This document shows, piece after piece, positions 1 to 47,754 of a stretch of DNA of 47,754 bases. This stretch comes from a virus. Taxonomy: Duplodnaviria > Heunggongvirae > Uroviricota > Caudoviricetes. Under the pieces are notes generated by a model. It was not told the origin of the DNA, ran no database searches, and saw only the letters and a list, made by a program, of their open reading frames with translations. How positions within the stretch are numbered: the first letter of the stretch is position 1; the number at the start of each line of letters is the position of its first letter. The stretch lies in IMG/VR virus record IMGVR_UViG_2778261224_000004, one strand, 5' to 3'. The translations under genes and the position numbers were made by a program.

Positions 1-77
1 GATATTGTTATAGGGCATAATGTGACCATTGGTTGTAATGCCACCATTCTTGGTGGCAAAGTGCGTATAGGAAACAA
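1..77. repeat. Terminal duplication: bases 1-77 identical to 47678-47754 (circular-closure overlap)
   Basis: Same 77-nt string at both window ends, in the same reading frame of the acetyltransferase gene. Confidence 0.9.
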
Positions 78-183
78 TGTCACAATAGGTGCTCATGCAT
101 TGGTATTGCATGATATTCCTGATGATTCAACATTCATCACTAAATTTCAGTCTGAAGTTATCTGCTCGTCCTCCCGAACATAA
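1..183 (+). CDS. Hexapeptide-repeat (left-handed beta-helix) O-acetyltransferase, C-terminal part; same gene as 47297..47754 across the circular junction
   Basis: Frame-1 translation [42 protein letters not shown]... shows hexapeptide repeats; stop TAA at 181-183. Confidence 0.7.
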
Positions 184-764
184 CCCTGATTCATCAGCTC
201 TGGCCATACGATATCCGGAGCTGTACTGGTGTCAATTCTACTCACTAATACTCTGTATTTTCTCCAGGAATCCAGTTGTGAATTTTCCTCGTTTGTTGCT
301 ATTTCAAGATTAACTGCATCCTGCAGAATTGCGATGTTATCTGTTGCTTCCTGGATCAACCTTGCCTTTTTCTCTTCCGCTTCCCGTATCCGAAACAGTT
401 TTTCTGCTTCCTCATCATTCACCCAGGATACGCCGTCCCACTTCTGATACTCCCCTGCTGGCGACAACCAGGTGACATTCTCTGGTAGCGGTCCGAGTTC
501 AGAAATAAACAATGCGTCCCCCGACGCCACGTCATAGACCGTTTTACCACGATGGTCTTCAACAATATTCCACGATTCATTTTCACTGTTAAAAACTGCC
601 ACAAAGCCAGCAGGAATTTCCGGTGGGGCGATATCTGTAGAATTAGCTGGCAGCCCTGTATGAGGTGGAATATATGCGTCACCTTCACCAATAAACTCAT
701 TAGTTCCGGCCAGCAGGTTATAAATTTTTACGGTACGTGATTGTTCACTCATTCTGAATGCCAT
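147..764 (-). CDS. Tail fibre assembly protein (Tfa-like chaperone)
   Basis: 205-aa ORF immediately downstream of the tail fibre gene; size, position and composition typical of lambda Tfa / P2 G / Mu U chaperones; 3' end overlaps the acetyltransferase 3' end convergently (147-183). Confidence 0.7.
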
Positions 765-3610
765 TATGCAAGCCTCACAATATAATTAAATGCGATGTTT
801 TTAACGGTGTTTTCCGCGTTACCAGCAGCGTTAACGGTGATGGTGTGTCCATGTGAACCAATCTTAACAGAGTGCGTATGAGCGCCAATACCAACAGTGT
901 GTGCATGTGCCCCAGCACTTGTAGCGGTACCTGATACTGAGTGGGTATGTGCGCCAGAAGAAGGCACAGTTCCATTCCCCACCACCGTGCCACTTGATGA
1001 ACCATCCAGCCAGTCGAAATTCATACCGCCACTGTTTGGTCTCCTTAATGGAACGGTATGAGTATGTGCGCCAGCACTATTTGCAGTACCAGATACATTG
1101 TGGGTATGTGCACCTGTGTTATTCGTTGATTTAGTACCGTAATCAAACGACGATGTGGTTTTCGTACCCAAATCCGTACTGGATGCGCTGGCACTGTGGG
1201 TGTGCGATTTAATGCCATCCTGTTCCTGAGACAATACGGCCCGACCACTGGCGGGTTTGCCCTTGATTGTCCAGCCGCGCATATCTGGAATAACACCAGA
1301 AGGATAGGCAATAGCCAGTTTCGGATATGCTGCCTTATCAAACGTCTGCCCCTGCATGATTGCATAACCTGCAGGTGGCGTATCTGATGGCCACGGCAGC
1401 GGAACACCTGGCGGAAACGCTTCAATATTTGCCGAGCCGTCAAATTTTACGCCGTTAATTGTCCTTGCCGTTTTCAGCTTTGTTGCTGTCGCCGCATTGC
1501 CGGACAGTTCACCAGAAAGGCCAGCACTGAATGTCTGTTTCGCGCCCCATGTCTGGGCTTCGTCAATGATTGGTACTCGTCTTGTTGTGATCGTGCGGCT
1601 CCCCGGATTTCCTGAAATGCGCACCATAAAAAAGCGGTAGTTGGCTTTACTTACAGTGCTGCGCCATACATGCATTGAGCGCCCCGTACCGGAATCATCA
1701 CTCGGACCAACTGCGATATTTATCAGGTTGCCATCAATGACGCCCCAGTCCATACCGTCGGGAATATTGGTCATATTATCCAGCCGAACGGTTATCAGAC
1801 TGCCCGGAACAAAGTCGTAGGTCTGCCAGTCCAGGCTGGTGAGCTTTGCCACAGCACCGCCGATACCCAGATTCAGGGGAAGTGAATACGAGGTGTAGAC
1901 TTCCCGCCATTCGCTCCACGAGCTACCGGTATAGGCGCGCTCAAACGTGCGACCTTTAAGGGTTGCACCTGTTCCGGCGGTTGTATAACGTTGCCATACG
2001 TTAACGCCATCAAAGCGCCTCAGCACTTCCAGAATACCGAGTACAGTCACGCCGTTTCCGTCCAGTATTGGACCATTGGTCGCTTTACCTGTAACGCTGT
2101 AAATACCTGGTGAGGTTACATCATTCAAATCACCGTCGTAATAACGGCTTTCTGACTGATGACCGACTCTTAACCACGGTTCCCACTGCGGATTTGATGC
2201 ATCCCAGCTTGCCGCAAGGCAGCGGACATACATATTTCCACGGCGAGTGGTATAACGTTGCGTTCTTCCATAATTTCCGCCTTCGAGGATCTCAAGCATC
2301 CCCTGAGCAAAGCCGCCTTCCTCTGGATAATTGCGTTCATATGAAGCTATAGCTGAGCTACTGTTACGCCATAAACCAAGATGCTCGGCGGCTCCAAGCG
2401 TATTCAGGTCTATAGTCGTACTCAAAGGGCGGGTAGCAGATTGAGTGTGACGCCATACGCCCCACGGACCATCAGTGCCATTCCACTTATTGGCGAGTTT
2501 ACGCATGTATACATTGCCGTCTCTCGTGGTAAAGCGTTGCGTACCTGCAAAATGGCCGGCAGCAAAAACCTCAAGCACACCGACAGCATTATCTTCCGGG
2601 AAATTTTTCTCCAGTGTTGCGTTGGTGGATGTTGCTTTAGACCAGATACCTGAATAAGCCTTAACAGGACCAAACGTATTCAGATCAGCATCAAGCGGCA
2701 TTTCGCCATTGTTTTTCATAAACGTCAGGCTGGTAACGCCAACATTGTCCAGAAAAGCTGATTTATCCTGGATATCTGCACCGTTCTGATTTTTCGCCAG
2801 ACGTGAATTTGCGTTGTCATTTGCTGCCTTGACCGCTTTTGGCGTTGCCGCCTGCGTTTCAGACGTACTGTTAGTGGCACTACTGAGCTGAACTATCCCT
2901 TTTTGTGCCGTGGTGGCATTCTGGGCGGTATATTTTCCGTCAGCCAGGTCATATGCAGCCTTAACAGCCTTAGGCGTCGCTGCGAGCTTTTCAGACGTGC
3001 TATTGGTGGCATTACTGAGTTGAACAATGCCTTTTGATGTTAAAGTTGCATCAGGATGATTACGTGATTGCTCATGTTTTACAATAGCTTGCTTAAGCCG
3101 CTTTGCTGAAACAGCCAGGGAATCATCTGTACCTGCATCAATTTCTTGTTCATTAGCAAATCTTGCTACTCCAACAACAGTTTCGGTTGCGGGAGGGTTA
3201 ATAAACTCAACATCACCAAATGTAATGTTTTTAGTATCAAGATTTTTAATTGCTATATCACTTGATATTAAAGCAATTGTAGAAGATGCTTTATTTATTA
3301 TTACTTGTTCTTGCGAGTATACAGCAAACAATGTTCCTTTATTTGTATACAAACCTATTGTATGGACAACATACTCATCTTTACTATCATCCTTCGCAGT
3401 TACATGAATGGTATCAGGAGAAACGACTTTGCCTCCTATTGTGGTAAGTCGCTTTATTTCATCTGTTATTTTTGTTTGTGTGGTTGATGTGGCATAATAT
3501 CTACTACCTAAACCAACAGAAACGATCTCAACTTTATTTGTTCCAGTCTTGTTGGCATTAACCAGCGCCTTACGCCCGGCGTCAGTCATCGTAAATAATA
3601 ATTTACTCAC
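764..3610 (-). CDS. Tail fibre protein with C-terminal His-x-His repeat tip domain
   Basis: 948-aa ORF; repeated collar-like motifs (KGIVQLSxATNSTSE..[10 protein letters not shown] twice), three paralogous internal modules (..[15 protein letters not shown].. / ..[16 protein letters not shown].. / ..[11 protein letters not shown]..), and C-terminal GAHTHxVSGTA..HTHSV HxH repeats as in T4 gp37-type and lambda Stf-type fibre tips. Confidence 0.85.
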
Positions 3611-3640
3611 GCTTAATTCCTTGGATTAACAAATCGCAAA

Positions 3641-4222
3641 TTAGCACTCACCAATTAATCGTACATAAGACACAGGCTGGAAAGCACCGACAATACCAAC
3701 ACCACCTGAAACATTGGTTGCTTGCGAAAATGTAAATAGTGTTCTTGCCGACTTTGCACTCTTGATACTTCTTAACGTATCCTCCAACATCTCTTTCGAA
3801 GGAACAGCACCATCAAAAGAGTTAATCGAAGCAACAATTGAGGCTGTATATGGTTCGCCAGGTGGTGATGTTTCAAACCATTCTGTTATGTTTACCTCTC
3901 CACCCAAGCTATTTACTACATCTTCAACCGCTGCCCTTGTACCCTTTATTCGCTTTGTTCGTATTATTGATTTAAAAACAGAACGCTTTAACAATACAGG
4001 CCAACTATCCCTCCATGTATCAGCATTCCATTGCCAAGCTAAATGATCGAGAACAACTGAGTCCAGGTTATCAACAACGCTATATATTTCTGTCTTATAT
4101 ATTAAATTGTTAATTGCTTGTAGTTCATCATCAATAGCTTTCGACATAGCTATCACGTTGGGATCGCTAGCTAAGTTAGGAGGTAAAACATCCAACAAGC
4201 TAACATTAAAGATATCAGCCAT
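3641..4222 (-). CDS. Baseplate assembly protein, P2 gpI-like
   Basis: 193-aa ORF between J-like baseplate gene and tail fibre gene, conserved P2/Mu synteny. Confidence 0.6.
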   Translation of the reverse strand: MADIFNVSLLDVLPPNLASDPNVIAMSKAIDDELQAINNLIYKTEIYSVVDNLDSVVLDHLAWQWNADTWRDSWPVLLKRSVFKSIIRTKRIKGTRAAVEDVVNSLGGEVNITEWFETSPPGEPYTASIVASINSFDGAVPSKEMLEDTLRSIKSAKSARTLFTFSQATNVSGGVGIVGAFQPVSYVRLIGEC

Positions 4223-5339
4223 CCTCTAACCCCGCATACTGGCAATTTATATTTCTCTCTCTGGCGACCTGTGTCTCTCCAATCACAGTAAAAACAGGAC
4301 TTGATATTTCTAATCTTTTAGCCCCAGCATTTTTTAAACGTTGAATAATTTCATCTGGATTTATATCTCTTCCCATAACCGAACGTTGCCATTGTTTATA
4401 CTCATCAATAGCTTTCTCAACCTCACTTTGAATTAAAGTTGTTCTGTTTTTGTCCGATGAGTTAATCCAGTATTTAATTATTATATCGTATTCAATGCTC
4501 TCTGGTTTCTTAACAAGAACTTTATCTGTGAATGGTCGAATATTAGTTGCAGAGAGAACGCTATTTATCTGCTCTAATAGTTCATTAGAAGGTATATCTC
4601 CGTTCTCTAACAAAGAACGGATTTCTACAATTCCGGGCGATGGTGTATATACATTCACATCTTTTATATTCTGATTGGCTGTTCTTGTCCAATATTTATA
4701 AGAATCCTCCGGCCCTGCTGTAGACAGTTTTTCCGGCGACAGTTTTATTCTTTCAGCATAATTATCATCTGACTCCGTATCAGCACCAGAATTAGATGTT
4801 GTTACATTCCTTACGCTGGAAACATACGGCAACGGAGTCACCAACTCATTTATTTGCCCTGGTAAAAAGCCATTCCCAGATAAACCAGGTATAACAGCAT
4901 ATCCTGAGACTGTACCAACTGTTTTCCCAGCAGGTATTTCCAACAAAATATCTGTTTGGAAAATAACACCATTTCCAGTTGAAACTTGAGTGCCAGCAGG
5001 TATTGTATATATCCCCGATAATTTTGTTGACAGATTAAACTCAAATGTAGTCAAGGCAGATTGAGCTTCCAGCCTAGGCGTATCCGTCAGATAGCCTATA
5101 TGGTCGAGATATTCACCTTCACCATATGTAAGAAGGTTTTGTTTTGCAGAAAAATCGATAGCTTTTCTTTGCTGTATAATAATCTCACACAATGATAAGA
5201 TGAATAATCTACGTGGATCAGCAGGTGCTAATGTTTCACCTGTTATACTCTCAAAAGCCCTGATTGAACGAGTTGTTATATCAGTCGGGTTAGAATCTGC
5301 GAAAGTAATATCTGGCAAACCACCACGCGGCAACGTCAT
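4215..5339 (-). CDS. Baseplate protein J-like (P2 gpJ / Mu gp47 family)
   Basis: 374-aa ORF, position after gp25-like W gene; size and synteny. Confidence 0.7.
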   Translation of the reverse strand: MTLPRGGLPDITFADSNPTDITTRSIRAFESITGETLAPADPRRLFILSLCEIIIQQRKAIDFSAKQNLLTYGEGEYLDHIGYLTDTPRLEAQSALTTFEFNLSTKLSGIYTIPAGTQVSTGNGVIFQTDILLEIPAGKTVGTVSGYAVIPGLSGNGFLPGQINELVTPLPYVSSVRNVTTSNSGADTESDDNYAERIKLSPEKLSTAGPEDSYKYWTRTANQNIKDVNVYTPSPGIVEIRSLLENGDIPSNELLEQINSVLSATNIRPFTDKVLVKKPESIEYDIIIKYWINSSDKNRTTLIQSEVEKAIDEYKQWQRSVMGRDINPDEIIQRLKNAGAKRLEISSPVFTVIGETQVARERNINCQYAGLEDG

Positions 5340-5656
5340 TCTCTAACTCCTATCACAAGTTTTGGCCTAATAAAACCATCAGAAACGTCCGTTCTTTCAA
5401 AAGTAACAGAATGGATAATCGCTCTAGGCTCAAACTCACTAATTTTTTGAATTATTTCTCGTGTTGCTGTAGCAATAAAAATTGGACTAGGGCTATCAAC
5501 AAGACTTGAATTAATTCCTAATTTTCTGGCATATGGTACAGTGCCAATTTGAGTATTAATAATAGTAGAGACATTTTGCAAAACTTCTTCTACAACTGTT
5601 TTGGGCGACCAATCAATCGAGTAAGAAGGTGATGATATGGTAAACGTATTATTCAT
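5336..5656 (-). CDS. Baseplate wedge protein, GPW/gp25-like
   Basis: 106-aa ORF with gp25/W-like size and motif pattern (..EPRAII..), directly upstream of J-like gene. Confidence 0.65.
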   Translation of the reverse strand: MNNTFTISSPSYSIDWSPKTVVEEVLQNVSTIINTQIGTVPYARKLGINSSLVDSPSPIFIATATREIIQKISEFEPRAIIHSVTFERTDVSDGFIRPKLVIGVRE

Positions 5657-6120
5657 AATAATTTACCTAACGCACTTCTAGTTTTTGACTCTATATTGCC
5701 AGCAATATCAACTAATGCTTCTTTCAGAGAGGTCTGTCCGACTTCCTGTAATTTAATGCCGACGATAATCACTCGTGGATTCCCAGTTGGACCGAAATAA
5801 GTCCATGATTCCTCTATATCTGTAATTATAAAATTACCAAAATACTGAATACCAATTACAACAGGATTTACTTCCTGAATTGATTGCATTGTCCTAAGTA
5901 ATGAAAGCGCAGCCAATGGAACAATGCCAAGTGTTGTATCCAACCGCATATTAAAACTAACTTCATCCAGATCTGGACCTATATCCTCCAGAACAGGTTT
6001 AAGCCCAATAACATCATGGCGCGCTACACGACGCTTTGACGTCCTTTTAAAATTGTTGAACGTATTCACCACTATTGATGAGGCAACAAAAGGCATTGTA
6101 CCAAGCATACCCACAATCAT
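5653..6120 (-). CDS. Hypothetical baseplate-region protein
   Basis: 155-aa ORF between spike and W-like genes, overlapping stop/start coupling with neighbours. Confidence 0.4.
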   Translation of the reverse strand: MIVGMLGTMPFVASSIVVNTFNNFKRTSKRRVARHDVIGLKPVLEDIGPDLDEVSFNMRLDTTLGIVPLAALSLLRTMQSIQEVNPVVIGIQYFGNFIITDIEESWTYFGPTGNPRVIIVGIKLQEVGQTSLKEALVDIAGNIESKTRSALGKLL

Positions 6121-6737
6121 GCCTGAGCCTCCGTTGTCGGAGCGTATTCCCCCTGAGCTGTGTGATGGTGGCCTTTAGATTTAATCCCATCAACATCTAT
6201 ATCACCACCAACAACCTTAACATTCCCAGAAATTGTAGCTGCAACACCTCCAGCAGAAGATCCTTTCATTCCACCTTTGAAGGTTAGTAATCCTTCAACT
6301 GTAGCATTTCCGGTAATGATGGTTTCTGGAGCATCAATAGTTACGGTTCCTGTAGCCTTAATGGTTACATCTCCGACAGCATCAACAAGGAGTAAATTAG
6401 ATTCTCTGTCTATCTCAATACGAGTTCCGTTATTAAATCTAATGACGCGTTTATTAACAGTATTAGATGGCGGCTTCTGTGTTTCATCATAAAAACTACC
6501 AAGAATAAAACCTTGTTGCGGCCCCGCGGGATGAAAGATACACAAAACTTGCTCACCAATATCTGGCATCCAGTAATCAGCATTCTTATCTGTATTTTTC
6601 ACAATAACTGATAACTTTGCCGAAGTGACGTTATCCTGATCATCGAAAGTAACTCTTGCTGTAACATCACCATCATCAATATCAGAAACAACGCCAACTC
6701 TTATAGTCTGACGTAATAATGTTTCTAAATCATTCAT
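6117..6737 (-). CDS. Baseplate central spike protein (P2 gpV / Mu gp45-like)
   Basis: 206-aa ORF; C-terminal Gly/Val-rich beta-helix-like repeats (TIDAPETIITGNATVEG...GGVAATISGNVKVVGGDIDVDG) and His cluster (KGHHHT) typical of spike tips. Confidence 0.65.
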   Translation of the reverse strand: MNDLETLLRQTIRVGVVSDIDDGDVTARVTFDDQDNVTSAKLSVIVKNTDKNADYWMPDIGEQVLCIFHPAGPQQGFILGSFYDETQKPPSNTVNKRVIRFNNGTRIEIDRESNLLLVDAVGDVTIKATGTVTIDAPETIITGNATVEGLLTFKGGMKGSSAGGVAATISGNVKVVGGDIDVDGIKSKGHHHTAQGEYAPTTEAQA

Positions 6738-6739
6738 AA

Positions 6740-7741
6740 TTAATACCCATTAATTACTCTTCGGACATCAATCGAGGTGGTATAACCACTAGTCCCAATT
6801 GAATGCACAGCTTTCGATATAAGATATTTTCCAGAAAATGAACCGAATCCCTCCAGATTTATAGTTACACCAGCTACCAATCTGGTGTCTCCAACCAATA
6901 CTAAAGATCCGGTATTTTGATATCTATTTTTAAGCCGCAAAGCAGCCTTTGCCTTACGTTTTGCTTCATCTAAATTAGCTACCAGTTTTCTTATCTTAAG
7001 ATTCGACCCTTCTTCTACGGATGGATCTACCCAAGTATACGAAAGCGACTTTCTTTTTTTAGGTACGCGATATTTGCACGTGCAACTTTTATACAAATCT
7101 GTAGATTGTGTGCTAAAGCTATATCTGATTATCTCATCAATACCTAACGTAAGCGTAGCGATAGGATCTTTTTGCTCAAACATCTCTTGAGCAAATATTA
7201 TTAATTGGCTATCAGTGACCTTTAACGACAACCCTTCATCCTGGCAAAGTCGATGGAGAAATTTTAAATCGCTTTCCTCCATTTGATCTTCACGCGCATA
7301 ATATGGATTACTATCACCATCAATAAGAAACAACAGTTCAAGGTTAGCTAATTTAGCTATAGAAGTTGCTATATCTTTAAGAGTTGTTTTTTCCCATGCA
7401 TTACTTTTTAAATCACGTCTAATGCCTGATGAAACAGGAACAGAAACAGCAGTTACCTCAACCACAGAAGGTGGTCCAGAGCAAGTTATGCCATCTACCT
7501 GGAATTTCCCGCACTCAAGGACGATTTGATTTATAGGCTTAAAGCTCAAATCAATAAAATCACCCTTTTTAGGTGTCCAGTCTCCAGACCATTTCCCATC
7601 ATCATTTTTTAATATAATAGAAATATCATCGACCTGACCATCTTCATTATCTGTATAAGACATTGACAAAACATCAGGTGACATATGAGCGGTAATATTT
7701 ACATTCTGATATATAACATCAAAAAGCGTTTTACGTAACAC
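6740..7741 (-). CDS. Tail/baseplate hub protein, P2 gpD-like (late control D family)
   Basis: 333-aa ORF downstream of tape measure and LysM-like gene; size and synteny. Confidence 0.5.
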   Translation of the reverse strand: MLRKTLFDVIYQNVNITAHMSPDVLSMSYTDNEDGQVDDISIILKNDDGKWSGDWTPKKGDFIDLSFKPINQIVLECGKFQVDGITCSGPPSVVEVTAVSVPVSSGIRRDLKSNAWEKTTLKDIATSIAKLANLELLFLIDGDSNPYYAREDQMEESDLKFLHRLCQDEGLSLKVTDSQLIIFAQEMFEQKDPIATLTLGIDEIIRYSFSTQSTDLYKSCTCKYRVPKKRKSLSYTWVDPSVEEGSNLKIRKLVANLDEAKRKAKAALRLKNRYQNTGSLVLVGDTRLVAGVTINLEGFGSFSGKYLISKAVHSIGTSGYTTSIDVRRVINGY

Positions 7742-7949
7742 TATTGCGTCTCCACGGAGGAAAATTGTTTACTGATATTGGCATAACCGGAGCATCAGGA
7801 ACTTTAAGAATAATTCCCGCAGAAAAAAGCACCGTAAAGCGGTGCTCAGTATTAGCATCAATAAGAAGATAAGACAGGTACTCATTACCATACAACTTTA
7901 AAGCGATACTATCCCATGAGTCCCCTTGAACCGTTCTATAATCATCCAA
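7731..7949 (-). CDS. Tail protein X-like (LysM-like)
   Basis: 72-aa ORF immediately after tape measure; pattern ..QGDSWDSIALKLYG.. resembles P2 gpX/LysM-type tail proteins. Confidence 0.5.
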   Translation of the reverse strand: MDDYRTVQGDSWDSIALKLYGNEYLSYLLIDANTEHRFTVLFSAGIILKVPDAPVMPISVNNFPPWRRNSVT

Positions 7950-10734
7950 AACTTAATCTCCGTTGTTGGAACATATGAGCACTCAATTTCTTCTCAAAAT
8001 CAGAATATCCCGCATCTAATGCTCTTTTAGCTGCCGCCTCAGTTTCCTTTGGTGAACCAGCCGGAAGATTGATTACAGGTGAATAGGTTATTCCACCAGT
8101 CACAGCGTTAACGTTCTGGCGAGGTCCAGAAGTCCCGGCGGCAGATATCCCGTGAGGTGATAAATTTGATTGCCCGAACTTGCTTGCTATTGCATTCTGT
8201 AAGCTGTTATTCCTGCTAACACCTGATGCCAGAGTAGTCATTATTGCACCACCTGACTTTGTTAGCTGTGAGAATGGACCTTTTTTCGCGTCAGAGAACG
8301 GTAAATACTCACGTACAGAAGAAAAAACGCCTTTCACTTCATTAATTAAAGCATTTGCTTTTGATTTTATCCCAGTGATTAACGTCTCAATTATTTTTGC
8401 GCCTGACTCACTCCAGTTTATTCCAGATAAATAAGTCGTTACAGATTGGAATGCTCTTATAAAGAGTCCAACTGGTGAAAAACGCATAAAAACAGATACC
8501 AGTGTATCTATGATTTTCTTTCCTGTTTCGCTCCAGTTAATGCCAGAAAGGTAATTTGTTGTAATTTTAAATGCTTTAATTAAGAACGGAAGCGGAGACA
8601 TCCATTTAAAAGCACTAATTAATGTACTGTAAATTCTTACACCTGCCGAACTCCAGTTTATGTTGGAAAGATAATCCCATGCTTTACCAAACATAGATAT
8701 AATCCATCCATTGAGGTCAAAGTTTAAGATAAAGTTTTTTATAGCCTCAAATGATTTAACTGTATATTCCTTAACAGAAGGCCAAACTCTGACAGCATAA
8801 TCTCTGATCTTATCCCAATTCTGATAGAGCAATATTCCTGCGGCAACCAGCGCAGATATAGCCATCTGAATCCACCCGAAGGGTGTTAGCTTTGTCGCTA
8901 CAGATAAAGCCAGCATAGCTACCCTACACGCTATAACCACACTTTTCATGGTTAGAAACGCACCTGCCGCCATCACTATCTGAGACACAAAATTGGGGTT
9001 GTTAGCTACAAATTCACTAATTTTTGTAATCAGCGGAACCAAAACACTAAGCGCGGCATTCAAAGCAGGTTGCAAGGCCTGACCAAAACTTAATGATGCA
9101 TTGCTAGCCTGAATACGTAATTGTTTCAATCGCTCCGCATTATCTTTCGTTATGTTGGCAAAATCGCGGTCAATAACAGCACTTCCAGCTCCAAGAGATG
9201 TTGCTTTGATTCTCTGGTATTCCTTCCAGTTTTGAATCATCGGACGAACAAAGTTCTGAACCTGCATATCGCCAAATAGTTCACCAAGTAACTTCTGATC
9301 TCCGTTCTTAGTCATTTTCATGACAGAATGCATTGCAGCTTCGAATGGATTCTTCCCTTTTTTCTGCGCTGTTGTAACAATTTTATATAAATCTACACCG
9401 AAATTTTTCTTTGCTTTTTTTAGTGTTTCAGGGGAAAGTATTTTTGCCAAAAAGTTGTTCATATTATTAGCAGCCTCATCCGAAGTTGCAGCCCCCTTGC
9501 GAGCTATCTGCAAAGCTGCACCCATCGTCGCGGCTGCTTCTTTACCTCCCATTTTTAATGCCTGGAACTGAGCACCAAGCACAGGAAGATTTTTGGCCAT
9601 ATCTTTAAATTCAAAGTTCCCCTCTTTCCCTGCCTGAACCAGAATCCCCATTGCAGACTTCATTTGAGATGGATCAATCTTCAATGAGTCACTTAATGTA
9701 AATGATGCTTTCGAGACATCGAGGATATCAGAGCCAGTAGCTGTAGCTGTTCGCCCAATAGTTAGTAGATTCGCCTGAGCCTCTTTATAATCCTGCCCAG
9801 CAGCGACGAGAAAACCCTGAGCGGCCTGAATATCAGATGCAAACTGGTTGGTAGCCGTTCCGGTAACAAGCATCGCCTGCCCCATCGCCTGAACTTCTTC
9901 CGGCTTCATATCTGCCGTAAGACCAATCATTTTGTTTTCACGATTGAAATTTGCTGCATTGTTAGCAGCAGCAAATGCACCAGCCGCTACAGCACCAGTT
10001 TGTAATCCTGACCTTACAAGTTGACTCTTTGCCTCACCAAGATGCTCTCGCTTCAATTCACGCTGCCTTTCCAACGCGCGGTTTAACTCCTCCTGAGCAC
10101 GTTTTACTGCAAGAACATTTTTCCGTGCTTCAGCCAACGCATTTTTATAGCTGTTAATTTTATCAATACGTTGTTTTTCTAATGCCCGGTTAAGTTCCTC
10201 CTGCTGTTTTTTCACTTGCTGAACATTTGCTCTGGCTAAAGCCAAAGCCGTTCTGTAGCGGTTAACCTGCTCAACGCTACGGGCCTGAGCCTCACGATTA
10301 CGATCAATGCTGGCTTTAAGCTCTTTCTCTCTTGAGGCCAAAGCTCTGGCAGATGTATCAGCTCCCTGATAGGCAGACTTTAAAGCGGCCAGTTCTTCAC
10401 GCTGAGAACGTAGTGATGCTCGTAAATTCGATGAATGTGTTTTTGCCTTCTCAAAGTCACGAAGCATCGCTCTGGTTGGATTGGCCGTGTTTTTTATTTG
10501 CTTCTGTAACTCTTCAACGCGAGCGGCAGCTTTATGATATTCGAGGGCAGTCTGTCCAACCTTTACTTTTACAGATTGTAGCTTTTGAATTTCCCCATGT
10601 TCTTTCGTTAATCCAGCAAGCTCGGCATTTAATTTAGCAACAGCCTGATTAGCTGTAGTAAAACTTTTGGGGAGAGAGGCGGCAACTTTGCCGCCAATTT
10701 CAAAAGCCAGCTTAAAGTTCTTATTGCTGGCCAT
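7942..10734 (-). CDS. Tail tape measure protein
   Basis: 930-aa ORF; long N-terminal coiled-coil-like repeats (..EELNRALE.. repeated), central hydrophobic segments; follows frameshifted chaperone gene. Confidence 0.8.
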   Translation of the reverse strand: MASNKNFKLAFEIGGKVAASLPKSFTTANQAVAKLNAELAGLTKEHGEIQKLQSVKVKVGQTALEYHKAAARVEELQKQIKNTANPTRAMLRDFEKAKTHSSNLRASLRSQREELAALKSAYQGADTSARALASREKELKASIDRNREAQARSVEQVNRYRTALALARANVQQVKKQQEELNRALEKQRIDKINSYKNALAEARKNVLAVKRAQEELNRALERQRELKREHLGEAKSQLVRSGLQTGAVAAGAFAAANNAANFNRENKMIGLTADMKPEEVQAMGQAMLVTGTATNQFASDIQAAQGFLVAAGQDYKEAQANLLTIGRTATATGSDILDVSKASFTLSDSLKIDPSQMKSAMGILVQAGKEGNFEFKDMAKNLPVLGAQFQALKMGGKEAAATMGAALQIARKGAATSDEAANNMNNFLAKILSPETLKKAKKNFGVDLYKIVTTAQKKGKNPFEAAMHSVMKMTKNGDQKLLGELFGDMQVQNFVRPMIQNWKEYQRIKATSLGAGSAVIDRDFANITKDNAERLKQLRIQASNASLSFGQALQPALNAALSVLVPLITKISEFVANNPNFVSQIVMAAGAFLTMKSVVIACRVAMLALSVATKLTPFGWIQMAISALVAAGILLYQNWDKIRDYAVRVWPSVKEYTVKSFEAIKNFILNFDLNGWIISMFGKAWDYLSNINWSSAGVRIYSTLISAFKWMSPLPFLIKAFKITTNYLSGINWSETGKKIIDTLVSVFMRFSPVGLFIRAFQSVTTYLSGINWSESGAKIIETLITGIKSKANALINEVKGVFSSVREYLPFSDAKKGPFSQLTKSGGAIMTTLASGVSRNNSLQNAIASKFGQSNLSPHGISAAGTSGPRQNVNAVTGGITYSPVINLPAGSPKETEAAAKRALDAGYSDFEKKLSAHMFQQRRLSFG

Positions 10735-10739
10735 TAGTA

Positions 10740-10922
10740 TTAATCCTCATTAAACACGTCAATCCATGCGACGATTCGCCTCAACCGAAGCGAAAGCCAG
10801 TAGGATATAGGTGTTGATTGAGATGATTGAGATAGAGAACTCGCGGCCCTCATTATTTGCTTATCAATAGGTTTTTGCTCATCAAAACCTACGAGAGCAA
10901 AAAATTCTGTACCTTTTGACAA
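10740..10922 (-). CDS. E-prime-like C-terminal extension reached by -1 frameshift from the tail assembly chaperone ORF
   Basis: ORF in the -1 frame overlapping the 3' end of 10889..11170 by 34 nt; the track start is TTG, not ATG, so it is unlikely to be independently initiated. Confidence 0.5.
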   Translation of the reverse strand: MSKGTEFFALVGFDEQKPIDKQIMRAASSLSQSSQSTPISYWLSLRLRRIVAWIDVFNED

Positions 10923-11170
10923 ACTTTAACAAAGTCTTTCGCTGGTAATCCATTCAGATACTCTATTGGACGACCAATACAGCGAGCAGCCAAGGCTGCA
11001 TGGACTTTATTATCAAGTGATGTTTGAACTGAAACATGCCCTTGAGATTGCAGTAAGTCCGATACCTCTAAAATATCACTGCCTTTTAGGTTGTCTAAAT
11101 CAAGGTTGAGTTCAGTCACTGGCTCAAAGTCTTCAAAACGATATTCTTTACTTAATTTAACGGTTTCCAT
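10889..11170 (-). CDS. Tail assembly chaperone (P2 gpE-like)
   Basis: 93-aa ORF between tail tube and tape measure genes, with frameshift partner downstream. Confidence 0.6.
   Translation of the reverse strand: METVKLSKEYRFEDFEPVTELNLDLDNLKGSDILEVSDLLQSQGHVSVQTSLDNKVHAALAARCIGRPIEYLNGLPAKDFVKVCQKVQNFLLS
10898..10904 (-). other. Slippery heptamer T_TTT_TTG for programmed -1 ribosomal frameshift
   Basis: Minus-strand codons AAT TTT TTG 5 codons before the chaperone stop; same heptamer as the P2 E/E' shift site. Confidence 0.55.
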
Positions 11171-11179
11171 TTTTTCACC

Positions 11180-11701
11180 TTATAAACCTAAATCATCACG
11201 AACAGTTTTTAATATATCTTCGCCATCAAAGATACAAATAAAGTTCAACTTATCAATTTCTAAGACTTCTTTCCCATCAATAAATAATTTGATATAGAGA
11301 ACTTCGAATTCATTTTCTGAATCAGTGGCCTTTGCTACCTGTAGCGAACCTAAATCCAGTTTTTTAGGGTTTAGCTTCATTGAAGCCCGAATAGGAACCG
11401 TTTTATATTTTCCTGTTCCTGCATCATAAACCTGCTGGCTACCGCGAAAATCTACCTGATGCGATGAGGATAGAAATAATTTTGTACCAGCAGAGGTCAG
11501 AGTTCGCCATTTAAGAGAGACAGTCATTGGTTTGAAATGCCCCAGCGTTCCGCTCTCAAGCTCTCCAGCGATACCTGCACCACTAACAGTTTCTGTCATC
11601 ATCTCAATTGATGGCAGCTTTGCGTCAGCAACACCGATAATACGGTTTCCTTCACCGTATACTGTAAAGTTAATAAGTCTCTCAGGAATTTGATTGCTCA
11701 A
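11180..11701 (-). CDS. Major tail tube protein (P2 FII / Mu gp40-like)
   Basis: 173-aa ORF directly downstream of sheath gene. Confidence 0.7.
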   Translation of the reverse strand: MSNQIPERLINFTVYGEGNRIIGVADAKLPSIEMMTETVSGAGIAGELESGTLGHFKPMTVSLKWRTLTSAGTKLFLSSSHQVDFRGSQQVYDAGTGKYKTVPIRASMKLNPKKLDLGSLQVAKATDSENEFEVLYIKLFIDGKEVLEIDKLNFICIFDGEDILKTVRDDLGL

Positions 11702-11717
11702 AGCAACCTCCTATTAT

Positions 11718-13181
11718 TTATTCAGAAAACAAGTTCAGCAGATAATCAGGATTATATTCCATGACGAACTCTATATCTCTGGCAGGTGAGAATGGTGTCA
11801 TTTTCACATGGAATTTAACAATCCCGTCCATCAATGACGTAATCGTGTTTTCAGACTGATCAAAGGTAACAACACCACCTGCAATATCCTGATTACCAGT
11901 GAGGCCGTTAAGCCAAATATTCGCACTAGTAACAATCGATTCAATTAATCGACGGTTTGCAGGATTGTCTATTTTTGACCAATGCGAAAGAATTAACGTA
12001 TTACCCACCCAGTTAAACATACGTCGGCAAACACGAAATGCGTCTTTGGGGTCTGTAGATGTTGGATAAATAGCATTACGGTTTCCCCATGATTTCCAAC
12101 CATCAAAATTAAGGCTTGTTACAATCCCCTGTCCATTTAAGTAGTTTGCCTGGCTAATGTTAAGCCATACCTCACTGCCATCTTTACGTACAGCACCGTC
12201 CATCTGTAGTTTTATATTTGACGGAGAACGTGATGGAATATCACCATACTGACTATCCAGCAAGCATGTTGCTGCCGCTAAATGGGTTGAGTGATGGTAA
12301 ATATTGTCACCAAGTTTCACCATCGGCCAGCACACTGTCTGGTTAGCTGCCATATGATTATTGTTCTGCTTCCATTCAGGAACAGCAGAATAATCACTGA
12401 TAGTAGATTTATCAGTCGGCGCATCGGTGATAGCTTCTGCTTTGAACAATTCACTAATCAGCGCAGCTTTAGCCGCCATTAGCTGGCCAACTTCACTATC
12501 AGAACTAAATCCAGGCGCAATCACTTGTCCTGGAACTAGTTTGAAGCGGGGATAAACATCCGACAGTAACTCAAGCCCCGTATTCGCTTTAGTGTTGGAA
12601 TCCACGCCACCAATAATATCGTTTTTAGTTACAGCCCCGGGATCAAGATACGTATAACTAACCTTAAGAGTGGCGTCTTTTTCAGTAACTTTTCCTCCGC
12701 TAATAGCGGTAATGACCGTATAGCCATTATCATCCAGCGCCAGTACATAATCTGTATCAACCGTTAACCCTGGAGAATCACCATCTGCTTTTTTCACAAC
12801 AACAGATTTATATAAGACACCATCGTTAGAGAGCGTACCTTTCCCGCCAGAAAGTTTTACTACCTCATCAGTTACGTCTTTCTTATGCTTTGCTGGATCA
12901 AGCACATTGATAAATACAACTGGCGCAACACCATATATTCCAAATGCGACTTTAATTACTTCGCTTAAAGTATATTTCTCGAAGTTTGTGCTATATCCTA
13001 TTTTAGATACGGCCTCTGCGTATGTATAAGCAATGATAGGTTTATTTACCGCTGAGGCTGGATCTTCTAACTGATTAACAGGAGCTGTACCAAATGCGAC
13101 AATCAACCCAGCACTAACTTGTACTGGAGGAGTTATAGATGTAGCCAGCTCAGATATATAAATACCGTGGCGATATCCCAT
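11718..13181 (-). CDS. Contractile tail sheath protein
   Basis: 487-aa ORF, sheath-like size and composition, upstream of tube gene. Confidence 0.8.
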   Translation of the reverse strand: MGYRHGIYISELATSITPPVQVSAGLIVAFGTAPVNQLEDPASAVNKPIIAYTYAEAVSKIGYSTNFEKYTLSEVIKVAFGIYGVAPVVFINVLDPAKHKKDVTDEVVKLSGGKGTLSNDGVLYKSVVVKKADGDSPGLTVDTDYVLALDDNGYTVITAISGGKVTEKDATLKVSYTYLDPGAVTKNDIIGGVDSNTKANTGLELLSDVYPRFKLVPGQVIAPGFSSDSEVGQLMAAKAALISELFKAEAITDAPTDKSTISDYSAVPEWKQNNNHMAANQTVCWPMVKLGDNIYHHSTHLAAATCLLDSQYGDIPSRSPSNIKLQMDGAVRKDGSEVWLNISQANYLNGQGIVTSLNFDGWKSWGNRNAIYPTSTDPKDAFRVCRRMFNWVGNTLILSHWSKIDNPANRRLIESIVTSANIWLNGLTGNQDIAGGVVTFDQSENTITSLMDGIVKFHVKMTPFSPARDIEFVMEYNPDYLLNLFSE

Positions 13182-13471
13182 TATTTAATCTCCATGATAG
13201 AAGAAGAAACTCTAGAGTACATTACATACTCGACACTGGTTTTATCAGAAAGTCTTTTTTCTGCATCTGAAAAATCACTGGTTGCCACAAACAAACACTT
13301 TGCACCAGGAATATGTGATATTAATTTTTCACACTCTGGAGATAAGCCATTCTTAAATAGTTTATGCTTCAAAATTGAGAGTTGAGGGATTGTTGGCCCT
13401 ATATATACAAATGTTTGAGCAACATCTTCCTTCTTTTCTATATCTTCTTTACTACTTTTCTTATTAGCCAT
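13181..13471 (-). CDS. Hypothetical protein (head-tail joining region)
   Basis: 96-aa ORF, start overlaps sheath gene stop. Confidence 0.4.
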   Translation of the reverse strand: MANKKSSKEDIEKKEDVAQTFVYIGPTIPQLSILKHKLFKNGLSPECEKLISHIPGAKCLFVATSDFSDAEKRLSDKTSVEYVMYSRVSSSIMEIK

Positions 13472-13957
13472 TTAGATAAACTCCTGAGACTGAATATTCT
13501 GAGGCTTTAATACTAGCCACGTTCCAGTTGCTTCCGTTATCCAATATGGATATGGTTGATCATCAAACATTCGCCATCTGATATCACCCTGAAAGAGAAA
13601 TTTCTCTTCAAGTAAAGGCTTCTCCTGAAAATGAAACATCATCCTTTCAAGAAGAGCCATTACCCATTCATATCCAGTATGGTCCTCACAAAAACCACCT
13701 AGAAGAAACTTAACCTTAACTTCATCCGTTTCAGGCTGCATTCCTCCTTCCGTGGGCCTGATAATCACATGAGGAAATTCTGGCGGTTTATCTGGAGATG
13801 GTTGTGATTTAGGAGGCAAGTACCCTTTAAATATTGTTGGAACAAACAATTTAATATCGCTGTCTGTTTCATCATAAGGAGGCCCCTGCACTAATAAATC
13901 ATGGAAAACCTCATGTTCCAACCGATTTTTTATTGCATCTATCAAAAGATTAATCAA
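13472..13957 (-). CDS. Hypothetical protein (possible tail completion/terminator)
   Basis: 161-aa ORF in head-tail connector block. Confidence 0.4.
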   Translation of the reverse strand: MINLLIDAIKNRLEHEVFHDLLVQGPPYDETDSDIKLFVPTIFKGYLPPKSQPSPDKPPEFPHVIIRPTEGGMQPETDEVKVKFLLGGFCEDHTGYEWVMALLERMMFHFQEKPLLEEKFLFQGDIRWRMFDDQPYPYWITEATGTWLVLKPQNIQSQEFI

Positions 13958-14298
13958 ATCGGCATTCCTCTGTTAGTATTAACAGTGAGAGTTATTTCCA
14001 ATACACCAACATTATCTGATACTTCATCAACAATATAATTTTTACCGTTGATTTTCATTGACTGGTCTTTGACAGGGAGAACAGGAAAATCTTTTCTTGA
14101 AACAAATAATATTATTTGCCCCTGATTTATTCCCTCTGCAAACTCAGCATATGAGCGTTTATTCCGCTCATGAATAAGGTCTGTATCAATAACGGCAAGG
14201 ATATCCTTGCCGTCTATGTTATATGTATCGGCAAACTCTTTTTCATTGAGGAATATTGCAGAAATATCTTGCGCTATAACCTCTTTGAAGGAGTTCAT
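13954..14298 (-). CDS. Hypothetical protein (possible head-tail adaptor)
   Basis: 114-aa ORF, overlapping start/stop coupling. Confidence 0.4.
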   Translation of the reverse strand: MNSFKEVIAQDISAIFLNEKEFADTYNIDGKDILAVIDTDLIHERNKRSYAEFAEGINQGQIILFVSRKDFPVLPVKDQSMKINGKNYIVDEVSDNVGVLEITLTVNTNRGMPI

Positions 14299-14690
14299 TA
14301 CTTCTTATTACCTTTTTTTTGCGTTGATTTTTTCGCATTACTGGTATCAGAAGTAGCTACAGATTCAGATGAATCATCAGCAACCATTTCCTCATTGCCG
14401 CCATCATCCTCAAACTCAACCTCGAATACACAGCTACCCGCCTCCGTTCGCGTAATCAACCCCGCGTCCACAGCATCATTAACAGCAGATGCGTATCCAT
14501 GCTCAAAAGCTAACTTAGCAGCATCATAGCCCCCAGCCGATGCCAAATCACCATCCTCTTCGGTGGCAATAGCATGTCCTGACGCAATCAGTTCGGCAAT
14601 TCTGGAGTTATCCATTAGCCCATTAAGCAAACGGCCCGCTTTTAGCGAGCCGTGGCTTATCGTATCAATGTTTTTAATCAGTCTGGCCAT
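14298..14690 (-). CDS. Hypothetical acidic protein downstream of capsid gene
   Basis: 130-aa ORF with acidic C-terminal tail. Confidence 0.4.
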   Translation of the reverse strand: MARLIKNIDTISHGSLKAGRLLNGLMDNSRIAELIASGHAIATEEDGDLASAGGYDAAKLAFEHGYASAVNDAVDAGLITRTEAGSCVFEVEFEDDGGNEEMVADDSSESVATSDTSNAKKSTQKKGNKK

Positions 14691-15734
14691 TTAAACCACC
14701 TTAGCCACCAGATAGGCATCAGCCACACCAGGATTAGGCAGTGGAGATGACTTCATGGCAACATAACGGCCAGCCGGCTTACGAGTTACCCAGGTGTCTG
14801 GAACTCGTGGTGACTCAACAATCGTTAGAGTCTTTTCGGCGTCATCTACAAGCTCTACAGCACCATACAGCATCGTTCCTCGACCAGGAGAGCCAAAGAG
14901 GATCTTATCTTCCGGTACTAATGGTTCAGGTTTTCCTGTTTTATCATTGCGAATAAGTTCGTCGTAACCATAAAAATCGACACCTTCAAGATTGCCATAA
15001 TGAGTTACGCCTTCTTCTAACTCTTTAGGCTCAATATACCCAAGCTCTTTTCGGCGATTATCAAGATATTTAGTTACTGCTTCATTTTTAACGAAGGCAT
15101 CAACAACTTTTGCGCCCATTACGGCAACACGAGGTGTAAAACCTGAAGTTAGTGATACCCGACGTTTCCAGTTGCGAACATTGACTAACGGATCTGATTT
15201 TGCTGCACTCCATAAATCATCACCTGTCAGTTCAAGATATGGTTTATCTCCTTCCTCTTCAGGCCAAAAATAAACTGTGTCATCCACTCCTTCACCAACA
15301 ATATCAACCTGCCCCGTAAACAAGACTTGTGCACACATCCATTCTTCACGGCGGTTAACCATTTCATCAAGCTCAAGCAAATCTTTACCTAATTGCTCGG
15401 CGGCTCGTTCTGCTGGCGATTTTGCGTTGTAAATATTCTCACCCGGAAGCCTGTTTAAAAGCAGCTCGGCTGTTGTTACCAAATCAGGTGCAACAAGTGG
15501 TGGCTCCAGAGTTCTCGTTACAAAGCCGCGTCGCTCAACGGTTTTTGAGCCAAAACCTTTACCAACAAACGGAGCCATAGTACGGCCACCGCGAACAAAA
15601 TCCAGATCAACTTTCTTTGTATTAAAGGTCTGAACACCAGGAAAAAAGGTACGAAGAAGAAAACGACGAGCCTTGAAATTCTGAATAACAGGCTCAAGCA
15701 TCGTACGTCGTTCAAAAATATCAATATTCGGCAT
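14691..15734 (-). CDS. Major capsid protein, lambda gpE-like
   Basis: 347-aa ORF; size and position after decoration gene match the lambda E family. Confidence 0.8.
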   Translation of the reverse strand: MPNIDIFERRTMLEPVIQNFKARRFLLRTFFPGVQTFNTKKVDLDFVRGGRTMAPFVGKGFGSKTVERRGFVTRTLEPPLVAPDLVTTAELLLNRLPGENIYNAKSPAERAAEQLGKDLLELDEMVNRREEWMCAQVLFTGQVDIVGEGVDDTVYFWPEEEGDKPYLELTGDDLWSAAKSDPLVNVRNWKRRVSLTSGFTPRVAVMGAKVVDAFVKNEAVTKYLDNRRKELGYIEPKELEEGVTHYGNLEGVDFYGYDELIRNDKTGKPEPLVPEDKILFGSPGRGTMLYGAVELVDDAEKTLTIVESPRVPDTWVTRKPAGRYVAMKSSPLPNPGVADAYLVAKVV

Positions 15735-15754
15735 AAAAATACGACCTCTTTATA

Positions 15755-16138
15755 TTATGCAGATGGATTTTGTTGTGCGGTATTAAGGAATATTCCAACC
15801 TTCCGGCAAGCCAGATATACATCGGCAACTTTTGCTGATTCAGGAAGGATAACCGCATGTGCATTGAACATTCCGGTCAGCCATGCTGTTCCGACTTGCG
15901 CTGAATCAGTCGCATCAATATTGTGTTGAGCGATACAATACGGTTCTTTTGCCTCCCCTTCACCAGAGAGATTTATTGGCGCCACAGTGACAACATTTGT
16001 TGTCTGATCAATACTGACAAAAGCAAGTAACTCACCCCGTTTTACTTTACCGCTGGCAAGTTTAATACTTGTTGGAATTGCTGGCATACCACCAGAAATA
16101 ATCAGATTATCTGGTTCAAATGAAAAAGACTCTCGCAT
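15755..16138 (-). CDS. Head decoration protein, lambda gpD-like
   Basis: 127-aa ORF between protease and capsid genes. Confidence 0.65.
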   Translation of the reverse strand: MRESFSFEPDNLIISGGMPAIPTSIKLASGKVKRGELLAFVSIDQTTNVVTVAPINLSGEGEAKEPYCIAQHNIDATDSAQVGTAWLTGMFNAHAVILPESAKVADVYLACRKVGIFLNTAQQNPSA

Positions 16139-16147
16139 AAACTCACC

Positions 16148-17236
16148 TTAATTTTTATCGCGGTTTTTAAATACTGACCCAATAACATTTTTTACTGCTT
16201 CAGCCTGTTTGTTGCCGTTGTTTTCTGGTTGATTAACATCAACTGAATCATTCACCTCACTTGCGTCTTCTTGCCGTTGATTAAGAAAGTTTTTGTTACG
16301 CGCTCGCTCTGCATTCATAATTTCCAAAGCAAGTTCAGCCGCAGAAACTCCTGTTTTGAATTTTGCATTCTTAACCAGGTCGTCATGACCAGGAATCACG
16401 CTATTCTCGATTGTTTCAATGCGCTCGCGTTCTGATTTAACGCCCTCGTCTTTACCAGCATTAAAAACCTGATTGTATAATTCTGGATATTTATTTTTTA
16501 ATTCATCAAGAGTCACAATATCGTCCTCATTTTGTTCATTTGATTCAGTAGATAACTCATTTTTATTTTGCGGCAACTTTGCGAGTGAATCAGGTAATTT
16601 TGAAAACCTTGATGCTTCAAAAGTTATTCCATTAAGCGAAAGCATCCCTTCCTTTATAGAAGCGGATAAGCGTATTGGTTTTTCAACTTCGTCAGCAAAT
16701 CCAAGCTCTACAGCCTCTTCTGCATTTAGCCATGTTTCCTGATCCATTAGTTCAATTAATTTATCCTCAGAAAGCCCTGTTTTCTCCTTATATGCAGATA
16801 AAATACTATTGCGTATCTTATCCATCATCTCAGCAATATCACGCAATTCATCCGCATCGCCAGCAGCAAATGTCCACGGATTATGGATCATCATCATAGC
16901 ATTAGATGGGATAATAATTTTATCACCCGCCATTGCAATAATAGTTGCAGCCGATGCAGCAATCCCGTCGATATAAACCGTAATATTCGCCTTATGACGC
17001 TTCAATGATGAAAGAATAGCTTGAGCAGTAAAAACAGAACCACCATAACTATTAATTTTTACGTTGATAGTATTTGATGAAATATCCTTTAATTTATTAA
17101 CTATGTCAGAAGAAGAAACCTCATCAAATTCACCAATATACCCGTAAATTAAAAGTTCAGCCGGAGAGTCATCTTCACCCGTGCTATTTTTTATTTCCCA
17201 CCAATTAGGCATCATCAGTCTCCATATTTTGTTCAT
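16148..17236 (-). CDS. Prohead protease / scaffold (ClpP/S49-like, lambda gpC-like)
   Basis: 362-aa ORF; N-terminal ClpP-like core (IYGYIGEF...NSYGGSV...DGIAASAA) followed by charged scaffold-like C-terminus. Confidence 0.75.
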   Translation of the reverse strand: MNKIWRLMMPNWWEIKNSTGEDDSPAELLIYGYIGEFDEVSSSDIVNKLKDISSNTINVKINSYGGSVFTAQAILSSLKRHKANITVYIDGIAASAATIIAMAGDKIIIPSNAMMMIHNPWTFAAGDADELRDIAEMMDKIRNSILSAYKEKTGLSEDKLIELMDQETWLNAEEAVELGFADEVEKPIRLSASIKEGMLSLNGITFEASRFSKLPDSLAKLPQNKNELSTESNEQNEDDIVTLDELKNKYPELYNQVFNAGKDEGVKSERERIETIENSVIPGHDDLVKNAKFKTGVSAAELALEIMNAERARNKNFLNQRQEDASEVNDSVDVNQPENNGNKQAEAVKNVIGSVFKNRDKN

Positions 17237-18779
17237 TTACCTCAGAAACAGGAGGTGTAATAAGCCCCAACTCACGGCGAGCATTCTCTTCTCTGCCACA
17301 GATTTGTGCGGTTTCTTCCCAGTTAAGACCTGACATTTCAGCCGCTTCTTTTTCACGGGTAGAGAATGTTTCCTCAACACGCAGTTTTGCAGCTTTGACT
17401 TCTTTAAGGGGATCTAATTGGCCTTGTGATGGGCCATACCATTGAGCGCCACTCCATGCAGCGCGATATTTAGGCCCATAAAAAAAACCAGGGGCAATAA
17501 CACGACCTTTAGCAACGGCTTCGGCCAACCATTCCTCATAGATCGGTTGGCAAAATGACTGAACCATCCAGTCACGTCGCATACGGAACATTTTCCAGGC
17601 TTCAAGTAATGCGGCCCTGCTTGCGCTATAACTTGCTGTAAAATGCTTTACCAAGAGTTCGTAAGGGAGTTCTAAAGCAGCCCCAATTTGACGGCATATG
17701 GCGACAACAAAACCATCAAATGCCGTATTTGGTCGCCCGGGATTTGCTGTATCTATCGACTCACCTTCACCCAAACTTACTATGGAGCCATTCCCCATTT
17801 CTTGGGTGTTATCATCATGGTTATCGATCTGCTCGTACTGAGGGATACCCGATTCACCGACTGGCCCATCAGGAGCGTCTGTTTTAATAAAGACAGTAAA
17901 CATCCCTGACACAACCGCAGCAACCAATTCAGCATCGGTGTATCGTCCTAACTGCTTCAATGCTTCAATTACAGGAGCAAGGACAGGAACGCCACGGCGT
18001 TGCCCAGGCCTTTCAAAATCCTGCATGACATGCAGAATATTTCTTCTTCCTGTTTTACTCCCATATGCGGGAATACGTTCCCACTTGCGGGTTACAAAAC
18101 CAGAAGTCCCGGCTGGGTGATGTTTTGCAACCCAGTACGCCACAGGCTCGCTAAATTCACCAACCTCTACGCCACCGTAAAGATTTGGTATAAAACGATC
18201 CTCTGGATTGCAAACACGATCACCTTCAATTAAATAGACGCACAAATCATATATAACACCCTTACGCTTAATAACTGGTAGCGCAGCAAATATATCGCCA
18301 GATGTTAACGCAGATATTTGGACCAATGATTGCAATTGTCCAAAAGTACACATTCTTGATGCATCACAATTTGGAGAATCAGCCCATAATCTAAACTCAC
18401 GCTCAACATGCTTTTCCCATGCTCGCGCTTCTTCCTGCGTCATCCCCAAGAAATCGGCATCAATGTTCGCATTTAGTTTTAAACCGGAACCAACAACGTT
18501 TGTCCTGATAGTTTTTATTGCGCCAACAGATAGCGGGTTTCCCATGAAGAGATCACGAGAACGCTCACGCAATTTATCTATATTTTTAACAATATCATCA
18601 TCAGGAGAACCAGCTTTACTAAACCAACCCCTTAATGATTTTTTATGAGTGCTTGCACCATGACGTGAATATCCAAGGTTATTAATACCTTCAAGTGCTT
18701 CTAACCGTTTTCTTGCCAAAGCTCGATTTAATGCCCTCTGAGGTGAAAACGGCGCAATAACTCGATCAAGAATATTCAT
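17205..18779 (-). CDS. Portal protein, lambda gpB-like
   Basis: 524-aa ORF between gpW-like and protease genes. Confidence 0.8.
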   Translation of the reverse strand: MNILDRVIAPFSPQRALNRALARKRLEALEGINNLGYSRHGASTHKKSLRGWFSKAGSPDDDIVKNIDKLRERSRDLFMGNPLSVGAIKTIRTNVVGSGLKLNANIDADFLGMTQEEARAWEKHVEREFRLWADSPNCDASRMCTFGQLQSLVQISALTSGDIFAALPVIKRKGVIYDLCVYLIEGDRVCNPEDRFIPNLYGGVEVGEFSEPVAYWVAKHHPAGTSGFVTRKWERIPAYGSKTGRRNILHVMQDFERPGQRRGVPVLAPVIEALKQLGRYTDAELVAAVVSGMFTVFIKTDAPDGPVGESGIPQYEQIDNHDDNTQEMGNGSIVSLGEGESIDTANPGRPNTAFDGFVVAICRQIGAALELPYELLVKHFTASYSASRAALLEAWKMFRMRRDWMVQSFCQPIYEEWLAEAVAKGRVIAPGFFYGPKYRAAWSGAQWYGPSQGQLDPLKEVKAAKLRVEETFSTREKEAAEMSGLNWEETAQICGREENARRELGLITPPVSEVNEQNMETDDA

Positions 18780-19015
18780 AAATCTCTTATCACCACTCGT
18801 TTAATTCGTGGGCCTCGGCGTACACCTGCTGATAATCTTTCTACTTCATTACGCCAGTAATCCATCTCTTTTCTGACTTCTGATAAATCCGCACGAGTTA
18901 ACTGCCGCGTACCAAATTTATATGACTGACCGCCAATAGCAATAGCGCGATATGCTTCCCGCCAGACAGATAACATCTCTCTGGCTTCAGTCAGAGAAAA
19001 TGCTTCATTGTTCAT
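18776..19015 (-). CDS. Head-tail joining protein, lambda gpW-like
   Basis: 79-aa ORF between terminase large subunit and portal. Confidence 0.6.
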   Translation of the reverse strand: MNNEAFSLTEAREMLSVWREAYRAIAIGGQSYKFGTRQLTRADLSEVRKEMDYWRNEVERLSAGVRRGPRIKRVVIRDL

Positions 19016-19026
19016 TTATATTTCCT

Positions 19027-20883
19027 CTATATGGTTACGCCTTTACTTATAACTCTACGGCGTCTTCTACGTATACCTGACGAGTTCTGCACATACACAT
19101 TACCTCGCATTTCCTGTTCGGCAAGCCAGTTAAAATTAGGGTTCAGAATTTCCATCGCGGCAGTTGCATAGTTACGGCAATCAAGAGGCTCGTTACGCTC
19201 GTAGACTTTCACCCACTTTTCTTTTGTCTGCCCATTTTTATATTCAAATATTTTTTTCTCTGATAATAATCCTTTAAAGTATTCGGTATCATATCCTCTG
19301 TCAGAATCTAATGGGAAATGCATATAACCAGGACCAGGATCATGTAGTTTAATTCTTGCCATGATGGTCCCTTTACCATCATCAACCCCCAAATTAAACA
19401 ACATAGCACCCACACGGTTATTATTACTTGGCTTTCCTATAAATGGTAAACCTACCCCACCACGCCCCCTGATAGAGTATATTCGCCTTGATTCTCTCGG
19501 CTTAGTAAAGCGATATACCTCTGTCGTAAAATGCCCACCAGAGTCAATACAAACGGAAGAAATCTGTAATTTTCGACCGTCACGGAATGACCAGCTACGG
19601 AGTAAGTATTCATCAAGTTGTTTCCAGACAACATCTTGTGCGGGATCACCTGGGAATATTTTATATTCTATCCCCCATGACTCCTTACCTTTTCCCCAAC
19701 CGACCAATTCACAAACTAAATACGTGTCCTGTACGTCAACACCAGCACTTAACAATAAAACATCATCTGGTAAAAACTCTTCAAACCTTATTCTGCGTTG
19801 CAACAAGTATTCAGGATCGATATCGTCTTTAGCATCCTCTTTCCATGGCTCACCCAGCTTAAGGTTAATAAACTCCATTAATCCATTTTTATCGCGGTTT
19901 CTGGTTGCTTCCGTAAATTCTTCAACCAGCTCTGACAATGCAACCCACGGGGAGTAAAGACTGTTAATATGAAAACCAACAATACCTTTAACTCCAGTAT
20001 GTTCAGCTATCCATACCCCCTTCGCCAACCAATCAACGTCTGGTTTACCAGATCCGCGCATAATCCCGCCGCACTCACAGCACTCATATCTGGCCGTTTC
20101 CGGTAACGCCTCACCTGAATCGCTCTTATCCCATCTGACTTGCGACCATTTCATCACCTGCATGGTGCCACAACATGGGCAAGGAACATGGTAGTAACGC
20201 TGATCGGAGAGCTTAAACCACTTGTGGATTTTGCTTGTTTCCTCCAAAACAGGAGTAGAAACAAAAACTTTCTTACGATTATGAAAGTTGGTAGTACGCT
20301 GAATACCTAGTTTTAGTGGGTCGCCCTCCTGCGTCACACCGTAACGATCAATCTCATCAGCTAACAGTATTCGAATTGGCCTGGATGCAAGACCTGCTGG
20401 GGAATTAGCACCAACAAGTGCTATATATCCACCAGCGTAATGCTTCATACGTATAGTCGTGCTGGACTTTTTGGCTGCACCGCGCCCCTCTTTCCCTTCA
20501 TGCAGCTTGTGTTTCAAACCAGGGGAATATTTGAACGTCGGATCAATACGCTCTTTTGAAAAAGCCTCAGCCGCCTCTACCGTTGGATAAATCATCAACT
20601 GAGGAGATGGCTCCTGATCTGCAAAGTAACCCATAACATTTAGCTGTAATTCGGATTTACCAATTTGCGAGCTACATTGCATCACTACTGTTTCTGTATC
20701 AGCGTCACCAATAACATCCATTGGTTCACGCAAATATGGCACTCGGCTTGTACGCCACGGCCCTGGCTCTGGAGACGTTCCCGGCGCTACATGACGATAC
20801 TTATCAGCCCATTCGGAAACAGTTAGCCGTGATTTAGGGCGAAGCGCACGGAAAAAAGCGGTGCTCCATACTGTTTCGCCCAT
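19027..20883 (-). CDS. Terminase large subunit, lambda gpA-like
   Basis: 618-aa ORF; N-terminal ..TVSEWADKY.. and ATPase region resemble the GpA terminase family. Confidence 0.85.
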   Translation of the reverse strand: MGETVWSTAFFRALRPKSRLTVSEWADKYRHVAPGTSPEPGPWRTSRVPYLREPMDVIGDADTETVVMQCSSQIGKSELQLNVMGYFADQEPSPQLMIYPTVEAAEAFSKERIDPTFKYSPGLKHKLHEGKEGRGAAKKSSTTIRMKHYAGGYIALVGANSPAGLASRPIRILLADEIDRYGVTQEGDPLKLGIQRTTNFHNRKKVFVSTPVLEETSKIHKWFKLSDQRYYHVPCPCCGTMQVMKWSQVRWDKSDSGEALPETARYECCECGGIMRGSGKPDVDWLAKGVWIAEHTGVKGIVGFHINSLYSPWVALSELVEEFTEATRNRDKNGLMEFINLKLGEPWKEDAKDDIDPEYLLQRRIRFEEFLPDDVLLLSAGVDVQDTYLVCELVGWGKGKESWGIEYKIFPGDPAQDVVWKQLDEYLLRSWSFRDGRKLQISSVCIDSGGHFTTEVYRFTKPRESRRIYSIRGRGGVGLPFIGKPSNNNRVGAMLFNLGVDDGKGTIMARIKLHDPGPGYMHFPLDSDRGYDTEYFKGLLSEKKIFEYKNGQTKEKWVKVYERNEPLDCRNYATAAMEILNPNFNWLAEQEMRGNVYVQNSSGIRRRRRRVISKGVTI

Positions 20884-20888
20884 GAGGT

Positions 20889-21449
20889 TTATTCTTCCTG
20901 CTTAATAAATCGGGATTCCTGGAGCGCCTGAAGCGCAAAATTAATCTCGTCTTCAATAATGCGCTCGATCTCCCTGGCTGTTTTGCCTTCACAACGGGGA
21001 GCTGCTCTTGGAGCAATACTAAATAAGCGGCTACGCAATTCATTAGCTGCCAGAAATGCATCATCCCTGACCGCATCTTTAGCGATGAGAGAGCCTTCCT
21101 TTTCTTCAAATTCAAGGCGTTTCAGCTTTGCCTGATAAATTTTTTCTGCGGTCTTAGCCTTGTTGAATTGCACCGCAACACCGGAAGTACCACCAGCTAA
21201 TCCGGCATCATCAGCGGGTAACTCTGGTTGTTCCGAAGATATCCCATGCCCTCTTTTTCCATTTTCAGCAGATACCTCACGACCAACCTGTCGGCTCGCT
21301 TCATAAGCCGCACTGGCTTTATCAAAATCCAGCTTGCCGCTTTTCAGCACTGGAATGCGACCGGAACGACAGAGCTTCGTAACCATTGCCGGAGAAATAC
21401 CTTTCCGGCGGGCAAACTCTGACTTACTGACGATGGCCATTACTTGCAA
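20889..21449 (-). CDS. Terminase small subunit (Nu1-like, N-terminal HTH)
   Basis: 186-aa ORF directly upstream of large terminase; N-terminal HTH-like SKSEFARRKGISPAMVTKL. Confidence 0.6.
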   Translation of the reverse strand: MQVMAIVSKSEFARRKGISPAMVTKLCRSGRIPVLKSGKLDFDKASAAYEASRQVGREVSAENGKRGHGISSEQPELPADDAGLAGGTSGVAVQFNKAKTAEKIYQAKLKRLEFEEKEGSLIAKDAVRDDAFLAANELRSRLFSIAPRAAPRCEGKTAREIERIIEDEINFALQALQESRFIKQEE

Positions 21450-22030
21450 CCATTAGCAAGATACTGAACAAATCCCTCATGCGTTTCATGCGCGTCGTGG
21501 TACTGACGATAAACATCCAGCAACAATGCAATTTCCATATCCGTCGCGGGAATACGTTCTTTATCAATAGCCAGGTACTTAATTTGAACAACAGGGGAAG
21601 AATTATCGTCTTCTTCCTGCGGCTGTTCATCGCTTAACATTTCGTCAAGCTCTGCATCATTAAACCCAAGCAGATCAATATCAAAATCATCATCCATTAA
21701 CTCTTTGACTTCTTCGGCCAGAAGCTGCATATCCCAGCCAGCATTTAAGGCCAGCTTGTTATCTGCAATCCTGTAAGCCTTCTTCTGTTTTTCAGAAAGG
21801 TTACTCAACCGAATCGCCGGAACTTTATCCATTTCCAGAATTTCGGCTGCTGCAAGCCGCCCATGCCCCGCAATCAGTTCATTCTTTTCATCGATCAGCA
21901 CAGGATTAGTGAAACCGAACTCACGGATACTGTTCACCAACTGTTCAACTTGCTCATCTGAATGAGTCCGTGAATTTTTGGCATATCTGAGCAACTTACC
22001 GACTGGTAAATATTCGATTTTTAGAGCCAT
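21440..22030 (-). CDS. ParB-like nuclease domain (ParB/Srx fold) protein
   Basis: 196-aa ORF; motif ..YAKNSRTHSDEQVEQLVNSIREFGFTNPVLIDE..LIAGHGRLAAA..; paralog of 24697..25320. Confidence 0.7.
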   Translation of the reverse strand: MALKIEYLPVGKLLRYAKNSRTHSDEQVEQLVNSIREFGFTNPVLIDEKNELIAGHGRLAAAEILEMDKVPAIRLSNLSEKQKKAYRIADNKLALNAGWDMQLLAEEVKELMDDDFDIDLLGFNDAELDEMLSDEQPQEEDDNSSPVVQIKYLAIDKERIPATDMEIALLLDVYRQYHDAHETHEGFVQYLANGCK

Positions 22031-22587
22031 TTTTTAACCGCCATAACACAACAGGTTAAAGAAAACTGTTTAACTTATTGATACTAAAAGAGAAAAATGA
22101 CGATCTTTTTACTCATAAAAAATCACACAAACCAGCATAATTATCTGATTTTATTAAGTTTTTATAAGTAAAAAGGATCTTGCGATGGTGTTTTGGTTAA
22201 AAGATTGGATGTATTTGCATGATTTATAACGATTTTTATCAGAACAACATTACATTGGTTAAAGATCTGCGCGTATCTTGATGATCTAAAAGAAAATTTT
22301 CTACTTTCTTTTTACCAGCACAAATACAGCAAAAAATCACGTTTTCCCGATATTTTTCAATGAGATGAGTAAATTTCTTTTACCGCAACTTTTAACCTAA
22401 CTTTTTTCACGTTTAGCTAGCCGAACATCGGGGTTCGAATGACCCGCATCCAACGCTTTTGGCCAGAAGGACCCAATTCTGCCGGACGATGAAACGATGC
22501 TCGTGCTCCCCCACAGACAGCCAGCGAGCGACGCTACAGAACACAGTGAATACACTCTGCATAACAACACCATCAACCACACGATGA
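22031..22587. other. 557-bp AT-rich non-coding gap inside the late gene block (candidate cos/packaging or regulatory region)
   Basis: No convincing ORF; AT-rich with several GATC sites. Confidence 0.3.
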
Positions 22588-23307
22588 TTAACGAGAGAAG
22601 GTCTTAGAAAGAATGTCATCAATCGCCTTTGTGACTTCATCAGCAAACGCATCCTCACCAGCACGCAGCGCCACGCCATGCCAATCAAGACGCTGCGAAT
22701 AGTTAGGTTGCTGGATAAACGTAAGGATCAACGTAGGACGCCGCCCAACGCGCTGCCAGACGCCTGGTTGAAGCGGGTTACTTGTACCAGGTCGAACAAC
22801 AAAAAACTCCGTAGGCTTGCCCTGACGGCGATTTTGATGCGCATCTCGCTGAACTCTTAGGCCAGATAAGACCTGCTGTAATTGCCCCCGCGAAATATTC
22901 CCGTATTTGTCCAGCTTTGCGCCGGGACCAGGAGCAAGCTGCCAGCCGTTAGGCAAATATCCACCAGCCCTTAGCGCCCCTTCTGAGCGTTTGTACTGTC
23001 GTTGGCCACCTTCGATTTGCGGAGTCAACGTTACAGGGGCTGGCGTTCCTCCCCATTCACGAGCATACACAATGGCTGTAGGATCACTCTTCTTTGCGGC
23101 CAAAACGTAAGTAGAGTTCTGAATCCACGGCGTGGGCCTGTCAAATACCCGATTAATTTCATTCTTAATCGCAGCCTGAGAAGCCTTTGCCGTTCTGGTT
23201 GCCGCAAGCGCCATTGCGAACGGCAATTCGCGTTCTTCAAGGCGCTGGAGTTGTCGTTGAATATCCTGAGAAGAAAAATCCATCTTTATCTCAATTCTGT
23301 CAGCCAC
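22588..23307 (-). CDS. Hypothetical protein
   Basis: 239-aa ORF between ParB-methyltransferase fusion and the AT-rich gap. Confidence 0.45.
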   Translation of the reverse strand: MADRIEIKMDFSSQDIQRQLQRLEERELPFAMALAATRTAKASQAAIKNEINRVFDRPTPWIQNSTYVLAAKKSDPTAIVYAREWGGTPAPVTLTPQIEGGQRQYKRSEGALRAGGYLPNGWQLAPGPGAKLDKYGNISRGQLQQVLSGLRVQRDAHQNRRQGKPTEFFVVRPGTSNPLQPGVWQRVGRRPTLILTFIQQPNYSQRLDWHGVALRAGEDAFADEVTKAIDDILSKTFSR

Positions 23308-23323
23308 CAGCGCCTCCTACACA

Positions 23324-24703
23324 CTACTTAATCAACGGCCGGAAAGCCGCCAGCACATCATCAGATCGTCCGATTGTTGAACCACCAGGCAACGGCAACT
23401 CAAACTCAAAACGAACAGCTTTCTCCAGACTCGCCCAACTAAGGGAATCATCGTTAATAACGTGCAAATACCAGCTCTTACAGTTGAATATTGACCGCTT
23501 AATCCTGAAACCATGTACACGACACAACTGCTTCACTTCATCATCAGAGTGAAACTTCTGGTAAAACCAGTGCCCCTTCCGGTACAACGCGGTAAAACCG
23601 TTATGATCAATAAAATAAAGCCGGCTTTTGGAACTCGCAGCTTGTGTTTGCTTCAGGACTGTTTCCAGCTCTCCACGGCTACGGCCAGAAAAGAATATTG
23701 ACCCACCAGCTTTACACAAGCCTTTCAGAACCGTCAGAACGGACCATTCAGCCTCGACACTATCGACCGAGTTCAAAACGCTATCGCAAATCACGTAGTC
23801 GTAACGCCCTCGCGTTTTTAAGTCGTCCACCAGCGTATCAATCATCCGGTTTGTTGCGGTCCTATCCAGAGTGTTTCCAGCGCCCTTACGGCGGAAAAGC
23901 TCGAGATCATGCAGGTTATATCCCTTTGCCCTGAGCATTCGCGCGTAGTCTCCCTGCCCCGAACCAAAATCAATTCCTCTTGGCGTCTTGGCAACGATCG
24001 GGAGGATCAACGACTCATACAGATTTGATTTCAGGCTGCCACCATTACGCAACCGCATAAGCTGCGCATACGTCTGGATGTATGTTGTTTTCTCCAGATG
24101 AGAATACTCAAATACACCATAAGTTTTATTCAGATAACTTTGGTATTTTTCCTTCTCAACATCAGGGATCACAAACACCGTTAGCGGTGTGCGCGTCATT
24201 TTCGCTGCTAATGCATACTGAGCACAGTGAATAACCTCACCAGACTGAGTAGCAACACAACCACCCCACGGACCATACTTGATAACCAGTTCCGCTATGT
24301 TCTTTCGAACATATGCCATTTTCGCGCGCATATTGCCTGAGATCTGGCTTGCCGATACCTGAACAAAACCATGCTTATCTTCCAGACCGGACACCCTGCA
24401 ACGCTCATCTCCGCTATCAAAATCCGTTCCGTTATGCAGTTGGTTAAACCGTACTTCGTCGTATACCGTCGTTTCACAGGGCAACACATACACCGCAGCA
24501 CGCGTTATTCCCAACTTACGTAGCGCCTTCGTCCTTTGGTGTCCCGCCACCAGCAAATCGCCGCGCACTATCAATGGCTTCACAAGCCCCAGCTCCCTGA
24601 CGCTTTCCGCCAGCCTCGCAAGATCATCCTCACCGATAAAACGCGGGTTATATTCCGCGCCGCGTAGGTGCGTTATGTCGTAATTGAGGTGAAGCATCAG
24701 CAC
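23324..24703 (-). CDS. ParB-like N-terminal domain fused to a class I SAM-dependent methyltransferase domain
   Basis: 459-aa ORF; N-terminal ParB-like ..LVAGHQRTKAL..; C-terminal Rossmann methyltransferase motif I GIDFGSGQGDYA and motif II-like YDYVICDSVL; no DPPY/DPPW or PCQ motif seen. Confidence 0.65.
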   Translation of the reverse strand: MLMLHLNYDITHLRGAEYNPRFIGEDDLARLAESVRELGLVKPLIVRGDLLVAGHQRTKALRKLGITRAAVYVLPCETTVYDEVRFNQLHNGTDFDSGDERCRVSGLEDKHGFVQVSASQISGNMRAKMAYVRKNIAELVIKYGPWGGCVATQSGEVIHCAQYALAAKMTRTPLTVFVIPDVEKEKYQSYLNKTYGVFEYSHLEKTTYIQTYAQLMRLRNGGSLKSNLYESLILPIVAKTPRGIDFGSGQGDYARMLRAKGYNLHDLELFRRKGAGNTLDRTATNRMIDTLVDDLKTRGRYDYVICDSVLNSVDSVEAEWSVLTVLKGLCKAGGSIFFSGRSRGELETVLKQTQAASSKSRLYFIDHNGFTALYRKGHWFYQKFHSDDEVKQLCRVHGFRIKRSIFNCKSWYLHVINDDSLSWASLEKAVRFEFELPLPGGSTIGRSDDVLAAFRPLIK

Positions 24704-25320
24704 ACCTCCCCAGCCAGCAATGCGGATACAAATCCGATATAGCTGCCATTATCATCAACATAACGAGACACCGCGCAGTCAAAACGATCCGCTTCCTCAT
24801 CCGTTGCCGGGATTTTATGACCTCCAAATGACAGGTACTGAACTTTTACGCCTGATTTGGCCTCATCCTTCTCAAATGGGATATCCATACCCTCTGTGTC
24901 ATCGTAGACCGCCGCACTCAATAAGTTATCCAGTTCGCGCTGAGTAAAACCAATTGAGTCCAGAGAAAAATCATCGGCCGCAAGATCTGCAAGCTCCGCG
25001 CTTAACAACTCTTCATCCCAACCAGCATTCAGCGGAATACGGTTGTCGGCCAGACGATATGCCTTCTTCTGATTCTCCGTTAGCCCAGCCAGAACAATGC
25101 AGGGAACATCATCCATCCCCAACTGAGTGGCCGCAGCAATTCGACCATGACCAGCAATTACAACGTTGTTCTCGTCTATCAGGATCGGATTAGTCCATCC
25201 GTACTCCTGTATGCTGGCAACAATCTGATCTACCTGCTCCACGGAGTGTGTGCGAGCGTTCTTTTCATAACCAATCAACACAGAAAGTGGTAAAGAAACC
25301 ACATTAAGTTGTTTTGTCAT
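24697..25320 (-). CDS. ParB-like nuclease domain (ParB/Srx fold) protein
   Basis: 207-aa ORF; ..YEKNARTHSVEQVDQIVASIQEYGWTNPILIDE..VIAGHGRIAAA.. Confidence 0.7.
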   Translation of the reverse strand: MTKQLNVVSLPLSVLIGYEKNARTHSVEQVDQIVASIQEYGWTNPILIDENNVVIAGHGRIAAATQLGMDDVPCIVLAGLTENQKKAYRLADNRIPLNAGWDEELLSAELADLAADDFSLDSIGFTQRELDNLLSAAVYDDTEGMDIPFEKDEAKSGVKVQYLSFGGHKIPATDEEADRFDCAVSRYVDDNGSYIGFVSALLAGEVC

Positions 25321-25554
25321 GCCGTTTATCCGCTAAAATCCCCTCGCTTGTGCAAGCAAGTGGGCCTCGGTTTGTATCCACGGCACCCTGTGGGTATGAA
25401 TGACTGTCGTCAGGTCGCAACTGACGGCGGTCGCCCACCTTCCAGTAATAAAAAAGCCACCAGCATTAACTCCACAATGAGCTGGAGTTAATGAGGCAGC
25501 TTTGGTTTGCGCATTATCGCAGCCCCTGATAAGCACAAGAGCTGCTGTAATGCG

Positions 25555-25965
25555 TTACTCTGGTATCAAACAGATGTGGCCGTTATTTACCTCAATACGG
25601 GAATATTCCGGCTTACCATCCACGATTCCGGTAATGACAAGTTCGCCATCAGGCGACCATTCTTCTTTGTCGTCTTCAAGTACCGCGCCTTCTGGCAAAT
25701 CAATACAGGCAAAAACAGGGCAGCCAGGATGACGTTTATCCTCCATCGCAATCAGCATCGACTCACCGAACCACTCTGTGGTAGCACGGCCATCAGCCGC
25801 CTGATAGTGAATCAGATACTGGTTTTCGCCATTTGCATACTGAGCACGGGCTTTAACTTCTCCCCATTCGTCACTGATACGCATTGTTACCAGTTGGGAT
25901 AATTCAAACTTAAACGGAACAGCATCTGCACCAATGGCAATCGGTTTATCTTCTTTCTTTTCCAT
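25555..25965 (-). CDS. Hypothetical protein (start moved to Met preceded by AGGTGA RBS)
   Basis: ORF track gives 25555..26034; the upstream part overlaps an intrinsic terminator, and the Met at 25965 has an RBS 5 nt upstream. Confidence 0.45.
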   Translation of the reverse strand: MEKKEDKPIAIGADAVPFKFELSQLVTMRISDEWGEVKARAQYANGENQYLIHYQAADGRATTEWFGESMLIAMEDKRHPGCPVFACIDLPEGAVLEDDKEEWSPDGELVITGIVDGKPEYSRIEVNNGHICLIPE

Positions 25966-25975
25966 AACATCACCT

Positions 25976-26006
25976 GAAAATAAAAAGCCCCGCGACACCG
26001 CGAGGC
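25976..26006 (-). terminator. Rho-independent terminator (minus strand)
   Basis: 8-bp GC-rich stem (one mismatch) with 4-nt loop followed by TTTTTATTTT on the minus strand. Confidence 0.55.
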
Positions 26007-26014
26007 TGTAAGAG

Positions 26015-26167
26015 TTACTTTCGATAGAAATCAAGGCGCAATTGCTCCCGCTTACGCCGAAAAGCTCTCTGCGCCACTAAGATGCGCCACAGGACACCAG
26101 CGATAACCACCAGCGAGATACAAAAACACACGGCCACAACCATCAGAAAAATGCCAACACCATTCAT
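26015..26167 (-). CDS. Small hydrophobic (membrane) protein, 50 aa
   Basis: Hand translation MNGVGIFLMVVAVCFCISLVVIAGVLWRILVAQRAFRRKREQLRLDFYRK; ATGA start/stop overlap with upstream ORF; not in ORF track (<60 aa). Confidence 0.4.
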   Translation of the reverse strand: MNGVGIFLMVVAVCFCISLVVIAGVLWRILVAQRAFRRKREQLRLDFYRK

Positions 26168-26421
26168 GAAACTATCCATTCTTCAATGAATATCTCCAGT
26201 AATATCAAGAGATACGCCGTTCCCAGCGCGGTTCCTACCGATATAGCTAAGACAAACCTCAAAGATAACGAGGTGTCCTTCGCTTTTCTCCAGACGTAAG
26301 CGCCAGCCAGAAATACCAACAAATCTCTTATTGGAAGCGGAAACCAGAACAAATCACTCGGCAAGTCCACGGTTATATCCTTCCATTCATTTTTATCGGG
26401 TGACCAGATAGCCTTAGGCAA
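26164..26421 (-). CDS. Hypothetical membrane protein
   Basis: 85-aa ORF with hydrophobic C-terminal half; start uncertain (overlaps previous ORF by 49 nt). Confidence 0.4.
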   Translation of the reverse strand: MPKAIWSPDKNEWKDITVDLPSDLFWFPLPIRDLLVFLAGAYVWRKAKDTSLSLRFVLAISVGTALGTAYLLILLEIFIEEWIVS

Positions 26422-26828
26422 TTGAGCTGTAAAGCTCCTGTATCAACTAAATGATCAACTAACATGATTAGAGATTCATATTCAGCCAGATAGCTAACCT
26501 GACGCATTCGACCGCCGTTGTTCTCCAGAATGTCAGCCACCTTTGCAGCCAACTCGCTTAGACAGAAGAACTTATTCCCATATATCGTTTTATACTCGCG
26601 CTTCTGGCATTCTTCGGCTTGCGGCTGGTTATCGAGAGCTATCAGCGACCGATGGCTATCAATGAAGTCCACAATCTCATTCAGGCATTCTTTAGCTGCC
26701 TCATCGTGACTTTTTCCGTATGCTTCACGGAGGACTTTCATCCTCATCATTGCTCCGTCACATATAGTCGAAAGCGCGTAAAGCACATCACTAACCGCCA
26801 TTTCTTTTTTGGTGCTTGTCGAAGGCAT
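26373..26828 (-). CDS. Hypothetical protein
   Basis: 151-aa ORF in accessory block. Confidence 0.45.
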   Translation of the reverse strand: MPSTSTKKEMAVSDVLYALSTICDGAMMRMKVLREAYGKSHDEAAKECLNEIVDFIDSHRSLIALDNQPQAEECQKREYKTIYGNKFFCLSELAAKVADILENNGGRMRQVSYLAEYESLIMLVDHLVDTGALQLNCLRLSGHPIKMNGRI

Positions 26829-26902
26829 CCCATGTTCTCCTTTGTCTGGATGTAAAAAAGCCCCGGCAATTGCCGAGGCTCGTTGTTCGTTATCGTTACG
26901 GT

Positions 26903-27103
26903 TTAATGCTCGCGTCGTCCGGCGACAACTTCGGATTTGTATTTCAGGTCGCCCAGCAAGAATTGCAGTTTAAGCATCTTTGCCGCCGTGTAGTTCCCTG
27001 ATTCCACAACCTCTTTCATGAGGTCATAAACGGCCGCTACATCATCAGCCAGGAACTCTTTGCGTTGCTGCTCAGTCGCACGTTTGAAGGAAATACGCAT
27101 CAC
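26903..27103 (-). CDS. Hypothetical protein
   Basis: 66-aa ORF, ATGA overlap with upstream gene. Confidence 0.4.
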   Translation of the reverse strand: MMRISFKRATEQQRKEFLADDVAAVYDLMKEVVESGNYTAAKMLKLQFLLGDLKYKSEVVAGRREH

Positions 27104-27369
27104 TCATCATCTCCTGCCGCACATACAACCTCACAAAAAAAATCAGCAGAATGTTTCTCCTTGAACGAATGACGCTCAAAACCGCACTCAATATCAGGCG
27201 CAAAAACATCCACCACATACGGTCTTTCAGAATGTTTGTTTTCCCAACGATAAACCGTAGTGACGTTGAAATGTTTTAACGCTTCACGGAACTCAACGCT
27301 GCCCGTCAGGTTTTTTGAGGTCAGGTATTGCAGGAGGTTTTTTACTACTTCACGGTCTTGTACTTTCAT
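27100..27369 (-). CDS. Hypothetical protein, first gene after repeat copy A
   Basis: 89-aa ORF; GGAG RBS 8 nt upstream of ATG inside the conserved 112-bp cassette. Confidence 0.45.
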   Translation of the reverse strand: MKVQDREVVKNLLQYLTSKNLTGSVEFREALKHFNVTTVYRWENKHSERPYVVDVFAPDIECGFERHSFKEKHSADFFCEVVCAAGDDE

Positions 27370-27478
27370 CGGGTTATCTCCGGTTTAACCAGGGCGGGTA
27401 TCGCTCGGTTTCGGGTATAACCATAGGAAATTTTTTCCCATCTGTAAAGCACTTTTTATATAAATCTATAATTATATA
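27367..27478 (-). promoter_or_regulatory. Conserved ~112-bp promoter/leader cassette, copy A
   Basis: More than 95 percent identical to 34245..34355 and 43156..43267; contains AT-rich motif, TTTACA-N17-TATGGT promoter-like hexamers, leader and RBS. Confidence 0.55.
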
Positions 27479-27481
27479 ATT

Positions 27482-28069
27482 CTATGACACTTGCCAGAGA
27501 GCATCATGCAACTGGATACCTCCGTTGCACTGGTTGCCCCAGCCATGCCAGCCATCAGGTAAATCACCGCGAGCAAACAGCTCAATACGAGGAACATCGC
27601 CTAACAGCTTTACCAGCTTGTCACGGACCACATCAGGCTTCCGAGAATGCTCCAGACGAGGCGATGTAAACGACTGAATGATCCCCGCATCAAGACGTGT
27701 CGGTAGTTTGCCTTTCACTGCAAACAAGCAATCTTCACTGTTTGCACGAGTCATATGCCCCATCCCCATCACCAGCTTATCTGGTTGTCGGCTACCACAT
27801 TTGTTCCATGTGAAGCCCTTCATGGTCATCAGCCTGAATCCCCATGCTTTCACCACCAGCAACGCTTCTTCTGGCTGAGTCGGAACCCACCACATGGCCA
27901 ACAAACACGATTCAGGATTAGCAAGCTGCCAGACAGGAATACGAGCAATATCCTCAGCTTTCATCGTTGGATACTTAAAACCAGCGCCACGATTCCCATC
28001 CTTACACTTGTCTTTGTATTCCCAGGGGGGATCTGCATAAATCAGATTAAACAATGCAATTGCCTCCAT
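27482..28069 (-). CDS. MT-A70-family N6-adenine DNA methyltransferase
   Basis: 195-aa ORF with catalytic motif YADPPWEY near the N-terminus. Confidence 0.7.
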   Translation of the reverse strand: MEAIALFNLIYADPPWEYKDKCKDGNRGAGFKYPTMKAEDIARIPVWQLANPESCLLAMWWVPTQPEEALLVVKAWGFRLMTMKGFTWNKCGSRQPDKLVMGMGHMTRANSEDCLFAVKGKLPTRLDAGIIQSFTSPRLEHSRKPDVVRDKLVKLLGDVPRIELFARGDLPDGWHGWGNQCNGGIQLHDALWQVS

Positions 28070-28376
28070 GTTAGTTGTGTCTCCGGCGCTTATCTCCGGC
28101 AGTCATAACGCTGGCCAGCTCTACAGCAAACACAACGAAAAGGGCGCTAACCAGACTGATTAATGCCCTTGCCTGTTGTGTGCCGGATATCGCCCGACAA
28201 CGCTGTTTTGGTAACACGGCTACAGTTCCGTGCCGCTCCAGCTTTTACCCCTTTGCGGATAACAGGCCCTGCCTGTAACTTAGCCCCACGTTCGCCCGAA
28301 ATGCGCACCAGGCACGCATAAAGATGAGCACGAAGAAGTAACTCCACCGCGCTTATCTTTATGTGTGAGAGTGAAT

Positions 28377-28452
28377 TGGTGGCCCCTACCGGATTTGAAC
28401 CGATGACCGTGCGATTATGAGTCGCCTGCTCTAACCACTGAGCTAAGGGGCC
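28377..28452 (-). tRNA. tRNA with CAT anticodon (Met or lysidine-type Ile2), encoded CCA end
   Basis: Hand-folded cloverleaf GGCCCCTTAGCTCAGTGGTTAGAGCAGGCGACTCATAATCGCACGGTCATCGGTTCAAATCCGGTAGGGGCCACCA: 7-bp acceptor stem, D arm, anticodon loop CTCATAA, T loop TTCAAAT. Confidence 0.85.
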
Positions 28453-28461
28453 ATATTTGAT

Positions 28462-28545
28462 TTGTTTGTCTGGTGTGGCGCCGCGCACGAAAATCCCAGC
28501 CAATAAATTCAGGATTTTTGGGCGCGGCGGCATATCAGACAAACA
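28462..28545. repeat. 84-bp imperfect palindrome (nested inverted repeats) next to the tRNA 5' end
   Basis: Inner arms 28477-28496 and 28512-28530 (about 19 bp, GC-rich), outer arms 28462-28472 and 28536-28545. Confidence 0.5.
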
Positions 28546-28621
28546 TGGTTGATGCGTGCGCCCATGAGAAAAGCGCATAGAATGTTGTAACTATATATTT
28601 ATATAATTATAGAAATATATA

Positions 28622-28831
28622 TTACTTTGGACAGTTGATTTCCCATGCCATGTTATGAGCCAGAATATCTTTCTTTGTCTGGCGGTCCATAACATCGATG
28701 TCGTGATCAGTCAGGTAGATGGGCTTTACCCAATCACAGGCGGTATCAACCACCACCGGGACGCTTCCACGACTCCCGCAGCTCGCGATCAACATCGTCA
28801 TCAGCCATATGGTTAACACTCTGCTGTACAT
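28622..28831 (-). CDS. Rz1-like outer-membrane lipoprotein (o-spanin candidate)
   Basis: 69-aa ORF with signal peptide and lipobox LIASC, in the +1 frame overlapping the 3' end of the Rz-like gene. Confidence 0.5.
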   Translation of the reverse strand: MYSRVLTIWLMTMLIASCGSRGSVPVVVDTACDWVKPIYLTDHDIDVMDRQTKKDILAHNMAWEINCPK

Positions 28832-29024
28832 TCCCCACCTCTTTTGTCACTTCTATACGCCGCTCCGCAGTGGCTTTTACGGCGGCTGCATTCTCATTAA
28901 TGCGCTGCTTTTCAGCTTCATCTTCGGCCTTTTCTCGCCCTTTCATACGACCAAAACCAAACGCGCCGAATGCAACCAATATAATTGTGCCAATAAATGA
29001 CAACACGGCCTTCAAACCAGTCAT
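28746..29024 (-). CDS. Rz-like inner-membrane spanin (i-spanin candidate)
   Basis: 92-aa ORF with N-terminal TM segment and charged periplasmic part, ATGA overlap with endolysin stop. Confidence 0.5.
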   Translation of the reverse strand: MTGLKAVLSFIGTIILVAFGAFGFGRMKGREKAEDEAEKQRINENAAAVKATAERRIEVTKEVGNVQQSVNHMADDDVDRELRESWKRPGGG

Positions 29025-29563
29025 ACCACCACTCGCTCTTTCATCCAGCCGTAGACAAACGACTCATTAGCCTCGCGCTTCTCCGCCAACTCCAGATAGC
29101 GTTCGCCCTGCGTACAGTTCAGCGACGTCAGCATCACCCGTTCGCCGTCTTTTCCCCGATTCCCAAGATAAGCACGTAGCGCATTAATGGTACGTGGACC
29201 GATTCGTCCGTCTGCATCCAAATCGGGATACAGCTTCCCGCGCAGGTTGAACACATTCAGCCAGCGTTGAAGCATTTTTGACGCCACTATTGGCCCCATG
29301 TTCACCCCCGTGTCACACAGCTCTGCGGCAATATCAGAGGATAATGCGGCCACCTGATCAAAGCGTGGTCCGTACCAGTAATCAGCCTCAAGGATTTCCA
29401 GTGCCTGTTCGCGGGTTAAATCGCGCATATCGCCACGGTATCCATGAGCACGGGCAGAGTTCTGAGTAATGCCCCACTTTGTTGGGCCTCCCTTGTCGTC
29501 AGGGTGATCCACATAGCCGCCCTCTTTTCCAAGAACGCTGTTAAAAATCTCATCTTTGGTCAT
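29021..29563 (-). CDS. Endolysin, GH108 family with peptidoglycan-binding domain
   Basis: 180-aa ORF; N-terminal ..GKEGGYVDHPDDKGGPTKWGIT.. typical of GH108 lysozymes. Confidence 0.75.
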   Translation of the reverse strand: MTKDEIFNSVLGKEGGYVDHPDDKGGPTKWGITQNSARAHGYRGDMRDLTREQALEILEADYWYGPRFDQVAALSSDIAAELCDTGVNMGPIVASKMLQRWLNVFNLRGKLYPDLDADGRIGPRTINALRAYLGNRGKDGERVMLTSLNCTQGERYLELAEKREANESFVYGWMKERVVV

Positions 29564-29882
29564 GATTAAACCCTAATGCGTCAACTATCCGCGCCAGATT
29601 GCCCCTGAAATACAGAACAACGATGCAGATAATCAGATTTCCAATAACCACCAGCCAGTGGGATTCTTGATAAAGACCGAACACATAACGGAAGGGAACA
29701 TTGGCGTATACAATGACGTAGATATAAGCCAGAAAGGAAACAAATGGACGATGCCTGGAGTCTTTCCGTCGATAAAGCATCAGCGCCATTACTATTACTG
29801 TGCAAAGCACCGCATTAATCAGTGCTGACGGGTCACTGCTTACCATTTGAACCCCCTCCACGTAATCGGGAAAGCATTCCAA
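29550..29882 (-). CDS. Holin/antiholin-like membrane protein (start uncertain)
   Basis: 110-aa ORF with hydrophobic helices; internal Met at MVSSDPSAL is an alternative start. Confidence 0.45.
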   Translation of the reverse strand: MECFPDYVEGVQMVSSDPSALINAVLCTVIVMALMLYRRKDSRHRPFVSFLAYIYVIVYANVPFRYVFGLYQESHWLVVIGNLIICIVVLYFRGNLARIVDALGFNHDQR

Positions 29883-30228
29883 AGATGCTACCGAGATCCT
29901 GGCTGTTTACGAACGTGAGGATTTTAATGGTCAATGCAGCCACAATAACCGCACCAAGCGCATCCAGAGGACGATCGTTGTAGCTGGTCCATTTGGCAAG
30001 AAATGAGCCAACTAACGGCGCTCCAATCACTCCAACAATGAACGATGTAAAGAAATAGCCAATCAGCTTGAGACGGCTAATATTCACCGCTGTAGCAACA
30101 TAGAAAACAGCGCCAGCAAATGCCCCGAATACAACGCCGTAATCAATACCAGTTGCAATACCAAAAACGCTGGCACCCATCAGGCCACCAGCAGCAACGG
30201 CCGTACCGGAAATTGGTTCTGCTGACAT
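29833..30228 (-). CDS. Holin-like membrane protein
   Basis: 131-aa ORF, Gly/Ala-rich TM segments, first gene of lysis block. Confidence 0.5.
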   Translation of the reverse strand: MSAEPISGTAVAAGGLMGASVFGIATGIDYGVVFGAFAGAVFYVATAVNISRLKLIGYFFTSFIVGVIGAPLVGSFLAKWTSYNDRPLDALGAVIVAALTIKILTFVNSQDLGSIFGMLSRLRGGGSNGKQ

Positions 30229-30241
30229 TGAAATCCTCGTT

Positions 30242-30272
30242 AAAAAAAAAGCCCCGCCGAAAAAGGCAGGGC
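30242..30272 (-). terminator. Rho-independent terminator (minus strand) just upstream of the lysis cassette
   Basis: Minus strand GCCCTGCC-TTTTTC-GGCGGGGC stem-loop (8 bp incl. one G-U) followed by nine T. Confidence 0.7.
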
Positions 30273-30418
30273 TTCATAAAGCAACAAATTACGCGGTAAT
30301 CGCTTAACGCAGTTTTACTACGTTAAATGAAACACTACACCCAGTTACCACCTAAAACAAGGTTTCCCCATAAAAAAACCTTCATATCGTGGTTAATCGA
30401 TCAATAAAAAAGCAATGT

Positions 30419-30610
30419 TCAACTTTTTACCAACTGAACATCCCGACCAGGACTTCCATAATATTCGCCGATATTCCACTGCTTAAGTTGAGTAATCTTC
30501 TCCAACTTAACTCCCACAGAATCCAATTTCTGCCATGTTTTCGGTTGTATGTGCCTCATTACCCGCTCTGAATATCTAAATACTGCTCGTAGCCTCGCTA
30601 AATTGCTCAC
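30419..30610 (-). CDS. Hypothetical protein
   Basis: 63-aa ORF, ATGA overlap with upstream gene. Confidence 0.35.
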   Translation of the reverse strand: MSNLARLRAVFRYSERVMRHIQPKTWQKLDSVGVKLEKITQLKQWNIGEYYGSPGRDVQLVKS

Positions 30611-31368
30611 TTGTCGCCTCCTTTACGAATCTGTTCCGCCCACTCCTCAAGAGATTTCTCCGCATATTCACCGGACAGGCCATCAATCGGGTGCGGTTCA
30701 TTAGCCAACTCTTCTTTCGCTGACAAAATCATGCGTGTAACGTCGAAAACTTCACGCAAAGACTTATTGATAAATCCGTGATTGAACGCAGCAGCAAGAC
30801 GGCTTGCGGTGTAGTTAATCCCCTCGTTGCGTGCCTCCGCACGTATTTCAGCCAGGAAAGCATCGGTGGCTGGAATGGGCTTTTGTGGTGATATAGCAAT
30901 GCGAATTGTCTCAAGGTCTGGAGCTGTTTCCGCTGTTGGCACCTTGATATAACCCGTCTGCACCCCATTCATGATGAACCTGCGACGGTCATCACATATC
31001 GCCTTAAGCCCTGCATTCTCCGCCGCCAGCGCCGCACGACTGGCCTCCAGTTCAGCAATGCGTTTGCTTTGTGCTTCCCGTTCATTCAGCAACGCCTGCA
31101 CTACTTCTGGGTTGAAAGCTGCGATATAACGAGCGTTGTTCTCTGCGTTTTTCTGTCCGTCAAAGCCGGTCCATTTGATAACGTCTTCACATCGTTTATC
31201 ACCGGGTGTATGCACCGCATATGTACCAGTACCCGACGAAATAAATGCGACCCATTCGCCCTGTGTTGCCTGTTTTGCTATCTCACGTAGTGCCTGATAG
31301 TTAATTGCTGTGCTGTTAGTCATTCCAGGCCTCCAGCTCGTTCTGAATCTCCTCGTCAACCTCGTCAT
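30607..31368 (-). CDS. Hypothetical protein (possibly Ead/Ea22-like; start may be at Met 31323)
   Basis: 253-aa ORF with central coiled-coil-like segment; family assignment by recollection only. Confidence 0.4.
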   Translation of the reverse strand: MTRLTRRFRTSWRPGMTNSTAINYQALREIAKQATQGEWVAFISSGTGTYAVHTPGDKRCEDVIKWTGFDGQKNAENNARYIAAFNPEVVQALLNEREAQSKRIAELEASRAALAAENAGLKAICDDRRRFIMNGVQTGYIKVPTAETAPDLETIRIAISPQKPIPATDAFLAEIRAEARNEGINYTASRLAAAFNHGFINKSLREVFDVTRMILSAKEELANEPHPIDGLSGEYAEKSLEEWAEQIRKGGDK

Positions 31369-31660
31369 TGGTGGCGTCTTCGTTCAGATGGTCGCGCGCC
31401 TCTTTGAGATACTGTTCACGGCGTTCGTGGTACCAGGCTGAGAACTCCGGCGACCATCCTCGATTAGCCCCCTGAAAATCTACCATCGCATTATCCTCGG
31501 CCATACGCTCGACCATGCAATCCGCGGTGTTCAGTGCAACCTCACGGATGTACCCCCGCAGGTCGCGCTTACGCCAATACGGGCTATATTTTGAGTCGCA
31601 GCGGCCTTTAAATTCGACGGTCCAGCGACGGATGCAGCGTGCGTTAAGTGATTTGCTCAT
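31316..31660 (-). CDS. Hypothetical protein
   Basis: 114-aa ORF with acidic C-terminus. Confidence 0.4.
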   Translation of the reverse strand: MSKSLNARCIRRWTVEFKGRCDSKYSPYWRKRDLRGYIREVALNTADCMVERMAEDNAMVDFQGANRGWSPEFSAWYHERREQYLKEARDHLNEDATNDEVDEEIQNELEAWND

Positions 31661-31662
31661 AG

Positions 31663-32274
31663 TTATGCTTCCTTAATACGCTTAAACTCAATTACCCATA
31701 CCCACGGGTTAGATAGCCAGTTCTCTTGCCCGTAAATACCGCGCCAGATATCACCAAAGCCAACGCGATAAACAGCTTCCGGCGGTGTAATCTTGTACGT
31801 CACCGGAGATGCGCCTTCTGCTTTAGCATCTGCCTCGCTCATGTCATGTAGCCGTTCCACACGCACGTCGGTTATTTCCAACAGAATACGGCTGGCCCAA
31901 CGTGGCATGTGAATTGATGGGGTCCAACCCTCAGCTGGCTTGCTACTATCTGAGTAATCAGCCTTGTAATCACACAGTTCAGAAGCCAGAGAGACACCAT
32001 CTTTGATTTCCTGAATGACATCGTTATCCAGCCAAAAAGCGTTGAATGTTTCACGTACCCATATGCGATCACCAACGTTACCGAACGGGCATAAACCATG
32101 TTCCGGTGCATCCATAACGTGGGTATAGACACCATTGCGTTTCTTTGTCGGTTTACGGATAACCAGGCAGTTATCGGCCCTGACATTTTTTACAGGTCGG
32201 CGAGTCTGCGTCTTCCTTCCTTCGAGGATGGCCCTAACCATATCGTCATTAAAAACAACACCACGTTCTTTCAT
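31663..32274 (-). CDS. Hypothetical protein (possible ASCH/PUA-like fold)
   Basis: 203-aa ORF; N-terminal ..MVRAILEGRKTQTRRP.. pattern. Confidence 0.4.
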   Translation of the reverse strand: MKERGVVFNDDMVRAILEGRKTQTRRPVKNVRADNCLVIRKPTKKRNGVYTHVMDAPEHGLCPFGNVGDRIWVRETFNAFWLDNDVIQEIKDGVSLASELCDYKADYSDSSKPAEGWTPSIHMPRWASRILLEITDVRVERLHDMSEADAKAEGASPVTYKITPPEAVYRVGFGDIWRGIYGQENWLSNPWVWVIEFKRIKEA

Positions 32275-32525
32275 TTAGAAGCCACCTTGTTCAATTTCCG
32301 GCGACAAGACACGCAATCATCAGGACTCTCAAAAGTGTCTGGCTCACGGTAATCACCAAAATACATCCAACGGCCGCAAATGCTGGTTACTTCACCTTCA
32401 TTAAAATAATGATGTTTATTCGCCTTCATTGGCCTGACCCATCCGGCATTTTTCTTGCTCACTTCAACTCCTCCCGACGACGTTCCTGAAGCTCTAGCAT
32501 TGCGGCTCGGAAATCCTGCCACCAT
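32271..32525 (-). CDS. Hypothetical Cys-containing small protein
   Basis: 84-aa ORF; likely shorter from an internal Met. Confidence 0.35.
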   Translation of the reverse strand: MVAGFPSRNARASGTSSGGVEVSKKNAGWVRPMKANKHHYFNEGEVTSICGRWMYFGDYREPDTFESPDDCVSCRRKLNKVASK

Positions 32526-32824
32526 TCCTCATCGGCTACTGGGGTGTTCCGCTCCAGCACCTTGTCCGCATCGGCGATCAGGTTTGCCAGACTCTTGTCT
32601 GAAATCTTCGTTACCGGAGTCGTTGGTTGCTCAACCTGCCCGATAGGTTTTATCGTGCTCAAAAGGAGGCGACGGCGGGAAAGTGGTGCCCCACAACGAC
32701 GGCCATCTTCCTTGCGATATGTTTCTTTCGGACCAACACACCAGGTTGTCGGCGTCTCGCGCAACTTCACTTTTTTCTCACCATCATTGGTAATGATTAT
32801 TCCGGTATGGGTTTTGATGCTCAT
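32459..32824 (-). CDS. Hypothetical protein
   Basis: 121-aa ORF. Confidence 0.4.
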   Translation of the reverse strand: MSIKTHTGIIITNDGEKKVKLRETPTTWCVGPKETYRKEDGRRCGAPLSRRRLLLSTIKPIGQVEQPTTPVTKISDKSLANLIADADKVLERNTPVADEEWWQDFRAAMLELQERRREELK

Positions 32825-33123
32825 GCCACAGCCCCTCTCAACGGCTTAACTTTGGCTAATAAGGTGTTAAACAACATGGAGTTAGGATTCATGCCAAATG
32901 GCAATTCCGGTTTAGCGGAGTAGTACAGGCAACCATTTATTTTCCTGGTTGTTATCTGTCCTTCGGCAACCATGCTTCTCAGTCTGCAACGCATAGAGTT
33001 CTGCGACACACCAATGTGCTCCGCGATTACGTCCACTTTTGAACATGGGTGATCGGTCAGGAAATTAATCACATCTTGGGGGTTAATAATTTTGCGTTTC
33101 ATTGTCGAGGCGTCCTTATACAT
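32821..33123 (-). CDS. Hypothetical protein, possible winged-helix DNA-binding regulator
   Basis: 100-aa ORF; own AT-rich motif copy immediately upstream (33125-33150). Confidence 0.4.
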   Translation of the reverse strand: MYKDASTMKRKIINPQDVINFLTDHPCSKVDVIAEHIGVSQNSMRCRLRSMVAEGQITTRKINGCLYYSAKPELPFGMNPNSMLFNTLLAKVKPLRGAVA

Positions 33124-33179
33124 TTATATAAATATATAATTCTATATATGGCGGGAGACGTCCCGCCGTAGGCTTACTG

Positions 33180-34247
33180 TCAGGCTTTCAATAGCGATTC
33201 TTTTAGATATCGGGCATCAGCCAGGGCGTTTGGAGTAATCTTGCGAACCCATGCATTACGGGTTGGACTCCACTTAAAGGCGCGTGATTTAAGCAGCGAA
33301 CGAATGTTTGCCTCTGGTTTGCCAGGGAAATAAAACAGGATGCGGTTATCCTCTGGATCTATCTCCATAGAAAAGCCGTCGTATTCTTCGCGCTGTGCTC
33401 CTGTTACAGACTTGACCGATTCAAGCTCCTTAATACGGCTCTGTAGTCGTTTGATTTCGGCGTTATTGTTGCTCAGTGCGTATGAAGGGAATCCGATGCG
33501 CCCACAGAAATCTCCGGCCAGTAACTCTTTGGCTTCGCTTTCTGTAAACCTGAGATCGATTAATGCAGAAAGCTGCTGTATTTGGTCTTTTTTGTATTTG
33601 CGAATGGCCTTATTTGCGGCCTTCATTTTGACGTGTGACTTCATGCAGCCTTGCAGCTTACGAAGCAACTTAAATAGCGCATCAGGATCATCAGACGAAA
33701 TTCCATTACGACCAACACCTGCGGCTTTGCTCTCGTAGTGTGATGCTTTACTTTCGCATTCAACAAACGCTTTTCTGAATAACGCATCAGCTTTAGACAA
33801 ACGGCGGCGATGGCCTTTCGCGCTATAATGGTCAACTAAAATCGGCTGGCCTAACGGGATCACATCCAACAGGTCATGCGCTCGCTTATGCGCTACCGCA
33901 CCTTCTTTTCTGGCTTTTTCTGCACGAGCAATATATCGGGCAAGACGCGCGTTCTGGCGTTCCTGATAGGTGTTTACGTAATCATCTCCGCGCTGCTGCT
34001 GTTCAAGCCATGCTTTGCGCAGATCTTCTGTTACGTCCACCAGCTCCGCAGGGATACAACCAGTTTGGGCTTCATAAGAGTAACCATCCTCATAGATACG
34101 CCCATCGTCTTCAACAAAGAAAAAGGTTTCGTGCTCATCGCTTTTGACCATACGACCATTAACATGGCGTAATAGGTAGCCAGTATCAGTGCTTAACAGG
34201 CTGTTAGGGTTGTTGATCCAGTCAGAAATAATTACTTGTTTATTCAT
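33180..34247 (-). CDS. Hypothetical protein (DUF3560-like by recollection), first gene after repeat copy B
   Basis: ORF track gives 33180..34301; start moved to Met 34247, which aligns with the start codons of the other two cassette copies and has a GGAG RBS. Confidence 0.45.
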   Translation of the reverse strand: MNKQVIISDWINNPNSLLSTDTGYLLRHVNGRMVKSDEHETFFFVEDDGRIYEDGYSYEAQTGCIPAELVDVTEDLRKAWLEQQQRGDDYVNTYQERQNARLARYIARAEKARKEGAVAHKRAHDLLDVIPLGQPILVDHYSAKGHRRRLSKADALFRKAFVECESKASHYESKAAGVGRNGISSDDPDALFKLLRKLQGCMKSHVKMKAANKAIRKYKKDQIQQLSALIDLRFTESEAKELLAGDFCGRIGFPSYALSNNNAEIKRLQSRIKELESVKSVTGAQREEYDGFSMEIDPEDNRILFYFPGKPEANIRSLLKSRAFKWSPTRNAWVRKITPNALADARYLKESLLKA

Positions 34248-34355
34248 CAGATTTCTCCGGTTTAACCAGGGCGGGTATCGCTCGGTTTCGGGCATAACCA
34301 TAGGAAATTTTTTCCCACCTGTAAAGCACTTTTTATATAAATCTATAATTATATA
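34245..34355 (-). promoter_or_regulatory. Conserved ~112-bp promoter/leader cassette, copy B (immediately downstream of Q-like gene)
   Basis: Near-identical to copies A and C. Confidence 0.55.
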
Positions 34356-34416
34356 TTTATAGATTTTCGATGTTCCCGATGTCTACACACCATCAAAACA
34401 GCTCAAAATGACACTT

Positions 34417-34794
34417 TTACTCTCTTCGCTTTTTCAAATAGTCGACAACATACGCCCTGGCTTTTGCCAGCTTCCGGCGATACTGTCTGAGGCTAAGAGA
34501 AAGGGCGTGGGCTTTATCAATATGCGGTGCATTTATGTCGAGGCCCCGAATCTCCCACGCCCCGTATTCAATTCGGACAACCAGCGCCGCAGTCTCATCA
34601 ACTACCGTGAGGGCCGTCACCGCTCCCTCTATACTGGTTTCCAGTGAGTCATTTGGTGCGCCGCCCCCTCCGGTAAACTGGCAGCGCGTAACCATCATCA
34701 TTTCTAACATCGACGCGAAACCGCTACGGGCGTTGCAGCCATTGCGCACCCACAGCGCCCATAGCTCAAACAAGCTATCCAGATCGCGTCTCAC
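34417..34794 (-). CDS. Putative late antiterminator, QuuD-like (Phage_antitermQ family)
   Basis: 125-aa ORF; N-terminus MRRDLDSLFELWALWVRNG resembles the QuuD-type start MRDIQMVLERWGAW as recalled; followed by promoter cassette B. Confidence 0.45.
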   Translation of the reverse strand: MRRDLDSLFELWALWVRNGCNARSGFASMLEMMMVTRCQFTGGGGAPNDSLETSIEGAVTALTVVDETAALVVRIEYGAWEIRGLDINAPHIDKAHALSLSLRQYRRKLAKARAYVVDYLKKRRE

Positions 34795-34797
34795 TGT

Positions 34798-35130
34798 TCA
34801 GATCTCCCGTATCGTGACGGGATAAAGCGCCTCTACCTGCTTTTTCTTCATGATGTAGACGTCTGTTCGCACACCTTTAGTGTCGACACAATCAATCGTC
34901 CCATCGTCATAAAACACCATGAAATCAAGTTTATAAACGACACCACCTGGCAGATGAAAAGGCACCTGCATAAGAAACGTCACAACGCGGCCAGCTTTTC
35001 TCAGTAGCTTCAGTTCGCAGTAGTAATCAGCCTCTTTTTTGCTATCAAAAGCGATATCATCGACAACCGTTTTTTTATTGCCGTATTTGCTTTTCCTTGT
35101 CGCTGGTTTGCGAAAGCCGGTATATCTCAT
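34798..35130 (-). CDS. DUF1064-like lambdoid nin-region protein
   Basis: 110-aa ORF, MRYTGFRK..KYGNKKT..DSKKEADYY pattern. Confidence 0.5.
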   Translation of the reverse strand: MRYTGFRKPATRKSKYGNKKTVVDDIAFDSKKEADYYCELKLLRKAGRVVTFLMQVPFHLPGGVVYKLDFMVFYDDGTIDCVDTKGVRTDVYIMKKKQVEALYPVTIREI

Positions 35131-35531
35131 TTGGTATCCCCTGGTACTTCACCAAGACTAAGATCAAACCCAATTTCGTCTTTAACTGACTGCGGCAACA
35201 GCTCCCACGTCTGCGCACACAAAAATTCATCTGTGCCATAACGCTCAACAAAGCGAGCACAATTACTCAGGGGAGGGTGACGAACGGCAATATGCGGAGG
35301 CACACGCCCACCACCAGGCACAACACCGCGATGATGTGGTGCGCACAACCCAAAGCTATGGAAGTGGCAATTCTCATCAACGCTGCCGTAATCAGGATCG
35401 TGATGTAGCTCCGTCCACAGCTCTGGATTCTCAATTTCACGGCCATCAATAATGCAAGCTATGCAACCCACGTGAGTGAGCACCGCTTGTATATAAAGTT
35501 TCTCTTTCTTCGTTGGTGTACGTCCGTTCAT
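35127..35531 (-). CDS. Hypothetical Cys/His-rich protein (possible metal-binding nuclease-like)
   Basis: 134-aa ORF with CxxC and HH clusters. Confidence 0.4.
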   Translation of the reverse strand: MNGRTPTKKEKLYIQAVLTHVGCIACIIDGREIENPELWTELHHDPDYGSVDENCHFHSFGLCAPHHRGVVPGGGRVPPHIAVRHPPLSNCARFVERYGTDEFLCAQTWELLPQSVKDEIGFDLSLGEVPGDTK

Positions 35532-35764
35532 CAGCGCCCCTTACCATTGATAAAGAGGTTGAACTCGTTGATTAACTGGACATACATGCTTCTGGCCGCG
35601 TAGTTCTTTGCCAGCTCTTTACGGGATGAGATCCCGCAAAACTCACGCAGAATCACAGAGGCCTCAGAACTGTTTGAAACGTTCTTCCCTGTTTTACTGG
35701 TCAGAAAGCGCCAGAATTGGGGATTCTGGCAATGCATCGCAGCACCGCGAACATAACTACTCAT
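35531..35764 (-). CDS. Hypothetical protein
   Basis: 77-aa ORF. Confidence 0.35.
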   Translation of the reverse strand: MSSYVRGAAMHCQNPQFWRFLTSKTGKNVSNSSEASVILREFCGISSRKELAKNYAARSMYVQLINEFNLFINGKGR

Positions 35765-36276
35765 TGATGGCCCCCGTCATTTCTGGTGCTTTTCACCGTG
35801 CGGCTTCTTAAAAACCTGCCATCACGAACAACAGACACTTCTCGTTTACCCAACCTCATTTCACGGCGGTAACATTCAGAAAATGCCTCGTCCGGCATCA
35901 TATAAATGCGACGCTTCGCCTCCGTATCCAGAAGGGAACGGCTTGGGGTTACATATAAGAACGACTCATCAATAGGGACAAAACCACGAGCAAGAATTGC
36001 TGGCAGAATACCAGGAAGAACGCAGAAAACAGCTCCACGATGCAGCAACATCTGGTACTCCATGACCTCCGTAATCCCCGTAACGACTGTTACGGTGTCA
36101 CGTCTGTTACGGCTGGCAACCAGTCGCTGCACACCTCCAATTTTCTGCTCTACAGATAGACGTTTGCTATCGTTATCAATATGATCGATAACAAATCCTT
36201 TAATCGTTTGATCAAGGTAGTGCACCACCTGCGATTGAATCTGGTGATTATCACCAAAGAAGGCCAGAATCATCAT
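35761..36276 (-). CDS. Hypothetical protein
   Basis: 171-aa ORF in early operon. Confidence 0.4.
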   Translation of the reverse strand: MMILAFFGDNHQIQSQVVHYLDQTIKGFVIDHIDNDSKRLSVEQKIGGVQRLVASRNRRDTVTVVTGITEVMEYQMLLHRGAVFCVLPGILPAILARGFVPIDESFLYVTPSRSLLDTEAKRRIYMMPDEAFSECYRREMRLGKREVSVVRDGRFLRSRTVKSTRNDGGHQ

Positions 36277-36767
36277 TCCTCAAGCCTCCCAAGTGCTGAA
36301 CGCCGGGCGTTGCTAATCTCCTTATGAATCAGCTCGATATCGCTGGAATCTTTATTCTTAAGCTCCAGCACGGTAATCGCATCACGAACCTCTGAAACGG
36401 TTACGTGTGAGTGTTTCCAGCGAGCAATGAATCGCGGACCGCGTAGATTGCAACGCTCCGCAGGCATCCCCAGCTCAGAGAAAACCGCTTTCAGCCTTGA
36501 TAAGCAGTTAACAGGGAGATTCCCTTTGATCTTGTTCTGCCGAACCGATGTGCCATCGCTACGCTGGCGCTGACGTTCGGCAAAATCTGCCGCCCATTGC
36601 TGGACGTTAATCCGGCCTTCCGAATACGCCACCAGCAGCGTCAGGTTATCCGCACGAGGGAATCTCTCGAAGCGATACCAGGCACCAATCAGTGATGACG
36701 TAAAGCCAAACTTTCTGGCAACACCAATTTGGCCTCCATTTTCGTCAACCCACTCCTGAAAGGTCAT
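36273..36767 (-). CDS. Cro/CII-like early regulator (N-terminal HTH), divergent from repressor gene
   Basis: 164-aa ORF transcribed away from the CI-like gene; N-terminal ..GGQIGVARKFGFTSSLIGAWY.. HTH-like. Confidence 0.45.
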   Translation of the reverse strand: MTFQEWVDENGGQIGVARKFGFTSSLIGAWYRFERFPRADNLTLLVAYSEGRINVQQWAADFAERQRQRSDGTSVRQNKIKGNLPVNCLSRLKAVFSELGMPAERCNLRGPRFIARWKHSHVTVSEVRDAITVLELKNKDSSDIELIHKEISNARRSALGRLEE

Positions 36768-36786
36768 TTAACGAACTCCAGTTAAA

Positions 36787-36904
36787 ACCACGATACGTGG
36801 TATTAAAACCACATATCGTGAGTTTTTCAATGGGCGAAACAAAAAATAACCTTCTATTTGTGGTCCACCTCTCGTCTTACCATGTGAAAACCACTAAATG
36901 TGGT
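36787..36904. promoter_or_regulatory. Immunity-region operators: palindromes ACCAC-N5-GTGGT between divergent repressor and Cro-like genes
   Basis: Sites at 36787-36801 (ACCACGATACGTGGT), 36808-36822 (imperfect) and 36890-36904 (ACCACTAAATGTGGT). Confidence 0.6.
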
Positions 36905-36941
36905 AATGTATAAATAACCCACCATTCACGATTGATGAGAC

Positions 36942-37598
36942 ATGAAAAGCAACGACGAGAACATCAAGAAAGAAATAGGTCTGCGCATTCAGACTCTACG
37001 GAAACAATCCGGCATGACTGCCGGAGATCTCCAGCAAGTCACTGGAATAGGCTTAAGCACCTTGCAGAACTATGAGGCCGGATTAAGACAACCATCTATA
37101 CCTGCCATCAAGAAAATCGCGCACGCCCTGAAAGCATCAGCGCCTTATATCGCGTGCTTAACAGATAACCCGTTCCCACCCCAGAATACTAACGCTCCTG
37201 TTATTCCTGGGCTTGTAGCTATAAAAAATGACATAGCATCGCACGCCGGAGAAAAGCCAGTGCTGGCGATAGAACAGGAGATTCTACGAAGCAAGAACAT
37301 CAACCCATCGTCTCTGTCAGTTCTCCAGAGCAACGATGAGTTAATGTCACCAACAATATCCCCAGGCTCCCAAGTCCTGATTAATACAGACGATACAGAG
37401 ATTCATGAGGGGATCTATGCCCTTGAAGACAGAAATGGCCTGGTTGTTTTGAGGCACTGTAGAGTCATACCGGGTGACAATGCTGTTATGCTGTCAACCG
37501 AAAGGGATGCTGAAATGAACACTAAGCATCTGAATAACGAGGAATTTAAGCGTTATAAAGTTCTTGGCCGCGTAGTTAGTGTTGTCAACTGGTTATGA
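36942..37598 (+). CDS. CI-like repressor (HTH_XRE N-terminus, LexA/S24-like C-terminal domain)
   Basis: 218-aa ORF; ..QTLRKQSGMTAGDLQQVTGIGLSTLQNYEAG.. HTH and S24-like C-terminal domain. Confidence 0.8.
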   Translation: MKSNDENIKKEIGLRIQTLRKQSGMTAGDLQQVTGIGLSTLQNYEAGLRQPSIPAIKKIAHALKASAPYIACLTDNPFPPQNTNAPVIPGLVAIKNDIASHAGEKPVLAIEQEILRSKNINPSSLSVLQSNDELMSPTISPGSQVLINTDDTEIHEGIYALEDRNGLVVLRHCRVIPGDNAVMLSTERDAEMNTKHLNNEEFKRYKVLGRVVSVVNWL

Positions 37599-37640
37599 TA
37601 CACAGCACGGCGAAAGCCGTGCATTTCTACGCTCAAAAAA

Positions 37641-37655
37641 ACCACATTTTGTGGT
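37641..37655. promoter_or_regulatory. Operator-like palindrome ACCACATTTTGTGGT between repressor gene and downstream ORF
   Basis: Perfect outer half-sites; adjacent TTGACA at 37657-37662. Confidence 0.45.
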
Positions 37656-37690
37656 TTTGACAACATGTAAAAGTATAAAAGAGGCTACGC

Positions 37691-38065
37691 ATGGAATTAC
37701 ATACAGCCAATAAAAACGAAACTCTGATCACTGCTGGAATCGAAATCCAAGCGTTGAACATAGCGATTGAGTGTATGTTATGCCAAATCATTGATAATGA
37801 GAAAGATATCGACTGGATAGAATCTATCCTTCATCTGGCATCAGAACAAAAAGTCTGCCTCAAAACGGCCTTACAATACGATGTGCCAGCGGTATCGAAG
37901 CTGTGCCAGCCATTGATGGCATATAACAGGGCTATTATTTCTGTATGCCTCATGATTCTTGATGAAACCCCCCCTCTTAGCGACCGCTCAGAAGCTGCTC
38001 TAACCCTCTCACGTAAACAGCGACAGCTAGCAAATCAACTGATATCAACGATAGCTGACCTCTGA
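37691..38065 (+). CDS. Hypothetical protein encoded directly downstream of the repressor
   Basis: 124-aa ORF followed by a hairpin terminator. Confidence 0.45.
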   Translation: MELHTANKNETLITAGIEIQALNIAIECMLCQIIDNEKDIDWIESILHLASEQKVCLKTALQYDVPAVSKLCQPLMAYNRAIISVCLMILDETPPLSDRSEAALTLSRKQRQLANQLISTIADL

Positions 38066-38069
38066 CTGC

Positions 38070-38089
38070 AAGCGGGCTAACGCCCGCTT
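38070..38089 (+). terminator. Hairpin (candidate terminator) after the 124-aa ORF
   Basis: AAGCGGGC-TAAC-GCCCGCTT perfect 8-bp stem; downstream tract AT-rich rather than a clean T run. Confidence 0.45.
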
Positions 38090-38200
38090 ATATGATTATA
38101 GATTTATATAATTATATAAAACGCTTTTCATCAGCCAAAAAGTTGGTTATGCTTACCTCGTTCTATAAATATAGATTTATAGAATTATATAACCAAACAC
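38085..38200 (+). promoter_or_regulatory. Two copies of the AT-rich ATTATAGATTTATAtAA motif upstream of parA (promoter/centromere candidate)
   Basis: Motif at about 38090-38115 and 38165-38190; a third copy lies upstream of parG at 38861-38900. Confidence 0.45.
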
Positions 38201-45852: not shown

Positions 45853-46830
45853 TTAATGTTGGAGTGATTTCCAGGTCTTTCTTAACCTGTTATAACGCTG
45901 CTCAACGAGGGATCGTAAATATGCAAGGTCAGCTCCAGGATACATGCCATCAGCAAATTCCTGGCTAACCTCTCTAGTGATTTGATGACGAAGTTCGGCC
46001 TCTCCCTTTTCCCGAACAAGACGCGCAGCTCTCTCCGCTGCTTTCTGTTTTGCCTTTATCTCTCTGGCCGTCTTCCTCTGATGCCATACATTCTCCATCT
46101 GCTCCTGAATAACAATACGCTTATAATCAGCCTCCGTTATCGCTTTTTTAAGCCGTTCGCTATTCTTCGCATTGAAGTAATTAAGTTTCTGGCTAACCGC
46201 ACGTCTCCATGCTTGTTCAGTAATACCAACGGTTTCCAGCAGTTGATCACGAATCTCTATTTTCGCTGGCCAATACTGTTTATTCACCCGATCCCAGCGA
46301 CGTTCATAATCAATAAAACCTAACGCTTTCAGTTGCGACAATGCCCTTGTACAGCGCGTTATAGACTTGTTCCCAGCTTCGGATACGGTAGACAGGCCGC
46401 AAAAATCAGCCAACGCCTCAGCACTGGCCAGAACCCGCTTAGAAATGATGTTTACATGGTGCAAAATCGCAGCGATCACAGCATTAATCGCCCGACGACG
46501 ATGCTCGTTTATCCGGCGCTTCCGCTCTGACGGTTGATTAACGTAGAACGCAACCTCACACGTAAGATCACGCCCATTAATGCGCTGTAAAGCATCAGAT
46601 AACACCAGCGGCAGCTTGTGCGTATGGTGCTTTGGAGGCTGGAACTCCGGCGACAAATTACAAACGTAAGCTGAACGTAGAGACGGCATTGGTCTATCCA
46701 TATGTTCGCTCTTGCGTCCACGGAAAACCAACGTATAATGGGAGTTGTCGAGGCGCCCATGGTTAGTTGTTGGTTTTCCGTGGATGTCGCAAGAAGCCCG
46801 CAGATTTATCTGCGGGCTTTTTGTTTCCAT
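45853..46830 (-). CDS. repA: Plasmid replication initiator RepA, IncFII (RepFIIA)-like; true start probably internal (Met 46701 or 46692)
   Basis: 325-aa ORF; ..FCGLSTVSEAGNKSITRCTRALSQLKALGFIDYERRWD.. resembles the RepA1 core as recalled; the N-terminal 43 codons overlap the antisense-RNA/leader structures. Confidence 0.6.
   Translation of the reverse strand: METKSPQINLRASCDIHGKPTTNHGRLDNSHYTLVFRGRKSEHMDRPMPSLRSAYVCNLSPEFQPPKHHTHKLPLVLSDALQRINGRDLTCEVAFYVNQPSERKRRINEHRRRAINAVIAAILHHVNIISKRVLASAEALADFCGLSTVSEAGNKSITRCTRALSQLKALGFIDYERRWDRVNKQYWPAKIEIRDQLLETVGITEQAWRRAVSQKLNYFNAKNSERLKKAITEADYKRIVIQEQMENVWHQRKTAREIKAKQKAAERAARLVREKGEAELRHQITREVSQEFADGMYPGADLAYLRSLVEQRYNRLRKTWKSLQH
46746..46826 (+). 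ncRNA. Candidate CopA-like antisense RNA opposite the repA leader
   Basis: Plus-strand TTGCGT-N16-TATAAT (46712-46739) and, about 80 nt downstream, terminator GCCCGCAGA-TTTA-TCTGCGGGC plus TTTTGTTT (46796-46826); perfect 15-bp inverted repeat 46718-46732 / 46768-46782 in the leader. Confidence 0.5.
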
Positions 46831-46866
46831 ATCTGGTCACTTTCCAACCAGACACCCACAATCATA

Positions 46867-46881
46867 ACCACGTTACGTGGT
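46867..46881. promoter_or_regulatory. Operator-like palindrome ACCACGTTACGTGGT in the repA promoter region
   Basis: Same ACCAC-N5-GTGGT architecture as the immunity-region operators. Confidence 0.45.
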
Positions 46882-47296
46882 TTTAAGAGAACTCTACCAC
46901 AACACTTTCGGTCATGCACGAAGTCTCTCACTGATCGAACGATAATCCACCAGTAAAAGGATCTAAATTGGATCTCGTTTTGCGAGCATCATACTACTGG
47001 CCTAACTCCAGTCAATGATTCCCAGCCAGAAACCTGCGGTAAACTCATCGTTCAGCAATATGCTGTCCGGCTTCAAAGATAAGGTGACATCATCCCTTAA
47101 CAGCGCGGCCAGTTCAGTTAAAGGGCTGTTCTGATTTAATGCTGGCCACTCATACCTGGTAATAAGTGGTCAGTCTTAACACTCACCATTTGATTGCACC
47201 CGTGTTGACGATTTGTTACTGGATATCAGACACGCTGGATAGCCAGTAGAAACATACCATTAAAATTATTACAATAATTGGTCACATGATTATCTT

Positions 47297-47754
47297 ATGC
47301 TGAATAATAAAGATATGAATATTAATGAACTTAAAGACTGTATTCACTATGAAGTAATCGGTAGCGAGCGTCCTTTCTCCTGGCGAAAGGCAATTGTTCG
47401 CGCAATAAAACATAGAAGGGTTCGTTATTTATTTTGGTGGCGCATAGCCAAATACCTTTTTGATAAAGGCGGATACTGTCGGAAGATTGCGGGAAAAATA
47501 GAACGTTTCATTCTTGATAAATATAATGTAACAGTCCCTTTAACTGTAAATATAGGGAAAGGCTTTGATATTTCTTATCTCAACAGTGTTGTTATCGGTC
47601 ACAAAGTAACAATCGGTGAAAATTGTTCAATTAAGCCCGGAGTAACTATTGGACTTCGCGGGGAATTTAATGATATGGATATTGTTATAGGGCATAATGT
47701 GACCATTGGTTGTAATGCCACCATTCTTGGTGGCAAAGTGCGTATAGGAAACAA
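47297..47754 (+). CDS. Hexapeptide-repeat O-acetyltransferase, N-terminal part (continues at 78..183 across the circular junction; about 187 aa in total)
   Basis: ATG at 47297; translation MLNNKDMNINELKDC...GKGFDISYLNSVVIGHKVTIGENCSIKPGVTIGL... with hexapeptide repeats; reads in frame into the terminal duplication. Confidence 0.75.
   Translation, partial: MLNNKDMNINELKDCIHYEVIGSERPFSWRKAIVRAIKHRRVRYLFWWRIAKYLFDKGGYCRKIAGKIERFILDKYNVTVPLTVNIGKGFDISYLNSVVIGHKVTIGENCSIKPGVTIGLRGEFNDMDIVIGHNVTIGCNATILGGKVRIGN

What the first reader, a model, noticed from the sequence alone, without database searches (positions are those of the whole stretch)
27367..27478. Triplicated ~112-bp promoter/leader cassette heading three minus-strand operons
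Near-identical cassettes occur at 27367-27478, 34245-34355 and 43156-43267. Each includes the start codon, a GGAG RBS, about 50 nt of leader, promoter-like hexamers (TTTACA-N17-TATGGT or close variants) and the AT-rich motif. Copy B lies immediately downstream of the Q-like gene, the position of lambda pR'. Intrinsic terminators lie downstream of copy A (25976-26006) and copy B (30242-30272, just before the lysis genes), consistent with antitermination-dependent late transcription; a sequence-specific activator is an alternative.
Basis: partly seen in the sequence, partly recalled or inferred. Interest (0 to 1): 0.7.

Follow-up and report, generated by a model that had tools for sequence, protein, structure and literature searches.

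The report
Triplicated promoter-operator cassette in phage-plasmid
A 114-bp block holding a promoter, two likely protein-binding sites and a ribosome-binding leader is copied three times in an E. coli phage-plasmid and kept alike by gene conversion. It most likely puts three accessory operons under control of the plasmid's partition protein and a second repressor, and does not look like a lambda-style late promoter.

Summary
Three direct copies lie at 27366-27479, 34243-34356 and 43155-43268 on the minus strand, 90-97% identical, with sharp edges at an AT-rich array and at the ATG.

The window is a circular ~47.7-kb E. coli phage-plasmid with IncFII-type RepA, ParA, a CI-type repressor and myovirus genes. 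Every complete relative carries exactly three copies.

Each cassette has four parts:
- 3-4 units of an 8-bp AT-rich repeat. The same repeat also brackets the parA promoter, precedes the small ParA-partner gene, and occurs at two further sites (8 sites, 0 expected by chance).
- A sigma-70 promoter, TTTACA-N17-TATGGT.
- A 17-bp palindrome, TAGGAAA-N3-TTTCCTA, overlapping the -10. A fourth promoter shares it.
- An invariant ~46-nt leader with GGAG.

Copies cluster by genome, not by locus, which indicates gene conversion. The operons they drive are clade-specific and each ends in a terminator.

The 125-aa protein does look weakly like a Q21/AlpA-type antiterminator, and the lysis and packaging genes have no promoters of their own. 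But the E. coli cassettes lack a pause element and a Q21-type binding element, and relatives with the same Q-like protein lack the cassette core.

Best reading: operator-controlled promoter cassettes wired into a ParG/omega-like partition regulon. This is a new variant of a known kind, of moderate interest.

The parts
27366..27479 (-). Cassette A. Array units 27456-27479 (a fourth unit extends to 27487); -35 TTTACA 27448-27443; 17-bp palindrome 27440-27424; -10 TATGGT 27425-27420; leader palindrome CTGGTTAAACCGG 27392-27380; GGAG 27381-27378; ATG 27369-27367. Heads the 89-aa and 66-aa genes, followed by terminator 26881-26858.
34243..34356 (-). Cassette B. Array 34333-34364; -35 34325-34320; -10 34302-34297; ATG 34247-34245. 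Heads the DUF3560 gene (33180-34247) and the operon that runs down to terminator 30275-30248.
43155..43268 (-). Cassette C. Array 43245-43268; -35 TTTACG 43237-43232; -10 TAAGGT 43214-43209; ATG 43158-43156. Heads the 126-aa gene (42778-43158) and the Xre-type HTH gene (42442-42714), followed by the bidirectional terminator 42367-42394.
38088..38192 (+). parA control region: array 1 (38088-38119), a promoter TTTTCA-N17-TATGCT with the same array-to-(-35) layout as the cassettes, and array 2 (38161-38192) in the leader.
38201..38869 (+). Small Walker-type ParA partition ATPase (type Ib-like; the PGAP-annotated start corresponds to 38216).
38869..38900 (+). Array 3, between parA and the small partner gene, 12 nt upstream of its ATG.
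38913..39161 (+). 82-aa ParA partner, the candidate ParG/omega-type ribbon-helix-helix centromere-binding protein and proposed reader of the 8-bp arrays.
33116..33147 (-). Array directly upstream of the winged-HTH gene (start 33102), inside the cassette-B operon.
28591..28622 (-). Array upstream of tRNA-Met (28377-28452) and the MT-A70 methyltransferase gene.
45236..45264 (-). Fourth promoter, TTGCCA-N17-TACCAT, carrying the same 17-bp palindrome (TAGGAAA-AGA-TTTCCTA, 45240-45256). No array and no cassette leader. Heads the 99-aa and 96-aa genes.
34417..34794 (-). 125-aa protein: sigma-region-4-like HTH with weak Q21/AlpA/PA0613-family similarity. It is the last gene of the early operon.
42442..42714 (-). 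90-aa Xre-family HTH protein encoded in the cassette-C operon, a candidate binder of the 17-bp palindrome (inference only).
30248..30275 (-). Intrinsic terminator ending the cassette-B transcription unit. The holin ATG follows at 30228 with no room for a promoter.
25986..26007 (-). Intrinsic terminator upstream of the packaging module. The next ATG is at 25964.
26858..26881 (-). Intrinsic terminator ending the two-gene cassette-A operon.

Best explanation
The three copies are paralogues of one composite expression cassette in a ~47.7-kb E. coli phage-plasmid.

Each copy contains:
1. An array of 3-4 AT-rich 8-bp repeats abutting the -35. The same repeats bracket the parA promoter and precede the partner gene.
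2. A good sigma-70 promoter (TTTACA-N17-TATGGT).
3. A 17-bp palindromic operator (TAGGAAA-N3-TTTCCTA) that fills the spacer and overlaps the -10.
4. An invariant ~46-nt 5' UTR with GGAG, ending at the ATG.

Proposed mechanism, all inferred:
- The small ParG/omega-like ribbon-helix-helix partner of ParA coats the arrays, one dimer per 8-bp unit. The arrays serve both as centromere sites and as operators.
- Three accessory operons, the par operon, a winged-HTH gene and a tRNA/methylase unit would therefore respond together to the concentration of partition protein, and so to plasmid copy number.
- A second, clade-specific dimeric regulator binds the palindrome over the -10 of the three cassettes and of a fourth promoter and represses them. 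It may be the Xre-type HTH protein encoded by the cassette-C operon.
- The shared leader gives the three first genes the same translation start region.

What is shown: gene conversion keeps the copies alike within each genome. What is inferred: read-through of the terminators at the ends of these operons into the lysis and packaging genes during lytic growth probably needs the Q21-like 125-aa protein. Its loading site is not identified and is probably not the cassette itself.
For: Identity of the element:
- IncFII-type RepA, ParA, CI-type repressor, P1-type C4/isrK plus antirepressor module, and myovirus structural genes.
- 65 non-mobilizable ~47-49-kb plasmids, and Yersinia phages isolated as virions.

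Arrays:
- The 24-mer occurs at 8 sites against 0 expected.
- All 8 sites are syntenic in Salmonella.
- Motif orientation follows the direction of the downstream gene at 7 of 8 sites.
- In the seven relatives compared (four array types) the parA promoter region carries that lineage's own AT-rich 8-mer arrays (on both sides in five, downstream only in L008, and less regular in L009), and where dispersed sites were found they use the same 8-mer type.
- The four array types match the four variants of the partner protein's predicted DNA-reading strand: M[AS]FNV, LL[FL]RL, L[NH]F[NS]V, LLTFNI.

The ParA partner:
- Predicted as a disordered tail, a short extended segment and two helices.
- Aligns in register with the RHH of ParG 1P94 (hhalign P 0.0023).
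- Known precedents: the ParG operator and centromere have 4-bp boxes plus 4-bp AT spacers, one dimer per box (PMC3130281). Omega2 arrays sit at the copS, delta and omega promoters and double as centromeres (PMC4627068).

The palindrome:
- Exactly 4 copies per genome in the E. coli and Salmonella plasmids, each between -35 and -10.
- Perfect 7-bp arms in Salmonella.
- In L010 the homologue of the cassette-C gene has ATAGGAC-N5-GTCCTAT over a TATTAT -10, so the half-site has changed symmetrically.

Concerted evolution:
- Within-genome copies are 94-99% identical, orthologues between two E. coli strains 96-98%, and E. coli against Salmonella 85-91%, with the same substitutions in all three copies.
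- SD-ATG spacer variants are swapped among copies in different strains.
- The cassette is 88% conserved while the proteins it drives are 45-70% conserved.

Accessory nature of the driven genes:
- They are absent from L005 and L007-L010, apart from one homologue.
- Each operon ends in an intrinsic terminator.
Against: - No binding, transcription or expression data were available. The transcription start site is only predicted.
- The RHH assignment is weak: hhalign probability 12.6%, no Pfam or PDB sequence hit, and nothing from the fold search.
- Co-variation of array type with the partner protein is confounded by phylogeny. The Q-like protein's HTH helix also tracks lineage, and Q21 itself binds direct repeats with 8-bp spacing (PMC6606751). 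A Q-like reader of the arrays is therefore not excluded.
- Whether array binding represses or activates cannot be told. Omega2 does both.
- The binder of the palindrome is unknown. L010 has the operator-like palindrome but no homologue of the Xre protein was found on that 13-kb contig.
- The model does not specifically explain why ~46 nt of leader are invariant. There is no covariation and the predicted fold is weak (z about -1.4 to -1.8).
- Cassettes A and B are the only intergenic sigma-70-like promoters facing the lysis and structural genes, so a role in late transcription remains possible.
Confidence: 0.55

Rival explanations
1. The cassettes are late promoters of the lambda pR' type. RNA polymerase starting in a cassette is modified by the Q-like 125-aa protein, which binds a cassette element, and then reads through the downstream terminators into the lysis (B) and packaging/structural (A) genes.
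For: - The 125-aa protein is weakly Q21/AlpA-like and sits at the end of the early operon, 52 nt before cassette B.
- The terminators are followed directly by the next gene's SD and ATG, so read-through is required.
- No other convincing sigma-70 promoter faces the late genes.
- A conserved protein-binding element lies between -35 and -10, the position used by the Q21 and AlpA binding elements (PMC6606751, PMC9371919).
- Salmonella copies have a -10-like GATAGT at about +13.
Against: - The E. coli copies have no A2/T6 -10-like hexamer in the first ~35 nt.
- The spacer element is an inverted repeat, not a direct one. It and the cassette core are absent from the five more distant relative contigs (L005, L007-L010), whose Q-like HTH helix is nearly the same.
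- A fourth promoter with the same palindrome drives a small operon beside repA and the toxin-antitoxin genes, far from the late genes.
- Cassette C points away from the late genes.
- In Salmonella a 147-aa gene separates the Q-like gene from cassette B.
- The terminators lie 0.5-4 kb downstream, after complete ORFs.
Confidence: 0.2
2. The AT-rich 8-bp arrays are binding elements for the Q21-like protein, whose HTH resembles sigma region 4, and not for the partition protein. The Q-like protein would load or activate at all eight array sites, including the par operon.
For: - Q21 binds two direct subsites with 8-bp spacing (PMC6606751; bioRxiv 10.1101/651190).
- An array follows the Q-like gene directly, or within about 60 nt, in the window, L007, L008 and L010. 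In Salmonella an extra gene intervenes.
- In L005 and L008 the array overlaps the -35 region of a promoter with a good TATATT -10. In L005 that promoter is followed by a short leader and a terminator.
- The arrays contain consensus TATAAT hexamers that could act as pause elements.
Against: - In the cassettes the arrays lie at roughly -38 to -62, too far upstream for a Q21/AlpA-type element, which must sit about 17 bp upstream of the pause element.
- The arrays are the only repeats in the par locus, which needs a centromere.
- Array sequence differs strongly between lineages, while the Q-like recognition helix changes little and the partner protein's beta-strand changes more.
Confidence: 0.12
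3. The conserved leader is the functional core. It would be an RNA element, for example a put/nut-like antitermination signal, a target of a translational repressor or small RNA, or a thermosensor. The promoter and array would then be conserved only because gene conversion carries them along.
For: - About 46 nt are invariant in all copies within E. coli.
- The E. coli to Salmonella changes fall only in the predicted loop and the single-stranded parts.
- A small palindrome overlaps the SD.
Against: - No Rfam family matches, even at E <= 1.
- The fold is no better than shuffled sequence (z -1.4 to -1.8).
- Zero compensatory pairs.
- No complementary sequence of 12 nt or more elsewhere on the plasmid.
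- The L010 homologue of the cassette-C gene keeps the operator layout but has a different leader.
Confidence: 0.1

Closest known systems
Omega (ω2) regulon of pSM19035 / inc18 plasmids
   Same: A small ribbon-helix-helix partner of a small ParA (delta) binds arrays of short contiguous repeats placed at several promoters on the replicon (copS, delta, omega). These sites are both operators and centromeres, so partition, copy control and stability genes are co-regulated (PMC4627068, PMC9499535). Here the same short repeat lies at the par promoter and at six or seven other transcription-unit heads.
   Different: The repeat is 8 bp and AT-rich, not the 7-bp WATCACW heptad. The host is an enterobacterial phage-plasmid. 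There is no sequence similarity to omega. Three of the sites are embedded in a 114-bp cassette that also carries a second operator and a fixed leader. Binding has not been shown.
ParF-ParG-parH of TP228 (type Ib partition)
   Same: A small Walker ParA is followed by a roughly 80-aa protein with a flexible N-terminal tail and a C-terminal RHH. The operator and centromere are built from units with an 8-bp period (4-bp box plus 4-bp AT-rich spacer), one dimer per unit, placed upstream of the operon (PMC3130281). The in-register hhalign alignment to ParG 1P94 has P 0.0023.
   Different: In TP228 the repeats are confined to the par locus. Here they are dispersed over the replicon. The box sequence differs (TATA-type against ACTC). 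Homology is not established (probability 12.6%).
Lambdoid pR'/Q late-gene cassette (Q21, AlpA)
   Same: A Q21/AlpA-like gene lies at the end of the early operon. A promoter follows with a protein-binding element between -35 and -10. Terminators precede lysis and structural genes that have no promoters of their own (PMC6606751, PMC9371919).
   Different: There is no conserved sigma-dependent pause element. The spacer element is palindromic and is absent from relatives that have the same Q-like protein. The terminators lie after whole operons. There are three copies, and one does not face late genes.
Prophage morons (promoter-gene-terminator insertions)
   Same: Each cassette-driven unit has its own sigma-70 promoter and its own intrinsic terminator, and consists of lineage-specific genes inserted between conserved modules.
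   Different: Morons normally have unrelated promoters. Here three units share one promoter/operator/leader cassette that is homogenised by gene conversion and tied to the partition repeats.

Membership tests
Type Ib partition system with RHH centromere-binding protein acting as a global regulator (ParG / omega type) | Small Walker-type ParA without an N-terminal DNA-binding domain | tested here: met
   222 aa. Pfam CbiA/ParA/MipZ hits; NCBIfam ParA_partition E 4.7e-22 (below the curated cut-off); PHROG ParA-like E 2e-39.
Type Ib partition system with RHH centromere-binding protein acting as a global regulator (ParG / omega type) | Small partner gene immediately downstream that encodes a ribbon-helix-helix protein with a flexible N-terminal tail | tested here: inconclusive
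   An 82-aa ORF starts 44 nt after parA. AF2 predicts a disordered stretch 1-40, an extended MAFNVD segment and two helices (pLDDT 65). hhalign against ParG 1P94 aligns in register, P 0.0023 but probability 12.6%. No Pfam, NCBIfam, PDB-sequence or Foldseek hit.
Type Ib partition system with RHH centromere-binding protein acting as a global regulator (ParG / omega type) | Arrays of short repeats at the par promoter | tested here: met
   In the window two 4-unit arrays bracket TTTTCA-N17-TATGCT and a third precedes the partner gene. The parA promoter regions of the six relatives compared also carry lineage-specific AT-rich 8-mer arrays, on both sides in Salmonella, L005, L007 and L010, downstream only in L008, and less regular in L009.
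Type Ib partition system with RHH centromere-binding protein acting as a global regulator (ParG / omega type) | The same repeats at promoters of other genes on the replicon (global regulon) | tested here: met
   8 sites against 0 expected. All are syntenic in Salmonella. In relatives where dispersed sites were found they use the par-type motif.
Type Ib partition system with RHH centromere-binding protein acting as a global regulator (ParG / omega type) | The protein binds the repeats, regulates transcription and supports partition | not testable with these tools
   Needs EMSA or ChIP, reporter assays and plasmid-stability assays.
Q-dependent late promoter (pR' type; Q21/AlpA paradigm) | Antiterminator of a Q family encoded just upstream | tested here: inconclusive
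Q-dependent late promoter (pR' type; Q21/AlpA paradigm) | Sigma-dependent pause element (-10-like, A2 and T6) in the initially transcribed region | tested here: not met
   No A2/T6 hexamer within about +1 to +35 in any E. coli copy. Salmonella has GATAGT at about +13.
Q-dependent late promoter (pR' type; Q21/AlpA paradigm) | Q-binding element between -35 and -10 that goes with the Q protein | tested here: not met
   The element present is an inverted repeat. It is absent from L005-L010, which encode Q-like proteins with a near-identical HTH helix.
Q-dependent late promoter (pR' type; Q21/AlpA paradigm) | Terminator shortly downstream, ahead of the late genes | tested here: inconclusive
   Terminators exist and are followed directly by late genes, but they lie about 0.5 kb (A) and about 4 kb (B) downstream, after complete ORFs.
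Moron (autonomous promoter-gene-terminator unit in a prophage) | Own promoter, own terminator, and genes absent from related phages | tested here: met
   Promoter-like sites and terminators. The driven genes are absent from L005 and L007-L010 except for one homologue. Expression in the lysogen was not tested.
Known RNA families (Rfam 15) | A covariance-model match in the leader | tested here: not met
   No match at gathering score or at E <= 1 over 25900-34500.

The most novel reading that the evidence does not exclude
The partition protein of this phage-plasmid family is a genome-wide transcription regulator of the phage. Its 8-bp arrays mark the heads of the transcription units downstream of the early operon, including the boundary just after the Q-like antiterminator gene and, in one relative, the site just before the holin. 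If so, plasmid partition and copy number would be coupled directly to the lysis-lysogeny programme. The 114-bp cassette would be a portable 'plug' that recruits newly acquired operons into this regulon and is kept uniform by gene conversion.
Probability: 0.3. Interest if true: 0.7.

Novelty: new variant of a known kind. Interest (0 to 1): 0.48.

Why it matters
Phage-plasmids are common in clinical Enterobacteriaceae, yet it is poorly understood how they coordinate plasmid maintenance with phage development.

If the reading is right, this family shows two things:
- An omega/ParG-style centromere-binding protein has been extended into a regulon that spans phage genes.
- A composite promoter-operator-leader cassette is copied in front of newly acquired operons and kept identical by gene conversion. 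That is a simple evolutionary route for wiring accessory genes into an existing control circuit.

The family also offers a tractable test system. E. coli ATCC 25922, a standard laboratory strain, carries a member of it.

Tried and rejected
- Antisense or small-RNA partner for the leader. No complementary or repeated word of 12 nt or more from the promoter/leader part occurs elsewhere in the window.
- Known RNA family. Rfam finds nothing in the cassettes, at gathering score or at E <= 1.
- Stable leader structure. MFE is -9.6 to -9.9 kcal/mol with z -1.4 to -1.8, and no compensatory pairs appear in 10 copies.
- Control by the CI-type repressor. Its likely operator, ACCAC-N5-GTGGT, is perfect at 36787, 36890, 37641 and 46867 but is not in the cassettes.
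- A separate pR'-like promoter ahead of the holin terminator. The region is highly conserved, but I could not find a convincing promoter there by eye.
- Cassettes as deletion endpoints. The 32-kb single-copy plasmid NZ_CP024829.1 lacks roughly 23.3-40 kb, but the endpoints are not at cassettes.
- Membership of the pSLy3 phage-plasmid group. That group belongs to the ~100-kb SSU5 supergroup.
- Expression data. The supplements of an ATCC 25922 RNA-seq paper contain no plasmid genes.
- Wider distribution. An exact leader pattern gave 0 hits in GTDB species representatives and 2 contigs in IMG/VR.
- Fold search with the 82-aa monomer model. No meaningful hits.
- Defence-system annotation of the cassette-driven proteins. 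No PADLOC hits.
- Counterpart of the cassette core in L005/L007. Local alignment scores equal those of shuffled queries.
Full report
OBSERVATION

The repeat finder reports one family of three 114-nt direct repeats at 27366-27479, 34243-34356 and 43155-43268, with 90% and 97% identity to copy A. Read on the minus strand and aligned, the copies become identical at an AT-rich block and diverge at or just after an ATG. The flanks are unrelated. Each copy reads:
- TTATATAATTATAGATTTATATAA
- AAAGTGC
- TTTACA
- 17-nt spacer
- TATGGT
- about 46 nt of leader
- GGAG
- 7-8 nt
- ATG

Copy C has the weaker hexamers TTTACG and TAAGGT.

WHAT THE REPLICON IS

The window ends overlap (1-77 equals 47678-47754), so this is a circular element of 47,677 bp. 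It encodes the following:
- an IncFII-type RepA;
- a small ParA;
- a CI-type HTH/S24 repressor;
- a HigB/RelE-type toxin-antitoxin pair;
- a P1-like isrK/C4 antisense RNA plus antirepressor module;
- lysis genes and a complete myovirus morphogenesis module.

Near-identical DNA is found in 65 non-mobilizable ~47-49-kb plasmids of E. coli, E. albertii, E. fergusonii, K. aerogenes and Salmonella. Three Yersinia phages isolated as virions also match. It is therefore a phage-plasmid. It is not the pSLy3/SSU5 group. In the listed records, every plasmid of about full length and all three phages hold exactly three cassette copies; a 94-kb record has six places. In Salmonella the copies sit in front of the same three gene homologues.

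WHAT THE CASSETTES DRIVE

- Copy A heads an 89-aa and a 66-aa gene, then a terminator.
- Copy B heads a DUF3560 protein and a string of small genes ending in an Ea22-like gene, then the terminator before the holin.
- Copy C heads a 126-aa gene and a 90-aa Xre-type HTH gene, then a bidirectional terminator. This operon converges on the antirepressor operon.
- None of these proteins has a known function or a PADLOC hit.
- They are absent from the five more distant relative contigs, except for one homologue of the 126-aa gene in L010. These are clade-specific accessory operons with their own promoter and terminator.

THE AT-RICH MOTIF IS THE REPEAT OF THE PARTITION LOCUS

The 24-mer occurs at 8 sites against 0 expected. 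It is built from 8-bp units (TTATAKAW), 3-4 per site.

Where the arrays lie:
- Two arrays bracket the parA promoter. That promoter (TTTTCA-N17-TATGCT) has the same array-to-(-35) layout and partial sequence similarity to the cassette promoter.
- A third array lies between parA and an 82-aa ORF.
- The others lie in the three cassettes, upstream of a winged-HTH gene, and upstream of tRNA-Met.

The 82-aa protein:
- It is predicted as a disordered tail, a short extended segment and two helices.
- It aligns in register with the ribbon-helix-helix of ParG, whose recalled sequence I verified as identical to PDB 1P94. The hhalign P value is 0.0023 and the probability 12.6%.
- No family or fold search confirmed it.

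Published precedents:
- ParG's operator and centromere are 4-bp boxes separated regularly by 4-bp AT-rich spacers, with one dimer per box (PMC3130281).
- Omega2 of pSM19035 binds repeat arrays at several promoters that double as centromeres, and it can activate or repress depending on occupancy (PMC4627068).

COMPARATIVE TEST

Relatives were found through the 125-aa protein. They share the backbone of repA, toxin-antitoxin, ParA plus small partner, CI, and an early operon ending in the 125-aa gene.
- Each lineage has its own array type: GATATA/TATATC in L007 and L010, TTAAATAA/TTTAATTA in L005 and L008, and TATACATA in L009.
- In each lineage the parA promoter region carries arrays of that lineage's own type (on both sides in L005, L007 and L010, downstream only in L008, and less regular in L009). 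In L005, L007, L008 and L010 the same type occurs at sites outside par, including at or soon after the end of the 125-aa gene. In L007 it also lies just before a terminator and the holin.
- The predicted DNA-reading strand of the ParA partner falls into four variants that match the four array types.
- The HTH helix of the 125-aa protein changes less but also tracks lineage, so this test is suggestive and not decisive.
- The winged-HTH, Xre and DUF3560 proteins cannot be the array reader, because relatives with arrays lack them.

A SECOND OPERATOR

The spacer contains a 17-bp palindrome, TAGGAAA-N3-TTTCCTA, whose right arm supplies the first two bases of the -10.
- It is perfect in all Salmonella copies and 6/7 on the left arm in E. 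coli.
- A fourth promoter has it too: TTGCCA-N17-TACCAT at 45264-45236 in the window, and TTGCAA-N17-TACCAT in Salmonella. That promoter lies upstream of a conserved small operon between repA and the toxin-antitoxin genes.
- The core GGAAA-N3-TTTCC occurs exactly four times per genome in the E. coli and Salmonella plasmids and not at all in L005-L010.
- In L010 the homologue of the 126-aa gene is preceded by ATAGGAC-N5-GTCCTAT running into a TATTAT -10. That is the same layout, with the half-site changed on both arms and a different leader.

This is the signature of a dimeric repressor's operator. The CI-type repressor is unlikely to be the binder, because its probable operator is ACCAC-N5-GTGGT. 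That motif is perfect at 36787, 36890, 37641 and 46867 and is absent from the cassettes. The Xre protein of the cassette-C operon is a candidate only.

CONCERTED EVOLUTION

- E. coli and Salmonella cassettes differ at the same positions in all three copies.
- Across four genomes the copies cluster by genome and not by locus. Within-genome copies are 94-99% identical, orthologues between two E. coli strains 96-98%, and copies between genera 85-91%.
- SD-ATG spacer variants are swapped among copies in different strains.
- The cassette (88%) is better conserved than the proteins it drives (45-70%). ParA, its partner and the 125-aa protein are 91-95% conserved.

THE Q QUESTION

The 125-aa protein has no Pfam hit of its own. 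The evidence for a Q-type assignment is as follows:
- The six best Foldseek matches of its AF2 model (pLDDT 77) are Q21, with probability 0.57-0.89 and E 0.3-0.65.
- An exhaustive profile search finds 130 relatives. Among 109 of them PF06530, the Q21 family, is the commonest Pfam match (10 members, best E 1e-4).
- NCBIfam PA0613 family matches end to end at E 2.5e-4.

It is therefore plausibly a Q21/AlpA-type factor. Each terminator on the late strand is followed within about 15-25 nt by the next gene's SD and ATG. The late region shows no excess of promoter-like sites, 26 against 43 expected. Antitermination is therefore likely to operate in this phage.

The cassettes nevertheless fail the defining features of Q21/AlpA loading sites (PMC6606751, PMC9371919, bioRxiv 10.1101/651190):
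- There is no A2/T6 pause hexamer in the E. coli leaders.
- There is no direct-repeat element in the spacer.
- There is no counterpart of the cassette core in relatives with the same Q-like helix.
- The arrays lie at about -38 to -62, too far upstream.

THE LEADER

No Rfam family matches. The predicted fold is unexceptional. There is no covariation and no antisense partner. Its invariance is explained only in general terms, by gene conversion plus selection for a shared translation start. This remains the weakest point of the account.

VERDICT

The triplication is real and biologically meaningful. The best-supported reading is a composite promoter/operator/leader cassette. It places three accessory operons under the partition protein's repeat arrays and under a second, palindrome-binding repressor, and gene conversion keeps the copies uniform (confidence about 0.55). 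The pR'/Q reading is partly right about the surroundings but probably wrong about the cassettes themselves (about 0.2). No step of binding or regulation has been shown experimentally.

Noticed in passing
window 30243-30413 (-): The non-coding stretch just upstream of the holin, ending in terminator 30275-30248, is almost identical between E. coli and Salmonella over about 110 nt. That is more conserved than the neighbouring coding sequence. It gives a sub-threshold full-length Rfam GcvB match (34.3 bits against a gathering score of 42, E 1e-4). It could be a GU-rich small RNA or a lambda-6S-like late leader. I saw no convincing promoter upstream.
   Followed up: partly
window 45236-45264 (-); L002 29083-29111: A fourth promoter (TTGCCA-N17-TACCAT) carries the same 17-bp palindrome as the cassettes but has no array and no cassette leader. 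It heads a conserved 99-aa plus 96-aa operon between repA and higBA.
   Followed up: partly
window 36787-36801, 36890-36904, 37641-37655, 46867-46881 (one mismatch at 39488 and 40153): A palindrome, ACCAC-N5-GTGGT, is probably the operator of the CI-type repressor. It occurs in the cI/early divergent region, upstream of the 124-aa gene, just upstream of repA, and near the immI RNAs. This suggests the phage repressor also controls plasmid replication.
   Followed up: partly
window 39559-39855 (-), 40227-40299 (+), 40324-40412 (+), 40654-41835 (+): Rfam matches above gathering score to ryfA, isrK and the C4 antisense RNA lie upstream of a 393-aa antirepressor-like gene. This is a P1/P7-type immI module in a non-P1 phage-plasmid.
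   Followed up: no
window 28377-28452 (-): A tRNA-Met (CAT) lies inside the mechanical ORF 28147-28578, which matches a PHROG of unknown function and is probably spurious. An 8-bp array sits just upstream of the tRNA.
   Followed up: partly
window 38206-38218, 33102-33112; L007 6375-6388; L010 after the Q-like gene: Several array-linked genes share the start region (G)AG(A/T)C(C/T)TCGACAA(A)TG. These are parA, the winged-HTH gene, and the first gene after the Q-like gene in L007 and L010. This looks like a second, smaller conserved module of array plus translation start.
   Followed up: no
window 1-77 and 47678-47754: The window ends are identical over 77 nt, so the sequence is a circular (or circularly assembled) 47,677-bp replicon.
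   Followed up: yes
L004 (NZ_CP037908.1 1-4491): A 28.5-kb conjugative cfr plasmid carries the array and the first half of a cassette promoter (48 nt, 98% identical), cut off by IS26. It lies next to higBA-like genes and a ParA plus small-ORF pair. This is a fragment of the phage-plasmid captured in a resistance plasmid.
   Followed up: partly
L015 (NZ_CP024829.1): A 32-kb relative lacks roughly window 23.3-40 kb, which covers cassettes A and B, the lysis genes, the early operon, cI and par. It is nevertheless recorded as a complete circular plasmid.
   Followed up: partly
L005 9260-9400: In a distant relative, a TTGACA plus array promoter with a TATATT -10 is followed by a ~70-nt leader and an intrinsic terminator directly before the next genes. 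This is a pR'-like unit about 700 nt downstream of its Q-like gene, and it may be where the Q-like protein acts in that lineage.
   Followed up: partly
window 8393-8674: Three 42-nt repeats at exactly 120-nt spacing lie inside the tape-measure gene, probably reflecting a repeated protein segment.
   Followed up: no

What the first reader, a model, noticed from the sequence alone, without database searches (positions are those of the whole stretch)
27482..28069. MT-A70-type adenine methyltransferase next to the tRNA, a likely anti-restriction function
The 195-aa protein has the catalytic YADPPWEY motif. Together with the ParB-methyltransferase fusion the element carries two unrelated methyltransferases, suggesting investment in DNA modification against host restriction systems.
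Basis: established knowledge. Interest (0 to 1): 0.4.

Follow-up and report, generated by a model that had tools for sequence, protein, structure and literature searches.

The report
Phage-plasmid MT-A70 adenine methyltransferase gene
The gene is a real, intact and conserved MT-A70-type adenine methyltransferase on an E. coli phage-plasmid, already annotated as such in public records, but experiments on its closest studied relatives point to GATC (Dam-like) DNA methylation or ribosomal RNA methylation rather than to an anti-restriction role.

Summary
Window 27482..28069 (minus strand) encodes a 195-aa protein with YADPPWEY. It is a full-length MT-A70 match (Pfam E=4e-23), and its model superposes on METTL3 and MTA1. 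The gene is under strong purifying selection (pN/pS 0.02-0.06). It is found in about as many plasmids of this ~47-49 kb E. coli phage-plasmid family as the terminase gene (58 each). RefSeq already names the identical protein "MT-A70 family methyltransferase".

The anti-restriction interpretation is not supported. There is no nuclease partner, so it is an orphan. Bacterial relatives tested alone in vivo (41-42% identical, and about 73% if M.EcoGV resembles the Stx-phage copies compared here) methylate GATC, which the Dam+ hosts already modify. The Stx-phage enzyme M.EcoPA8orf6770P is weak and non-specific alone. With an upstream partner, PNB-2, it prefers 16S rRNA and raises prophage induction. 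The window protein lacks that partner, every other partner type seen, and the C-terminal tail.

The neighbouring "tRNA-Met" is really tRNA-Ile2, and the linkage is confined to close relatives. The ParB fusion carries a generic class I methyltransferase domain, not a recognisable DNA methyltransferase.

My best guess is a partner-less Dam-like DNA adenine methyltransferase. Its substrate and role remain untested. Ordinary; low interest.

The parts
27482..28069 (-). MT-A70-family N6-adenine methyltransferase gene (195 aa; possible alternative TTG start at 28054 giving 190 aa). DPPW is at aa 13-16.
   Evidence: Searches cover ORF, family and fold. One search gives pN/pS 0.02-0.06. Searches find the gene in 58 plasmids, the same number that carry the family's terminase at >=80% coverage. 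One search shows the RefSeq annotation WP_000387270.1.
28070..28376 (-). Leader between the tRNA and the methyltransferase. It contains a RefSeq-annotated 48-aa ORF (28071..28217) that is probably not a gene. About 230 nt are roughly 90% conserved in a sister lineage.
   Evidence: the few substitutions among close relatives are mostly non-synonymous in the 48-aa frame. L008 and L009 conserve the DNA without 3-periodicity, and a ~35-nt indel breaks the ORF; in L009 the frame has a different start and runs into the methyltransferase gene; no Pfam or PHROG hit.
28377..28452 (-). Neighbouring tRNA. It is tRNA-Ile2 (anticodon CAU, the kind read as AUA after lysidine modification), not tRNA-Met. It is a neighbour, not a functional partner.
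   Evidence: Searches find the tRNA. One search shows G1-C72 paired, so it is not an initiator. One search shows RefSeq labels it tRNA-Ile and it is 89.5% identical to the chromosomal copy. One search gives AUA at 16.3 per 1000 codons and 26% of Ile codons. One search shows the linkage only in close relatives.
28592..28621 (.). AT-rich palindromic iteron (TCTATAATTATATAA type, contains TATAAT) upstream of the tRNA. It is a candidate promoter or operator for the tRNA-methyltransferase unit.
   Evidence: 17 matches with up to 2 mismatches against 0.17 expected; inverted repeats I2/I3 with the copy at 27456-27486; no terminator-like site on the minus strand between here and the methyltransferase gene.
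27370..27480 (-). First of three near-identical ~105-nt promoter/operator/5'UTR units (the others are at 34248-34360 and 43159-43270). It lies immediately downstream of the methyltransferase stop and faces orf89 and orf66.
   Evidence: -35 TTTACA and -10 TATGGT at 27448..27420; alignment of the three copies.
26903..27369 (-). Two small ORFs (89 aa at 27100..27369 and 66 aa at 26903..27103) that keep their position after the methyltransferase gene in the sister lineage. They are followed by an intrinsic terminator at 26858-26881. They are untested candidates for an alternative partner.
   Evidence: phrog_6143 and phrog_6621, function unknown; synteny in L009, 45% identity for orf89; terminator.
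23324..24703 (-). Its domain is a generic class I SAM methyltransferase and its substrate is unknown. It sits in a ParB-terminase locus with two more ParB_N proteins (24697..25320 and 21440..22030).

Best explanation
The ORF encodes a catalytically intact N6-adenine methyltransferase. It belongs to the bacterial and prophage branch of the MT-A70 family, the subfamily of M.EcoGV and M.EcoPA8orf6770P. It is a short version without a partner.

Shown: full-length MT-A70 domain, DPPW motif, METTL3/MTA1-like fold, strong purifying selection, orphan status, and presence throughout a phage-plasmid family.

Inferred:
- It binds S-adenosylmethionine and methylates adenine in nucleic acid.
- It lacks any PNB-2-type specificity subunit and the C-terminal tail thought to bind one. 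It therefore most likely acts alone as a Dam-like DNA adenine methyltransferase.
- GATC is the most probable site, possibly with low specificity.
- It would act on the replicating phage-plasmid DNA, co-transcribed with the tRNA downstream of the lysis genes and upstream of the ParB-terminase packaging module.

In Dam+ hosts such an activity would keep fast-replicating phage DNA fully methylated, or would serve regulation or packaging. It would not defeat the host's restriction systems.
For: Family and catalytic integrity:
-. Foldseek against PDB gives METTL3 E=1.5e-14 and TM 0.71, and also hits MTA1c and METTL4.
- The C-terminal motifs S-x-KPD, IELFxR and WGNQ are conserved with MTA1 and are invariant or nearly so among 36 homologues.

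The gene is functional and core to the element:
- pN/pS is 0.02-0.06.
- 58 plasmids carry the gene, against 58 that carry the terminase at >=80% coverage.

Orphan status: there is no nuclease domain in the neighbouring ORFs.

DNA and GATC:
- BZS1_p32 is 42% identical. Expressed alone in dam- E. coli it methylates GATC. M.EfaBMDam of Tn1549 does the same (PMC7556043).
- M.EcoGV, described as 'highly similar' to the phiPA8 enzyme, methylates GATC in vivo when overproduced, and REBASE annotates similar proteins as GATC enzymes (PMC10810198).

No partner:
- tblastn finds no PNB-2, PerC-like, ANR or DUF7740 homologue in the window.
- The protein ends about 30 aa before the phiPA8/Stx86 type. This matches the paper's remark that a shorter isoform occurs without PNB-2.

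Transcription: there is no terminator-like site on the minus strand between the lysis genes, the tRNA and the methyltransferase gene. The nearest one lies downstream at 26858-26881.
Against: - Purified M.EcoPA8orf6770P is 73-74% identical in the phiPA2 and Stx86 copies compared. It had no GATC-specific or other significant DNA activity in vitro. Its authors warn that GATC methylation by overproduced M.EcoGV may be off-target.
- The GATC-specific BZS1_p32 and phiES15 proteins carry a ~23-aa insertion in the variable loop after TW-K. That insertion is absent here, so their specificity cannot simply be transferred.
- No methylation data exist for this protein.
- Expression timing is inferred from gene order only.
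- GATC is under-represented in the window (observed/expected 0.62), but I have no comparison set, so this is uninformative.
Confidence: 0.4

Rival explanations
1. RNA methyltransferase. Like phiPA8 M.EcoPA8orf6770P, it would be the catalytic subunit of a holoenzyme that methylates 16S rRNA or another stable RNA and tunes the switch from the plasmid-prophage state to lytic growth. Here it would use an unrecognised partner, for example the conserved downstream orf89 or orf66, or a ParB_N protein.
For: - A relative 73-74% identical in the copies compared prefers 16S rRNA in 30S subunits, by more than 13-fold over DNA, when bound to PNB-2. It raises spontaneous induction, and the DPPW->APPA mutant loses the effect (PMC10810198).
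- The nearest solved structures are the RNA enzymes METTL3 and METTL4 and the DNA enzyme MTA1.
- In other lineages the gene is preceded by a small overlapping ORF of varying family: PNB-2, PerC-like (fused in P0009), ANR or DUF7740. This suggests a general design of catalytic subunit plus adaptor.
- The order methyltransferase-orf89-orf66 is kept in the sister lineage.
Against: - No PNB-2 or other known adaptor is present, and the C-terminal tail proposed to bind PNB-2 is missing.
- The 48-aa upstream ORF does not behave like a gene.
- The rRNA claim itself rests on SAM-consumption assays, and no modified base was mapped.
- orf89 and orf66 have their own promoter unit and no recognisable nucleic-acid-binding domain.
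Confidence: 0.25
2. It would be an orphan DNA adenine methyltransferase with a non-GATC or relaxed specificity. It would pre-methylate progeny phage DNA so that it escapes Type I, II or III restriction in the next host, in the manner of M.EcoGII or Hia5.
For: - The gene is an orphan on a temperate mobile element and is conserved.
- The protein is a bare catalytic core, with no separate target-recognition domain and no loop insertion. The phiPA8 subunit alone is weakly active and non-specific on DNA and RNA.
- Non-specific prophage adenine methyltransferases are known (PMC5778455; PhiOS31_p25).
- Close relatives include ParB_N-MT-A70 fusions (3 of 10 long representatives; phrog_21315). The window carries three ParB_N proteins. 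This is in line with the proposal that methyltransferases of ParB-terminase loci modify DNA during packaging (PMC4738411).
Against: - No tested bacterial MT-A70 member has shown a protective non-GATC specificity.
- M.EcoGII-type enzymes belong to a different family, with DPPY, FxGxG and 349 aa.
- Anti-restriction is inferred only from the gene being an orphan.
Confidence: 0.2
3. An inactive remnant with no present function.
For: Many prophage methyltransferases give no detectable motif in methylome studies.
Against: All catalytic and cofactor motifs are intact, pN/pS is 0.02-0.06, and the gene is retained in as many plasmids of the family as the terminase.
Confidence: 0.03

Closest known systems
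M.EcoPA8orf6770P (phiPA8 gp5) and M.EcoGV, the MT-A70 enzymes of Stx2 prophages
   Same: The phiPA2 and Stx2-phage-86 copies are 73-74% identical over aa 5-177. They share the DPPW core and a temperate enterobacterial phage setting, and they are orphans.
   Different: The Stx-phage enzymes have a ~30-aa longer C-terminus and an overlapping upstream partner gene, PNB-2 (143 aa), that directs activity to 16S rRNA. They lie next to int in the early-left region. The window protein has no PNB-2 and a short, unrelated C-terminus. It lies between the lysis and packaging genes of a phage-plasmid.
PhiBZS1_p32 (Serratia phage vB_SspM_BZS1) and M.EfaBMDam (Tn1549), the GATC-specific 'Dam-like' MT-A70 DNA methyltransferases
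   Same: They belong to the same Pfam family and the same bacterial clade. BZS1_p32 is 42% identical over 90% of the length. They are small orphan enzymes of mobile elements.
   Different: BZS1_p32 and phiES15 carry a ~23-aa insertion in the variable loop that is missing here. BZS1_p32 is preceded by an ANR-family small ORF and lies next to xis and int.
M.EcoGII / M.EcoGI, the non-specific prophage adenine methyltransferases
   Same: They are beta-class amino-methyltransferases of E. coli prophages, silent in lysogens, with a proposed protective role.
   Different: They belong to a different family: 349 aa, DPPY and FxGxG motifs, and a central target-recognition domain. They are an analogy only.
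Eukaryotic MT-A70 enzymes: METTL3-METTL14, METTL4 and ciliate MTA1c
   Same: They share the fold (TM about 0.7 over ~186 columns) and the DPPW and SAM-binding motifs.
   Different: They are 22-27% identical. They work as obligate heteromers with extra RNA- or DNA-binding subunits. The window protein is the bare ~190-aa core.
Phage Dam enzymes of P1 (Dmt) and T4 (my own knowledge, not tested here)
   Same: They are phage-encoded GATC methylation in a Dam+ host. In P1 this is linked to packaging-site cleavage.
   Different: They belong to unrelated methyltransferase classes. No cluster of GATC sites like a P1 pac site was found near the terminase; the only cluster is at 42429-42540.

Membership tests
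MT-A70 family (Pfam PF05063; beta-class N6-adenine methyltransferases) | The profile match is above the curated threshold and spans the whole domain. | tested here: met
   82.6 bits against a cut-off of 23.9, profile positions 1-172 of 172, residues 7-180.
MT-A70 family (Pfam PF05063; beta-class N6-adenine methyltransferases) | The catalytic motif IV, DPPW, lies near the N-terminus of the domain (circularly permuted order). | tested here: met
   D13-P14-P15-W16 follows the first strand. P14 and W16 are invariant and D13 and P15 at least 90% conserved in 36 homologues. The motif aligns with DPPW of MTA1.
MT-A70 family (Pfam PF05063; beta-class N6-adenine methyltransferases) | The three-dimensional fold is that of the METTL3/MTA1 methyltransferase domain. 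| tested here: met
   The AlphaFold2 model has pLDDT 84.4. Foldseek against PDB gives METTL3 E=1.5e-14 and TM 0.71, MTA1c E=1e-13 and METTL4.
MT-A70 family (Pfam PF05063; beta-class N6-adenine methyltransferases) | SAM-dependent methyl transfer to N6 of adenine. | not testable with these tools
   Biochemistry is needed. Relatives tested: PMC7556043 and PMC10810198.
M.EcoPA8orf6770P-PNB-2 type 16S rRNA methyltransferase holoenzyme | A PNB-2 specificity subunit is encoded directly upstream and co-transcribed. | tested here: not met
   tblastn of phiPA2 PNB-2 against the window gives a best E of 5.2. The upstream 48-aa ORF is unrelated and probably not a gene.
M.EcoPA8orf6770P-PNB-2 type 16S rRNA methyltransferase holoenzyme | The full-length C-terminal tail (last ~27 aa), proposed to be needed for the holoenzyme. 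| tested here: not met
   The alignment stops at residue 177 of the 210-aa Stx86 protein. The window protein ends 14 residues after WGNQC, with unrelated sequence.
M.EcoPA8orf6770P-PNB-2 type 16S rRNA methyltransferase holoenzyme | A close catalytic-subunit homologue. | tested here: met
   73-74% identity over aa 5-177.
Dam-like GATC-specific bacterial MT-A70 enzymes (M.EfaBMDam, BZS1_p32) | Homology to the characterised members. | tested here: met
   42% identity to BZS1_p32, E=1e-48.
Dam-like GATC-specific bacterial MT-A70 enzymes (M.EfaBMDam, BZS1_p32) | A shared variable-loop insertion (a candidate recognition element) between TW-K and the MG-G motif. | tested here: not met
   The ~23-aa insertion is present in BZS1_p32 and phiES15 and absent in the window protein and its close relatives. 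I infer its role in recognition; this has not been shown.
Dam-like GATC-specific bacterial MT-A70 enzymes (M.EfaBMDam, BZS1_p32) | Methylation of GATC. | not testable with these tools
   The test would be DpnI/MboI digestion or SMRT sequencing after expression in a dam- host.
Orphan anti-restriction methyltransferase of a mobile element | No cognate restriction endonuclease next to the gene. | tested here: met
   The neighbouring ORFs have no nuclease or restriction-enzyme domain in Pfam, PHROGs or PADLOC.
Orphan anti-restriction methyltransferase of a mobile element | The methylation protects the element's DNA from restriction in a new host. | not testable with these tools
   Plating assays of wild-type and deletion phage on restricting hosts are needed. 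Data on relatives do not point this way.

The most novel reading that the evidence does not exclude
The short MT-A70 core without a partner is not a plain Dam copy. One possibility is that it recruits a new, unrecognised adaptor: the syntenic orf89 or orf66, or one of the three ParB_N proteins, as suggested by the ParB_N-MT-A70 fusions among relatives. It would then methylate a stable RNA or slide along DNA, and so set the induction or packaging decision of a phage-plasmid. The other possibility is that it is a minimal ~190-aa adenine methyltransferase of relaxed specificity.
Probability: 0.15. Interest if true: 0.5.

Novelty: already known. Interest (0 to 1): 0.2.

Why it matters
As written, the finding adds little. 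The identical protein is already annotated in dozens of RefSeq plasmids, and its subfamily has been studied at the bench.

The useful correction is that 'orphan phage methyltransferase = anti-restriction' should not be assumed for this subfamily. One close relative is reported to be an rRNA methyltransferase that controls prophage induction, and relatives tested alone copy the host's Dam specificity. If the version here, which has no partner, proved to have its own substrate or adaptor, it would help settle two questions. First, how MT-A70 catalytic cores acquire specificity. Second, whether phage-plasmids use nucleic-acid methylation to regulate their life cycle.

Tried and rejected
1. I first recalled M.EcoGIX or M.EcoGII as the likely Stx-phage relatives. 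The papers show that M.EcoGIX is a plasmid-borne single-strand-specific enzyme and M.EcoGII a DPPY beta-class enzyme of 349 aa. Neither is MT-A70.

2. M.EcoMIV of ST131 prophages is a PF02086 enzyme and is not related.

3. A functional link between the tRNA and the methyltransferase is rejected. The tRNA is absent within 3 kb in 24 of 28 related viral loci. It is a tRNA-Ile2, explained by the high AUA usage of the late genes, and the methyltransferase gene itself has no AUA codon.

4. The 48-aa upstream ORF as a PNB-2-like partner is rejected. Its substitutions are mostly non-synonymous, an indel and a changed start and stop occur in L008 and L009, and there is no family hit.

5. I tested whether the conserved leader upstream of the methyltransferase is a widespread RNA element.
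   - Rfam gives only sub-threshold hits: rydB 24.8 bits against 50, and miRNA-like hits on the hairpin.
   - Scans of viral and genome contigs with conserved cores found only the same phage-plasmid lineage, plus 21-34-nt matches that are not next to MT-A70 genes.
   - The conservation may simply reflect a recombination mosaic.

6. GATC statistics gave nothing decisive. Observed/expected is 0.62, and there is no cluster near the terminase.

7. Literature searches for the protein accession and for 'phage-plasmid' plus 'MT-A70' found nothing.

Full report
**Observation.** The window has an ORF at 27482..28069 on the minus strand (ATG start, 195 aa) whose residues 11-18 read YADPPWEY.
- The protein matches Pfam MT-A70 (PF05063) over the whole profile, positions 1-172 of 172, at 82.6 bits against a cut-off of 23.9, E=4e-23.
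- It also matches phrog_359 'DNA methyltransferase' (E=1e-102) and a PADLOC Type II methyltransferase model (E=8e-69).
- A TTG at 28054 with a GGAGG 8 nt upstream is an equally plausible start (190 aa). It matches the N-terminus of homologues and some annotations.
- A tRNA gene lies 307 nt upstream on the same strand.

**Context.** The window is almost a complete ~47-49 kb E. coli phage-plasmid.
- It carries myovirus-type structural genes, a lysis cassette, a ParA gene and an IncFII-type RepA.
- It is 99.7% identical over 24 kb to non-mobilizable plasmids such as NZ_LR130559.1.
- A 2.2-kb stretch around the gene is 98% identical to Yersinia phage vB_YpM_39.
- RefSeq already annotates the identical gene as 'MT-A70 family methyltransferase', WP_000387270.1.
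- In PLSDB the gene is found in 58 plasmids, and the family's terminase gene in 58 at >=80% coverage.
- Between alleles that differ by 2-3% in DNA, nearly all changes are synonymous (pN/pS 0.02-0.06).

It is a functional core gene of the element.

**The protein.**
- An AlphaFold2 model (pLDDT 84.4) superposes on the METTL3 methyltransferase domain (E=1.5e-14, TM 0.71), ciliate MTA1c and METTL4. Sequence search of the PDB gives the same families.
- DPPW and the C-terminal S-x-KPD, IELFxR and WGNQ motifs are conserved.
- The protein is essentially the bare catalytic core.
- The only poorly modelled and variable part is the loop after TW-K (aa ~90-105). Relatives carry alternative sequences, insertions or even an intein-like insert there.
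- The family is very large: 11,370 representatives of 50%-identity clusters at E<=0.001.
- No neighbouring ORF has a nuclease domain, so it is an orphan.

**What relatives do.** Three lines of bench work bear on function.

1. Serratia phage BZS1_p32 is 42% identical. Like Tn1549 M.EfaBMDam, it methylates GATC when expressed alone in dam- E. coli (PMC7556043). BZS1_p32 and phiES15 have a ~23-aa loop insertion that is absent here.

2. M.EcoGV of the O104:H4 Stx phage methylates GATC in vivo when overproduced (as cited in PMC10810198).

3. Gong, Chakraborty and Koudelka (PMC10810198) studied M.EcoPA8orf6770P. Its phiPA2 and Stx2-phage-86 copies are 73-74% identical to the window protein over aa 5-177.
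   - Alone it uses SAM weakly and without substrate preference, and it shows no GATC activity in vitro.
   - With PNB-2, a 143-aa protein encoded just upstream, it forms a 1:1 complex that prefers 16S rRNA in 30S subunits.
   - It raises spontaneous prophage induction, and a DPPW->APPA mutant loses the effect.
   - The authors note a shorter isoform that lacks the last 27 aa and occurs without PNB-2.

**The window version.**
- It lacks the C-terminal tail.
- The window encodes no homologue of PNB-2. It also encodes none of the other small ORFs that precede the gene elsewhere: PerC-like in the 78%-identity prophage clade and fused in P0009, ANR in BZS1, and DUF7740 in phiES15.
- The RefSeq-annotated 48-aa ORF that abuts the start codon does not behave like a gene.
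- The only conserved companions are two small downstream ORFs with their own promoter.

**Interpretation.** I rate the family assignment and enzymatic competence as near certain.
- *Substrate.* Every member expressed alone in vivo gave GATC, and the rRNA activity needs a partner that is missing here. A Dam-like DNA adenine methyltransferase is therefore my best guess (0.4).
- *Anti-restriction.* This is not supported by any datum. GATC methylation is redundant with host Dam in E. coli, Yersinia, Klebsiella and Salmonella, and the one biological phenotype known in the subfamily is regulatory.
- *Expression.* The gene order suggests expression with or after the lysis genes: lysis genes, tRNA, methyltransferase, then the ParB-terminase packaging module, all on one strand with no terminator before 26858-26881. 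This is inference.

- The 'tRNA-Met' is a tRNA-Ile2. G1-C72 is paired. It is 89.5% identical to the chromosomal tRNA-Ile(CAU) of 5424 of 5426 E. coli genomes, and RefSeq labels the identical copy tRNA-Ile.
- This tRNA fits the element's AUA usage of 16.3 per 1000 codons and 26% of Ile codons, highest in the tail genes. From memory, that is about four times the E. coli level.
- The tRNA-methyltransferase linkage is seen only in this phage-plasmid lineage and one sister locus.
- The ParB fusion (23324..24703) is unrelated in sequence to the MT-A70 protein. Its C-terminal domain lacks an amino-methyltransferase motif. Its model (pLDDT 92.4) matches small-molecule and tRNA class I methyltransferases, with no DNA methyltransferase in the top 50.
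- Such ParB-Methyltransf_23 fusions are known to be enriched in phages, and their function is untested (PMC12704722).

'Two DNA-modifying enzymes' is therefore not established.

**Novelty and score.** The gene is already annotated and its subfamily has been studied. The finding is ordinary. Its one point of interest is that this is the short form without a partner, in a subfamily whose substrate (DNA or rRNA) is currently disputed.

Noticed in passing
window 28377-28452 (-): The tRNA that ARAGORN and the Yersinia phage records call tRNA-Met is an AUA-decoding tRNA-Ile2 (CAU anticodon, G1-C72 paired). It is 89.5% identical to the chromosomal copy in nearly all E. coli genomes. The element uses AUA for 26% of its Ile codons, mostly in tail and baseplate genes.
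   Followed up: yes
window 27370-27480, 34248-34360, 43159-43270 (all read leftward): There are three near-identical ~105-nt units. Each has an AT-rich iteron, a -35 TTTACA, a -10 TATGGT and a conserved 5'UTR with a GGAGA ribosome-binding site. They lie in front of orf89/orf66, the DUF3560 gene and a 126-aa ORF, which suggests one co-regulated set of three operons.
   Followed up: partly
window 27465-27479, 28592-28621, 33124-33139, 34342-34363, 38088-38192, 38869-38883, 43254-43268: The 15-mer TCTATAATTATATAA and its variants occur 17 times with up to 2 mismatches (0.17 expected). All but one copy lie between genes, and they are clustered upstream of parA. Inverted copies bracket the tRNA-methyltransferase module, and copies lie on both sides of the DUF3560 gene. 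They may be binding sites of the partition protein (the 82-aa ORF at 38913-39161) or of the prophage repressor. This was not tested.
   Followed up: partly
window 28463-28545 and 28313-28367 (-): Long hairpins flank the tRNA. The upstream one has 34-nt arms that are 85% complementary, and the downstream one has 27-nt arms. The 383-nt stretch folds with z = -5.6, but it includes the tRNA itself. No Rfam family reaches threshold.
   Followed up: partly
window 28070-28300 (-); L008 and L009: About 230 nt of non-coding DNA upstream of the methyltransferase gene are roughly 90% conserved in a sister lineage whose methyltransferase protein is only 76% identical. Similarity drops right at the start codon. 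This is either a regulatory leader or a recombination boundary where methyltransferase alleles are swapped.
   Followed up: partly
window 21440-22030, 23324-24703, 24697-25320 (-): Three ParB_N (ParB/Srx) proteins lie just upstream of the terminase genes, one of them fused to a class I methyltransferase domain. Relatives of the MT-A70 protein elsewhere are themselves fused to ParB_N (3 of 10 long representatives checked).
   Followed up: partly
L011 2697-2996, P0009, L084 1310-1492, L085 1194-1502, L091 2561-2992: In other prophage lineages the MT-A70 gene is preceded by a small ORF that overlaps it or ends within a few bases of its start. The family of this ORF varies: PerC-like (also found fused to MT-A70), ANR, DUF7740 or PNB-2. 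This points to interchangeable adaptor subunits for this methyltransferase core.
   Followed up: partly
window 45853-46830 (-), 38201-38869 (+), 44000-44400: The window is a phage-plasmid. It combines an IncFII-type RepA, a ParA partition gene and a RelE/ParE toxin-antitoxin pair (as annotated in the near-identical plasmid NZ_LR130559.1) with a full myovirus gene set. About 58-60 close relatives are in PLSDB, and three were isolated as Yersinia pestis phages.
   Followed up: partly
window 42429-42540: This is the only tight cluster of GATC sites in the window, with 4 sites in 112 bp, in or near a small helix-turn-helix gene. GATC is under-represented overall (observed/expected 0.62).
   Followed up: no

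What the first reader, a model, noticed from the sequence alone, without database searches (positions are those of the whole stretch)
28377..28452. Phage-encoded tRNA with CAT anticodon, possibly a lysidine-type tRNA-Ile2 that reads AUA
A canonical 76-nt tRNA with encoded CCA lies between the lysis cassette and the methyltransferase gene. The anticodon is CAT, and the acceptor/D-arm sequence resembles enterobacterial tRNA-Ile2 (ileX) as I recall it, rather than elongator or initiator tRNA-Met. The AT-rich late genes use ATA codons often, so a dedicated AUA decoder would make sense.
Basis: partly seen in the sequence, partly recalled or inferred. Interest (0 to 1): 0.45.

Follow-up and report, generated by a model that had tools for sequence, protein, structure and literature searches.

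The report
Phage-plasmid tRNA-Ile2 gene reading AUA
The phage-plasmid carries a real tRNA gene that looks like tRNA-Met by its anticodon but is a copy of the host's minor isoleucine tRNA, which reads the rare codon AUA that the phage uses about five times more often than the host; this is a well-known kind of phage gene.

Summary
A 76-nt tRNA with anticodon CAT and an encoded CCA lies at 28377-28452 on the minus strand, between a holin-holin-endolysin cassette and an MT-A70 methyltransferase gene.

The tRNA differs from E. coli ileX at 8 positions, from elongator tRNA-Met at 20 and from initiator tRNA at 30.
- It has the TilS determinants C4-G69 and C5-G68.
- It has the IleRS elements A73, U12-A23, C29-G41, A37 and A38.
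- It lacks every MetRS, TmcA and initiator determinant.

NCBI's PGAP, which separates CAT tRNAs in the same collection, calls the identical sequence tRNA-Ile in an E. coli plasmid. ARAGORN and three GenBank phage records call it tRNA-Met from the anticodon alone.

ATA makes up 16-17 per 1000 codons in this element (22 per 1000 in head and tail genes), against 3.4 per 1000 in a host sample.

The gene belongs to a tRNA lineage found mainly on mobile elements. It is 94.7% identical to phage P1 trnI, which its curated GenBank record annotates as tRNA-Ile2. It is analogous to ileZ of Stx phage 933W.

The finding is correct but already known, so interest is low. Lysidine modification, charging and expression were not testable here.

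The parts
28377..28452 (-). tRNA-Ile2 gene (anticodon CAT, CCA encoded), 76 nt
   Evidence: ARAGORN. Rfam RF00005, 67 bits. 100% identical to a PGAP-annotated tRNA-Ile in NZ_CP032259.1. 89.5% identical to ileX, 74% to metT.
28417..28419 (-). Anticodon CAT (tRNA positions 34-36). C34 is the predicted site of lysidine formation by host TilS.
   Evidence: Position from ARAGORN and the sequence. The modification is inferred from determinants and was not tested.
28448..28449 (-). C4 and C5 of the acceptor stem. They pair with G69 and G68 (28384-28385) and form the E. coli TilS positive determinants.
   Evidence: Alignment A1. Determinants as stated in PMC2500205 and PMC1635315.
28384..28385 (-). 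G68 and G69, the partners of C5 and C4
   Evidence: Alignment A1.
28463..28545 (.). Long imperfect hairpin (34-nt arms, 85% complementary) 10 nt upstream of the tRNA 5' end on the minus strand. Role unknown; possibly a processing or attenuation structure.
   Evidence: the repeat finder I1. It forms in the fold of the 261-nt region. It is invariant in the relatives that carry it, so covariation could not be tested. No T-run follows it.
28313..28367 (.). Second imperfect hairpin (27-nt arms, 78% complementary) 10 nt downstream of the tRNA 3' end. Role unknown.
   Evidence: the repeat finder I2. It does not match the terminator pattern.

Best explanation
This is a functional tRNA-Ile2 gene of the ileX/ileY type, carried by a ~48-kb temperate phage-plasmid of E. 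coli and its relatives. Proposed mechanism, all steps inferred: the gene is transcribed on the same strand as the lysis, packaging, head and tail genes. RNase P and 3' trimming release a tRNA whose CCA is already encoded. Host TilS recognises C4-G69 and C5-G68 plus the anticodon loop and converts C34 to lysidine. This switches both decoding (AUG to AUA) and charging (MetRS to IleRS). The extra tRNA adds to the host's one or two ileX/ileY copies, so the ATA-rich phage genes, above all the head and tail genes, are translated without stalling at this rare codon. Shown here: that it is a tRNA, its sequence determinants, its relatives and the ATA enrichment. Not shown: expression, modification, charging and any fitness benefit.
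For: It is a tRNA. It has 8 differences from ileX, 20 from metT/metU and 30 from the initiator. The acceptor stem, D arm and anticodon loop are identical to ileX. It has C4-G69 and C5-G68, which E. coli TilS needs, and lacks U4-A69 and A5-U68, which are MetRS determinants and block TilS (PMC2500205; PMC1635315; PMC9976931). TmcA requires C27-G43, C30-G40 and G44 on tRNA-Met; this tRNA has G27.A43, G30-C40 and C44. The IleRS elements A73, C4-G69, U12-A23, C29-G41, A37 and A38 are all present. PGAP calls the identical gene tRNA-Ile. P1 trnI is 94.7% identical and is curated as 'tRNA-ile2 (CAT)'. 933W ileZ is analogous. ATA is 16.6 per 1000 codons and 26% of Ile codons in the window. It is 16.3 per 1000 with PGAP gene calls on the sister plasmid and 21.8 per 1000 in head and tail genes, against 3.4 per 1000 and 5% in the host sample. 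Across at least 120 viral contigs, the stem substitutions at pairs 6-67 and 50-64 are C/U changes opposite G, and C4-G69 and C5-G68 never change. E. coli genomes have a median of only 2 such genes.
Against: Position 43 is A, which gives a G27.A43 mismatch where ileX has G.U. Anticodon-stem substitutions are reported to impair E. coli TilS (PMC11947777), and the effect of this one is unknown. No sigma-70-like promoter or terminator was found near the gene, so its expression is unproven. The minimum-free-energy fold of the bare transcript is not a clean cloverleaf, although this is common for unmodified tRNA sequences. AGG and AGA are also enriched (6.1-fold and 3.5-fold) but no matching tRNA is carried, so codon compensation is at best selective. 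The ATA enrichment may simply follow from the lower G+C content (44.6%). The host sample is only 9.5-12.7 thousand codons from one region.
Confidence: 0.85

Rival explanations
1. It is an elongator tRNA-Met, as annotated in the Yersinia phage records and named by ARAGORN, supplying extra AUG decoding.
For: Anticodon CAT. ARAGORN labels it tRNA-Met. OR545053-55 and many other phage records annotate it or its relatives as tRNA-Met. Any unmodified fraction would be charged by MetRS and read AUG (PMC1635315).
Against: Those labels come from the anticodon alone. It has 20 differences from metT against 8 from ileX. It lacks U4-A69 and A5-U68 (MetRS) and C27-G43, C30-G40 and G44 (TmcA). ATG is not enriched: 18.8 per 1000 in the window against 25-27 per 1000 in the host.
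Confidence: 0.03
2. It is a true tRNA-Ile2, but it is kept mainly as a spare that stays available when the host tRNA pool is depleted or cleaved during infection (anti-defence or shut-off insurance), not to match codon usage.
For: The gene forms a lineage found mainly on mobile elements: 1 hit in 185,579 species genomes against at least 120 viral contigs. It carries a distinctive G27.A43 and a T arm unlike ileX. It sits in at least four unrelated flanking contexts, and homology to P1 stops exactly at the tRNA ends. Only one of the three most enriched rare codons has a tRNA.
Against: I know of no nuclease or defence system that targets tRNA-Ile2 (own knowledge, not searched exhaustively). The anticodon loop, the usual nuclease target, is identical to ileX. 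The ATA enrichment fits the simpler supply explanation.
Confidence: 0.08
3. It is a non-functional relic: a decaying captured copy or the remnant of an attachment site.
For: No promoter was detected. It has a G27.A43 mismatch. It lies in a 293-nt intergenic gap with odd hairpins.
Against: It is a full-length cloverleaf scoring 67 bits. It is 100% conserved across plasmids and phages whose flanks differ. The variation seen preserves base pairing. The near-identical plasmid has no annotated integrase. The G.A mismatch is shared with the whole P1 lineage rather than being a private lesion.
Confidence: 0.04

Closest known systems
Phage P1 trnI (tRNA-Ile2, CAT), NC_005856 70933-71008
   Same: 72 of 76 nt are identical. 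It shares the G27.A43 mismatch, C44, C4-G69 and C5-G68, and it is also carried by a phage-plasmid.
   Different: There are four substitutions: 6, 26, 50 and 59. Those in stems remain paired. The context is unrelated: in P1 the gene lies in the tciABC-trnI-ban operon with two other tRNAs nearby, while here it is a lone tRNA after the lysis cassette. Homology ends exactly at the tRNA borders.
E. coli chromosomal ileX/ileY (tRNA-Ile2, lysidine-modified AUA decoder)
   Same: 68 of 76 nt are identical. The acceptor stem, D arm and anticodon loop are identical, and all known TilS and IleRS determinants are shared.
   Different: Position 43 is A instead of U. The variable loop differs (CACGG against CTTGG), as do the T-stem pairs and one T-loop base. 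The gene is on a mobile element.
ileZ of Stx2 phage 933W (ileZ-argN-argO cluster)
   Same: It is a phage-borne ileX-like CAT tRNA annotated tRNA-Ile, located in the late region, with a non-Watson-Crick 27-43 pair (A.C).
   Different: It is a separate lineage with a T arm like ileX. It belongs to a three-tRNA cluster with its own annotated promoter, upstream of stx2. Here there is a single tRNA with no arginine tRNAs, although AGA and AGG are also enriched.
E. coli elongator tRNA-Met (metT/metU)
   Same: Same CAU anticodon and anticodon loop, A73, and a similar D arm.
   Different: metT has U4-A69, A5-U68, C27-G43, C30-G40, G44 and an extra D-loop base. None of these is present in the window tRNA. 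Identity is 74%.

Membership tests
Bacterial tRNA-Ile2 (CAU to LAU, E. coli ileX type) | Canonical cloverleaf tRNA with genomic anticodon CAT | tested here: met
   ARAGORN. Rfam tRNA model, 67 bits, E = 1.6e-12.
Bacterial tRNA-Ile2 (CAU to LAU, E. coli ileX type) | C4-G69 and C5-G68, the positive determinants for E. coli TilS | tested here: met
   The acceptor stem is GGCCCCU/AGGGGCC. Determinants from PMC2500205 and PMC1635315. They are invariant in all 13 variants.
Bacterial tRNA-Ile2 (CAU to LAU, E. coli ileX type) | IleRS identity elements A73, U12-A23, C29-G41, A35, U36, A37, A38 | tested here: met
   All are present in alignment A1. The list comes from PMC9976931 Table 1. G16 is absent, but it is also absent from ileX itself.
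Bacterial tRNA-Ile2 (CAU to LAU, E. coli ileX type) | Closer to known Ile2 than to Met or fMet types (the minimum-differences criterion of PMC1635315) | tested here: met
   8 differences from ileX, 20 from metT/U and 30 from metZ/V.
Bacterial tRNA-Ile2 (CAU to LAU, E. coli ileX type) | Called Ile by an isotype-aware annotation pipeline | tested here: met
   This is by proxy. PGAP labels the identical 76 nt tRNA-Ile and labels metT/U and metZWV tRNA-Met. tRNAscan-SE itself could not be run.
Bacterial tRNA-Ile2 (CAU to LAU, E. coli ileX type) | G27.U43 wobble pair as in E. coli tRNA-Ile2 (a negative determinant for TmcA) | tested here: inconclusive
   Here the pair is G27.A43. It is still not the C27-G43 that TmcA needs. 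It is shared with P1 trnI, and 933W ileZ has A.C. Its effect on TilS is unknown.
Bacterial tRNA-Ile2 (CAU to LAU, E. coli ileX type) | C34 actually converted to lysidine, and the tRNA charged with Ile | not testable with these tools
   This needs mass spectrometry or in vitro TilS and IleRS assays.
Elongator tRNA-Met | U4-A69 and A5-U68 (MetRS determinants and TilS antideterminants) | tested here: not met
   The window tRNA has C4-G69 and C5-G68 (PMC9976931; PMC2500205).
Elongator tRNA-Met | C27-G43, C30-G40 and G44 (TmcA determinants for ac4C34) | tested here: not met
   The window tRNA has G27.A43, G30-C40 and C44 (PMC2500205).
Initiator tRNA-fMet | C1xA72 mismatch, A11-U24, and three G-C pairs at 29-31:39-41 | tested here: not met
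   The window tRNA has G1-C72, C11-G24 and the anticodon stem GGCGA/UCGCA. Features from PMC1635315.
Phage tRNA matching a codon over-used by the phage | The cognate codon is enriched in phage genes relative to the host | tested here: met
   ATA is 16.3-16.6 per 1000 against 3.4 per 1000, a 4.8-fold difference, p = 8e-23. It is 21.8 per 1000 in head and tail genes.

The most novel reading that the evidence does not exclude
The P1/window type tRNA-Ile2 may be a specialised lineage of mobile elements that moves between unrelated phage-plasmid backbones as a precise 76-nt cassette. Its conserved non-Watson-Crick 27-43 pair (G.A) and altered T arm may be adaptive, for example by tuning recognition by TilS or TmcA or by escaping a host factor that acts on chromosomal tRNA-Ile2, rather than being neutral drift.
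Probability: 0.1. Interest if true: 0.4.

Novelty: already known. Interest (0 to 1): 0.12.

Why it matters
The gene explains how an AT-rich temperate phage-plasmid can express ATA-rich structural genes in a host where AUA is among the rarest codons. It is also a clear example of a recurrent annotation error. ARAGORN and many GenBank phage records label this tRNA and its relatives tRNA-Met, which hides AUA-decoding capacity in surveys of phage tRNAs. Beyond this curation point, nothing here changes current understanding.

Tried and rejected
1. I guessed that the element belonged to the pSLy3 phage-plasmid group. That group is part of the ~100-kb SSU5 supergroup, so I dropped the idea.
2. Yersinia phage HQ103 is a different, 32-kb phage.
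3. The P1 genome paper is not held. Searches for trnI and for ileZ/argN/argO returned only irrelevant papers. I therefore used the GenBank annotations of P1 and 933W instead.
4. The promoter and terminator scan around the tRNA found no promoter and only one chance-level terminator on the other strand.
5. I looked for covariation in the flanking hairpins. The hairpins occur only in this element family and are invariant there, so this gave no information.
6. The 143-aa ORF at 28147-28578 (minus strand) overlaps the tRNA and is not annotated by PGAP. I treat it as spurious.
7. The idea of an attachment-site remnant was rejected. The tRNA is complete and the sister plasmid has no annotated integrase.

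Full report
**Observation**

ARAGORN reports a single tRNA in the 47,754-base window, at 28377-28452 on the minus strand, with anticodon CAT. The Rfam tRNA covariance model matches 28380-28452 at 67 bits against a gathering score of 29, E = 1.6e-12. The gene is 76 nt long and CCA is encoded:

GGCCCCTTAGCTCAGTGGTTAGAGCAGGCGACTCATAATCGCACGGTCATCGGTTCAAATCCGGTAGGGGCCACCA

Only the strand was left unstated.

**Surroundings**

- Pfam on the window's own ORFs identifies the genes around the tRNA, all on the minus strand. Just upstream are Phage_holin_8 (29833-30228), Phage_holin_3_7 (29550-29882), a GH108 endolysin with a peptidoglycan-binding domain (29021-29563) and a 92-aa ORF with no Pfam match (28746-29024). 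Just downstream is an MT-A70 methyltransferase (27482-28069).
- The window as a whole aligns at 97-99.5% with the circular 49.9-kb E. coli plasmid NZ_CP032259.1 and wraps around it, so it is essentially a complete element.
- PGAP annotates that plasmid with RepA, ParA, a RelE/ParE toxin, terminase, portal, capsid, and sheath, tube and baseplate genes. This makes it a temperate phage-plasmid.
- 121 plasmid records match the tRNA region, 98 of them Escherichia. Those listed are 46-50 kb, and 116 of the 121 are predicted non-mobilizable.
- Three Yersinia pestis-plating phages, vB_YpM_39, 41 and 44, are 97% identical over this region.

**Identity of the tRNA**

I aligned it with E. coli ileX (next to rpoD and mug), metT/metU, the initiators metZ/metV and P1 trnI. 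Identities were as follows:

| Compared with | Identity |
|---|---|
| P1 trnI | 72/76 |
| E. coli ileX | 68/76 |
| E. coli metT/metU | 57/77 |
| Initiator metZ/metV | 47/77 |

The acceptor stem, D arm and anticodon loop are identical to ileX. The differences are position 43, two variable-loop bases and the T arm.

I took the experimentally defined determinants from the literature rather than from memory.

- **TilS.** E. coli TilS requires C4-G69 and C5-G68. U4-A69 and A5-U68 of tRNA-Met block it (PMC2500205; PMC1635315; restated in PMC11947777). The window tRNA has C4-G69 and C5-G68.
- **MetRS.** It uses U4-A69 and A5-U68 (PMC9976931 Table 1). Both are absent here.
- **TmcA.** This enzyme acetylates C34 of tRNA-Met and needs C27-G43, C30-G40 and G44. 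The window tRNA has G27.A43, G30-C40 and C44.
- **IleRS.** Its elements A73, C4-G69, U12-A23, C29-G41, A35, U36, A37 and A38 are all present.
- **Initiator.** The features C1xA72, A11-U24 and the three G-C pairs in the anticodon stem are all absent.

**Isotype-aware annotation**

tRNAscan-SE was not available, but there is a proxy. PGAP annotates the identical 76 nt in NZ_CP032259.1 as tRNA-Ile. In the same collection it labels ileX as tRNA-Ile and metT/U and metZWV as tRNA-Met, so it does discriminate between CAT tRNAs. The tRNA-Met labels from ARAGORN and in the Yersinia phage records follow the anticodon alone.

**Codon usage**

| Gene set | ATA per 1000 codons | ATA share of Ile codons |
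|---|---|---|
| Window, non-overlapping long ORFs (13,733 codons) | 16.6 | 26% |
| Sister plasmid, PGAP gene calls, all | 16.3 | 25% |
| Sister plasmid, head and tail genes | 21.8 | 31% |
| Sister plasmid, lysis to terminase | 10.5 | 18% |
| Sister plasmid, maintenance and early genes | 12.4 | 20% |
| E. coli, annotated CDS in a 50-kb stretch, all | 2.7 | 4.0% |
| E. coli, same stretch without ribosomal-protein operons | 3.4 | 5.0% |

- The enrichment is 4.8-fold (Fisher p = 8e-23).
- ATA ranks second of all codons by ratio, after AGG, and has the largest absolute excess among the host's rare codons.
- The window is 44.6% G+C, so composition probably drives the enrichment. The demand for AUA decoding is real either way.
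- E. coli genomes carry a median of two ileX-like genes, with a range of 1-14.

**Relatives**

- P1 trnI, curated in GenBank as 'tRNA-ile2 (CAT) gene; 89 pct identical to ileX', differs at four positions and shares the G27.A43 mismatch.
- Homology between this element and P1 is confined to exactly the 76 nt.
- A pattern specific for this variant (anticodon loop to 3' end) hit 1 of 185,579 species-representative genomes, an 83-kb Escherichia contig. It hit at least 120 viral contigs.
- Thirteen sequence variants occur among those contigs. The stem changes at pairs 6-67 and 50-64 are C/U substitutions opposite G, and C4-G69 and C5-G68 never vary.
- The tRNA sits in at least four unrelated upstream contexts.
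- 933W ileZ is another phage Ile2-type tRNA. It has A27.C43. So a non-Watson-Crick 27-43 pair is common to ileX (G.U), the P1 and window type (G.A) and ileZ (A.C), in contrast to the C27-G43 that TmcA needs.

**Mechanism**

I infer the following. The gene is transcribed with, or alongside, the co-directional late genes. It is processed to a tRNA whose CCA is encoded. Host TilS then converts C34 to lysidine, and the tRNA is charged by IleRS and reads AUA. The identity determinants and the codon demand are shown. Expression, modification and charging are inferred.

Caveats:
- The effect of A43 on TilS is unknown, and anticodon-stem changes can impair E. coli TilS.
- No promoter or terminator was detected near the gene.
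- The bare-sequence minimum-free-energy fold is not a clean cloverleaf.
- AGA and AGG are also enriched without a matching tRNA.

**Rival explanations**

- **Elongator tRNA-Met.** This is contradicted by every determinant and by the lack of ATG enrichment.
- **Anti-defence or pool-insurance role for a true tRNA-Ile2.** This remains possible, but the anticodon loop is identical to the host's and I know of no nuclease that targets tRNA-Ile2.
- **Relic.** This is contradicted by perfect conservation across diverged backbones and by variation that preserves the structure.

**Verdict**

The feature is ordinary and already known. The identical sequence is in RefSeq as tRNA-Ile, and its P1 and 933W counterparts are annotated as isoleucine tRNAs in their reference GenBank records. 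The only practical point is that many phage records, and ARAGORN's naming, call it tRNA-Met.

Noticed in passing
window 39559-39855 (-): A full-length match to the Rfam ryfA sRNA family (142 bits, gathering score 80) on a phage-plasmid. From my own recollection, ryfA loci can encode a small toxic peptide with a partner sRNA, so this might be a type I toxin-antitoxin-like stabiliser. I did not check this.
   Followed up: no
window 40227-40299 (+) and 40324-40412 (+): Adjacent Rfam matches to isrK (65.8 bits) and C4 antisense RNA (77.8 bits), resembling the c4 immunity RNA region of P1/P7. In the sister plasmid the neighbouring genes are a Rha-family regulator and an ORF6N-domain protein, so this element may use P1-style antisense control of an antirepressor.
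   Followed up: no
window 28463-28545 and 28313-28367: Two long imperfect hairpins bracket the tRNA at 10 nt on each side (34-nt arms at 85%, 27-nt arms at 78%). Neither has a T-run. Both are invariant in all relatives that carry them and absent from P1-type contexts. Their function is unknown; they may be processing sites.
   Followed up: partly
window 28592-28621: A 30-nt, almost perfect AT-only palindrome (TATATATTTATATAA/TTATAGAAATATATA) lies between the last lysis-cassette ORF and the tRNA. It contains TATAAT on the minus strand, but the scan called no promoter.
   Followed up: partly
window 26364-26649, 30592-32049 and 41702-41852, compared with L001: These segments have no megablast match to the otherwise 98-99.5% identical plasmid NZ_CP032259.1. 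That plasmid in turn carries an IS21 insertion (istA/istB) that is absent from the window. They are variable cargo or replacement regions.
   Followed up: no
phage records OR545053-OR545055, FO818745, MH160767, ON018986 and others: Many GenBank phage records annotate this tRNA or its P1-type relatives as tRNA-Met or leave it unannotated. RefSeq and PGAP and the curated P1 and P7 records call it tRNA-Ile. This is a systematic mis-annotation of CAT tRNAs.
   Followed up: partly
E. coli genomes: The number of ileX-like genes per E. coli genome ranges from 1 to 14 (median 2). 640 copies lie on plasmids, and O157-type genomes carry 10-11, presumably through prophages.
   Followed up: no

What the first reader, a model, noticed from the sequence alone, without database searches (positions are those of the whole stretch)
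28462..28545. 84-bp nested palindrome abutting the tRNA gene
Immediately 5' of the tRNA there is a long imperfect palindrome with GC-rich inner arms (~19 bp each) and AT-rich outer arms. It is not followed by a T tract on either strand, so it is not a simple terminator. Candidates: a recombination or resolution site, an origin-like element, a protein-binding site controlling tRNA/methylase expression, or a processing structure in the tRNA precursor.
Basis: seen in the sequence. Interest (0 to 1): 0.5.

Follow-up and report, generated by a model that had tools for sequence, protein, structure and literature searches.

The report
Conserved strand-biased hairpin in a phage-plasmid
The palindrome is real and conserved in every known relative of this E. 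coli/Salmonella phage-plasmid, but it belongs to a ~160-bp backbone module rather than to the tRNA gene, and its mismatch pattern shows that the strand opposite to the genes is the one kept foldable; its function is still unproven.

Summary
Observation confirmed. Arms 28463-28496 and 28512-28545 pair at 29 of 34 positions around a 15-nt loop. It is the most stable 100-nt fold in the window on the + strand. It has no T tract on either strand.

The window is a ~47-kb myovirus-type phage-plasmid (IncFII RepA, ParA). The same family occurs in 70 complete E. coli genomes, including ATCC 25922.

The palindrome is single-copy and family-restricted. It forms a conserved island (28464-28621) with a 34-nt spacer and an AT-rich 8-bp-repeat array. 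The flanks are non-homologous between clades:
- The lysis genes differ.
- The tRNA sits in a variable cargo slot: absent in the Salmonella plasmids, ~325 nt away in a third clade.

Eight sequence variants give 8 compensatory pairs (0/500 shuffles reach the score). All 22 mismatch states are G·T, G·G, G·A or A·A on the + strand, so they are A·C or pyrimidine·pyrimidine on the gene strand.

Not supported: terminator, Xer site (a good one lies at ~44.5 kb), cos (probably ~22.44 kb), tRNA-leader element, repeat family.

Best reading (about 0.3): a cis-acting DNA site that works as a + strand hairpin, like a nick site or single-strand initiation site. RNA-level and duplex protein-binding readings remain open.

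The parts
28463..28545 (+). 83-bp quasi-palindrome (34-nt arms, 15-nt loop). The stem is supported by covariation, and the + strand is the strand on which all mismatches are benign.
28546..28579 (+). 34-nt spacer. Its length is kept (34/34/33 nt) while its sequence diverges. It can form a small hairpin whose loop carries the conserved GCGCC(C/A). In the E. coli type, GTGCGCCC lies at 28556-28563. The spacer is polymorphic within the E. coli type.
28580..28591 (.). GAATGTTGTAAC, invariant in all three clades.
28588..28621 (.). AT-rich array of 8-bp repeats (about 4.2 copies; core TATAATTATA). It is identical between the E. coli and Salmonella clades. It is one of eight such arrays in the element.
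28377..28452 (-). tRNA (anticodon CAT; tRNA-Ile in the RefSeq annotation). It is a neighbour in a variable cargo slot (28306-28463), not part of the conserved module.
28622..28831 (-). Probable o-spanin lipoprotein ORF (LIASC lipobox). Its stop codon abuts the AT array and marks the right edge of the island. The lysis genes are not homologous between clades.

Best explanation
The palindrome is a structure-selected stem-loop. It forms one half of a ~160-bp conserved backbone island (stem-loop, 34-nt spacer, invariant GAATGTTGTAAC, AT-rich 8-bp-repeat array). The island sits at the junction between the lysis cassette and a variable cargo slot that, in the E. coli lineage, holds the tRNA.

Shown:
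- It is conserved, single-copy and independent of the tRNA.
- The whole 34-bp stem co-varies.
- Every mismatch is of the most stable class on the + strand and of the least stable class on the - strand, which is the gene and mRNA strand.

Inferred: the element works as a DNA hairpin extruded from the + strand when that strand is single-stranded or melted, with the adjacent AT array as the easily opened or protein-bound flank. That would make it a cis-acting site of the nick-site kind (origin of transfer, or double-strand origin of rolling-circle replication) or of the single-strand-initiation kind. It would not be a terminator, a tRNA-leader structure or a recombination site.

Which enzyme acts on it is not known.
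For: Reality and rank of the fold.

Core of the family: 70 E. coli genomes, about 61 E. coli-type and 3 Salmonella plasmids in the plasmid collection, and 3 phages grown on Yersinia. 66 of 70 E. coli copies are identical. The adjacent 115 bp differ in 48 of 70.

Island boundaries: homology between clades runs only over 28464-28621, at 76-80%. This is about the same as the coding DNA (75.8%), and both flanks are non-homologous.

Covariation: 8 distinct sequences give 8 pairs changed on both sides and 89.7% of cells paired. 0/500 shuffles reach the covariation score, and the slid registers give 0-2 such pairs.

Strand asymmetry: 22 of 22 distinct mismatch states are G.T/T.G (9), G.G (5), G.A/A.G (7) or A.A (1) on the + strand. 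None is A.C or pyrimidine.pyrimidine.
- The + strand fold is 3-13 kcal/mol more stable in every clade.
- The bias runs against the background composition, in which the + strand is C-rich.

Architecture: on the + strand the inverted repeat is followed by a conserved GCGCC(C/A) in a small hairpin loop and then by an AT-rich block. In the E. coli type the 8-mer GTGCGCCC equals the core of the MOBQ oriT consensus NWACCNNTAAGTGCGCCCTYNN.

Against a + strand RNA: in two clades a hairpin followed by a T run lies immediately upstream of the palindrome on the + strand (sequences).
Against: - No process that exposes the + strand is identified.
  - GC skew, Chi orientation and the IncFII repA with a DnaA box at 45703 all suggest that plasmid forks move so that the - strand, not the + strand, is the lagging-strand template.
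  - No relaxase, HUH nuclease or rolling-circle Rep was found. PLSDB's MOB-suite typing gives 'non-mobilizable', and Pfam, PHROGs and NCBIfam found nothing.
- The match to the MOBQ core is weak evidence.
  - It is an 8-mer seen about as often as chance in the window (2 found, 0.98 expected).
  - The 12-mer consensus is met only at 9 of 12 positions, which is chance level.
  - The Salmonella clades have a 2-nt different register.
  - Some E. coli plasmids mutate the CCC.
- The inverted repeat is much longer, and further from the putative nick, than in RSF1010-type oriTs (from my memory of those sites).
- Compensatory changes in a DNA palindrome can also arise without selection, by template switching. 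The clustered GGCGG-to-GTCACC change in the salamae plasmid looks like such an event.
Confidence: 0.3

Rival explanations
1. RNA element of the late (- strand) transcript. It would be a non-terminating stem-loop downstream of the last lysis gene that acts as an RNase III-type processing site or a 3'-exonuclease barrier. It would separate the lysis mRNA from the cargo, methylase and packaging genes. The conserved mismatches would be functional internal loops.
For: - All neighbouring genes are on the - strand.
- A strong terminator immediately upstream of the holin gene (30275->30248) suggests a lambda-like late unit read by antitermination, so the hairpin would be transcribed.
- The stem co-varies.
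- Mismatches at pairs 11 and 16 recur across the E. coli and Salmonella clades.
- The layout of lower stem, loop-rich middle and long upper stem resembles T7 RNase III sites (from memory).
Against: - On the - strand all 22 mismatch states are A.C, C.C, C.U or U.U, and none is G.U. An RNA selected for pairing on this strand should show G.U.
- The - strand fold is weaker in every clade and only about 11th in the window.
- The island was kept while the upstream lysis cassette was replaced, which is unexpected for a 3' appendage of that cassette.
Confidence: 0.2
2. Duplex DNA site for a dimeric or multimeric protein, perhaps cooperating with the protein that binds the adjacent AT array. Selection would act only against hairpin formation on the exposed - strand (the lagging-strand template and the mRNA).
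For: - Outer (pairs 2-6, 8-10) and top (pairs 26-31) blocks are conserved symmetrically.
- The distance to the AT array is fixed.
- The AT arrays form a family of eight sites, at the parA promoter, between parA and the 82-aa gene, and upstream of three duplicated promoters. They are therefore likely protein-binding sites.
- Avoiding a - strand hairpin would also produce the observed asymmetry.
Against: - 83 bp is very long for an operator.
- Eight compensatory pairs are not expected for half-site recognition unless the protein co-evolved.
- No candidate binding protein was identified. The 82-aa protein matches no Pfam or NCBIfam family and only a PHROG of unknown function; the 124-aa protein matches no Pfam or NCBIfam family.
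Confidence: 0.15
3. Stem-loop of a + strand (antisense) RNA expressed in the plasmid state. It might damp lysis-gene expression or act as an sRNA.
For: - The + strand shows wobble and purine-purine mismatches only, and has the best fold in the window, ahead of the known + strand RNAs C4 and isrK.
- -10-like hexamers lie 3-8 nt left of the hairpin in several clades (my reading of the sequences).
Against: - There is no conserved promoter. The left flank is different DNA in each clade.
- The promoter scan found nothing in the E. coli type.
- No terminator follows.
- In two clades a terminator-like hairpin followed by a T run sits just upstream on the + strand.
- A start site next to the hairpin would leave out the co-varying lower stem.
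Confidence: 0.12
4. Processing or control structure of the tRNA precursor, or control of the tRNA and methylase.
For: In the E. coli type it lies 10 nt upstream of the tRNA 5' end.
Against: - Salmonella plasmids keep the island and have no tRNA.
- In the third clade the tRNA is ~325 nt away, with unrelated DNA between.
- The asymmetry disfavours the tRNA strand.
Confidence: 0.03
5. Recombination site: Xer/cer-like resolution site, att site, telomere-resolution site or integron attC.
For: Palindromic shape. The plasmid needs multimer resolution.
Against: - A near-consensus Xer site, GGTGCCGATAA-CGTCCA-TTATGTTAAAT, lies at 44466-44493.
- No integrase, resolvase or protelomerase is annotated, and the records are circular.
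- There are no partial copies in E. coli chromosomes or in GTDB representative genomes.
- I saw no match to the attC core sites as I remember them.
Confidence: 0.04
6. Functionless relic of an inverted duplication, kept palindromic by template-switch correction.
For: Clustered arm-perfecting changes occur in the salamae plasmid.
Against: - 66 of 70 copies are identical while the flanks vary.
- It is retained between swapped modules in three clades.
- The mismatch bias is one-sided.
Confidence: 0.08

Closest known systems
MOBQ-type origins of transfer (RSF1010/R1162 family) and, more generally, HUH-nuclease nick sites (oriT, or the double-strand origin of rolling-circle replicons)
   Same: - An inverted repeat lies 5' of a short conserved GC-rich core on one strand, with an AT-rich flank.
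- The hairpin matters on one strand only, which would explain the one-sided mismatch pattern.
- The E. coli type carries GTGCGCCC, the core of the published consensus.
   Different: - The arms are 34 bp. In RSF1010-type oriTs they are about 10 bp (from memory).
- The core lies about 10 nt from the repeat. In RSF1010-type oriTs the gap is about 3 nt (from memory).
- The TAA and the trailing T of the consensus are missing (9 of 12).
- The other clades have another register.
- No relaxase or Rep is encoded.
- There is no sequence homology to any other plasmid.
Phage RNase III processing hairpins (T7 R sites) and the lambda sib retroregulator
   Same: A long imperfect intergenic stem-loop without a U tract, inside a long co-directional late operon.
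   Different: The strand that would be the mRNA carries the destabilising mismatches. It is a single site rather than one per gene junction.
Dispersed centromere or operator sites of phage-plasmids (N15 sopC-like sites; type Ib parC repeat arrays)
   Same: The adjacent AT array belongs to a family of short-repeat arrays. These are clustered around a small ParA gene and scattered at promoters elsewhere in the phage genome.
   Different: This concerns the AT array, not the palindrome. No binding protein is identified. The palindrome itself is unique in the element.
Single-strand initiation / primosome assembly sites of plasmids and phiX174/G4-type phages
   Same: A strand-specific DNA hairpin of 70-100 nt that acts in cis.
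   Different: The strand favoured here is not the inferred lagging-strand template of the IncFII replicon. I recognised no known sequence signature.

Membership tests
Intrinsic (Rho-independent) terminator | GC-rich stem with a short loop, followed at once by a U/T tract | tested here: not met
   The loop is 15 nt and no T tract follows on either strand. Canonical terminators exist elsewhere in the element, at 30275->30248, 26881->26858 and 26007->25986.
tRNA leader / precursor processing element | Constant association with, and spacing from, the tRNA gene | tested here: not met
   Salmonella plasmids have no tRNA. In L074 the tRNA is ~325 nt away.
Xer (dif/cer) site | An 11-bp XerC arm, a 6-8 bp centre and an 11-bp XerD arm close to the consensus | tested here: not met
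   The scan found no such site in the island. The best site (2 mismatches) lies at 44466-44493.
Repetitive palindromic elements (REP/ERIC/MITE) | Many dispersed copies in a genome | tested here: not met
   One copy per replicon. There are none in E. coli chromosomes except one full-length copy in one record. None was found in enterobacterial representative genomes.
Protelomerase target (telRL of N15-like linear plasmids) | Palindrome next to a protelomerase gene on a linear replicon | tested here: not met
   No protelomerase is annotated in the whole plasmid, and almost all records are circular.
Lambda-type cos site | Lies at the virion DNA ends, next to the small terminase gene | tested here: not met
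   Two of the three phage records start at the same base, inside the non-coding gap upstream of the ParB/Srx, TerS and TerL genes. This corresponds to window ~22444, 6 kb away. That this point is cos is an inference.
MOBQ oriT | Consensus NWACCNNTAAGTGCGCCCTYNN 3' of an inverted repeat | tested here: inconclusive
   The 8-mer core is exact in the E. coli type, but only 9 of 12 positions of TAAGTGCGCCCT match, which is chance level. The Salmonella and L074 clades read AAGTGGGCGCC(C/A). The consensus is from PMC3832669.
MOBQ oriT | Cognate relaxase, in cis or in trans, and nicking at the core | not testable with these tools
   No relaxase is encoded; PLSDB's MOB-suite typing gives 'non-mobilizable'. 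Action in trans and nicking need experiments.
Theta replication origin | Initiator gene or iterons, DnaA box, AT-rich unwinding element | tested here: not met
   Only the AT-rich block is present. There is no DnaA box or IHF consensus in the island. An IncFII repA with a perfect DnaA box and an AT-rich stretch lies at ~45.7 kb. There is no skew shift at 28.5 kb.
RNase III processing hairpin | At least ~20 bp of dsRNA with internal loops in an intergenic part of a polycistronic transcript; cleavage by RNase III | not testable with these tools
   The shape is compatible, but the mismatch classes argue against the - strand. Cleavage was not testable.
Any Rfam family | Score at or above the family's gathering threshold | tested here: not met
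   Only sub-threshold miRNA-precursor hits, which reflect the generic hairpin shape. The gathering-threshold search of the whole window found nothing here.

The most novel reading that the evidence does not exclude
The island is an orphan nick site, either an oriT or a rolling-circle initiation site. It would be used in single-stranded hairpin form on the strand opposite to the genes. A widespread E. coli/Salmonella phage-plasmid could then be mobilised by co-resident conjugative or mobilisable plasmids, or could start lytic rolling-circle replication, without encoding a recognisable relaxase or Rep.
Probability: 0.15. Interest if true: 0.7.

Novelty: new variant of a known kind. Interest (0 to 1): 0.42.

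Why it matters
This phage-plasmid family is common in clinical and reference E. coli; 70 of 5,426 complete genomes carry it, including ATCC 25922. It is almost unstudied, and its cis-acting sites are not annotated.

A backbone site that is kept while the modules on both sides are exchanged is probably needed for propagation. The same holds for a site whose fold is protected on one strand only.

If the site is a nick or transfer origin, it would link phage-plasmids to conjugative mobilisation networks. If it is an RNA element, it would be a new regulator at the junction of the lysis and packaging genes.

Either way, the one-sided mismatch test used here is a cheap way to decide which strand of a palindrome is functional.

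Tried and rejected
- **Miscounted pattern.** The scan used a loop that was one N too long and found nothing. The corrected scan found only the known family.
- **AT-array pattern.** The scan added only unrelated AT-rich hits, L016-L018.
- **Representative genomes.** The scan gave 35 hits in unrelated taxa and none in Enterobacterales. They look like chance matches.
- **Weak chromosomal matches.** 150 matches to 28564-28606 fall between yneE and uxaB and are chance.
- **MT-A70 homologues.** Those in Klebsiella and Ewingella plasmids, and in ~70 IMG/VR prophages at about 78% identity, lie in unrelated contexts without the island.
- **Literature.**
  - pSLy3 is a 114-kb SSU5-type element, not this family.
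  - I found no paper on the Yersinia phages or on this family.
- **Promoters.**
  - No sigma-70 promoter was found in the E. coli-type island.
  - A -35-like GTTACA has a 19-nt spacer to (C/T)ATGGG, which is too long, and that hexamer is polymorphic.
  - A GYGACA-18-GATAAT match inside the Salmonella palindrome is absent from the E. coli type and is within chance expectation.
- **Chi-like motif.** CTGGTGTGG in the left arm is not Chi and is on the opposite strand to the real Chi sites.
- **GC skew.** No feature at 28.5 kb.
- **Proteins.**
  - Searches of the 82-aa, 124-aa, DUF3560 and early proteins gave no DNA-binding, relaxase or Rep assignment.
  - RSF1010 (NC_001740.1) is not in the plasmid collection.

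Full report
**1. The observation**

The inverted repeat is real. Its arms (28463-28496 and 28512-28545) are 34 nt long and 85% complementary, with 15 nt between them. A tRNA with anticodon CAT lies at 28377-28452 on the - strand. The RefSeq annotation of identical plasmids calls it tRNA-Ile. The palindrome therefore lies 10 nt upstream of the tRNA 5' end.

- As RNA it folds at -54.5 kcal/mol on the + strand (z -8.1) and -40.3 on the - strand (z -5.4).
- It is the only long GC-rich inverted repeat in the window.
- In a sliding 100-nt scan it is the best fold of the whole window on the + strand (z -6.1). It ranks ahead of the Rfam-confirmed C4 and isrK RNAs, and only about 11th on the - strand.
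- No T tract follows on either strand.
- Rfam gives only sub-threshold miRNA-precursor hits, which reflect the generic hairpin shape.

**2. What the window is**

The window is a ~47.5-kb phage-plasmid.

- It has P2-like tail genes and lambda-like head and terminase genes.
- It has an XRE-family repressor, a small ParA and an IncFII-type RepA.
- It has a RelE/ParE toxin-antitoxin pair and a P1-like C4/isrK immunity region.

Nearly identical plasmids occur in 70 of 5,426 complete E. coli genomes, including ATCC 25922. Three phages propagated on Yersinia pestis are 96-99% identical.

Around the finding, all genes are on the - strand. In order they are: two holins, the endolysin, the spanins (the o-spanin ORF ends at 28622), the AT-rich block, the palindrome, the tRNA, a second imperfect hairpin (28313-28367), a 48-aa membrane-peptide ORF, an MT-A70 methylase, ParB/Srx-methylase genes, and the terminase.

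A strong intrinsic terminator lies immediately upstream of the holin gene (30275->30248). This suggests a lambda-like late unit read by antitermination.

**3. Comparative anatomy**

The palindrome is single-copy and restricted to this family.

Salmonella plasmids (serovar Concord, subsp. salamae, serovar Weltevreden), one metagenome contig (L061) and a third clade from IMG/VR (L074) carry diverged copies.

Between the E. coli and Salmonella types, homology covers only two stretches:
- 27342-28305 (the methylase and its upstream region), at 75.8%.
- An island at 28464-28621, at 76-80%.

The 158 bp in between (the second hairpin plus the tRNA) are replaced by unrelated DNA. The lysis genes to the right of 28621 are not homologous.

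The Salmonella plasmids have no tRNA. L074 has one, but ~325 nt from the palindrome, with other DNA between. The tRNA is therefore cargo in a variable slot, and its position next to the palindrome in the E. coli type is a derived state.

The island has four parts:
- The palindrome.
- A spacer whose length is kept (34/34/33 nt) while its sequence diverges.
- The invariant 12-mer GAATGTTGTAAC.
- An AT-rich array of 8-bp repeats, identical between the E. coli and Salmonella clades.

Within E. coli, 66 of 70 palindromes are identical. The next 115 bp vary in 48 of 70 records.

**4. Is the stem selected, and on which strand?**

With eight distinct sequences, 8 of 34 pairs change on both sides and 89.7% of cells are paired. 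None of 500 shuffles reaches the covariation score, and the slid registers give 0-2 such pairs. Pair 12 occurs as T-A, C-G and G-C.

All 22 distinct mismatch states are, on the + strand, G.T/T.G (9), G.G (5), G.A/A.G (7) or A.A (1). On the - strand they are therefore A.C, C.C, C.T or T.T. Two of the states, in L074 at pairs 32-33, may be an alignment-register artefact; that leaves 20 of 20.

By my arithmetic a two-sided sign test gives about 5e-7 if all states are independent. It stays below 1e-3 with a dozen independent events.

- G-containing mismatches are the most stable class, and C.C, A.C and C.T the least stable, in both DNA and RNA (established nearest-neighbour knowledge).
- The + strand fold is 3-13 kcal/mol more stable in every clade.
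- The bias runs against the background composition, because the + strand is C-rich throughout.

Either the + strand hairpin is the selected form, or the - strand hairpin (in the mRNA and the inferred lagging-strand template) is selected against while the symmetry is kept for another reason.

One caveat applies to the covariation. Template switching in quasi-palindromes can create concerted changes without selection, and the clustered change in the salamae plasmid looks like one.

**5. What it is not**

- **Not a terminator.** There is no T tract and the loop is 15 nt. The element uses canonical terminators elsewhere.
- **Not a tRNA-leader element.** See section 3.
- **Not the multimer-resolution site.** A Xer site with 2 mismatches to dif lies at 44466-44493.
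- **Not an att or telomere site.**
  - No recombinase or protelomerase is annotated.
  - The records are circular.
  - There are no partial chromosomal copies.
- **Not cos.**
  - Two of the three phage records begin at the same base, inside the non-coding gap upstream of the ParB/Srx, TerS and TerL genes. This corresponds to window ~22444.
  - That point is flanked by a one-sided Chi cluster.
- **Not the plasmid origin.**
  - The IncFII repA, a perfect DnaA box and an AT-rich stretch lie at ~45.7 kb.
  - The island has no DnaA or IHF consensus and no skew change.

**6. The neighbouring AT array**

It is one of eight arrays with 8-bp period and core TATAATTATA:
- Two lie just upstream of parA.
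- One lies between parA and an 82-aa gene.
- One lies in front of a MarR-like gene.
- Three lie upstream of duplicated promoter-plus-leader modules (TTTACA-17-TATGGT).
- One is in the island.

They are probably binding sites for a partition or regulatory protein, by analogy with type Ib centromere/operator arrays and the dispersed N15 centromeres (an analogy from memory). No protein family could be assigned to the candidates.

**7. Mechanism**

The reading that fits both the covariation and the one-sided mismatches is a cis-acting DNA site that functions as a hairpin on the + strand, with the AT array as a meltable or protein-bound flank.

On that strand the repeat is followed by a conserved GCGCC(C/A) that can sit in the loop of a small hairpin. 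In the E. coli type the 8-mer GTGCGCCC equals the core of the MOBQ oriT consensus. This is a lead, not a membership:
- The 12-mer matches only 9 of 12 positions, which is chance level.
- The other clades differ in register.
- The CCC is polymorphic in E. coli.
- No relaxase or Rep is encoded.
- The inferred plasmid fork direction exposes the - strand, not the + strand.

I give this reading about 0.3. The rivals:
- An RNA hairpin of the late - strand transcript (0.2). This is the ordinary expectation, but the mismatch classes contradict it.
- A duplex protein site with selection against a - strand hairpin (0.15).
- A + strand antisense RNA (0.12). It lacks any conserved promoter, and terminator-like hairpins lie just upstream in two clades.
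- A relic (0.08), a recombination site (0.04), a tRNA-linked function (0.03).

**8. Verdict**

This is a real, conserved and previously unannotated cis element of a common but unstudied phage-plasmid family. It is independent of the tRNA and has an unusually clear strand signature. Its function remains to be shown. Interest is moderate.

Noticed in passing
window 20429-36636 (14 sites; 12 of them between 20429 and 30192): There are 14 exact Chi sites (GCTGGTGG), all on the - strand, against 1.15 expected (0/100 shuffles reach 14). They start next to the presumed cos site. They are oriented so that RecBCD entering at that end and moving to higher coordinates meets them. This looks like an anti-RecBCD Chi cluster at one genome end.
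   Followed up: partly
window ~22430-22445 (non-coding gap 22031-22587): This is the probable cos site. Two of the three Yersinia phage records start at the same base (GGTCATTCGAACCCC..., the reverse complement of window 22444 downwards). The point lies in the gap upstream of the ParB/Srx, TerS and GpA-type TerL genes.
   Followed up: partly
window 27456-27485, 28588-28621, 33117-33138, 34333-34361, 38088-38119, 38170-38189, 38877-38897, 43245-43268: A family of AT-rich arrays with 8-bp period (core TATAATTATA), all intergenic. Three lie around the parA / 82-aa gene operon. They are probably sites for a partition or regulatory protein.
   Followed up: partly
window ~27366-27485, ~34258-34361, ~43170-43268 (- strand): Three near-identical copies of a ~100-bp module. 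Each has an AT array, a TTTACA-17-TATGGT promoter-like site, a conserved leader (TATACCCGAAACCGAGCGATACCCGCCCTGGTTAAACCGGAGA) and a start codon. They stand in front of three different genes.
   Followed up: partly
window 44466-44493 (- strand): A near-consensus Xer (dif/cer-like) site, GGTGCCGATAA-CGTCCA-TTATGTTAAAT. It is the likely multimer-resolution site.
   Followed up: no
window 30248-30275 (- strand): A strong intrinsic terminator 10-20 nt upstream of the holin start, inside a 380-bp non-coding gap. The layout resembles lambda pR'-tR' and implies late antitermination. No Q-like gene was identified.
   Followed up: no
window 28071-28217 (- strand) and 28076-28150, 28183-28287: A 48-aa ORF with a transmembrane segment and a KRRRHN tail lies directly upstream of the MT-A70 gene. 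Its C-terminal part is conserved in all three clades. Two blocks here are 95-100% identical between the E. coli and Salmonella types, against 75% in the coding DNA. This might be a toxin-like peptide with overlapping regulatory RNA.
   Followed up: partly
window 39559-39855 (-), 40227-40299 (+), 40324-40412 (+): Rfam matches above gathering score to ryfA, isrK and the C4 antisense RNA. The last two indicate a P1-like immI-type immunity region.
   Followed up: no
window 28313-28367: A second long imperfect inverted repeat (27-nt arms, 78% complementary) on the other side of the tRNA. On the + strand it is followed by CGCTTATCTTTATG. A shorter hairpin with the same CGCTTAT motif occurs in the other clades and scores as terminator-like on that strand.
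   Followed up: no
window 45703 (DnaA box), 45764-45803 (AT-rich), repA 45853-46830 (-): An IncFII-family RepA with a perfect DnaA box and an AT-rich stretch just downstream. This is the probable oriR. Strongly structured regions at 46701-46890 on both strands may be a CopA/CopT-like control region.
   Followed up: no
L005 4015-4044; L021 4030-4001: In the Salmonella-type palindrome, the left arm and the loop together form a sigma-70-like GYGACA-18-GATAAT (9-10 of 12 matches) pointing towards the lysis genes. It is absent from the E. coli type and may be chance.
   Followed up: no
NZ_CP032086.1 (E. coli ATCC 25922, 94,204-bp record): One assembly holds two copies of the element in a record about twice the usual size. 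It may be a dimer or an assembly artefact. I did not check the orientation of the two copies.
   Followed up: no

What the first reader, a model, noticed from the sequence alone, without database searches (positions are those of the whole stretch)
28622..30272. Lysis cassette preceded by a strong terminator and containing an embedded lipoprotein gene
Two membrane proteins (holin/antiholin candidates), a GH108 endolysin, and an Rz-like gene with an Rz1-like lipoprotein (lipobox LIASC) in the +1 frame form the lysis block. A strong minus-strand terminator (30242-30272) sits directly upstream of the first holin-like gene, implying lysis gene expression needs read-through. The Rz-like protein is unusually short (92 aa) and the Rz1-like ORF extends past its end.
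Basis: partly seen in the sequence, partly recalled or inferred. Interest (0 to 1): 0.4.

Follow-up and report, generated by a model that had tools for sequence, protein, structure and literature searches.

The report
Terminator-gated lysis cassette of a phage-plasmid
This is an ordinary five-gene phage lysis block on an E. coli phage-plasmid, locked behind a strong terminator that belongs to a conserved control module (a tiny orphan protein gene plus a structured leader) in a phage with no known antiterminator.

Summary
On the minus strand of a 47.7-kb circular E. coli phage-plasmid lie two holin-family genes (PF16931, PF05449), a cytoplasmic GH108 muramidase about 80% identical to PDB 6V3Z, a 92-aa i-spanin and an overlapped 69-aa o-spanin lipoprotein. 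All five are tightly coupled.

An 11-bp, -20.5 kcal/mol hairpin followed by nine U ends 13 nt before the first holin ATG. The lysis genes therefore have no room for a promoter of their own.

The cassette type is already known from lambdoid phage mEp390. The 92-aa i-spanin and the "extends past the end" layout are normal for that catalogued overlapped spanin family. A terminator in front of this holin family is the rule (50 of 59 relatives), and sampled relatives carry Q antiterminators.

The new part lies just outside the given coordinates. This phage-plasmid has no recognisable Q. Instead, an orphan 59-67-aa protein gene, a roughly 115-nt highly conserved leader and the terminator form a module. 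In six divergent lineages that module precedes lysis cassettes of unrelated types.

My best reading is regulated read-through (antitermination) of a long late unit that holds at least three more terminators. The mechanism is inferred, not shown. A sub-threshold GcvB resemblance is not homology.

The parts
30419..30610 (-). o63: small orphan protein gene (63 aa here; 59-67 aa in relatives), the last gene before the leader. Candidate regulator of read-through.
   Evidence: Matches phrog_9594, function unknown. Only 19 clusters among 5.8 billion proteins, none with a Pfam domain, from E. coli and Citrobacter contigs of about 47 kb. Invariant motif R.R..FRYSE...QW..G.YYG, with synonymous-type codon changes between lineages. 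Always sits directly upstream of leader plus lysis cassette. The AlphaFold2 model has low confidence (pLDDT 57) and shows three helices.
30304..30415 (-). Conserved leader core. Elements: AACCAC 30394-30389; hypervariable tetranucleotide 30388-30385; hairpin SL1 30382-30359; CTTGTTTT/GGTGGTAAC 30361-30343; TAGTGTTT 30337-30330; hairpin SL2 30326-30304.
   Evidence: About 90% identical in relatives whose flanking o63 protein is only 48-57% identical to the window's. Single copy in the replicon. RNAalifold and my own structure give the same helices, and one-sided changes are G.U-compatible. Fold z-score is -4.5.
30242..30275 (-). Intrinsic terminator t1: 11-bp stem, 6-nt loop, nine U.
   Evidence: -20.5 kcal/mol; 99.5% of cells paired, CG to UA compensatory pair. 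It ends 13 nt before the holin ATG.
29833..30228 (-). Holin-family protein 1 (131 aa). Four hydrophobic segments and a charged C-terminal tail.
   Evidence: PF16931 at 1.7e-37 and phrog_198 'holin'. Hydropathy.
29550..29846 (-). Holin-family protein 2 (98 aa from the ATG). Three transmembrane segments. Overlaps holin-1 by 14 nt.
   Evidence: PF05449 at 1.3e-17 and phrog_217. Hydropathy. PGAP calls a 297-nt gene.
29021..29563 (-). Endolysin: GH108 muramidase plus PG_binding_3 domain. No signal or SAR segment. Carries the EGGY motif.
   Evidence: Matches PDB 6V3Z (Sen1395) at 1.1e-102, about 80% identity. No hydrophobic stretch.
28746..29024 (-). i-spanin (92 aa). N-terminal transmembrane segment, helical charged periplasmic part, no Cys.
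   Evidence: phrog_1026. Hydropathy. mEp390 gp51 homologue is 91 aa.
28622..28831 (-). o-spanin lipoprotein (69 aa; mature part 52 aa). +1 frame, overlapped architecture, two periplasmic Cys.
   Evidence: phrog_1275. 65 distinct homologues down to 52% identity; all that are complete keep the lipobox Cys and both periplasmic Cys. Not annotated by PGAP or GenBank.
28377..28452 (-). tRNA with anticodon CAU, in the same transcription direction directly after the cassette.
   Evidence: PGAP names it tRNA-Ile.
26858..26881 (-). Second strong terminator (t2) further down the same strand.
   Evidence: -18.8 kcal/mol.
25986..26007 (-). Third strong terminator (t3), upstream of the packaging and structural genes.
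   Evidence: -16.6 kcal/mol. Similar in sequence to t2 (family D13).
34297..34325 (-). Nearest consensus-like upstream promoter (TTTACA-17-TATGGT). It is part of a 114-nt cassette repeated three times. It probably drives the operon that ends at t1.

Best explanation
The region is the functional lysis module of a temperate myovirus that is maintained as a plasmid.

The likely sequence of events is as follows. Two holin-family membrane proteins permeabilise the inner membrane. A cytoplasmic GH108 muramidase then reaches and cuts the peptidoglycan. A two-component spanin (a 92-aa inner-membrane subunit plus a 52-aa mature outer-membrane lipoprotein) finally disrupts the outer membrane.

The five genes are translationally coupled. 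They are the first genes of a roughly 30-kb same-strand late unit (lysis, tRNA, methyltransferase, packaging, head, tail).

They have no promoter of their own. Transcription arrives from upstream through a conserved structured leader and is stopped by a strong intrinsic terminator 13 nt before the first ATG. This keeps lysis silent in the plasmid state.

Lysis, and probably the whole late unit with its further terminators, is switched on by regulated read-through, that is, processive antitermination analogous to lambda tR'.

The antiterminator is not a known Q protein. The best candidates are the conserved 63-aa orphan protein encoded immediately upstream and/or the conserved leader RNA.

Shown: gene identities, the terminator, the absence of a promoter, and conservation of the module.

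Inferred: antitermination itself, and the roles of the small protein and the leader.
For: The same cassette order (holin of 131 aa, holin of 93 aa, endolysin, 91-aa i-spanin, overlapped o-spanin) occurs in lambdoid phage mEp390, with two tandem terminators upstream.

The terminator is strong and conserved with compensatory change. It lies 13 nt from the ATG with no promoter-like site between.

A terminator lies within 200 nt upstream of this holin family in 50 of 59 distinct relatives, against 6.5% of control windows. Sampled relatives encode Q antiterminators of families PF06530, PF03589 and DUF1133.

Three further strong same-strand terminators lie inside the late unit, at 26881-26858, 26007-25986 and 7847-7827.

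The o63-leader-terminator order is kept in six divergent lineages, upstream of unrelated lysis cassettes: PF16931/PF05449/GH108 in some, and a 93-97-aa holin plus PF00959 SAR-type lysozyme plus embedded spanins in others.

The leader core is far more conserved than the adjacent coding DNA and is single copy.

Lambda-type control by a terminated short transcript is established knowledge (PMC7547250).
Against: No expression data exist, so read-through, its regulation and any role of o63 are untested.

No consensus sigma-70 promoter was found for the leader, so the origin of the transcript is uncertain.

One natural variant (L010/L102) keeps leader, terminator and lysis genes but has no o63 within the 2.2 kb available upstream.

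The o63 model has low confidence and resembles nothing known.

Within the closest relatives, the leader downstream of about 30350 is no more conserved than the adjacent holin gene. Among those relatives its conservation could therefore reflect a recent sweep.

Covariation support for the leader helices is thin: the RNAalifold covariation term is -0.38 kcal/mol.
Confidence: 0.6

Rival explanations
1. The terminator is only the passive 3' end, or insulator, of the upstream operon that starts at the promoter cassette at 34325-34297. Lysis and late genes are made from the small fraction of polymerases that leak through once upstream transcription rises after induction. No dedicated antiterminator exists. 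On this reading o63 and the leader serve some other purpose.
For: No Q-like gene was found (PGAP names). A promoter cassette with an upstream repeat array lies at the head of the operon that ends at t1. The variant L010 lacks an adjacent o63.
Against: The hairpin has 11 bp, -20.5 kcal/mol and nine U, so it should terminate efficiently. Three more strong terminators would multiply the loss before the structural genes are reached. Relatives with the same holin use Q. The leader core is conserved beyond what a passive 3' end requires.
Confidence: 0.2
2. The conserved core is mainly a DNA element: a weak late promoter (TTGTTT 30360-30355, 17-bp spacer, TAGTGT 30337-30332) with a conserved GG(Y)GGTAA site in its spacer. 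On this reading o63 is a DNA-binding activator or a miniature Q-like loader. The short transcript would be about 85 nt long, start near SL2 and end at the terminator, like lambda 6S RNA.
For: Both hexamers, their 17-bp spacing and the spacer motif are invariant in all six lineages. The order of gene, promoter, short leader, terminator and lysis genes mirrors lambda Q-PR'-tR'. The o63 model is a small three-helix protein.
Against: The hexamers match only 6 of 12 consensus positions. Substitutions in SL1, which would lie upstream of such a start site, are G.U-compatible on the transcribed strand, as expected for RNA. That rests on few events.
Confidence: 0.15
3. The leader plus terminator is a trans-acting small RNA, either an independent gene or derived from the 3' UTR of the o63 operon. 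It has a GU-rich seed and is GcvB-like or DapZ-like. Its terminator stands in front of the holin only incidentally.
For: There is a sub-threshold Rfam GcvB match over the full model: 34.3 bits against a gathering score of 42, E = 6e-5. Relatives L128 and L152 score 28-29 bits. The GU-rich stretch 30346-30327 is predicted unpaired and is nearly invariant. Short terminated late-promoter transcripts can act as sRNAs, as StxS does (PMC7547250).
Against: The match is below the curated threshold and is absent in three of five relatives. Direct alignment with E. coli GcvB shows similarity only around the terminator. Many sRNA models hit this terminator at 20-26 bits. The GU-rich stretch is partly replaced in L150. 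This reading would not exclude a cis role.
Confidence: 0.1

Closest known systems
Lysis cassette of lambdoid phage mEp390 (and HK639), listed as an overlapped spanin family in Kongari et al. 2018 (PMC6139136)
   Same: Same gene order and sizes: 131-aa holin, 93-98-aa holin, endolysin, 91-92-aa i-spanin, overlapped o-spanin. The spanin DNA is 88% identical over 205 nt. Terminators lie just upstream of the first holin. The combination of no Cys in the i-spanin and two in the o-spanin is the commonest one.
   Different: The endolysin is a GH108 muramidase rather than the epsilon15-like lysozyme of mEp390. The host element is a plasmid-borne myovirus, not an integrated lambdoid siphovirus. No Q gene is present.
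Lambda-type late control: Q, PR', short terminated transcript (6S RNA / StxS), tR', then S-R-Rz/Rz1
   Same: A strong intrinsic terminator stands immediately before the lysis genes at the head of a long late operon that holds further terminators. A structured leader ends at that terminator. A regulator-sized gene lies directly upstream.
   Different: No member of the Q families is present (PF06530, PF03589; PGAP names none). No consensus constitutive promoter was found. The upstream gene encodes only 63 aa and is an orphan. The conserved element looks at least partly like RNA.
Small-factor or RNA-based antitermination: lambda N with nut (boxB), HK022 put RNA, Xp10 p7 (from established knowledge, not tested here)
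   Same: The candidate protein is small and Arg-rich at its N-terminus. An invariant hairpin with an A-rich loop (SL2) lies on the transcript upstream of the terminator. The site is single copy and the effect would need to be processive.
   Different: There is no sequence similarity to N, Nun or p7. No boxA or boxB consensus is present. The module sits at the early/late junction rather than at the start of the early operons.
Salmonella TtsA / Sen1395 muramidases (PDB 6V40, 6V3Z)
   Same: About 80% identity over the full length, with GH108 and PG_binding_3 domains.
   Different: Here the enzyme sits in a complete holin-spanin cassette and is a phage endolysin rather than a toxin-secretion factor.
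GcvB sRNA (Rfam RF00022)
   Same: The layout is the same: 5' hairpin, unpaired GU-rich stretch, hairpin, terminator. The match covers the full length of the model.
   Different: The score is 34.3 bits against a gathering score of 42. The R1 seed is not conserved. The genomic context is unrelated.

Membership tests
Two-component spanin, overlapped architecture (Rz/Rz1 equivalents) | The i-spanin has an N-terminal transmembrane segment followed by a helical periplasmic domain. | tested here: met
   Hydrophobic residues 1-27, then a charged helical region. phrog_1026 at 5.9e-32.
Two-component spanin, overlapped architecture (Rz/Rz1 equivalents) | The o-spanin has a signal peptidase II lipobox, with Cys at +1 and no Asp at +2 (outer-membrane sorting). 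| tested here: met
   MLIAS-C18-GS in the window. The lipobox Cys is kept in all 65 distinct homologues.
Two-component spanin, overlapped architecture (Rz/Rz1 equivalents) | The o-spanin gene starts inside the i-spanin gene in another frame and ends beyond it. | tested here: met
   Start at 28831 inside 28746-29024, +1 frame, 86 nt shared, ends at 28622. A Shine-Dalgarno GAGGTG lies 5 nt upstream.
Two-component spanin, overlapped architecture (Rz/Rz1 equivalents) | Periplasmic cysteine(s) available for disulfide bonds. | tested here: met
   None in the i-spanin; C32 and C67 in the o-spanin. This is the commonest class in PMC6139136.
Two-component spanin, overlapped architecture (Rz/Rz1 equivalents) | Disrupts the outer membrane at lysis. 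| not testable with these tools
   Needs complementation of lambda Rz(am) Rz1(am).
Holins (PF16931 Phage_holin_8; PF05449 Phage_holin_3_7) | HMM score above the curated threshold. | tested here: met
   128.7 bits against a cut-off of 26.4, and 64.0 against 25.4.
Holins (PF16931 Phage_holin_8; PF05449 Phage_holin_3_7) | Small membrane protein with transmembrane segments and a charged C-terminal tail, encoded next to the endolysin. | tested here: met
   Four and three hydrophobic segments respectively, with basic C-terminal tails. The genes overlap the neighbouring genes by 14 nt.
Holins (PF16931 Phage_holin_8; PF05449 Phage_holin_3_7) | Forms lethal membrane holes; assignment of holin versus antiholin roles. 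| not testable with these tools
   No dual-start motif is evident. Needs genetics.
GH108 muramidase endolysin (TtsA/Sen1395-like) | GH108 catalytic domain with the EGGY motif, plus a PG_binding_3 domain. | tested here: met
   The sequence carries GKEGGYV. Matches 6V3Z at 1.1e-102.
GH108 muramidase endolysin (TtsA/Sen1395-like) | Holin-dependent: lacks any secretion or SAR signal. | tested here: met
   No hydrophobic stretch in the protein.
Lambda-type Q/tR' late antitermination | An intrinsic terminator lies between the incoming transcription and the lysis genes, and further terminators lie within the late unit. | tested here: met
Lambda-type Q/tR' late antitermination | A gene of a Q antiterminator family upstream. 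| tested here: not met
   Pfam and PHROGs scans of the 14 upstream ORFs (12 with Pfam) found none. PGAP names none among 67 features. Relatives with the same holin do have Q.
Lambda-type Q/tR' late antitermination | A constitutive sigma-70 promoter with a Q-binding element and a promoter-proximal pause element. | tested here: inconclusive
   Only the weak but invariant TTGTTT-17-TAGTGT with a conserved spacer motif was found.
GcvB sRNA (RF00022) | Covariance-model score at or above the gathering threshold. | tested here: not met
   34.3 bits against 42. Relatives score 28-29 bits or give no match.
Lambda N / nut antitermination | An arginine-rich-motif protein binding a boxB hairpin, with boxA alongside. 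| not tested
   This is only a resemblance: conserved R.R..FRYSER, and an A-rich loop on SL2. No homology was detected.

The most novel reading that the evidence does not exclude
The orphan 59-67-aa protein (o63), together with the conserved roughly 115-nt leader, is a previously undescribed late-gene antitermination switch. It would be a miniature functional analogue of lambda Q or N, acting at a single site. It would let host RNA polymerase read through the terminator in front of the lysis genes and the further terminators of the late unit, in a family of phage-plasmids of about 47 kb. The terminated leader might additionally serve as a small RNA in the plasmid state.
Probability: 0.25. Interest if true: 0.65.

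Novelty: new variant of a known kind. Interest (0 to 1): 0.35.

Why it matters
The lysis cassette itself adds nothing new beyond one more member of a catalogued type. It does show again that overlapped o-spanin genes are left out of public annotation.

What could matter is the control module. This phage-plasmid lineage occurs in about 1.3% of complete E. coli genomes, including the reference strain ATCC 25922. It gates its lethal lysis genes and its whole late region with terminators, yet it lacks any known antiterminator.

A conserved tiny protein and a leader are the obvious candidates. If confirmed, this would be a new, very small antitermination system. It would also give a handle on how plasmid-borne prophages keep lysis silent.

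The question is directly testable with reporter fusions in available strains.

Tried and rejected
Q antiterminator search. Pfam and PHROGs scans of the ORFs between 30607 and 36767 and of neighbouring regulators found no Q.

PDB sequence searches. The 203-aa, 121-aa and 63-aa proteins gave no hits.

o63 characterisation. A Pfam scan of all o63 family members returned only noise. The AlphaFold2 model of o63 was too poor (pLDDT 57) to justify a fold search.

GcvB homology. Rejected: the match is below threshold, is not reproduced in three of five relatives, and direct alignment shows similarity only at the terminator.

Own promoter between terminator and holin. Rejected: only 13 nt are available.

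Consensus promoter for the leader. None reaches 9 of 12 matches.

Second copy of the leader motif in the replicon. None found.

More distant leader or o63 relatives. GTDB representative genomes gave none, by DNA pattern or by protein profile. IMG/VR and metagenome scans gave only the same narrow family.

Hairpin SL3 (30300-30288). Not conserved, so dropped.

A shared 9-mer (CACGATATG) between the leader and the palindromes at 36788-36821. Judged to be chance.

Identity of the phage-plasmid. It is not the pSLy3 type, which is 85-134 kb and SSU5-like. No paper on this element was found.
Full report
**What the window is.**
The first 77 bases repeat at the end of the window, so the sequence is a 47,677-bp circle.

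It is 100% identical over the tested 2.3 kb to E. coli plasmids of about 47.5 kb, such as pDETEC34 (NZ_CP116126.1). These plasmids carry repA, parA and a RelE/ParE pair, together with terminase, portal, capsid, sheath, tube and baseplate genes.

The same stretch is 98% identical to Yersinia phage vB_YpM_41, a 49-kb isolate in which every gene is annotated 'hypothetical'.

The element is therefore a phage-plasmid with a contractile tail. Its leader sequence occurs in 70 of 5,426 complete E. coli genomes, almost always on plasmids of 46-58 kb, including that of ATCC 25922. It is not one of the typed phage-plasmid groups I could check.

**The observation.**
All five ORFs are present on the minus strand, and each matches the expected family:

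| Gene | Coordinates | Size | Family match |
|---|---|---|---|
| holin-1 | 29833-30228 | 131 aa | PF16931 |
| holin-2 | 29550-29846 | 98 aa | PF05449 |
| endolysin | 29021-29563 | 180 aa | GH108 + PG_binding_3 |
| i-spanin | 28746-29024 | 92 aa | phrog_1026 |
| o-spanin | 28622-28831 | 69 aa | phrog_1275 |

The genes overlap by 14, 14, 4 and 86 nt, so they are translationally coupled.

- Hydropathy gives four hydrophobic segments for holin-1 and three for holin-2, each with a basic C-terminal tail.
- The endolysin has no hydrophobic segment, so it needs a hole-forming holin.
- The i-spanin has one N-terminal transmembrane segment and no Cys.
- The o-spanin has a lipobox (I-A-S-C18), Gly at +2 and two further Cys.
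- The endolysin is about 80% identical to the solved muramidase Sen1395, PDB 6V3Z, of the TtsA family.

**Is the o-spanin real, and is the i-spanin odd?**
Sixty-five distinct o-spanin homologues, down to 52% identity, were found in related loci. All that are complete keep the lipobox Cys and both periplasmic Cys. The +1-frame ORF is therefore under protein-level selection.

Three of these homologues (L017, L018, L057) lie 400-840 nt downstream of their i-spanin gene. This family thus contains both overlapped and separated layouts.

The cassette has the same order and sizes as in lambdoid phage mEp390: holin 131 aa, holin 93 aa, endolysin, i-spanin 91 aa, overlapped o-spanin. Kongari et al. list HK639 and mEp390 together as a spanin family. 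They also report that no Cys in the i-spanin with two in the o-spanin is the commonest combination, and that overlapped o-spanin genes are usually left unannotated (PMC6139136). That is also the case here.

The 92-aa size and the 'runs past the end' layout are therefore normal for this family.

**The terminator.**
The stem spans 30275-30248 with 11 pairs, 7 of them G-C, and a 6-nt loop. It is followed by nine U reaching 30242. Its energy is -20.5 kcal/mol, with z = -4.1.

Only 13 nt separate the last U from the holin ATG, and these hold the Shine-Dalgarno GAGGA. No promoter can fit between them. No promoter-like site was found there.

Transcription of the lysis genes must therefore cross the terminator. 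This follows directly from the sequence.

**Comparative support.**
I examined 59 distinct upstream regions of holin-1 homologues, mostly 80-83% identical lambdoid prophages from IMG/VR. Fifty have a terminator-like hairpin plus T-run within 200 nt. The median distance from the stem end to the ATG is 47 nt. Only 6.5% of random same-strand windows have such a site.

Three sampled relatives encode Q antiterminators upstream, of families PF06530, PF03589 and DUF1133. mEp390 has two tandem terminators at this place.

A terminator in front of this cassette is thus the lambda tR' arrangement. There a late promoter is always active, its transcript is terminated immediately downstream, and Q releases the block (PMC7547250).

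**The late unit.**
From the holin down to coordinate 147, all the long ORFs that match the plasmid's annotated genes lie on the minus strand. Three more strong same-strand terminators lie inside this block:

- 26881-26858 (-18.8 kcal/mol)
- 26007-25986 (-16.6 kcal/mol)
- 7847-7827 (-12.2 kcal/mol)

. This argues for a processive, terminator-resistant polymerase rather than leakage.

**What lies upstream.**
The nearest consensus-like promoter on this strand is TTTACA-17-TATGGT at 34325-34297. It is part of a 114-nt cassette present three times in the replicon, each preceded by an array of 8-bp AT-rich units.

The operon it heads encodes a DUF3560 protein, a MarR-like protein, several proteins of unknown function and an Ead/Ea22-like protein. 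It ends at the terminator.

None of these proteins, nor the first early genes, matches a Q family or any solved structure. PGAP names no antiterminator on the plasmid.

**A conserved module just outside the finding.**
Between the Ead gene and the terminator lies a 63-aa ORF (30419-30610), which I call o63.

It is a real gene, for these reasons:

- It matches phrog_9594.
- It is intact (59-67 aa) in every variant but one.
- Its homologues, 48-57% identical, keep the motif R.R..FRYSE...QW..G.YYG, with synonymous-type codon changes.

The family is tiny. It has 19 clusters among 5.8 billion proteins, no Pfam domain, and comes from E. coli and Citrobacter contigs of about 47 kb. It is absent from 185,579 representative genomes.

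In six divergent lineages o63 is followed by a gap of 170-225 nt and then a lysis cassette. The lineages are the window, L126, L128/L148, L150/L151, L152 and L153/L154. The cassette differs between them:

- PF16931, PF05449 and GH108 in the window and in L153.
- A 93-97-aa holin and a PF00959 lysozyme with an N-terminal hydrophobic (SAR-type) segment in L126, L128 and L150, followed in L126 and L128 by embedded spanins.

.

**The leader.**
About 115 nt of the gap is nearly invariant (30415-30304 in the window). It reads AACCAC, four variable bases, TGAAGG, a hairpin (SL1), CTTGTTTT, GG(Y)GGTAA, TAGTGTTT, then a second hairpin (SL2) with an A-rich loop.

In L126 this core is about 90% identical to the window, while its o63 protein is 57% identical to the window's. 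Its terminator has a different sequence but the same fold.

RNAalifold and my hand-drawn structure agree on P1, SL1, SL2 and the terminator:

- The terminator has 99.5% of cells paired, four pairs with one-sided G.U-compatible changes, and one CG to UA compensatory pair.
- SL1 has wobble-compatible changes and one flipped pair.
- SL2 hardly varies.
- SL3 is not conserved.

.

The support for RNA structure is real but thin, because there are few independent events. The element is single copy in the replicon.

The same invariant blocks can also be read as a weak promoter, TTGTTT-17-TAGTGT, with a conserved spacer motif. I cannot decide between the two readings.

**Mechanism.**
I consider the lysis function (holin, endolysin, spanin) well supported by homology and anatomy. 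The gating of the cassette by the terminator is supported by the sequence itself.

It is an inference that the gate is opened by antitermination. It rests on the lambdoid parallels and on the extra terminators.

It is a hypothesis that o63 and/or the leader do this. It rests only on their conserved position upstream of unrelated lysis cassettes, on the extreme conservation of the leader, and on the absence of any Q.

Against it:

- One variant (L010/L102) keeps the leader but has no o63 in the 2.2 kb available upstream.
- The o63 model has low confidence (pLDDT 57, three helices).
- There are no expression data.

**The GcvB lead.**
Rfam gave a full-length but sub-threshold GcvB match at 30243-30400: 34.3 bits against a gathering score of 42.

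Many other sRNA models hit the same terminator at 20-26 bits. Direct alignment with E. coli GcvB is convincing only at the terminator. Only two of five relatives give a match, at 28-29 bits.

I treat this as a shared layout (hairpin, unpaired GU-rich stretch, hairpin, terminator), not as homology. A trans-acting role for the terminated leader remains possible, by analogy with StxS (PMC7547250).

**Verdict.**
The finding is correct and mostly ordinary. It is a known type of lysis cassette with a known kind of terminator gate.

The non-ordinary element lies just upstream: a conserved module of small protein gene, leader and terminator in a Q-less phage-plasmid lineage. That makes this a new variant of a known kind of control, worth a simple reporter experiment.

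Noticed in passing
window 1-77 and 47678-47754: The two ends are 100% identical. The window is therefore a circular replicon of 47,677 bp given with a 77-nt overlap.
   Followed up: yes
window 27456-27487, 28583-28630, 33108-33147, 34333-34364, 38088-38119, 38161-38200, 38869-38908: Arrays of an 8-bp-period AT-rich unit (TTATATAA / TTATAGAT). They lie upstream and downstream of parA, upstream of three repeated promoters, and directly at the o-spanin stop codon. They look like the binding sites of a partition or global regulator, in the manner of ParG, omega or KorB, spread over the replicon.
   Followed up: partly
window 27366-27479, 34243-34356, 43155-43268 (minus strand): A 114-nt cassette repeated three times at 90-97% identity. 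It holds TTTACA-17-TATGGT, a 50-nt 5' UTR, a Shine-Dalgarno site and an ATG. Three different genes share the same promoter and leader.
   Followed up: partly
window 30385-30388: A hypervariable tetranucleotide between the invariant AACCAC and TGAAGG. It shows 8 alleles among 20 otherwise nearly identical leader variants, and three of the four positions have three alleles. The next 350 nt, including synonymous sites of the holin gene, are almost invariant. The SL1 loop (30375-30366) is also variable. This remains unexplained.
   Followed up: partly
window 28377-28452 (minus strand): A tRNA with anticodon CAU directly after the lysis cassette. ARAGORN calls it tRNA-Met, while PGAP calls it tRNA-Ile (the lysidine type).
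   Followed up: no
window 36788-36821: Two adjacent near-palindromes (CCACGATAYGTGG-like) form a 14-bp inverted repeat followed by TTTT. They sit just upstream of the first leftward early gene and opposite the CI-like repressor gene (36942-37598). They are probably operators.
   Followed up: no
window 26858-26881 and 25986-26007: The two downstream terminators resemble each other in sequence: AAAAAGCCCCG...CGAGGCT, 73% identity.
   Followed up: no
L017 5505-5768 / 6409-6618; also L018, L057: In these lambdoid relatives the homologous o-spanin lies 400-840 nt downstream of the i-spanin and has a different signal peptide. This one o-spanin family therefore has both overlapped and separated architectures.
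   Followed up: partly
L010 / L102 (IMGVR_UViG_3300029841_000009, 68.5 kb): This variant has an identical leader, terminator and lysis cassette. A different 105-aa gene abuts the leader, and no o63 lies within the 2.2 kb upstream before the contig ends.
   Followed up: partly
window 28622-28831; records OR545054.1 and NZ_CP116126.1: The o-spanin gene is not annotated in either public record, and the i-spanin is labelled 'hypothetical'. In the Yersinia phage record every gene is 'hypothetical protein'.
   Followed up: yes
window 22588-25320: ParB/Srx-domain proteins lie between the lysis region and the terminase genes, and a fourth lies at 21440-22030. An MT-A70 methyltransferase (27482-28069) lies upstream of them. 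Their function here is unknown.
   Followed up: no

What the first reader, a model, noticed from the sequence alone, without database searches (positions are those of the whole stretch)
36787..37655. ACCAC-N5-GTGGT operator family in the immunity region
Three palindromic sites lie between the divergent CI-like and Cro-like genes (36787-36801, 36808-22, 36890-36904) and a fourth sits just downstream of the repressor gene (37641-37655). The spacing and symmetry fit dimeric HTH repressor operators at a divergent promoter pair, a lambdoid-style genetic switch.
Basis: partly seen in the sequence, partly recalled or inferred. Interest (0 to 1): 0.5.

Follow-up and report, generated by a model that had tools for sequence, protein, structure and literature searches.

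The report
Repressor operator set of a phage-plasmid

Summary
The window is a circular ~47.7-kb phage-plasmid (near-identical E. coli plasmids and Yersinia phage vB_YpM_41). Three of the four reported sites are exact ACCAC-N5-GTGGT. The fourth (36808-36822) has a degenerate right half (GTGAG). Five exact sites occur against 0.00 expected.

In seven relatives whose repressors are only 60-66% identical, sites lie at the same places. Half-site columns are 97% conserved, spacers 59%, other non-coding columns 75%. A matrix trained only on relatives ranks six window sites on top:
- O1 and O2 bracket the -10 of the leftward early promoter.
- O3 fills the spacer of the repressor gene's promoter.
- O4 follows the repressor gene's terminator.
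- O5 lies at +4..+18 of the promoter of an IncFII-type repA.
- O6 lies upstream of a C4-RNA/antirepressor operon.

The seventh exact-core match (7461) is chance.

The best reading is an operator regulon of the 218-aa HTH repressor. It links immunity, plasmid replication and antirepressor control, as N15's CB and P1's C1 do.

Binding is inferred, not shown. The role of O4 and a conserved hybrid motif (CCTTC-N5-GTGGT) upstream of the early and late promoters remain unexplained. Verdict: a new member of a known kind, of moderate interest.

The parts
36787..36801 (.). O1, exact operator ACCACGATACGTGGT. It covers about -6..+9 of the leftward early promoter.
   Evidence: Matrix score 31.6 bits against a null maximum of 18.7. 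Present at the same aligned place in 7 genomes with a variable spacer.
36808..36822 (.). O2, imperfect operator ACCACATATCGTGAG, 21 bp from O1. It lies in the spacer between the -35 and -10 of the early promoter.
   Evidence: 2 mismatches. 23.6 bits. Relatives carry ACCAC-N5-GTGGG at the same column with 21-bp spacing.
36802..36830 (-). Predicted leftward early (lytic) promoter: -35 TTGAAA (36830-36825), 17 nt, -10 TTTAAT (36807-36802). It drives the 164-aa gene and the long leftward operon.
   Evidence: Top-scoring candidate at the same aligned position in all 7 genomes in a heuristic hexamer scan. Coordinates. No transcript data.
36850..36864 (.). H1, hybrid site CCTTCTATTTGTGGT. It is 42 bp from O2 and centred about -62 of the early promoter.
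   Evidence: CCTTC-N5-GTGGT occurs exactly twice per genome in 7 genomes. In Serratia the equivalent position holds the perfect palindrome ACTAC-ATTTT-GTAGT.
36890..36904 (.). O3, exact operator ACCACTAAATGTGGT. It fills the spacer of the repressor gene's promoter and overlaps its extended -10.
   Evidence: 21.0 bits. Conserved in 7 genomes, here with a conserved T/A-rich spacer.
36901..36909 (+). Predicted extended -10 (TGgTAATGT) of the repressor gene promoter.
   Evidence: TAA[TAG]GT preceded by TGn is conserved at the same column in all 7 genomes. Inferred only.
36942..37598 (+). 218-aa repressor gene: an HTH_3 N-terminal domain plus a diverged, possibly S24-like, C-terminal domain.
   Evidence: Pfam HTH_3 4.5e-11; Peptidase_S24 18.4 bits, below the 23.3 cut-off. 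phrog_4 1e-26 and phrog_6201 3e-9. Residues 12-49 are almost entirely invariant in the family. The AF2 N-terminal domain has pLDDT about 90; the C-terminal domain is poorly modelled.
36273..36767 (-). 164-aa first gene of the leftward operon. It has a Cro/YdaS-like N-terminal ~70 aa plus an extra C-terminal domain.
   Evidence: No Pfam hit even at E<=10. A profile search finds 70-82-aa stand-alone relatives. One of them hits YdaS_toxin at 29.2 bits against a cut-off of 30, and P22_Cro weakly.
37605..37622 (+). Hairpin terminator after the repressor gene.
   Evidence: GCACGGC-loop-GCCGTGC plus a T-run. The stem is invariant in 8 genomes.
37641..37655 (.). O4, exact operator ACCACATTTTGTGGT with A/T-tract flanks. 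It lies between the terminator and the 124-aa gene (37691-38065).
   Evidence: 30.4 bits. Conserved in 7 genomes with a variable spacer. No conserved sigma-70 promoter on either strand.
40153..40167 (.). O6, candidate imperfect operator CCCACGCTATGTGGT. It lies 24 bp upstream of the -35 of the isrK/C4/antirepressor operon promoter.
   Evidence: 17.4 bits, near the null maximum. One-mismatch sites lie at the same aligned position in 5 genomes.
40192..41835 (+). Antirepressor module: promoter TTGACA-17-GACACT (40192-40220), isrK-like RNA (40227-40299), C4 antisense RNA (40324-40412), 63-aa ORF (40466-40657) and the ORF6N+Rha antirepressor gene (40654-41835).
   Evidence: Rfam C4 77.8 bits and isrK 65.8 bits. 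Pfam ORF6N 5.6e-22 and Phage_pRha 4.4e-12. PHROG anti-repressor families. Coordinates.
46867..46881 (.). O5, exact operator ACCACGTTACGTGGT at about +4..+18 of the predicted repA promoter.
   Evidence: 30.6 bits. Conserved with a variable spacer in 5 genomes that reach repA. It begins 9 nt downstream of an invariant TGnTAGAGT.
46884..47015 (-). repA control region: upstream promoter TTGACT-16-TATGAT (47015-46988), a GATC-rich stretch, and a second promoter with extended -10 TGGTAGAGT (46899-46891).
   Evidence: Alignment A5, conserved as far as Serratia. Coordinates. No ORF (no copB) lies between the two promoters.
45853..46701 (-). IncFII-type repA. The conserved start is at 46701; the open frame extends to 46830 in this window only.
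   Evidence: Pfam IncFII_repA 1.2e-43, matching from residue 52 of the long ORF. The short start is conserved in relatives.
46712..46825 (+). Predicted CopA-like antisense RNA unit in the repA leader: TTGCGT-16-TATAAT, then terminator 46796-46817 plus a T-run.
   Evidence: Invariant block in A5. Coordinates. The Rfam CopA model gave no hit at gathering threshold.
30379..30393 (.). H2, hybrid site CCTTCATATCGTGGT. It is centred about -62 of a conserved late-promoter-like element (TTGTTT-17-TAGTGT), which is followed by a terminator before the holin gene.
   Evidence: 13.3 bits. Serratia relatives have AACCACAAAA next to the -35 in front of their holin genes.
7461..7475 (.). Not part of the system: an exact core match inside a tail gene.
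   Evidence: 0.8 bits with the extended matrix. No A/T flanks. Mutated in the ATCC 25922 plasmid.

Best explanation
The sites are operators of the element's own 218-aa repressor, which has an XRE-type HTH N-terminal domain and an oligomerising C-terminal domain. Each is a 15-bp core, ACCAC-N5-GTGGT, within about 21-23 bp of A-tract/T-tract flanks. A dimer would read the two ACCAC half-sites one helical turn apart.

In the plasmid-prophage state the repressor would act as follows.
- It occupies O1 and O2, 21 bp apart on the same face of the helix. These bracket the -10 and fill the spacer of the leftward early promoter, shutting off the Cro-like gene and the whole lytic operon.
- It occupies O3 in the spacer and extended -10 of its own promoter, giving negative autoregulation.
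- It occupies O5 just downstream of the start of the second repA promoter. This is the job CopB does in IncFII plasmids such as R1. repA is then left on the upstream constitutive promoter under antisense-RNA control, so copy number stays low.
- It probably contacts O4, O6 and the hybrid sites H1 and H2 as auxiliary or lower-affinity sites, acting through looping, roadblock, or damping of the antirepressor and late promoters.

Inactivation of the repressor, most likely by the C4-RNA-controlled Ant/Rha antirepressor rather than by self-cleavage, would derepress the lytic operon and repA together.

Shown: the sites, their statistics, their positional conservation and the identities of the neighbouring genes. 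Inferred: the promoters, who binds, and every regulatory consequence.
For: - Enrichment: 5 exact sites against 0.00 expected.
- A matrix trained only on relatives puts O1, O5, O4, O2 and O3 at 21-32 bits, against a null maximum of 18.7 and a null mean maximum of 7.8. Eight sites reach 12 bits or more, against 0.14 expected.
- Sites sit at the same places in Salmonella, Citrobacter, K. aerogenes, Yokenella and E. coli relatives. Half-site columns have 0.97 mean pairwise identity, spacers 0.59 and other non-coding columns 0.75.
- The repressor's DNA-binding domain is almost invariant across these relatives while the rest diverges to 60-66% identity. This explains the shared half-site.
- Serratia relatives (33-36% identity, same recognition helix STLQNYE[AS]G) keep AACCAC half-sites in the switch region, after the repressor gene, at the repA promoter and at the late promoter.
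- The sites overlap the only promoter candidates conserved in all genomes.
- Precedents: N15 CB binds three operators between cB and cro plus two at the repA promoter and sets copy number (PMC4488713). R1 repA has a constitutive upstream promoter and a repressor-controlled downstream one (PMC5717011).
Against: - There is no binding, transcript-start or expression data of any kind.
- The Cro-like protein or another factor could be the binder.
- The early promoter's -10 (TTTAAT) lacks the usual A at -11.
- O4 has no recognisable promoter.
- O6 lies upstream of its promoter, not on it, and scores within the null range.
- The left half (CCTTC) of the hybrid sites is itself conserved, which a merely weak operator does not explain.
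- The 'non-cleavable' inference rests on a by-eye alignment. Profile comparisons to LexA and to solved structures found nothing either way.
Confidence: 0.75

Rival explanations
1. The sites are bound mainly or only by the 164-aa Cro-like protein, or are shared between it and the repressor as in lambda. The pattern would then reflect the lytic regulator's regulon.
For: The gene lies next to O1/O2. Its N-terminal ~70 aa link to stand-alone Cro/YdaS-like HTH proteins. In lambda and N15, Cro uses repressor operators. The hybrid sites H1 and H2 could be its preferred targets.
Against: A lytic regulator has no obvious reason to sit on the repA promoter start and after the repressor gene. PY54 Cro binds only one site and not the repA sites. 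The near-invariant HTH of the 218-aa protein matches the invariance of the half-sites, whereas the 164-aa protein's N-terminus varies more.
Confidence: 0.15
2. O1 and O2 are not two protein sites but the arms of a 14-bp hairpin on the minus strand, followed by TTTT: an RNA terminator or attenuator ahead of the lytic operon.
For: The terminator scan flags 36821-36788 (-) with 14 pairs, loop 6 and tail TTTTAAC.
Against: Arm complementarity is automatic for two adjacent palindromes. The test is the spacers, and they pair 4 of 5 only in the two E. coli sequences, against 2, 2, 3, 1 and 0 of 5 in the other five relatives, where chance gives 1.25 (read). The best conserved promoter starts transcription inside O1, so O2 would not be transcribed. 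The same motif recurs singly at O3, O4 and O5.
Confidence: 0.03
3. The sites belong to a plasmid-maintenance or host protein (ParA/ParG-type partition protein, RepA, DnaA or another host factor) rather than to the immunity repressor.
For: O4 precedes the partition region and O5 precedes repA. The element is a plasmid.
Against: The partition operon has its own, different repeats at 38088-38200. Three to four sites lie in the repressor/cro intergenic region on the promoters. The motif does not match the DnaA box or other E. coli factor sites I can recall (from memory, not tested).
Confidence: 0.05
4. The motif is a chance or compositional feature.
For: One exact core match (7461) does look like chance.
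Against: 0.00 expected against 5 observed. Positions are conserved with drifting spacers across genera.
Confidence: 0.01

Closest known systems
Phage-plasmid N15 (also phiKO2): CB repressor with three OR operators between cB and cro and two OL operators on the repA promoter, plus a separate antirepressor locus controlled by a small RNA
   Same: The logic is the same. [quoted passage not shown] A separate antirepressor module under small-RNA control is also present here.
   Different: No sequence relationship was seen: N15 is absent from the tblastn hits of the repressor in the phage collection. This element is circular with an IncFII-type RepA and antisense-RNA control, whereas N15 is linear with an unrelated primase-type RepA (the latter from my own knowledge). 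There is one site at repA instead of two, and a myovirus-type virion module instead of a siphovirus one.
Lambda immunity region (CI, Cro, OR1-3, OL1-3)
   Same: Divergent repressor and cro-type genes. 15-17-bp two-fold symmetric operators with 5-bp half-sites one turn apart. From memory, lambda's consensus ATCAC-N5-GTGAT differs from ACCAC-N5-GTGGT by one base per half-site. A pair of adjacent sites lies on the lytic promoter, one site on the repressor promoter, and a further site beyond the 3' end of the repressor gene, where lambda has OL.
   Different: There are not three evenly spaced operators shared by overlapping back-to-back promoters (spacings here are 21 and 82 bp). No site is placed to activate the repressor promoter. 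O4 has no detectable promoter. The S24 match is sub-threshold and the catalytic residues are not identifiable.
IncFII (R1/R100) replication control: PcopB and PrepA promoters, CopB repressor, CopA antisense RNA
   Same: RepA of Pfam family PF02387. Two conserved tandem promoters lie upstream of a long leader that carries an antisense promoter and terminator. The downstream promoter carries a repressor site, as PrepA does for CopB (PMC5717011).
   Different: There is no copB gene between the promoters. The site on the downstream promoter belongs to the phage operator family instead. The Rfam CopA model does not reach threshold.
Phage-plasmid P1: C1 repressor with many dispersed operators, including Op51 at the immI (c4-icd-ant) operon
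   Same: Operators of the primary repressor are dispersed around a plasmid-prophage genome. A C4 antisense RNA precedes a small ORF and an antirepressor gene (Rfam RF01695, 77.8 bits), with a candidate operator upstream (O6).
   Different: P1 C1 operators are asymmetric 17-mers and C1 is not an XRE/CI-type protein (from my own knowledge). O6 is imperfect and lies upstream of the promoter rather than on it.

Membership tests
Lambda-type CI/Cro switch | Divergent repressor and cro-type genes flanking an operator-bearing intergenic region | tested here: met
   ORFs 36942-37598 (+) and 36273-36767 (-) flank a 174-bp region with O1, O2, H1 and O3.
Lambda-type CI/Cro switch | Three tandem operators, about 23-24 bp apart, overlapping both back-to-back promoters, with the middle one positioned to activate the repressor promoter | tested here: not met
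   Centre-to-centre spacings are 21 bp (O1-O2) and 82 bp (O2-O3). The predicted transcription starts are about 120 bp apart. A distal promoter that would place O2 at -44 is not conserved in three relatives.
Lambda-type CI/Cro switch | Repressor with an S24 self-cleaving C-terminal domain (Ala-Gly site, catalytic Ser and Lys) | tested here: inconclusive
   Peptidase_S24 scores 18.4 bits, below the 23.3 cut-off. hhalign against LexA and a profile search of PDB find nothing. The AF2 C-terminal domain has low confidence. By eye, Leu replaces both Ser and Lys.
Lambda-type CI/Cro switch | Repressor, and Cro, bind the operators | not testable with these tools
   Needs EMSA, footprinting or ChIP.
N15-type phage-plasmid repressor regulon | [quoted passage not shown] | tested here: met
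   O5 at 46867-46881 begins 9 nt after the invariant TGnTAGAGT upstream of repA. It is conserved in 5 genomes.
N15-type phage-plasmid repressor regulon | Homology to N15 proteins or replicon (CB, primase-type RepA, protelomerase, linear genome) | tested here: not met
   The 77-bp terminal overlap indicates a circle. RepA is IncFII-type. There are no N15-group hits for the repressor in the phage collection.
IncFII (R1-type) replicon | RepA of the IncFII_repA family | tested here: met
   PF02387, 1.2e-43.
IncFII (R1-type) replicon | Antisense RNA (CopA) against the repA leader | tested here: inconclusive
   A conserved antisense promoter TTGCGT-16-TATAAT and a terminator lie in the leader. There is no Rfam CopA hit at gathering threshold.
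IncFII (R1-type) replicon | copB repressor gene between the upstream promoter and PrepA | tested here: not met
   Only about 100 nt with no credible ORF lie between the two promoters.
P1 immI-type antirepressor module | C4 antisense RNA followed by a small ORF and an antirepressor gene | tested here: met
   Rfam RF01695 at 77.8 bits (gathering 45) at 40324-40412. 63-aa ORF, then the ORF6N/Rha protein.
P1 immI-type antirepressor module | Operator of the primary repressor on the module's promoter | tested here: inconclusive
   O6 has one mismatch and scores 17.4 bits. It ends 24 bp upstream of the -35. Its position is conserved, but it does not overlap the core promoter.

The most novel reading that the evidence does not exclude
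In this phage-plasmid lineage the prophage repressor has replaced CopB as the transcriptional governor of an otherwise classical IncFII replicon. Loss of immunity would then directly derepress the strong repA promoter and convert copy-controlled plasmid replication into lytic over-replication. In addition, a conserved asymmetric site (ACCAC-N5-GAAGG, centred about -62 of both the early and the late promoter) would mark a second regulator, or a heterotypic binding mode of the repressor, that wires early and late lytic transcription together.
Probability: 0.35. Interest if true: 0.55.

Novelty: new member of a known kind. Interest (0 to 1): 0.4.

Why it matters
This roughly 47-49-kb phage-plasmid is common. 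At least 58 sequenced Escherichia plasmids carry it, including one in the reference strain ATCC 25922, and it has been isolated as infectious Yersinia phages. Its genes in this region are almost all annotated 'hypothetical'.

A defined operator motif and a six-to-eight-site regulon map give several things:
- a concrete, testable model of how the element keeps lysogeny, sets its copy number and switches to lytic growth;
- a second, independent example, on an unrelated replicon, of the N15 principle that a prophage repressor governs the plasmid replication gene;
- a simple sequence signature for predicting immunity groups among related plasmids.

It does not overturn any current view.

Tried and rejected
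- A scan of genome contigs with the repressor alignment found no relatives. Relatives came instead from the plasmid collection and from protein look-ups.
A profile of the C-terminal domain against PDB found nothing.
- The AF2 models of the 164-aa protein (pLDDT 56) and of the repressor's C-terminal domain were too poor for fold searches, so none were run.
- Pfam gave nothing for the 164-aa, 171-aa and 124-aa proteins even at E<=10.
- A LexA-box search (CTGT-N8-ACAG) found one match, inside a structural gene, at chance frequency. There is no SOS box near the antirepressor.
- I considered a lambda-like distal repressor promoter (TTTTCA-17-TAACCT), which would put O2 at -44 as an activating site and H1 as an OR3-like site. 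I rejected it because its -10 is not conserved in the Citrobacter, Klebsiella and Yokenella relatives, although CCTTC is.
- I considered GAAGG in the hybrid sites as a ribosome-binding site. I rejected it because no conserved ORF follows.
- I considered the O1/O2 hairpin as a terminator and rejected it on spacer non-complementarity.
- Literature searches found no description of this element family or of its operators. pSLy3 and vB_YpM_HQ103 turned out to be unrelated elements.
Full report
**What the window is.** The first and last 77 bases are identical, so the window is a circle of about 47,677 bp. The region 36200-38100 is 100% identical to E. coli plasmid pEC488-4 and 99.2-99.5% identical to three Yersinia phages (vB_YpM_39, 41 and 44). 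Fifty-eight non-mobilisable plasmids of 46-52 kb, mostly Escherichia, carry it, including a plasmid of E. coli ATCC 25922. Nearly all genes from 36767 down to about 150 lie on the minus strand, running from early genes through lysis and head to contractile-tail genes. To the right of the switch, on the plus strand, lie the repressor gene, a 124-aa gene, a ParA-type partition operon, an antirepressor module and toxin-antitoxin genes; an IncFII-type repA follows on the minus strand. It is therefore a phage-plasmid.

**Check of the observation.** Sites 36787-36801, 36890-36904 and 37641-37655 are exact ACCAC-N5-GTGGT. Site 36808-36822 is ACCACATATCGTGAG, with two mismatches in its right half. The whole window holds five exact matches against 0.00 in 100 dinucleotide-preserving shuffles. 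The real sites share A-rich left and T-rich right flanks, giving AAAACCAC-N5-GTGGTTTT. The match at 7461 does not have these flanks.

**Relatives and phylogenetic footprint.** tblastn and protein searches found syntenic phage-plasmids whose repressors are 60-66% identical: two from Salmonella, one each from Citrobacter amalonaticus, Klebsiella aerogenes and Yokenella. Two Serratia elements are 33-36% identical.
- In every non-Serratia relative, ACCAC-N5-GTGGT sites (exact or with one mismatch) occupy the same places. There are two sites 21 bp apart next to the cro-like gene, one about 82 bp further on next to the repressor start, one just after the repressor gene's terminator, and one upstream of repA where the contig reaches it.
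- In alignments of these three non-coding regions, the 50 half-site columns have a mean pairwise identity of 0.97 and 48 of them are invariant. The 25 spacer columns have 0.59 and the other 612 columns 0.75. Half-site against other columns gives p=4e-8, and half-site against spacer gives p=6e-12. Conserved half-sites with freely drifting spacers are what a protein-binding site predicts.
- A 23-bp matrix trained only on the relatives' sites, then run over the window, gives the following scores.

| Site | Bits |
|---|---|
| O1 (36787) | 31.6 |
| O5 (46867) | 30.6 |
| O4 (37641) | 30.4 |
| O2 (36808) | 23.6 |
| O3 (36890) | 21.0 |
| O6 (40153) | 17.4 |
| 25298 | 17.3 |
| 30379 | 13.3 |
| 7461 | 0.8 |

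- Against first-order Markov nulls the mean maximum is 7.8 and the largest is 18.7.
- The 7461 match is also mutated in the ATCC 25922 plasmid. I take it as chance.

**Who binds.**
- The 218-aa protein has an HTH_3 domain (residues 16-69, E=4.5e-11) and hits the PHROG 'transcriptional repressor' and 'CI-like repressor' families over its full length.
- Across the family, nearly every residue from 12 to 49, including the helix-turn-helix TGIGLSTLQNYEAGLR, is invariant, while the linker and C-terminal domain diverge. This fits the invariant half-site.
- The Serratia proteins keep the recognition helix (STLQNYE[AS]G) but differ just before it (Leu38 to Arg). Their elements keep AACCAC half-sites, often without a good second half. 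These lie in the switch region (four, spaced 21/41/21 bp), after the repressor gene (two), at the repA promoter and next to the -35 in front of the holin gene.
- This is positional conservation across deep divergence, and even across different virion modules: pJSRIV006_2 has lambda-like siphovirus tail genes.
- Binding itself is inferred.
- The C-terminal domain matches Peptidase_S24 only below threshold (18.4 against 23.3 bits). Profile comparisons to LexA and to solved structures found nothing, and the AF2 model of that domain is unreliable.
- By eye, the segment DELM[SA]PTI aligns with the GDSMxPT motif with Leu in place of the catalytic Ser, and VLRH aligns with VKRL with Leu in place of Lys. 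Self-cleavage therefore seems unlikely, but this remains a by-eye inference.

**The 'Cro-like' gene.** The 164-aa protein has no Pfam hit even at E<=10 and no PDB relative. A profile search of 1.8 billion representatives found full-length relatives and, matching only residues 1-70, many stand-alone proteins of 70-82 aa. One of these reaches YdaS_toxin (a Cro-type HTH family) at 29.2 bits against a cut-off of 30, and others hit P22_Cro weakly. So the N-terminal third is plausibly Cro-type, and the rest is an added domain that also exists alone (P0045). The AF2 model was too poor to use.

**Anatomy of the switch.**
- On the minus strand, the only promoter candidate conserved in all seven genomes is TTGAAA (36830-36825), 17 nt, TTTAAT (36807-36802).
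- The -10 lies exactly between O1 and O2. O2 fills the spacer and O1 covers about -6 to +9. This is classical occlusion.
- On the plus strand, the conserved candidate is an extended -10, TGgTAATGT (36901-36909). Its TG is part of O3's right half-site, so O3 fills that promoter's spacer, which implies negative autoregulation.
- These promoters are predictions from a heuristic hexamer score whose frequencies I recalled from memory. No transcript data exist.

**O4.** It lies 18 bp after the terminator hairpin (37605-37622) and 35 bp before the start of the 124-aa gene. Its position is conserved in all relatives. No promoter candidate on either strand is conserved there. Its topology matches lambda's OL, lying beyond the 3' end of the repressor gene in front of a gene that reads away from it. 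Whether it is an operator of an unrecognised promoter, a roadblock to read-through, or a looping partner 751-854 bp from O1-O3 cannot be decided here.

**O5 and the replicon.**
- The 325-aa ORF 45853-46830 is an IncFII RepA (PF02387, 1.2e-43), matching from residue 52. The start conserved in relatives is at 46701.
- Upstream, and conserved as far as Serratia, the layout is as follows. First comes a promoter TTGACT-16-TATGAT (47015-46988). About 100 nt rich in GATC follow. Next is a second promoter with an invariant extended -10, TGnTAGAGT (46899-46891). O5 begins 9 nt after its hexamer, at about +4 to +18. Last is a leader holding an antisense promoter (TTGCGT-16-TATAAT, 46712-46739, plus strand) and a terminator (46796-46817), the layout of a CopA-type antisense RNA.
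- Rfam's CopA model did not reach threshold.
- This mirrors R1. There, repA is transcribed from a constitutive upstream promoter and from a stronger downstream promoter that CopB keeps about 90% repressed (PMC5717011).
- Here there is no copB ORF, and the site on the downstream promoter belongs to the phage operator family.
- The closest precedent is N15, whose CB repressor binds three operators between cB and cro and two on the repA promoter, thereby controlling copy number (PMC4488713).

**O6 and the antirepressor module.** Rfam finds an isrK-like RNA (40227-40299) and a C4 antisense RNA (40324-40412; 77.8 bits against a gathering score of 45). These are followed by a 63-aa ORF and a 393-aa ORF6N+Rha protein that hits many PHROG anti-repressor families. 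A good promoter, TTGACA-17-GACACT (40192-40220), would start transcription at the first base of the isrK match. O6 (CCCACGCTATGTGGT) ends 24 bp upstream of the -35. Relatives have one-mismatch sites (ACCACAATGYGTGAT) at the same aligned place. This resembles P1's immI module with its C1 operator, but O6 is weak and off the core promoter, so I rate it a candidate only.

**Hybrid sites.**
- CCTTC-N5-GTGGT occurs exactly twice in each of seven genomes, with variable N5. One copy lies in the switch region (window 36850-36864). The other lies about 150 bp upstream of the holin gene (30379-30393).
- Read on the lytic strand, both are ACCAC-N5-GAAGG, then a T-rich 18-19 nt, then a -35. For H1 the -35 is TTGAAA. 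For H2 it is TTGTTT-17-TAGTGT, a block invariant in all genomes and followed by a terminator before the holin, which suggests antitermination-type late control.
- H1 lies 42 and 63 bp from O2 and O1, in helical phase with both. In Serratia the H1-equivalent is a perfect palindrome.
- The ACCAC half ties these sites to the operator family. The conserved CCTTC half is unexplained.

**Rivals.**
- The terminator scan flags O1+O2 as a 14-bp hairpin. Spacer complementarity is 4 of 5 only in the two E. coli sequences, and 2, 2, 3, 1 and 0 of 5 in the other relatives, so the hairpin is a by-product of two adjacent palindromes.
- A partition or replication protein is unlikely as the binder, because the par operon has its own repeats and most sites lie on switch promoters.
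- The Cro-like protein may share some sites, as in lambda, but is an unlikely sole binder.

**Verdict.** The interpretation as repressor operators is well supported by comparison but unproven biochemically. The system is best described as the operator regulon of an uncharacterised phage-plasmid lineage. It works like N15's CB regulon and, in part, like P1's C1 regulon, on an IncFII-type replicon. I found no published description of it in the searchable library. It is a new member of a known kind and of moderate interest.

Noticed in passing
window 39559-39855 (-): Full-length match to the ryfA RNA family (Rfam RF00126, 142 bits against a gathering score of 80). It lies in the variable non-coding stretch between the partition genes and the antirepressor module.
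   Followed up: no
window 40227-40412 (+): An isrK-like RNA and a C4 antisense RNA lie in tandem ahead of a 63-aa ORF and the antirepressor gene, a P1 immI-like module. No LexA box lies nearby.
   Followed up: partly
window 28377-28452 (-): A tRNA-Met (CAT) gene lies among the lytic-strand genes.
   Followed up: no
window 30251-30362 (-): An invariant promoter-like block (TTGTTT-17-TAGTGT) is followed about 60 nt later by a strong terminator just before the holin gene. This is the layout of an antitermination-controlled late operon. The antiterminator is not identified.
   Followed up: partly
window 25277-25312: Two one-mismatch operator-like sites lie 21 bp apart, the same spacing as O1-O2, within the first 45 nt of a ParB-like nuclease gene (24697..25320, minus strand). 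One scores 17.3 bits. Conservation could be due to the coding sequence.
   Followed up: partly
window 38088-38200: Four overlapping copies of a ~32-nt A/T-rich repeat and several inverted repeats lie between the 124-aa gene's terminator and parA. They are probably the partition site and operator of the ParA/82-aa protein system.
   Followed up: no
window 46950-46985 (-): A conserved pair or cluster of GATC sites (GATCCAATTTAGATCC) lies between the two repA promoters. It is present in all relatives including Serratia, and may be Dam/SeqA-sensitive.
   Followed up: no
window 47016-47140, compared with L005 12333-12887: The recombinase (invertase/resolvase-type) gene that lies just upstream of repA in the ATCC 25922, Salmonella and Citrobacter plasmids is missing here. 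Only its 3' end seems to remain.
   Followed up: no
L010 (Serratia sp. pJSRIV006_2), whole record: It has the same repressor/cro/Ref/par/repA backbone as the window but lambda-like siphovirus tail genes instead of contractile-tail genes. The regulatory-plasmid module is therefore mosaic with respect to virion type.
   Followed up: no
window 45853-46830 (-): In E. coli members the repA frame is open for 43 extra codons upstream, through the antisense-RNA target, and is annotated that way in RefSeq (326 aa). Relatives lack this extension, so the short start at 46701 is more likely.
   Followed up: partly
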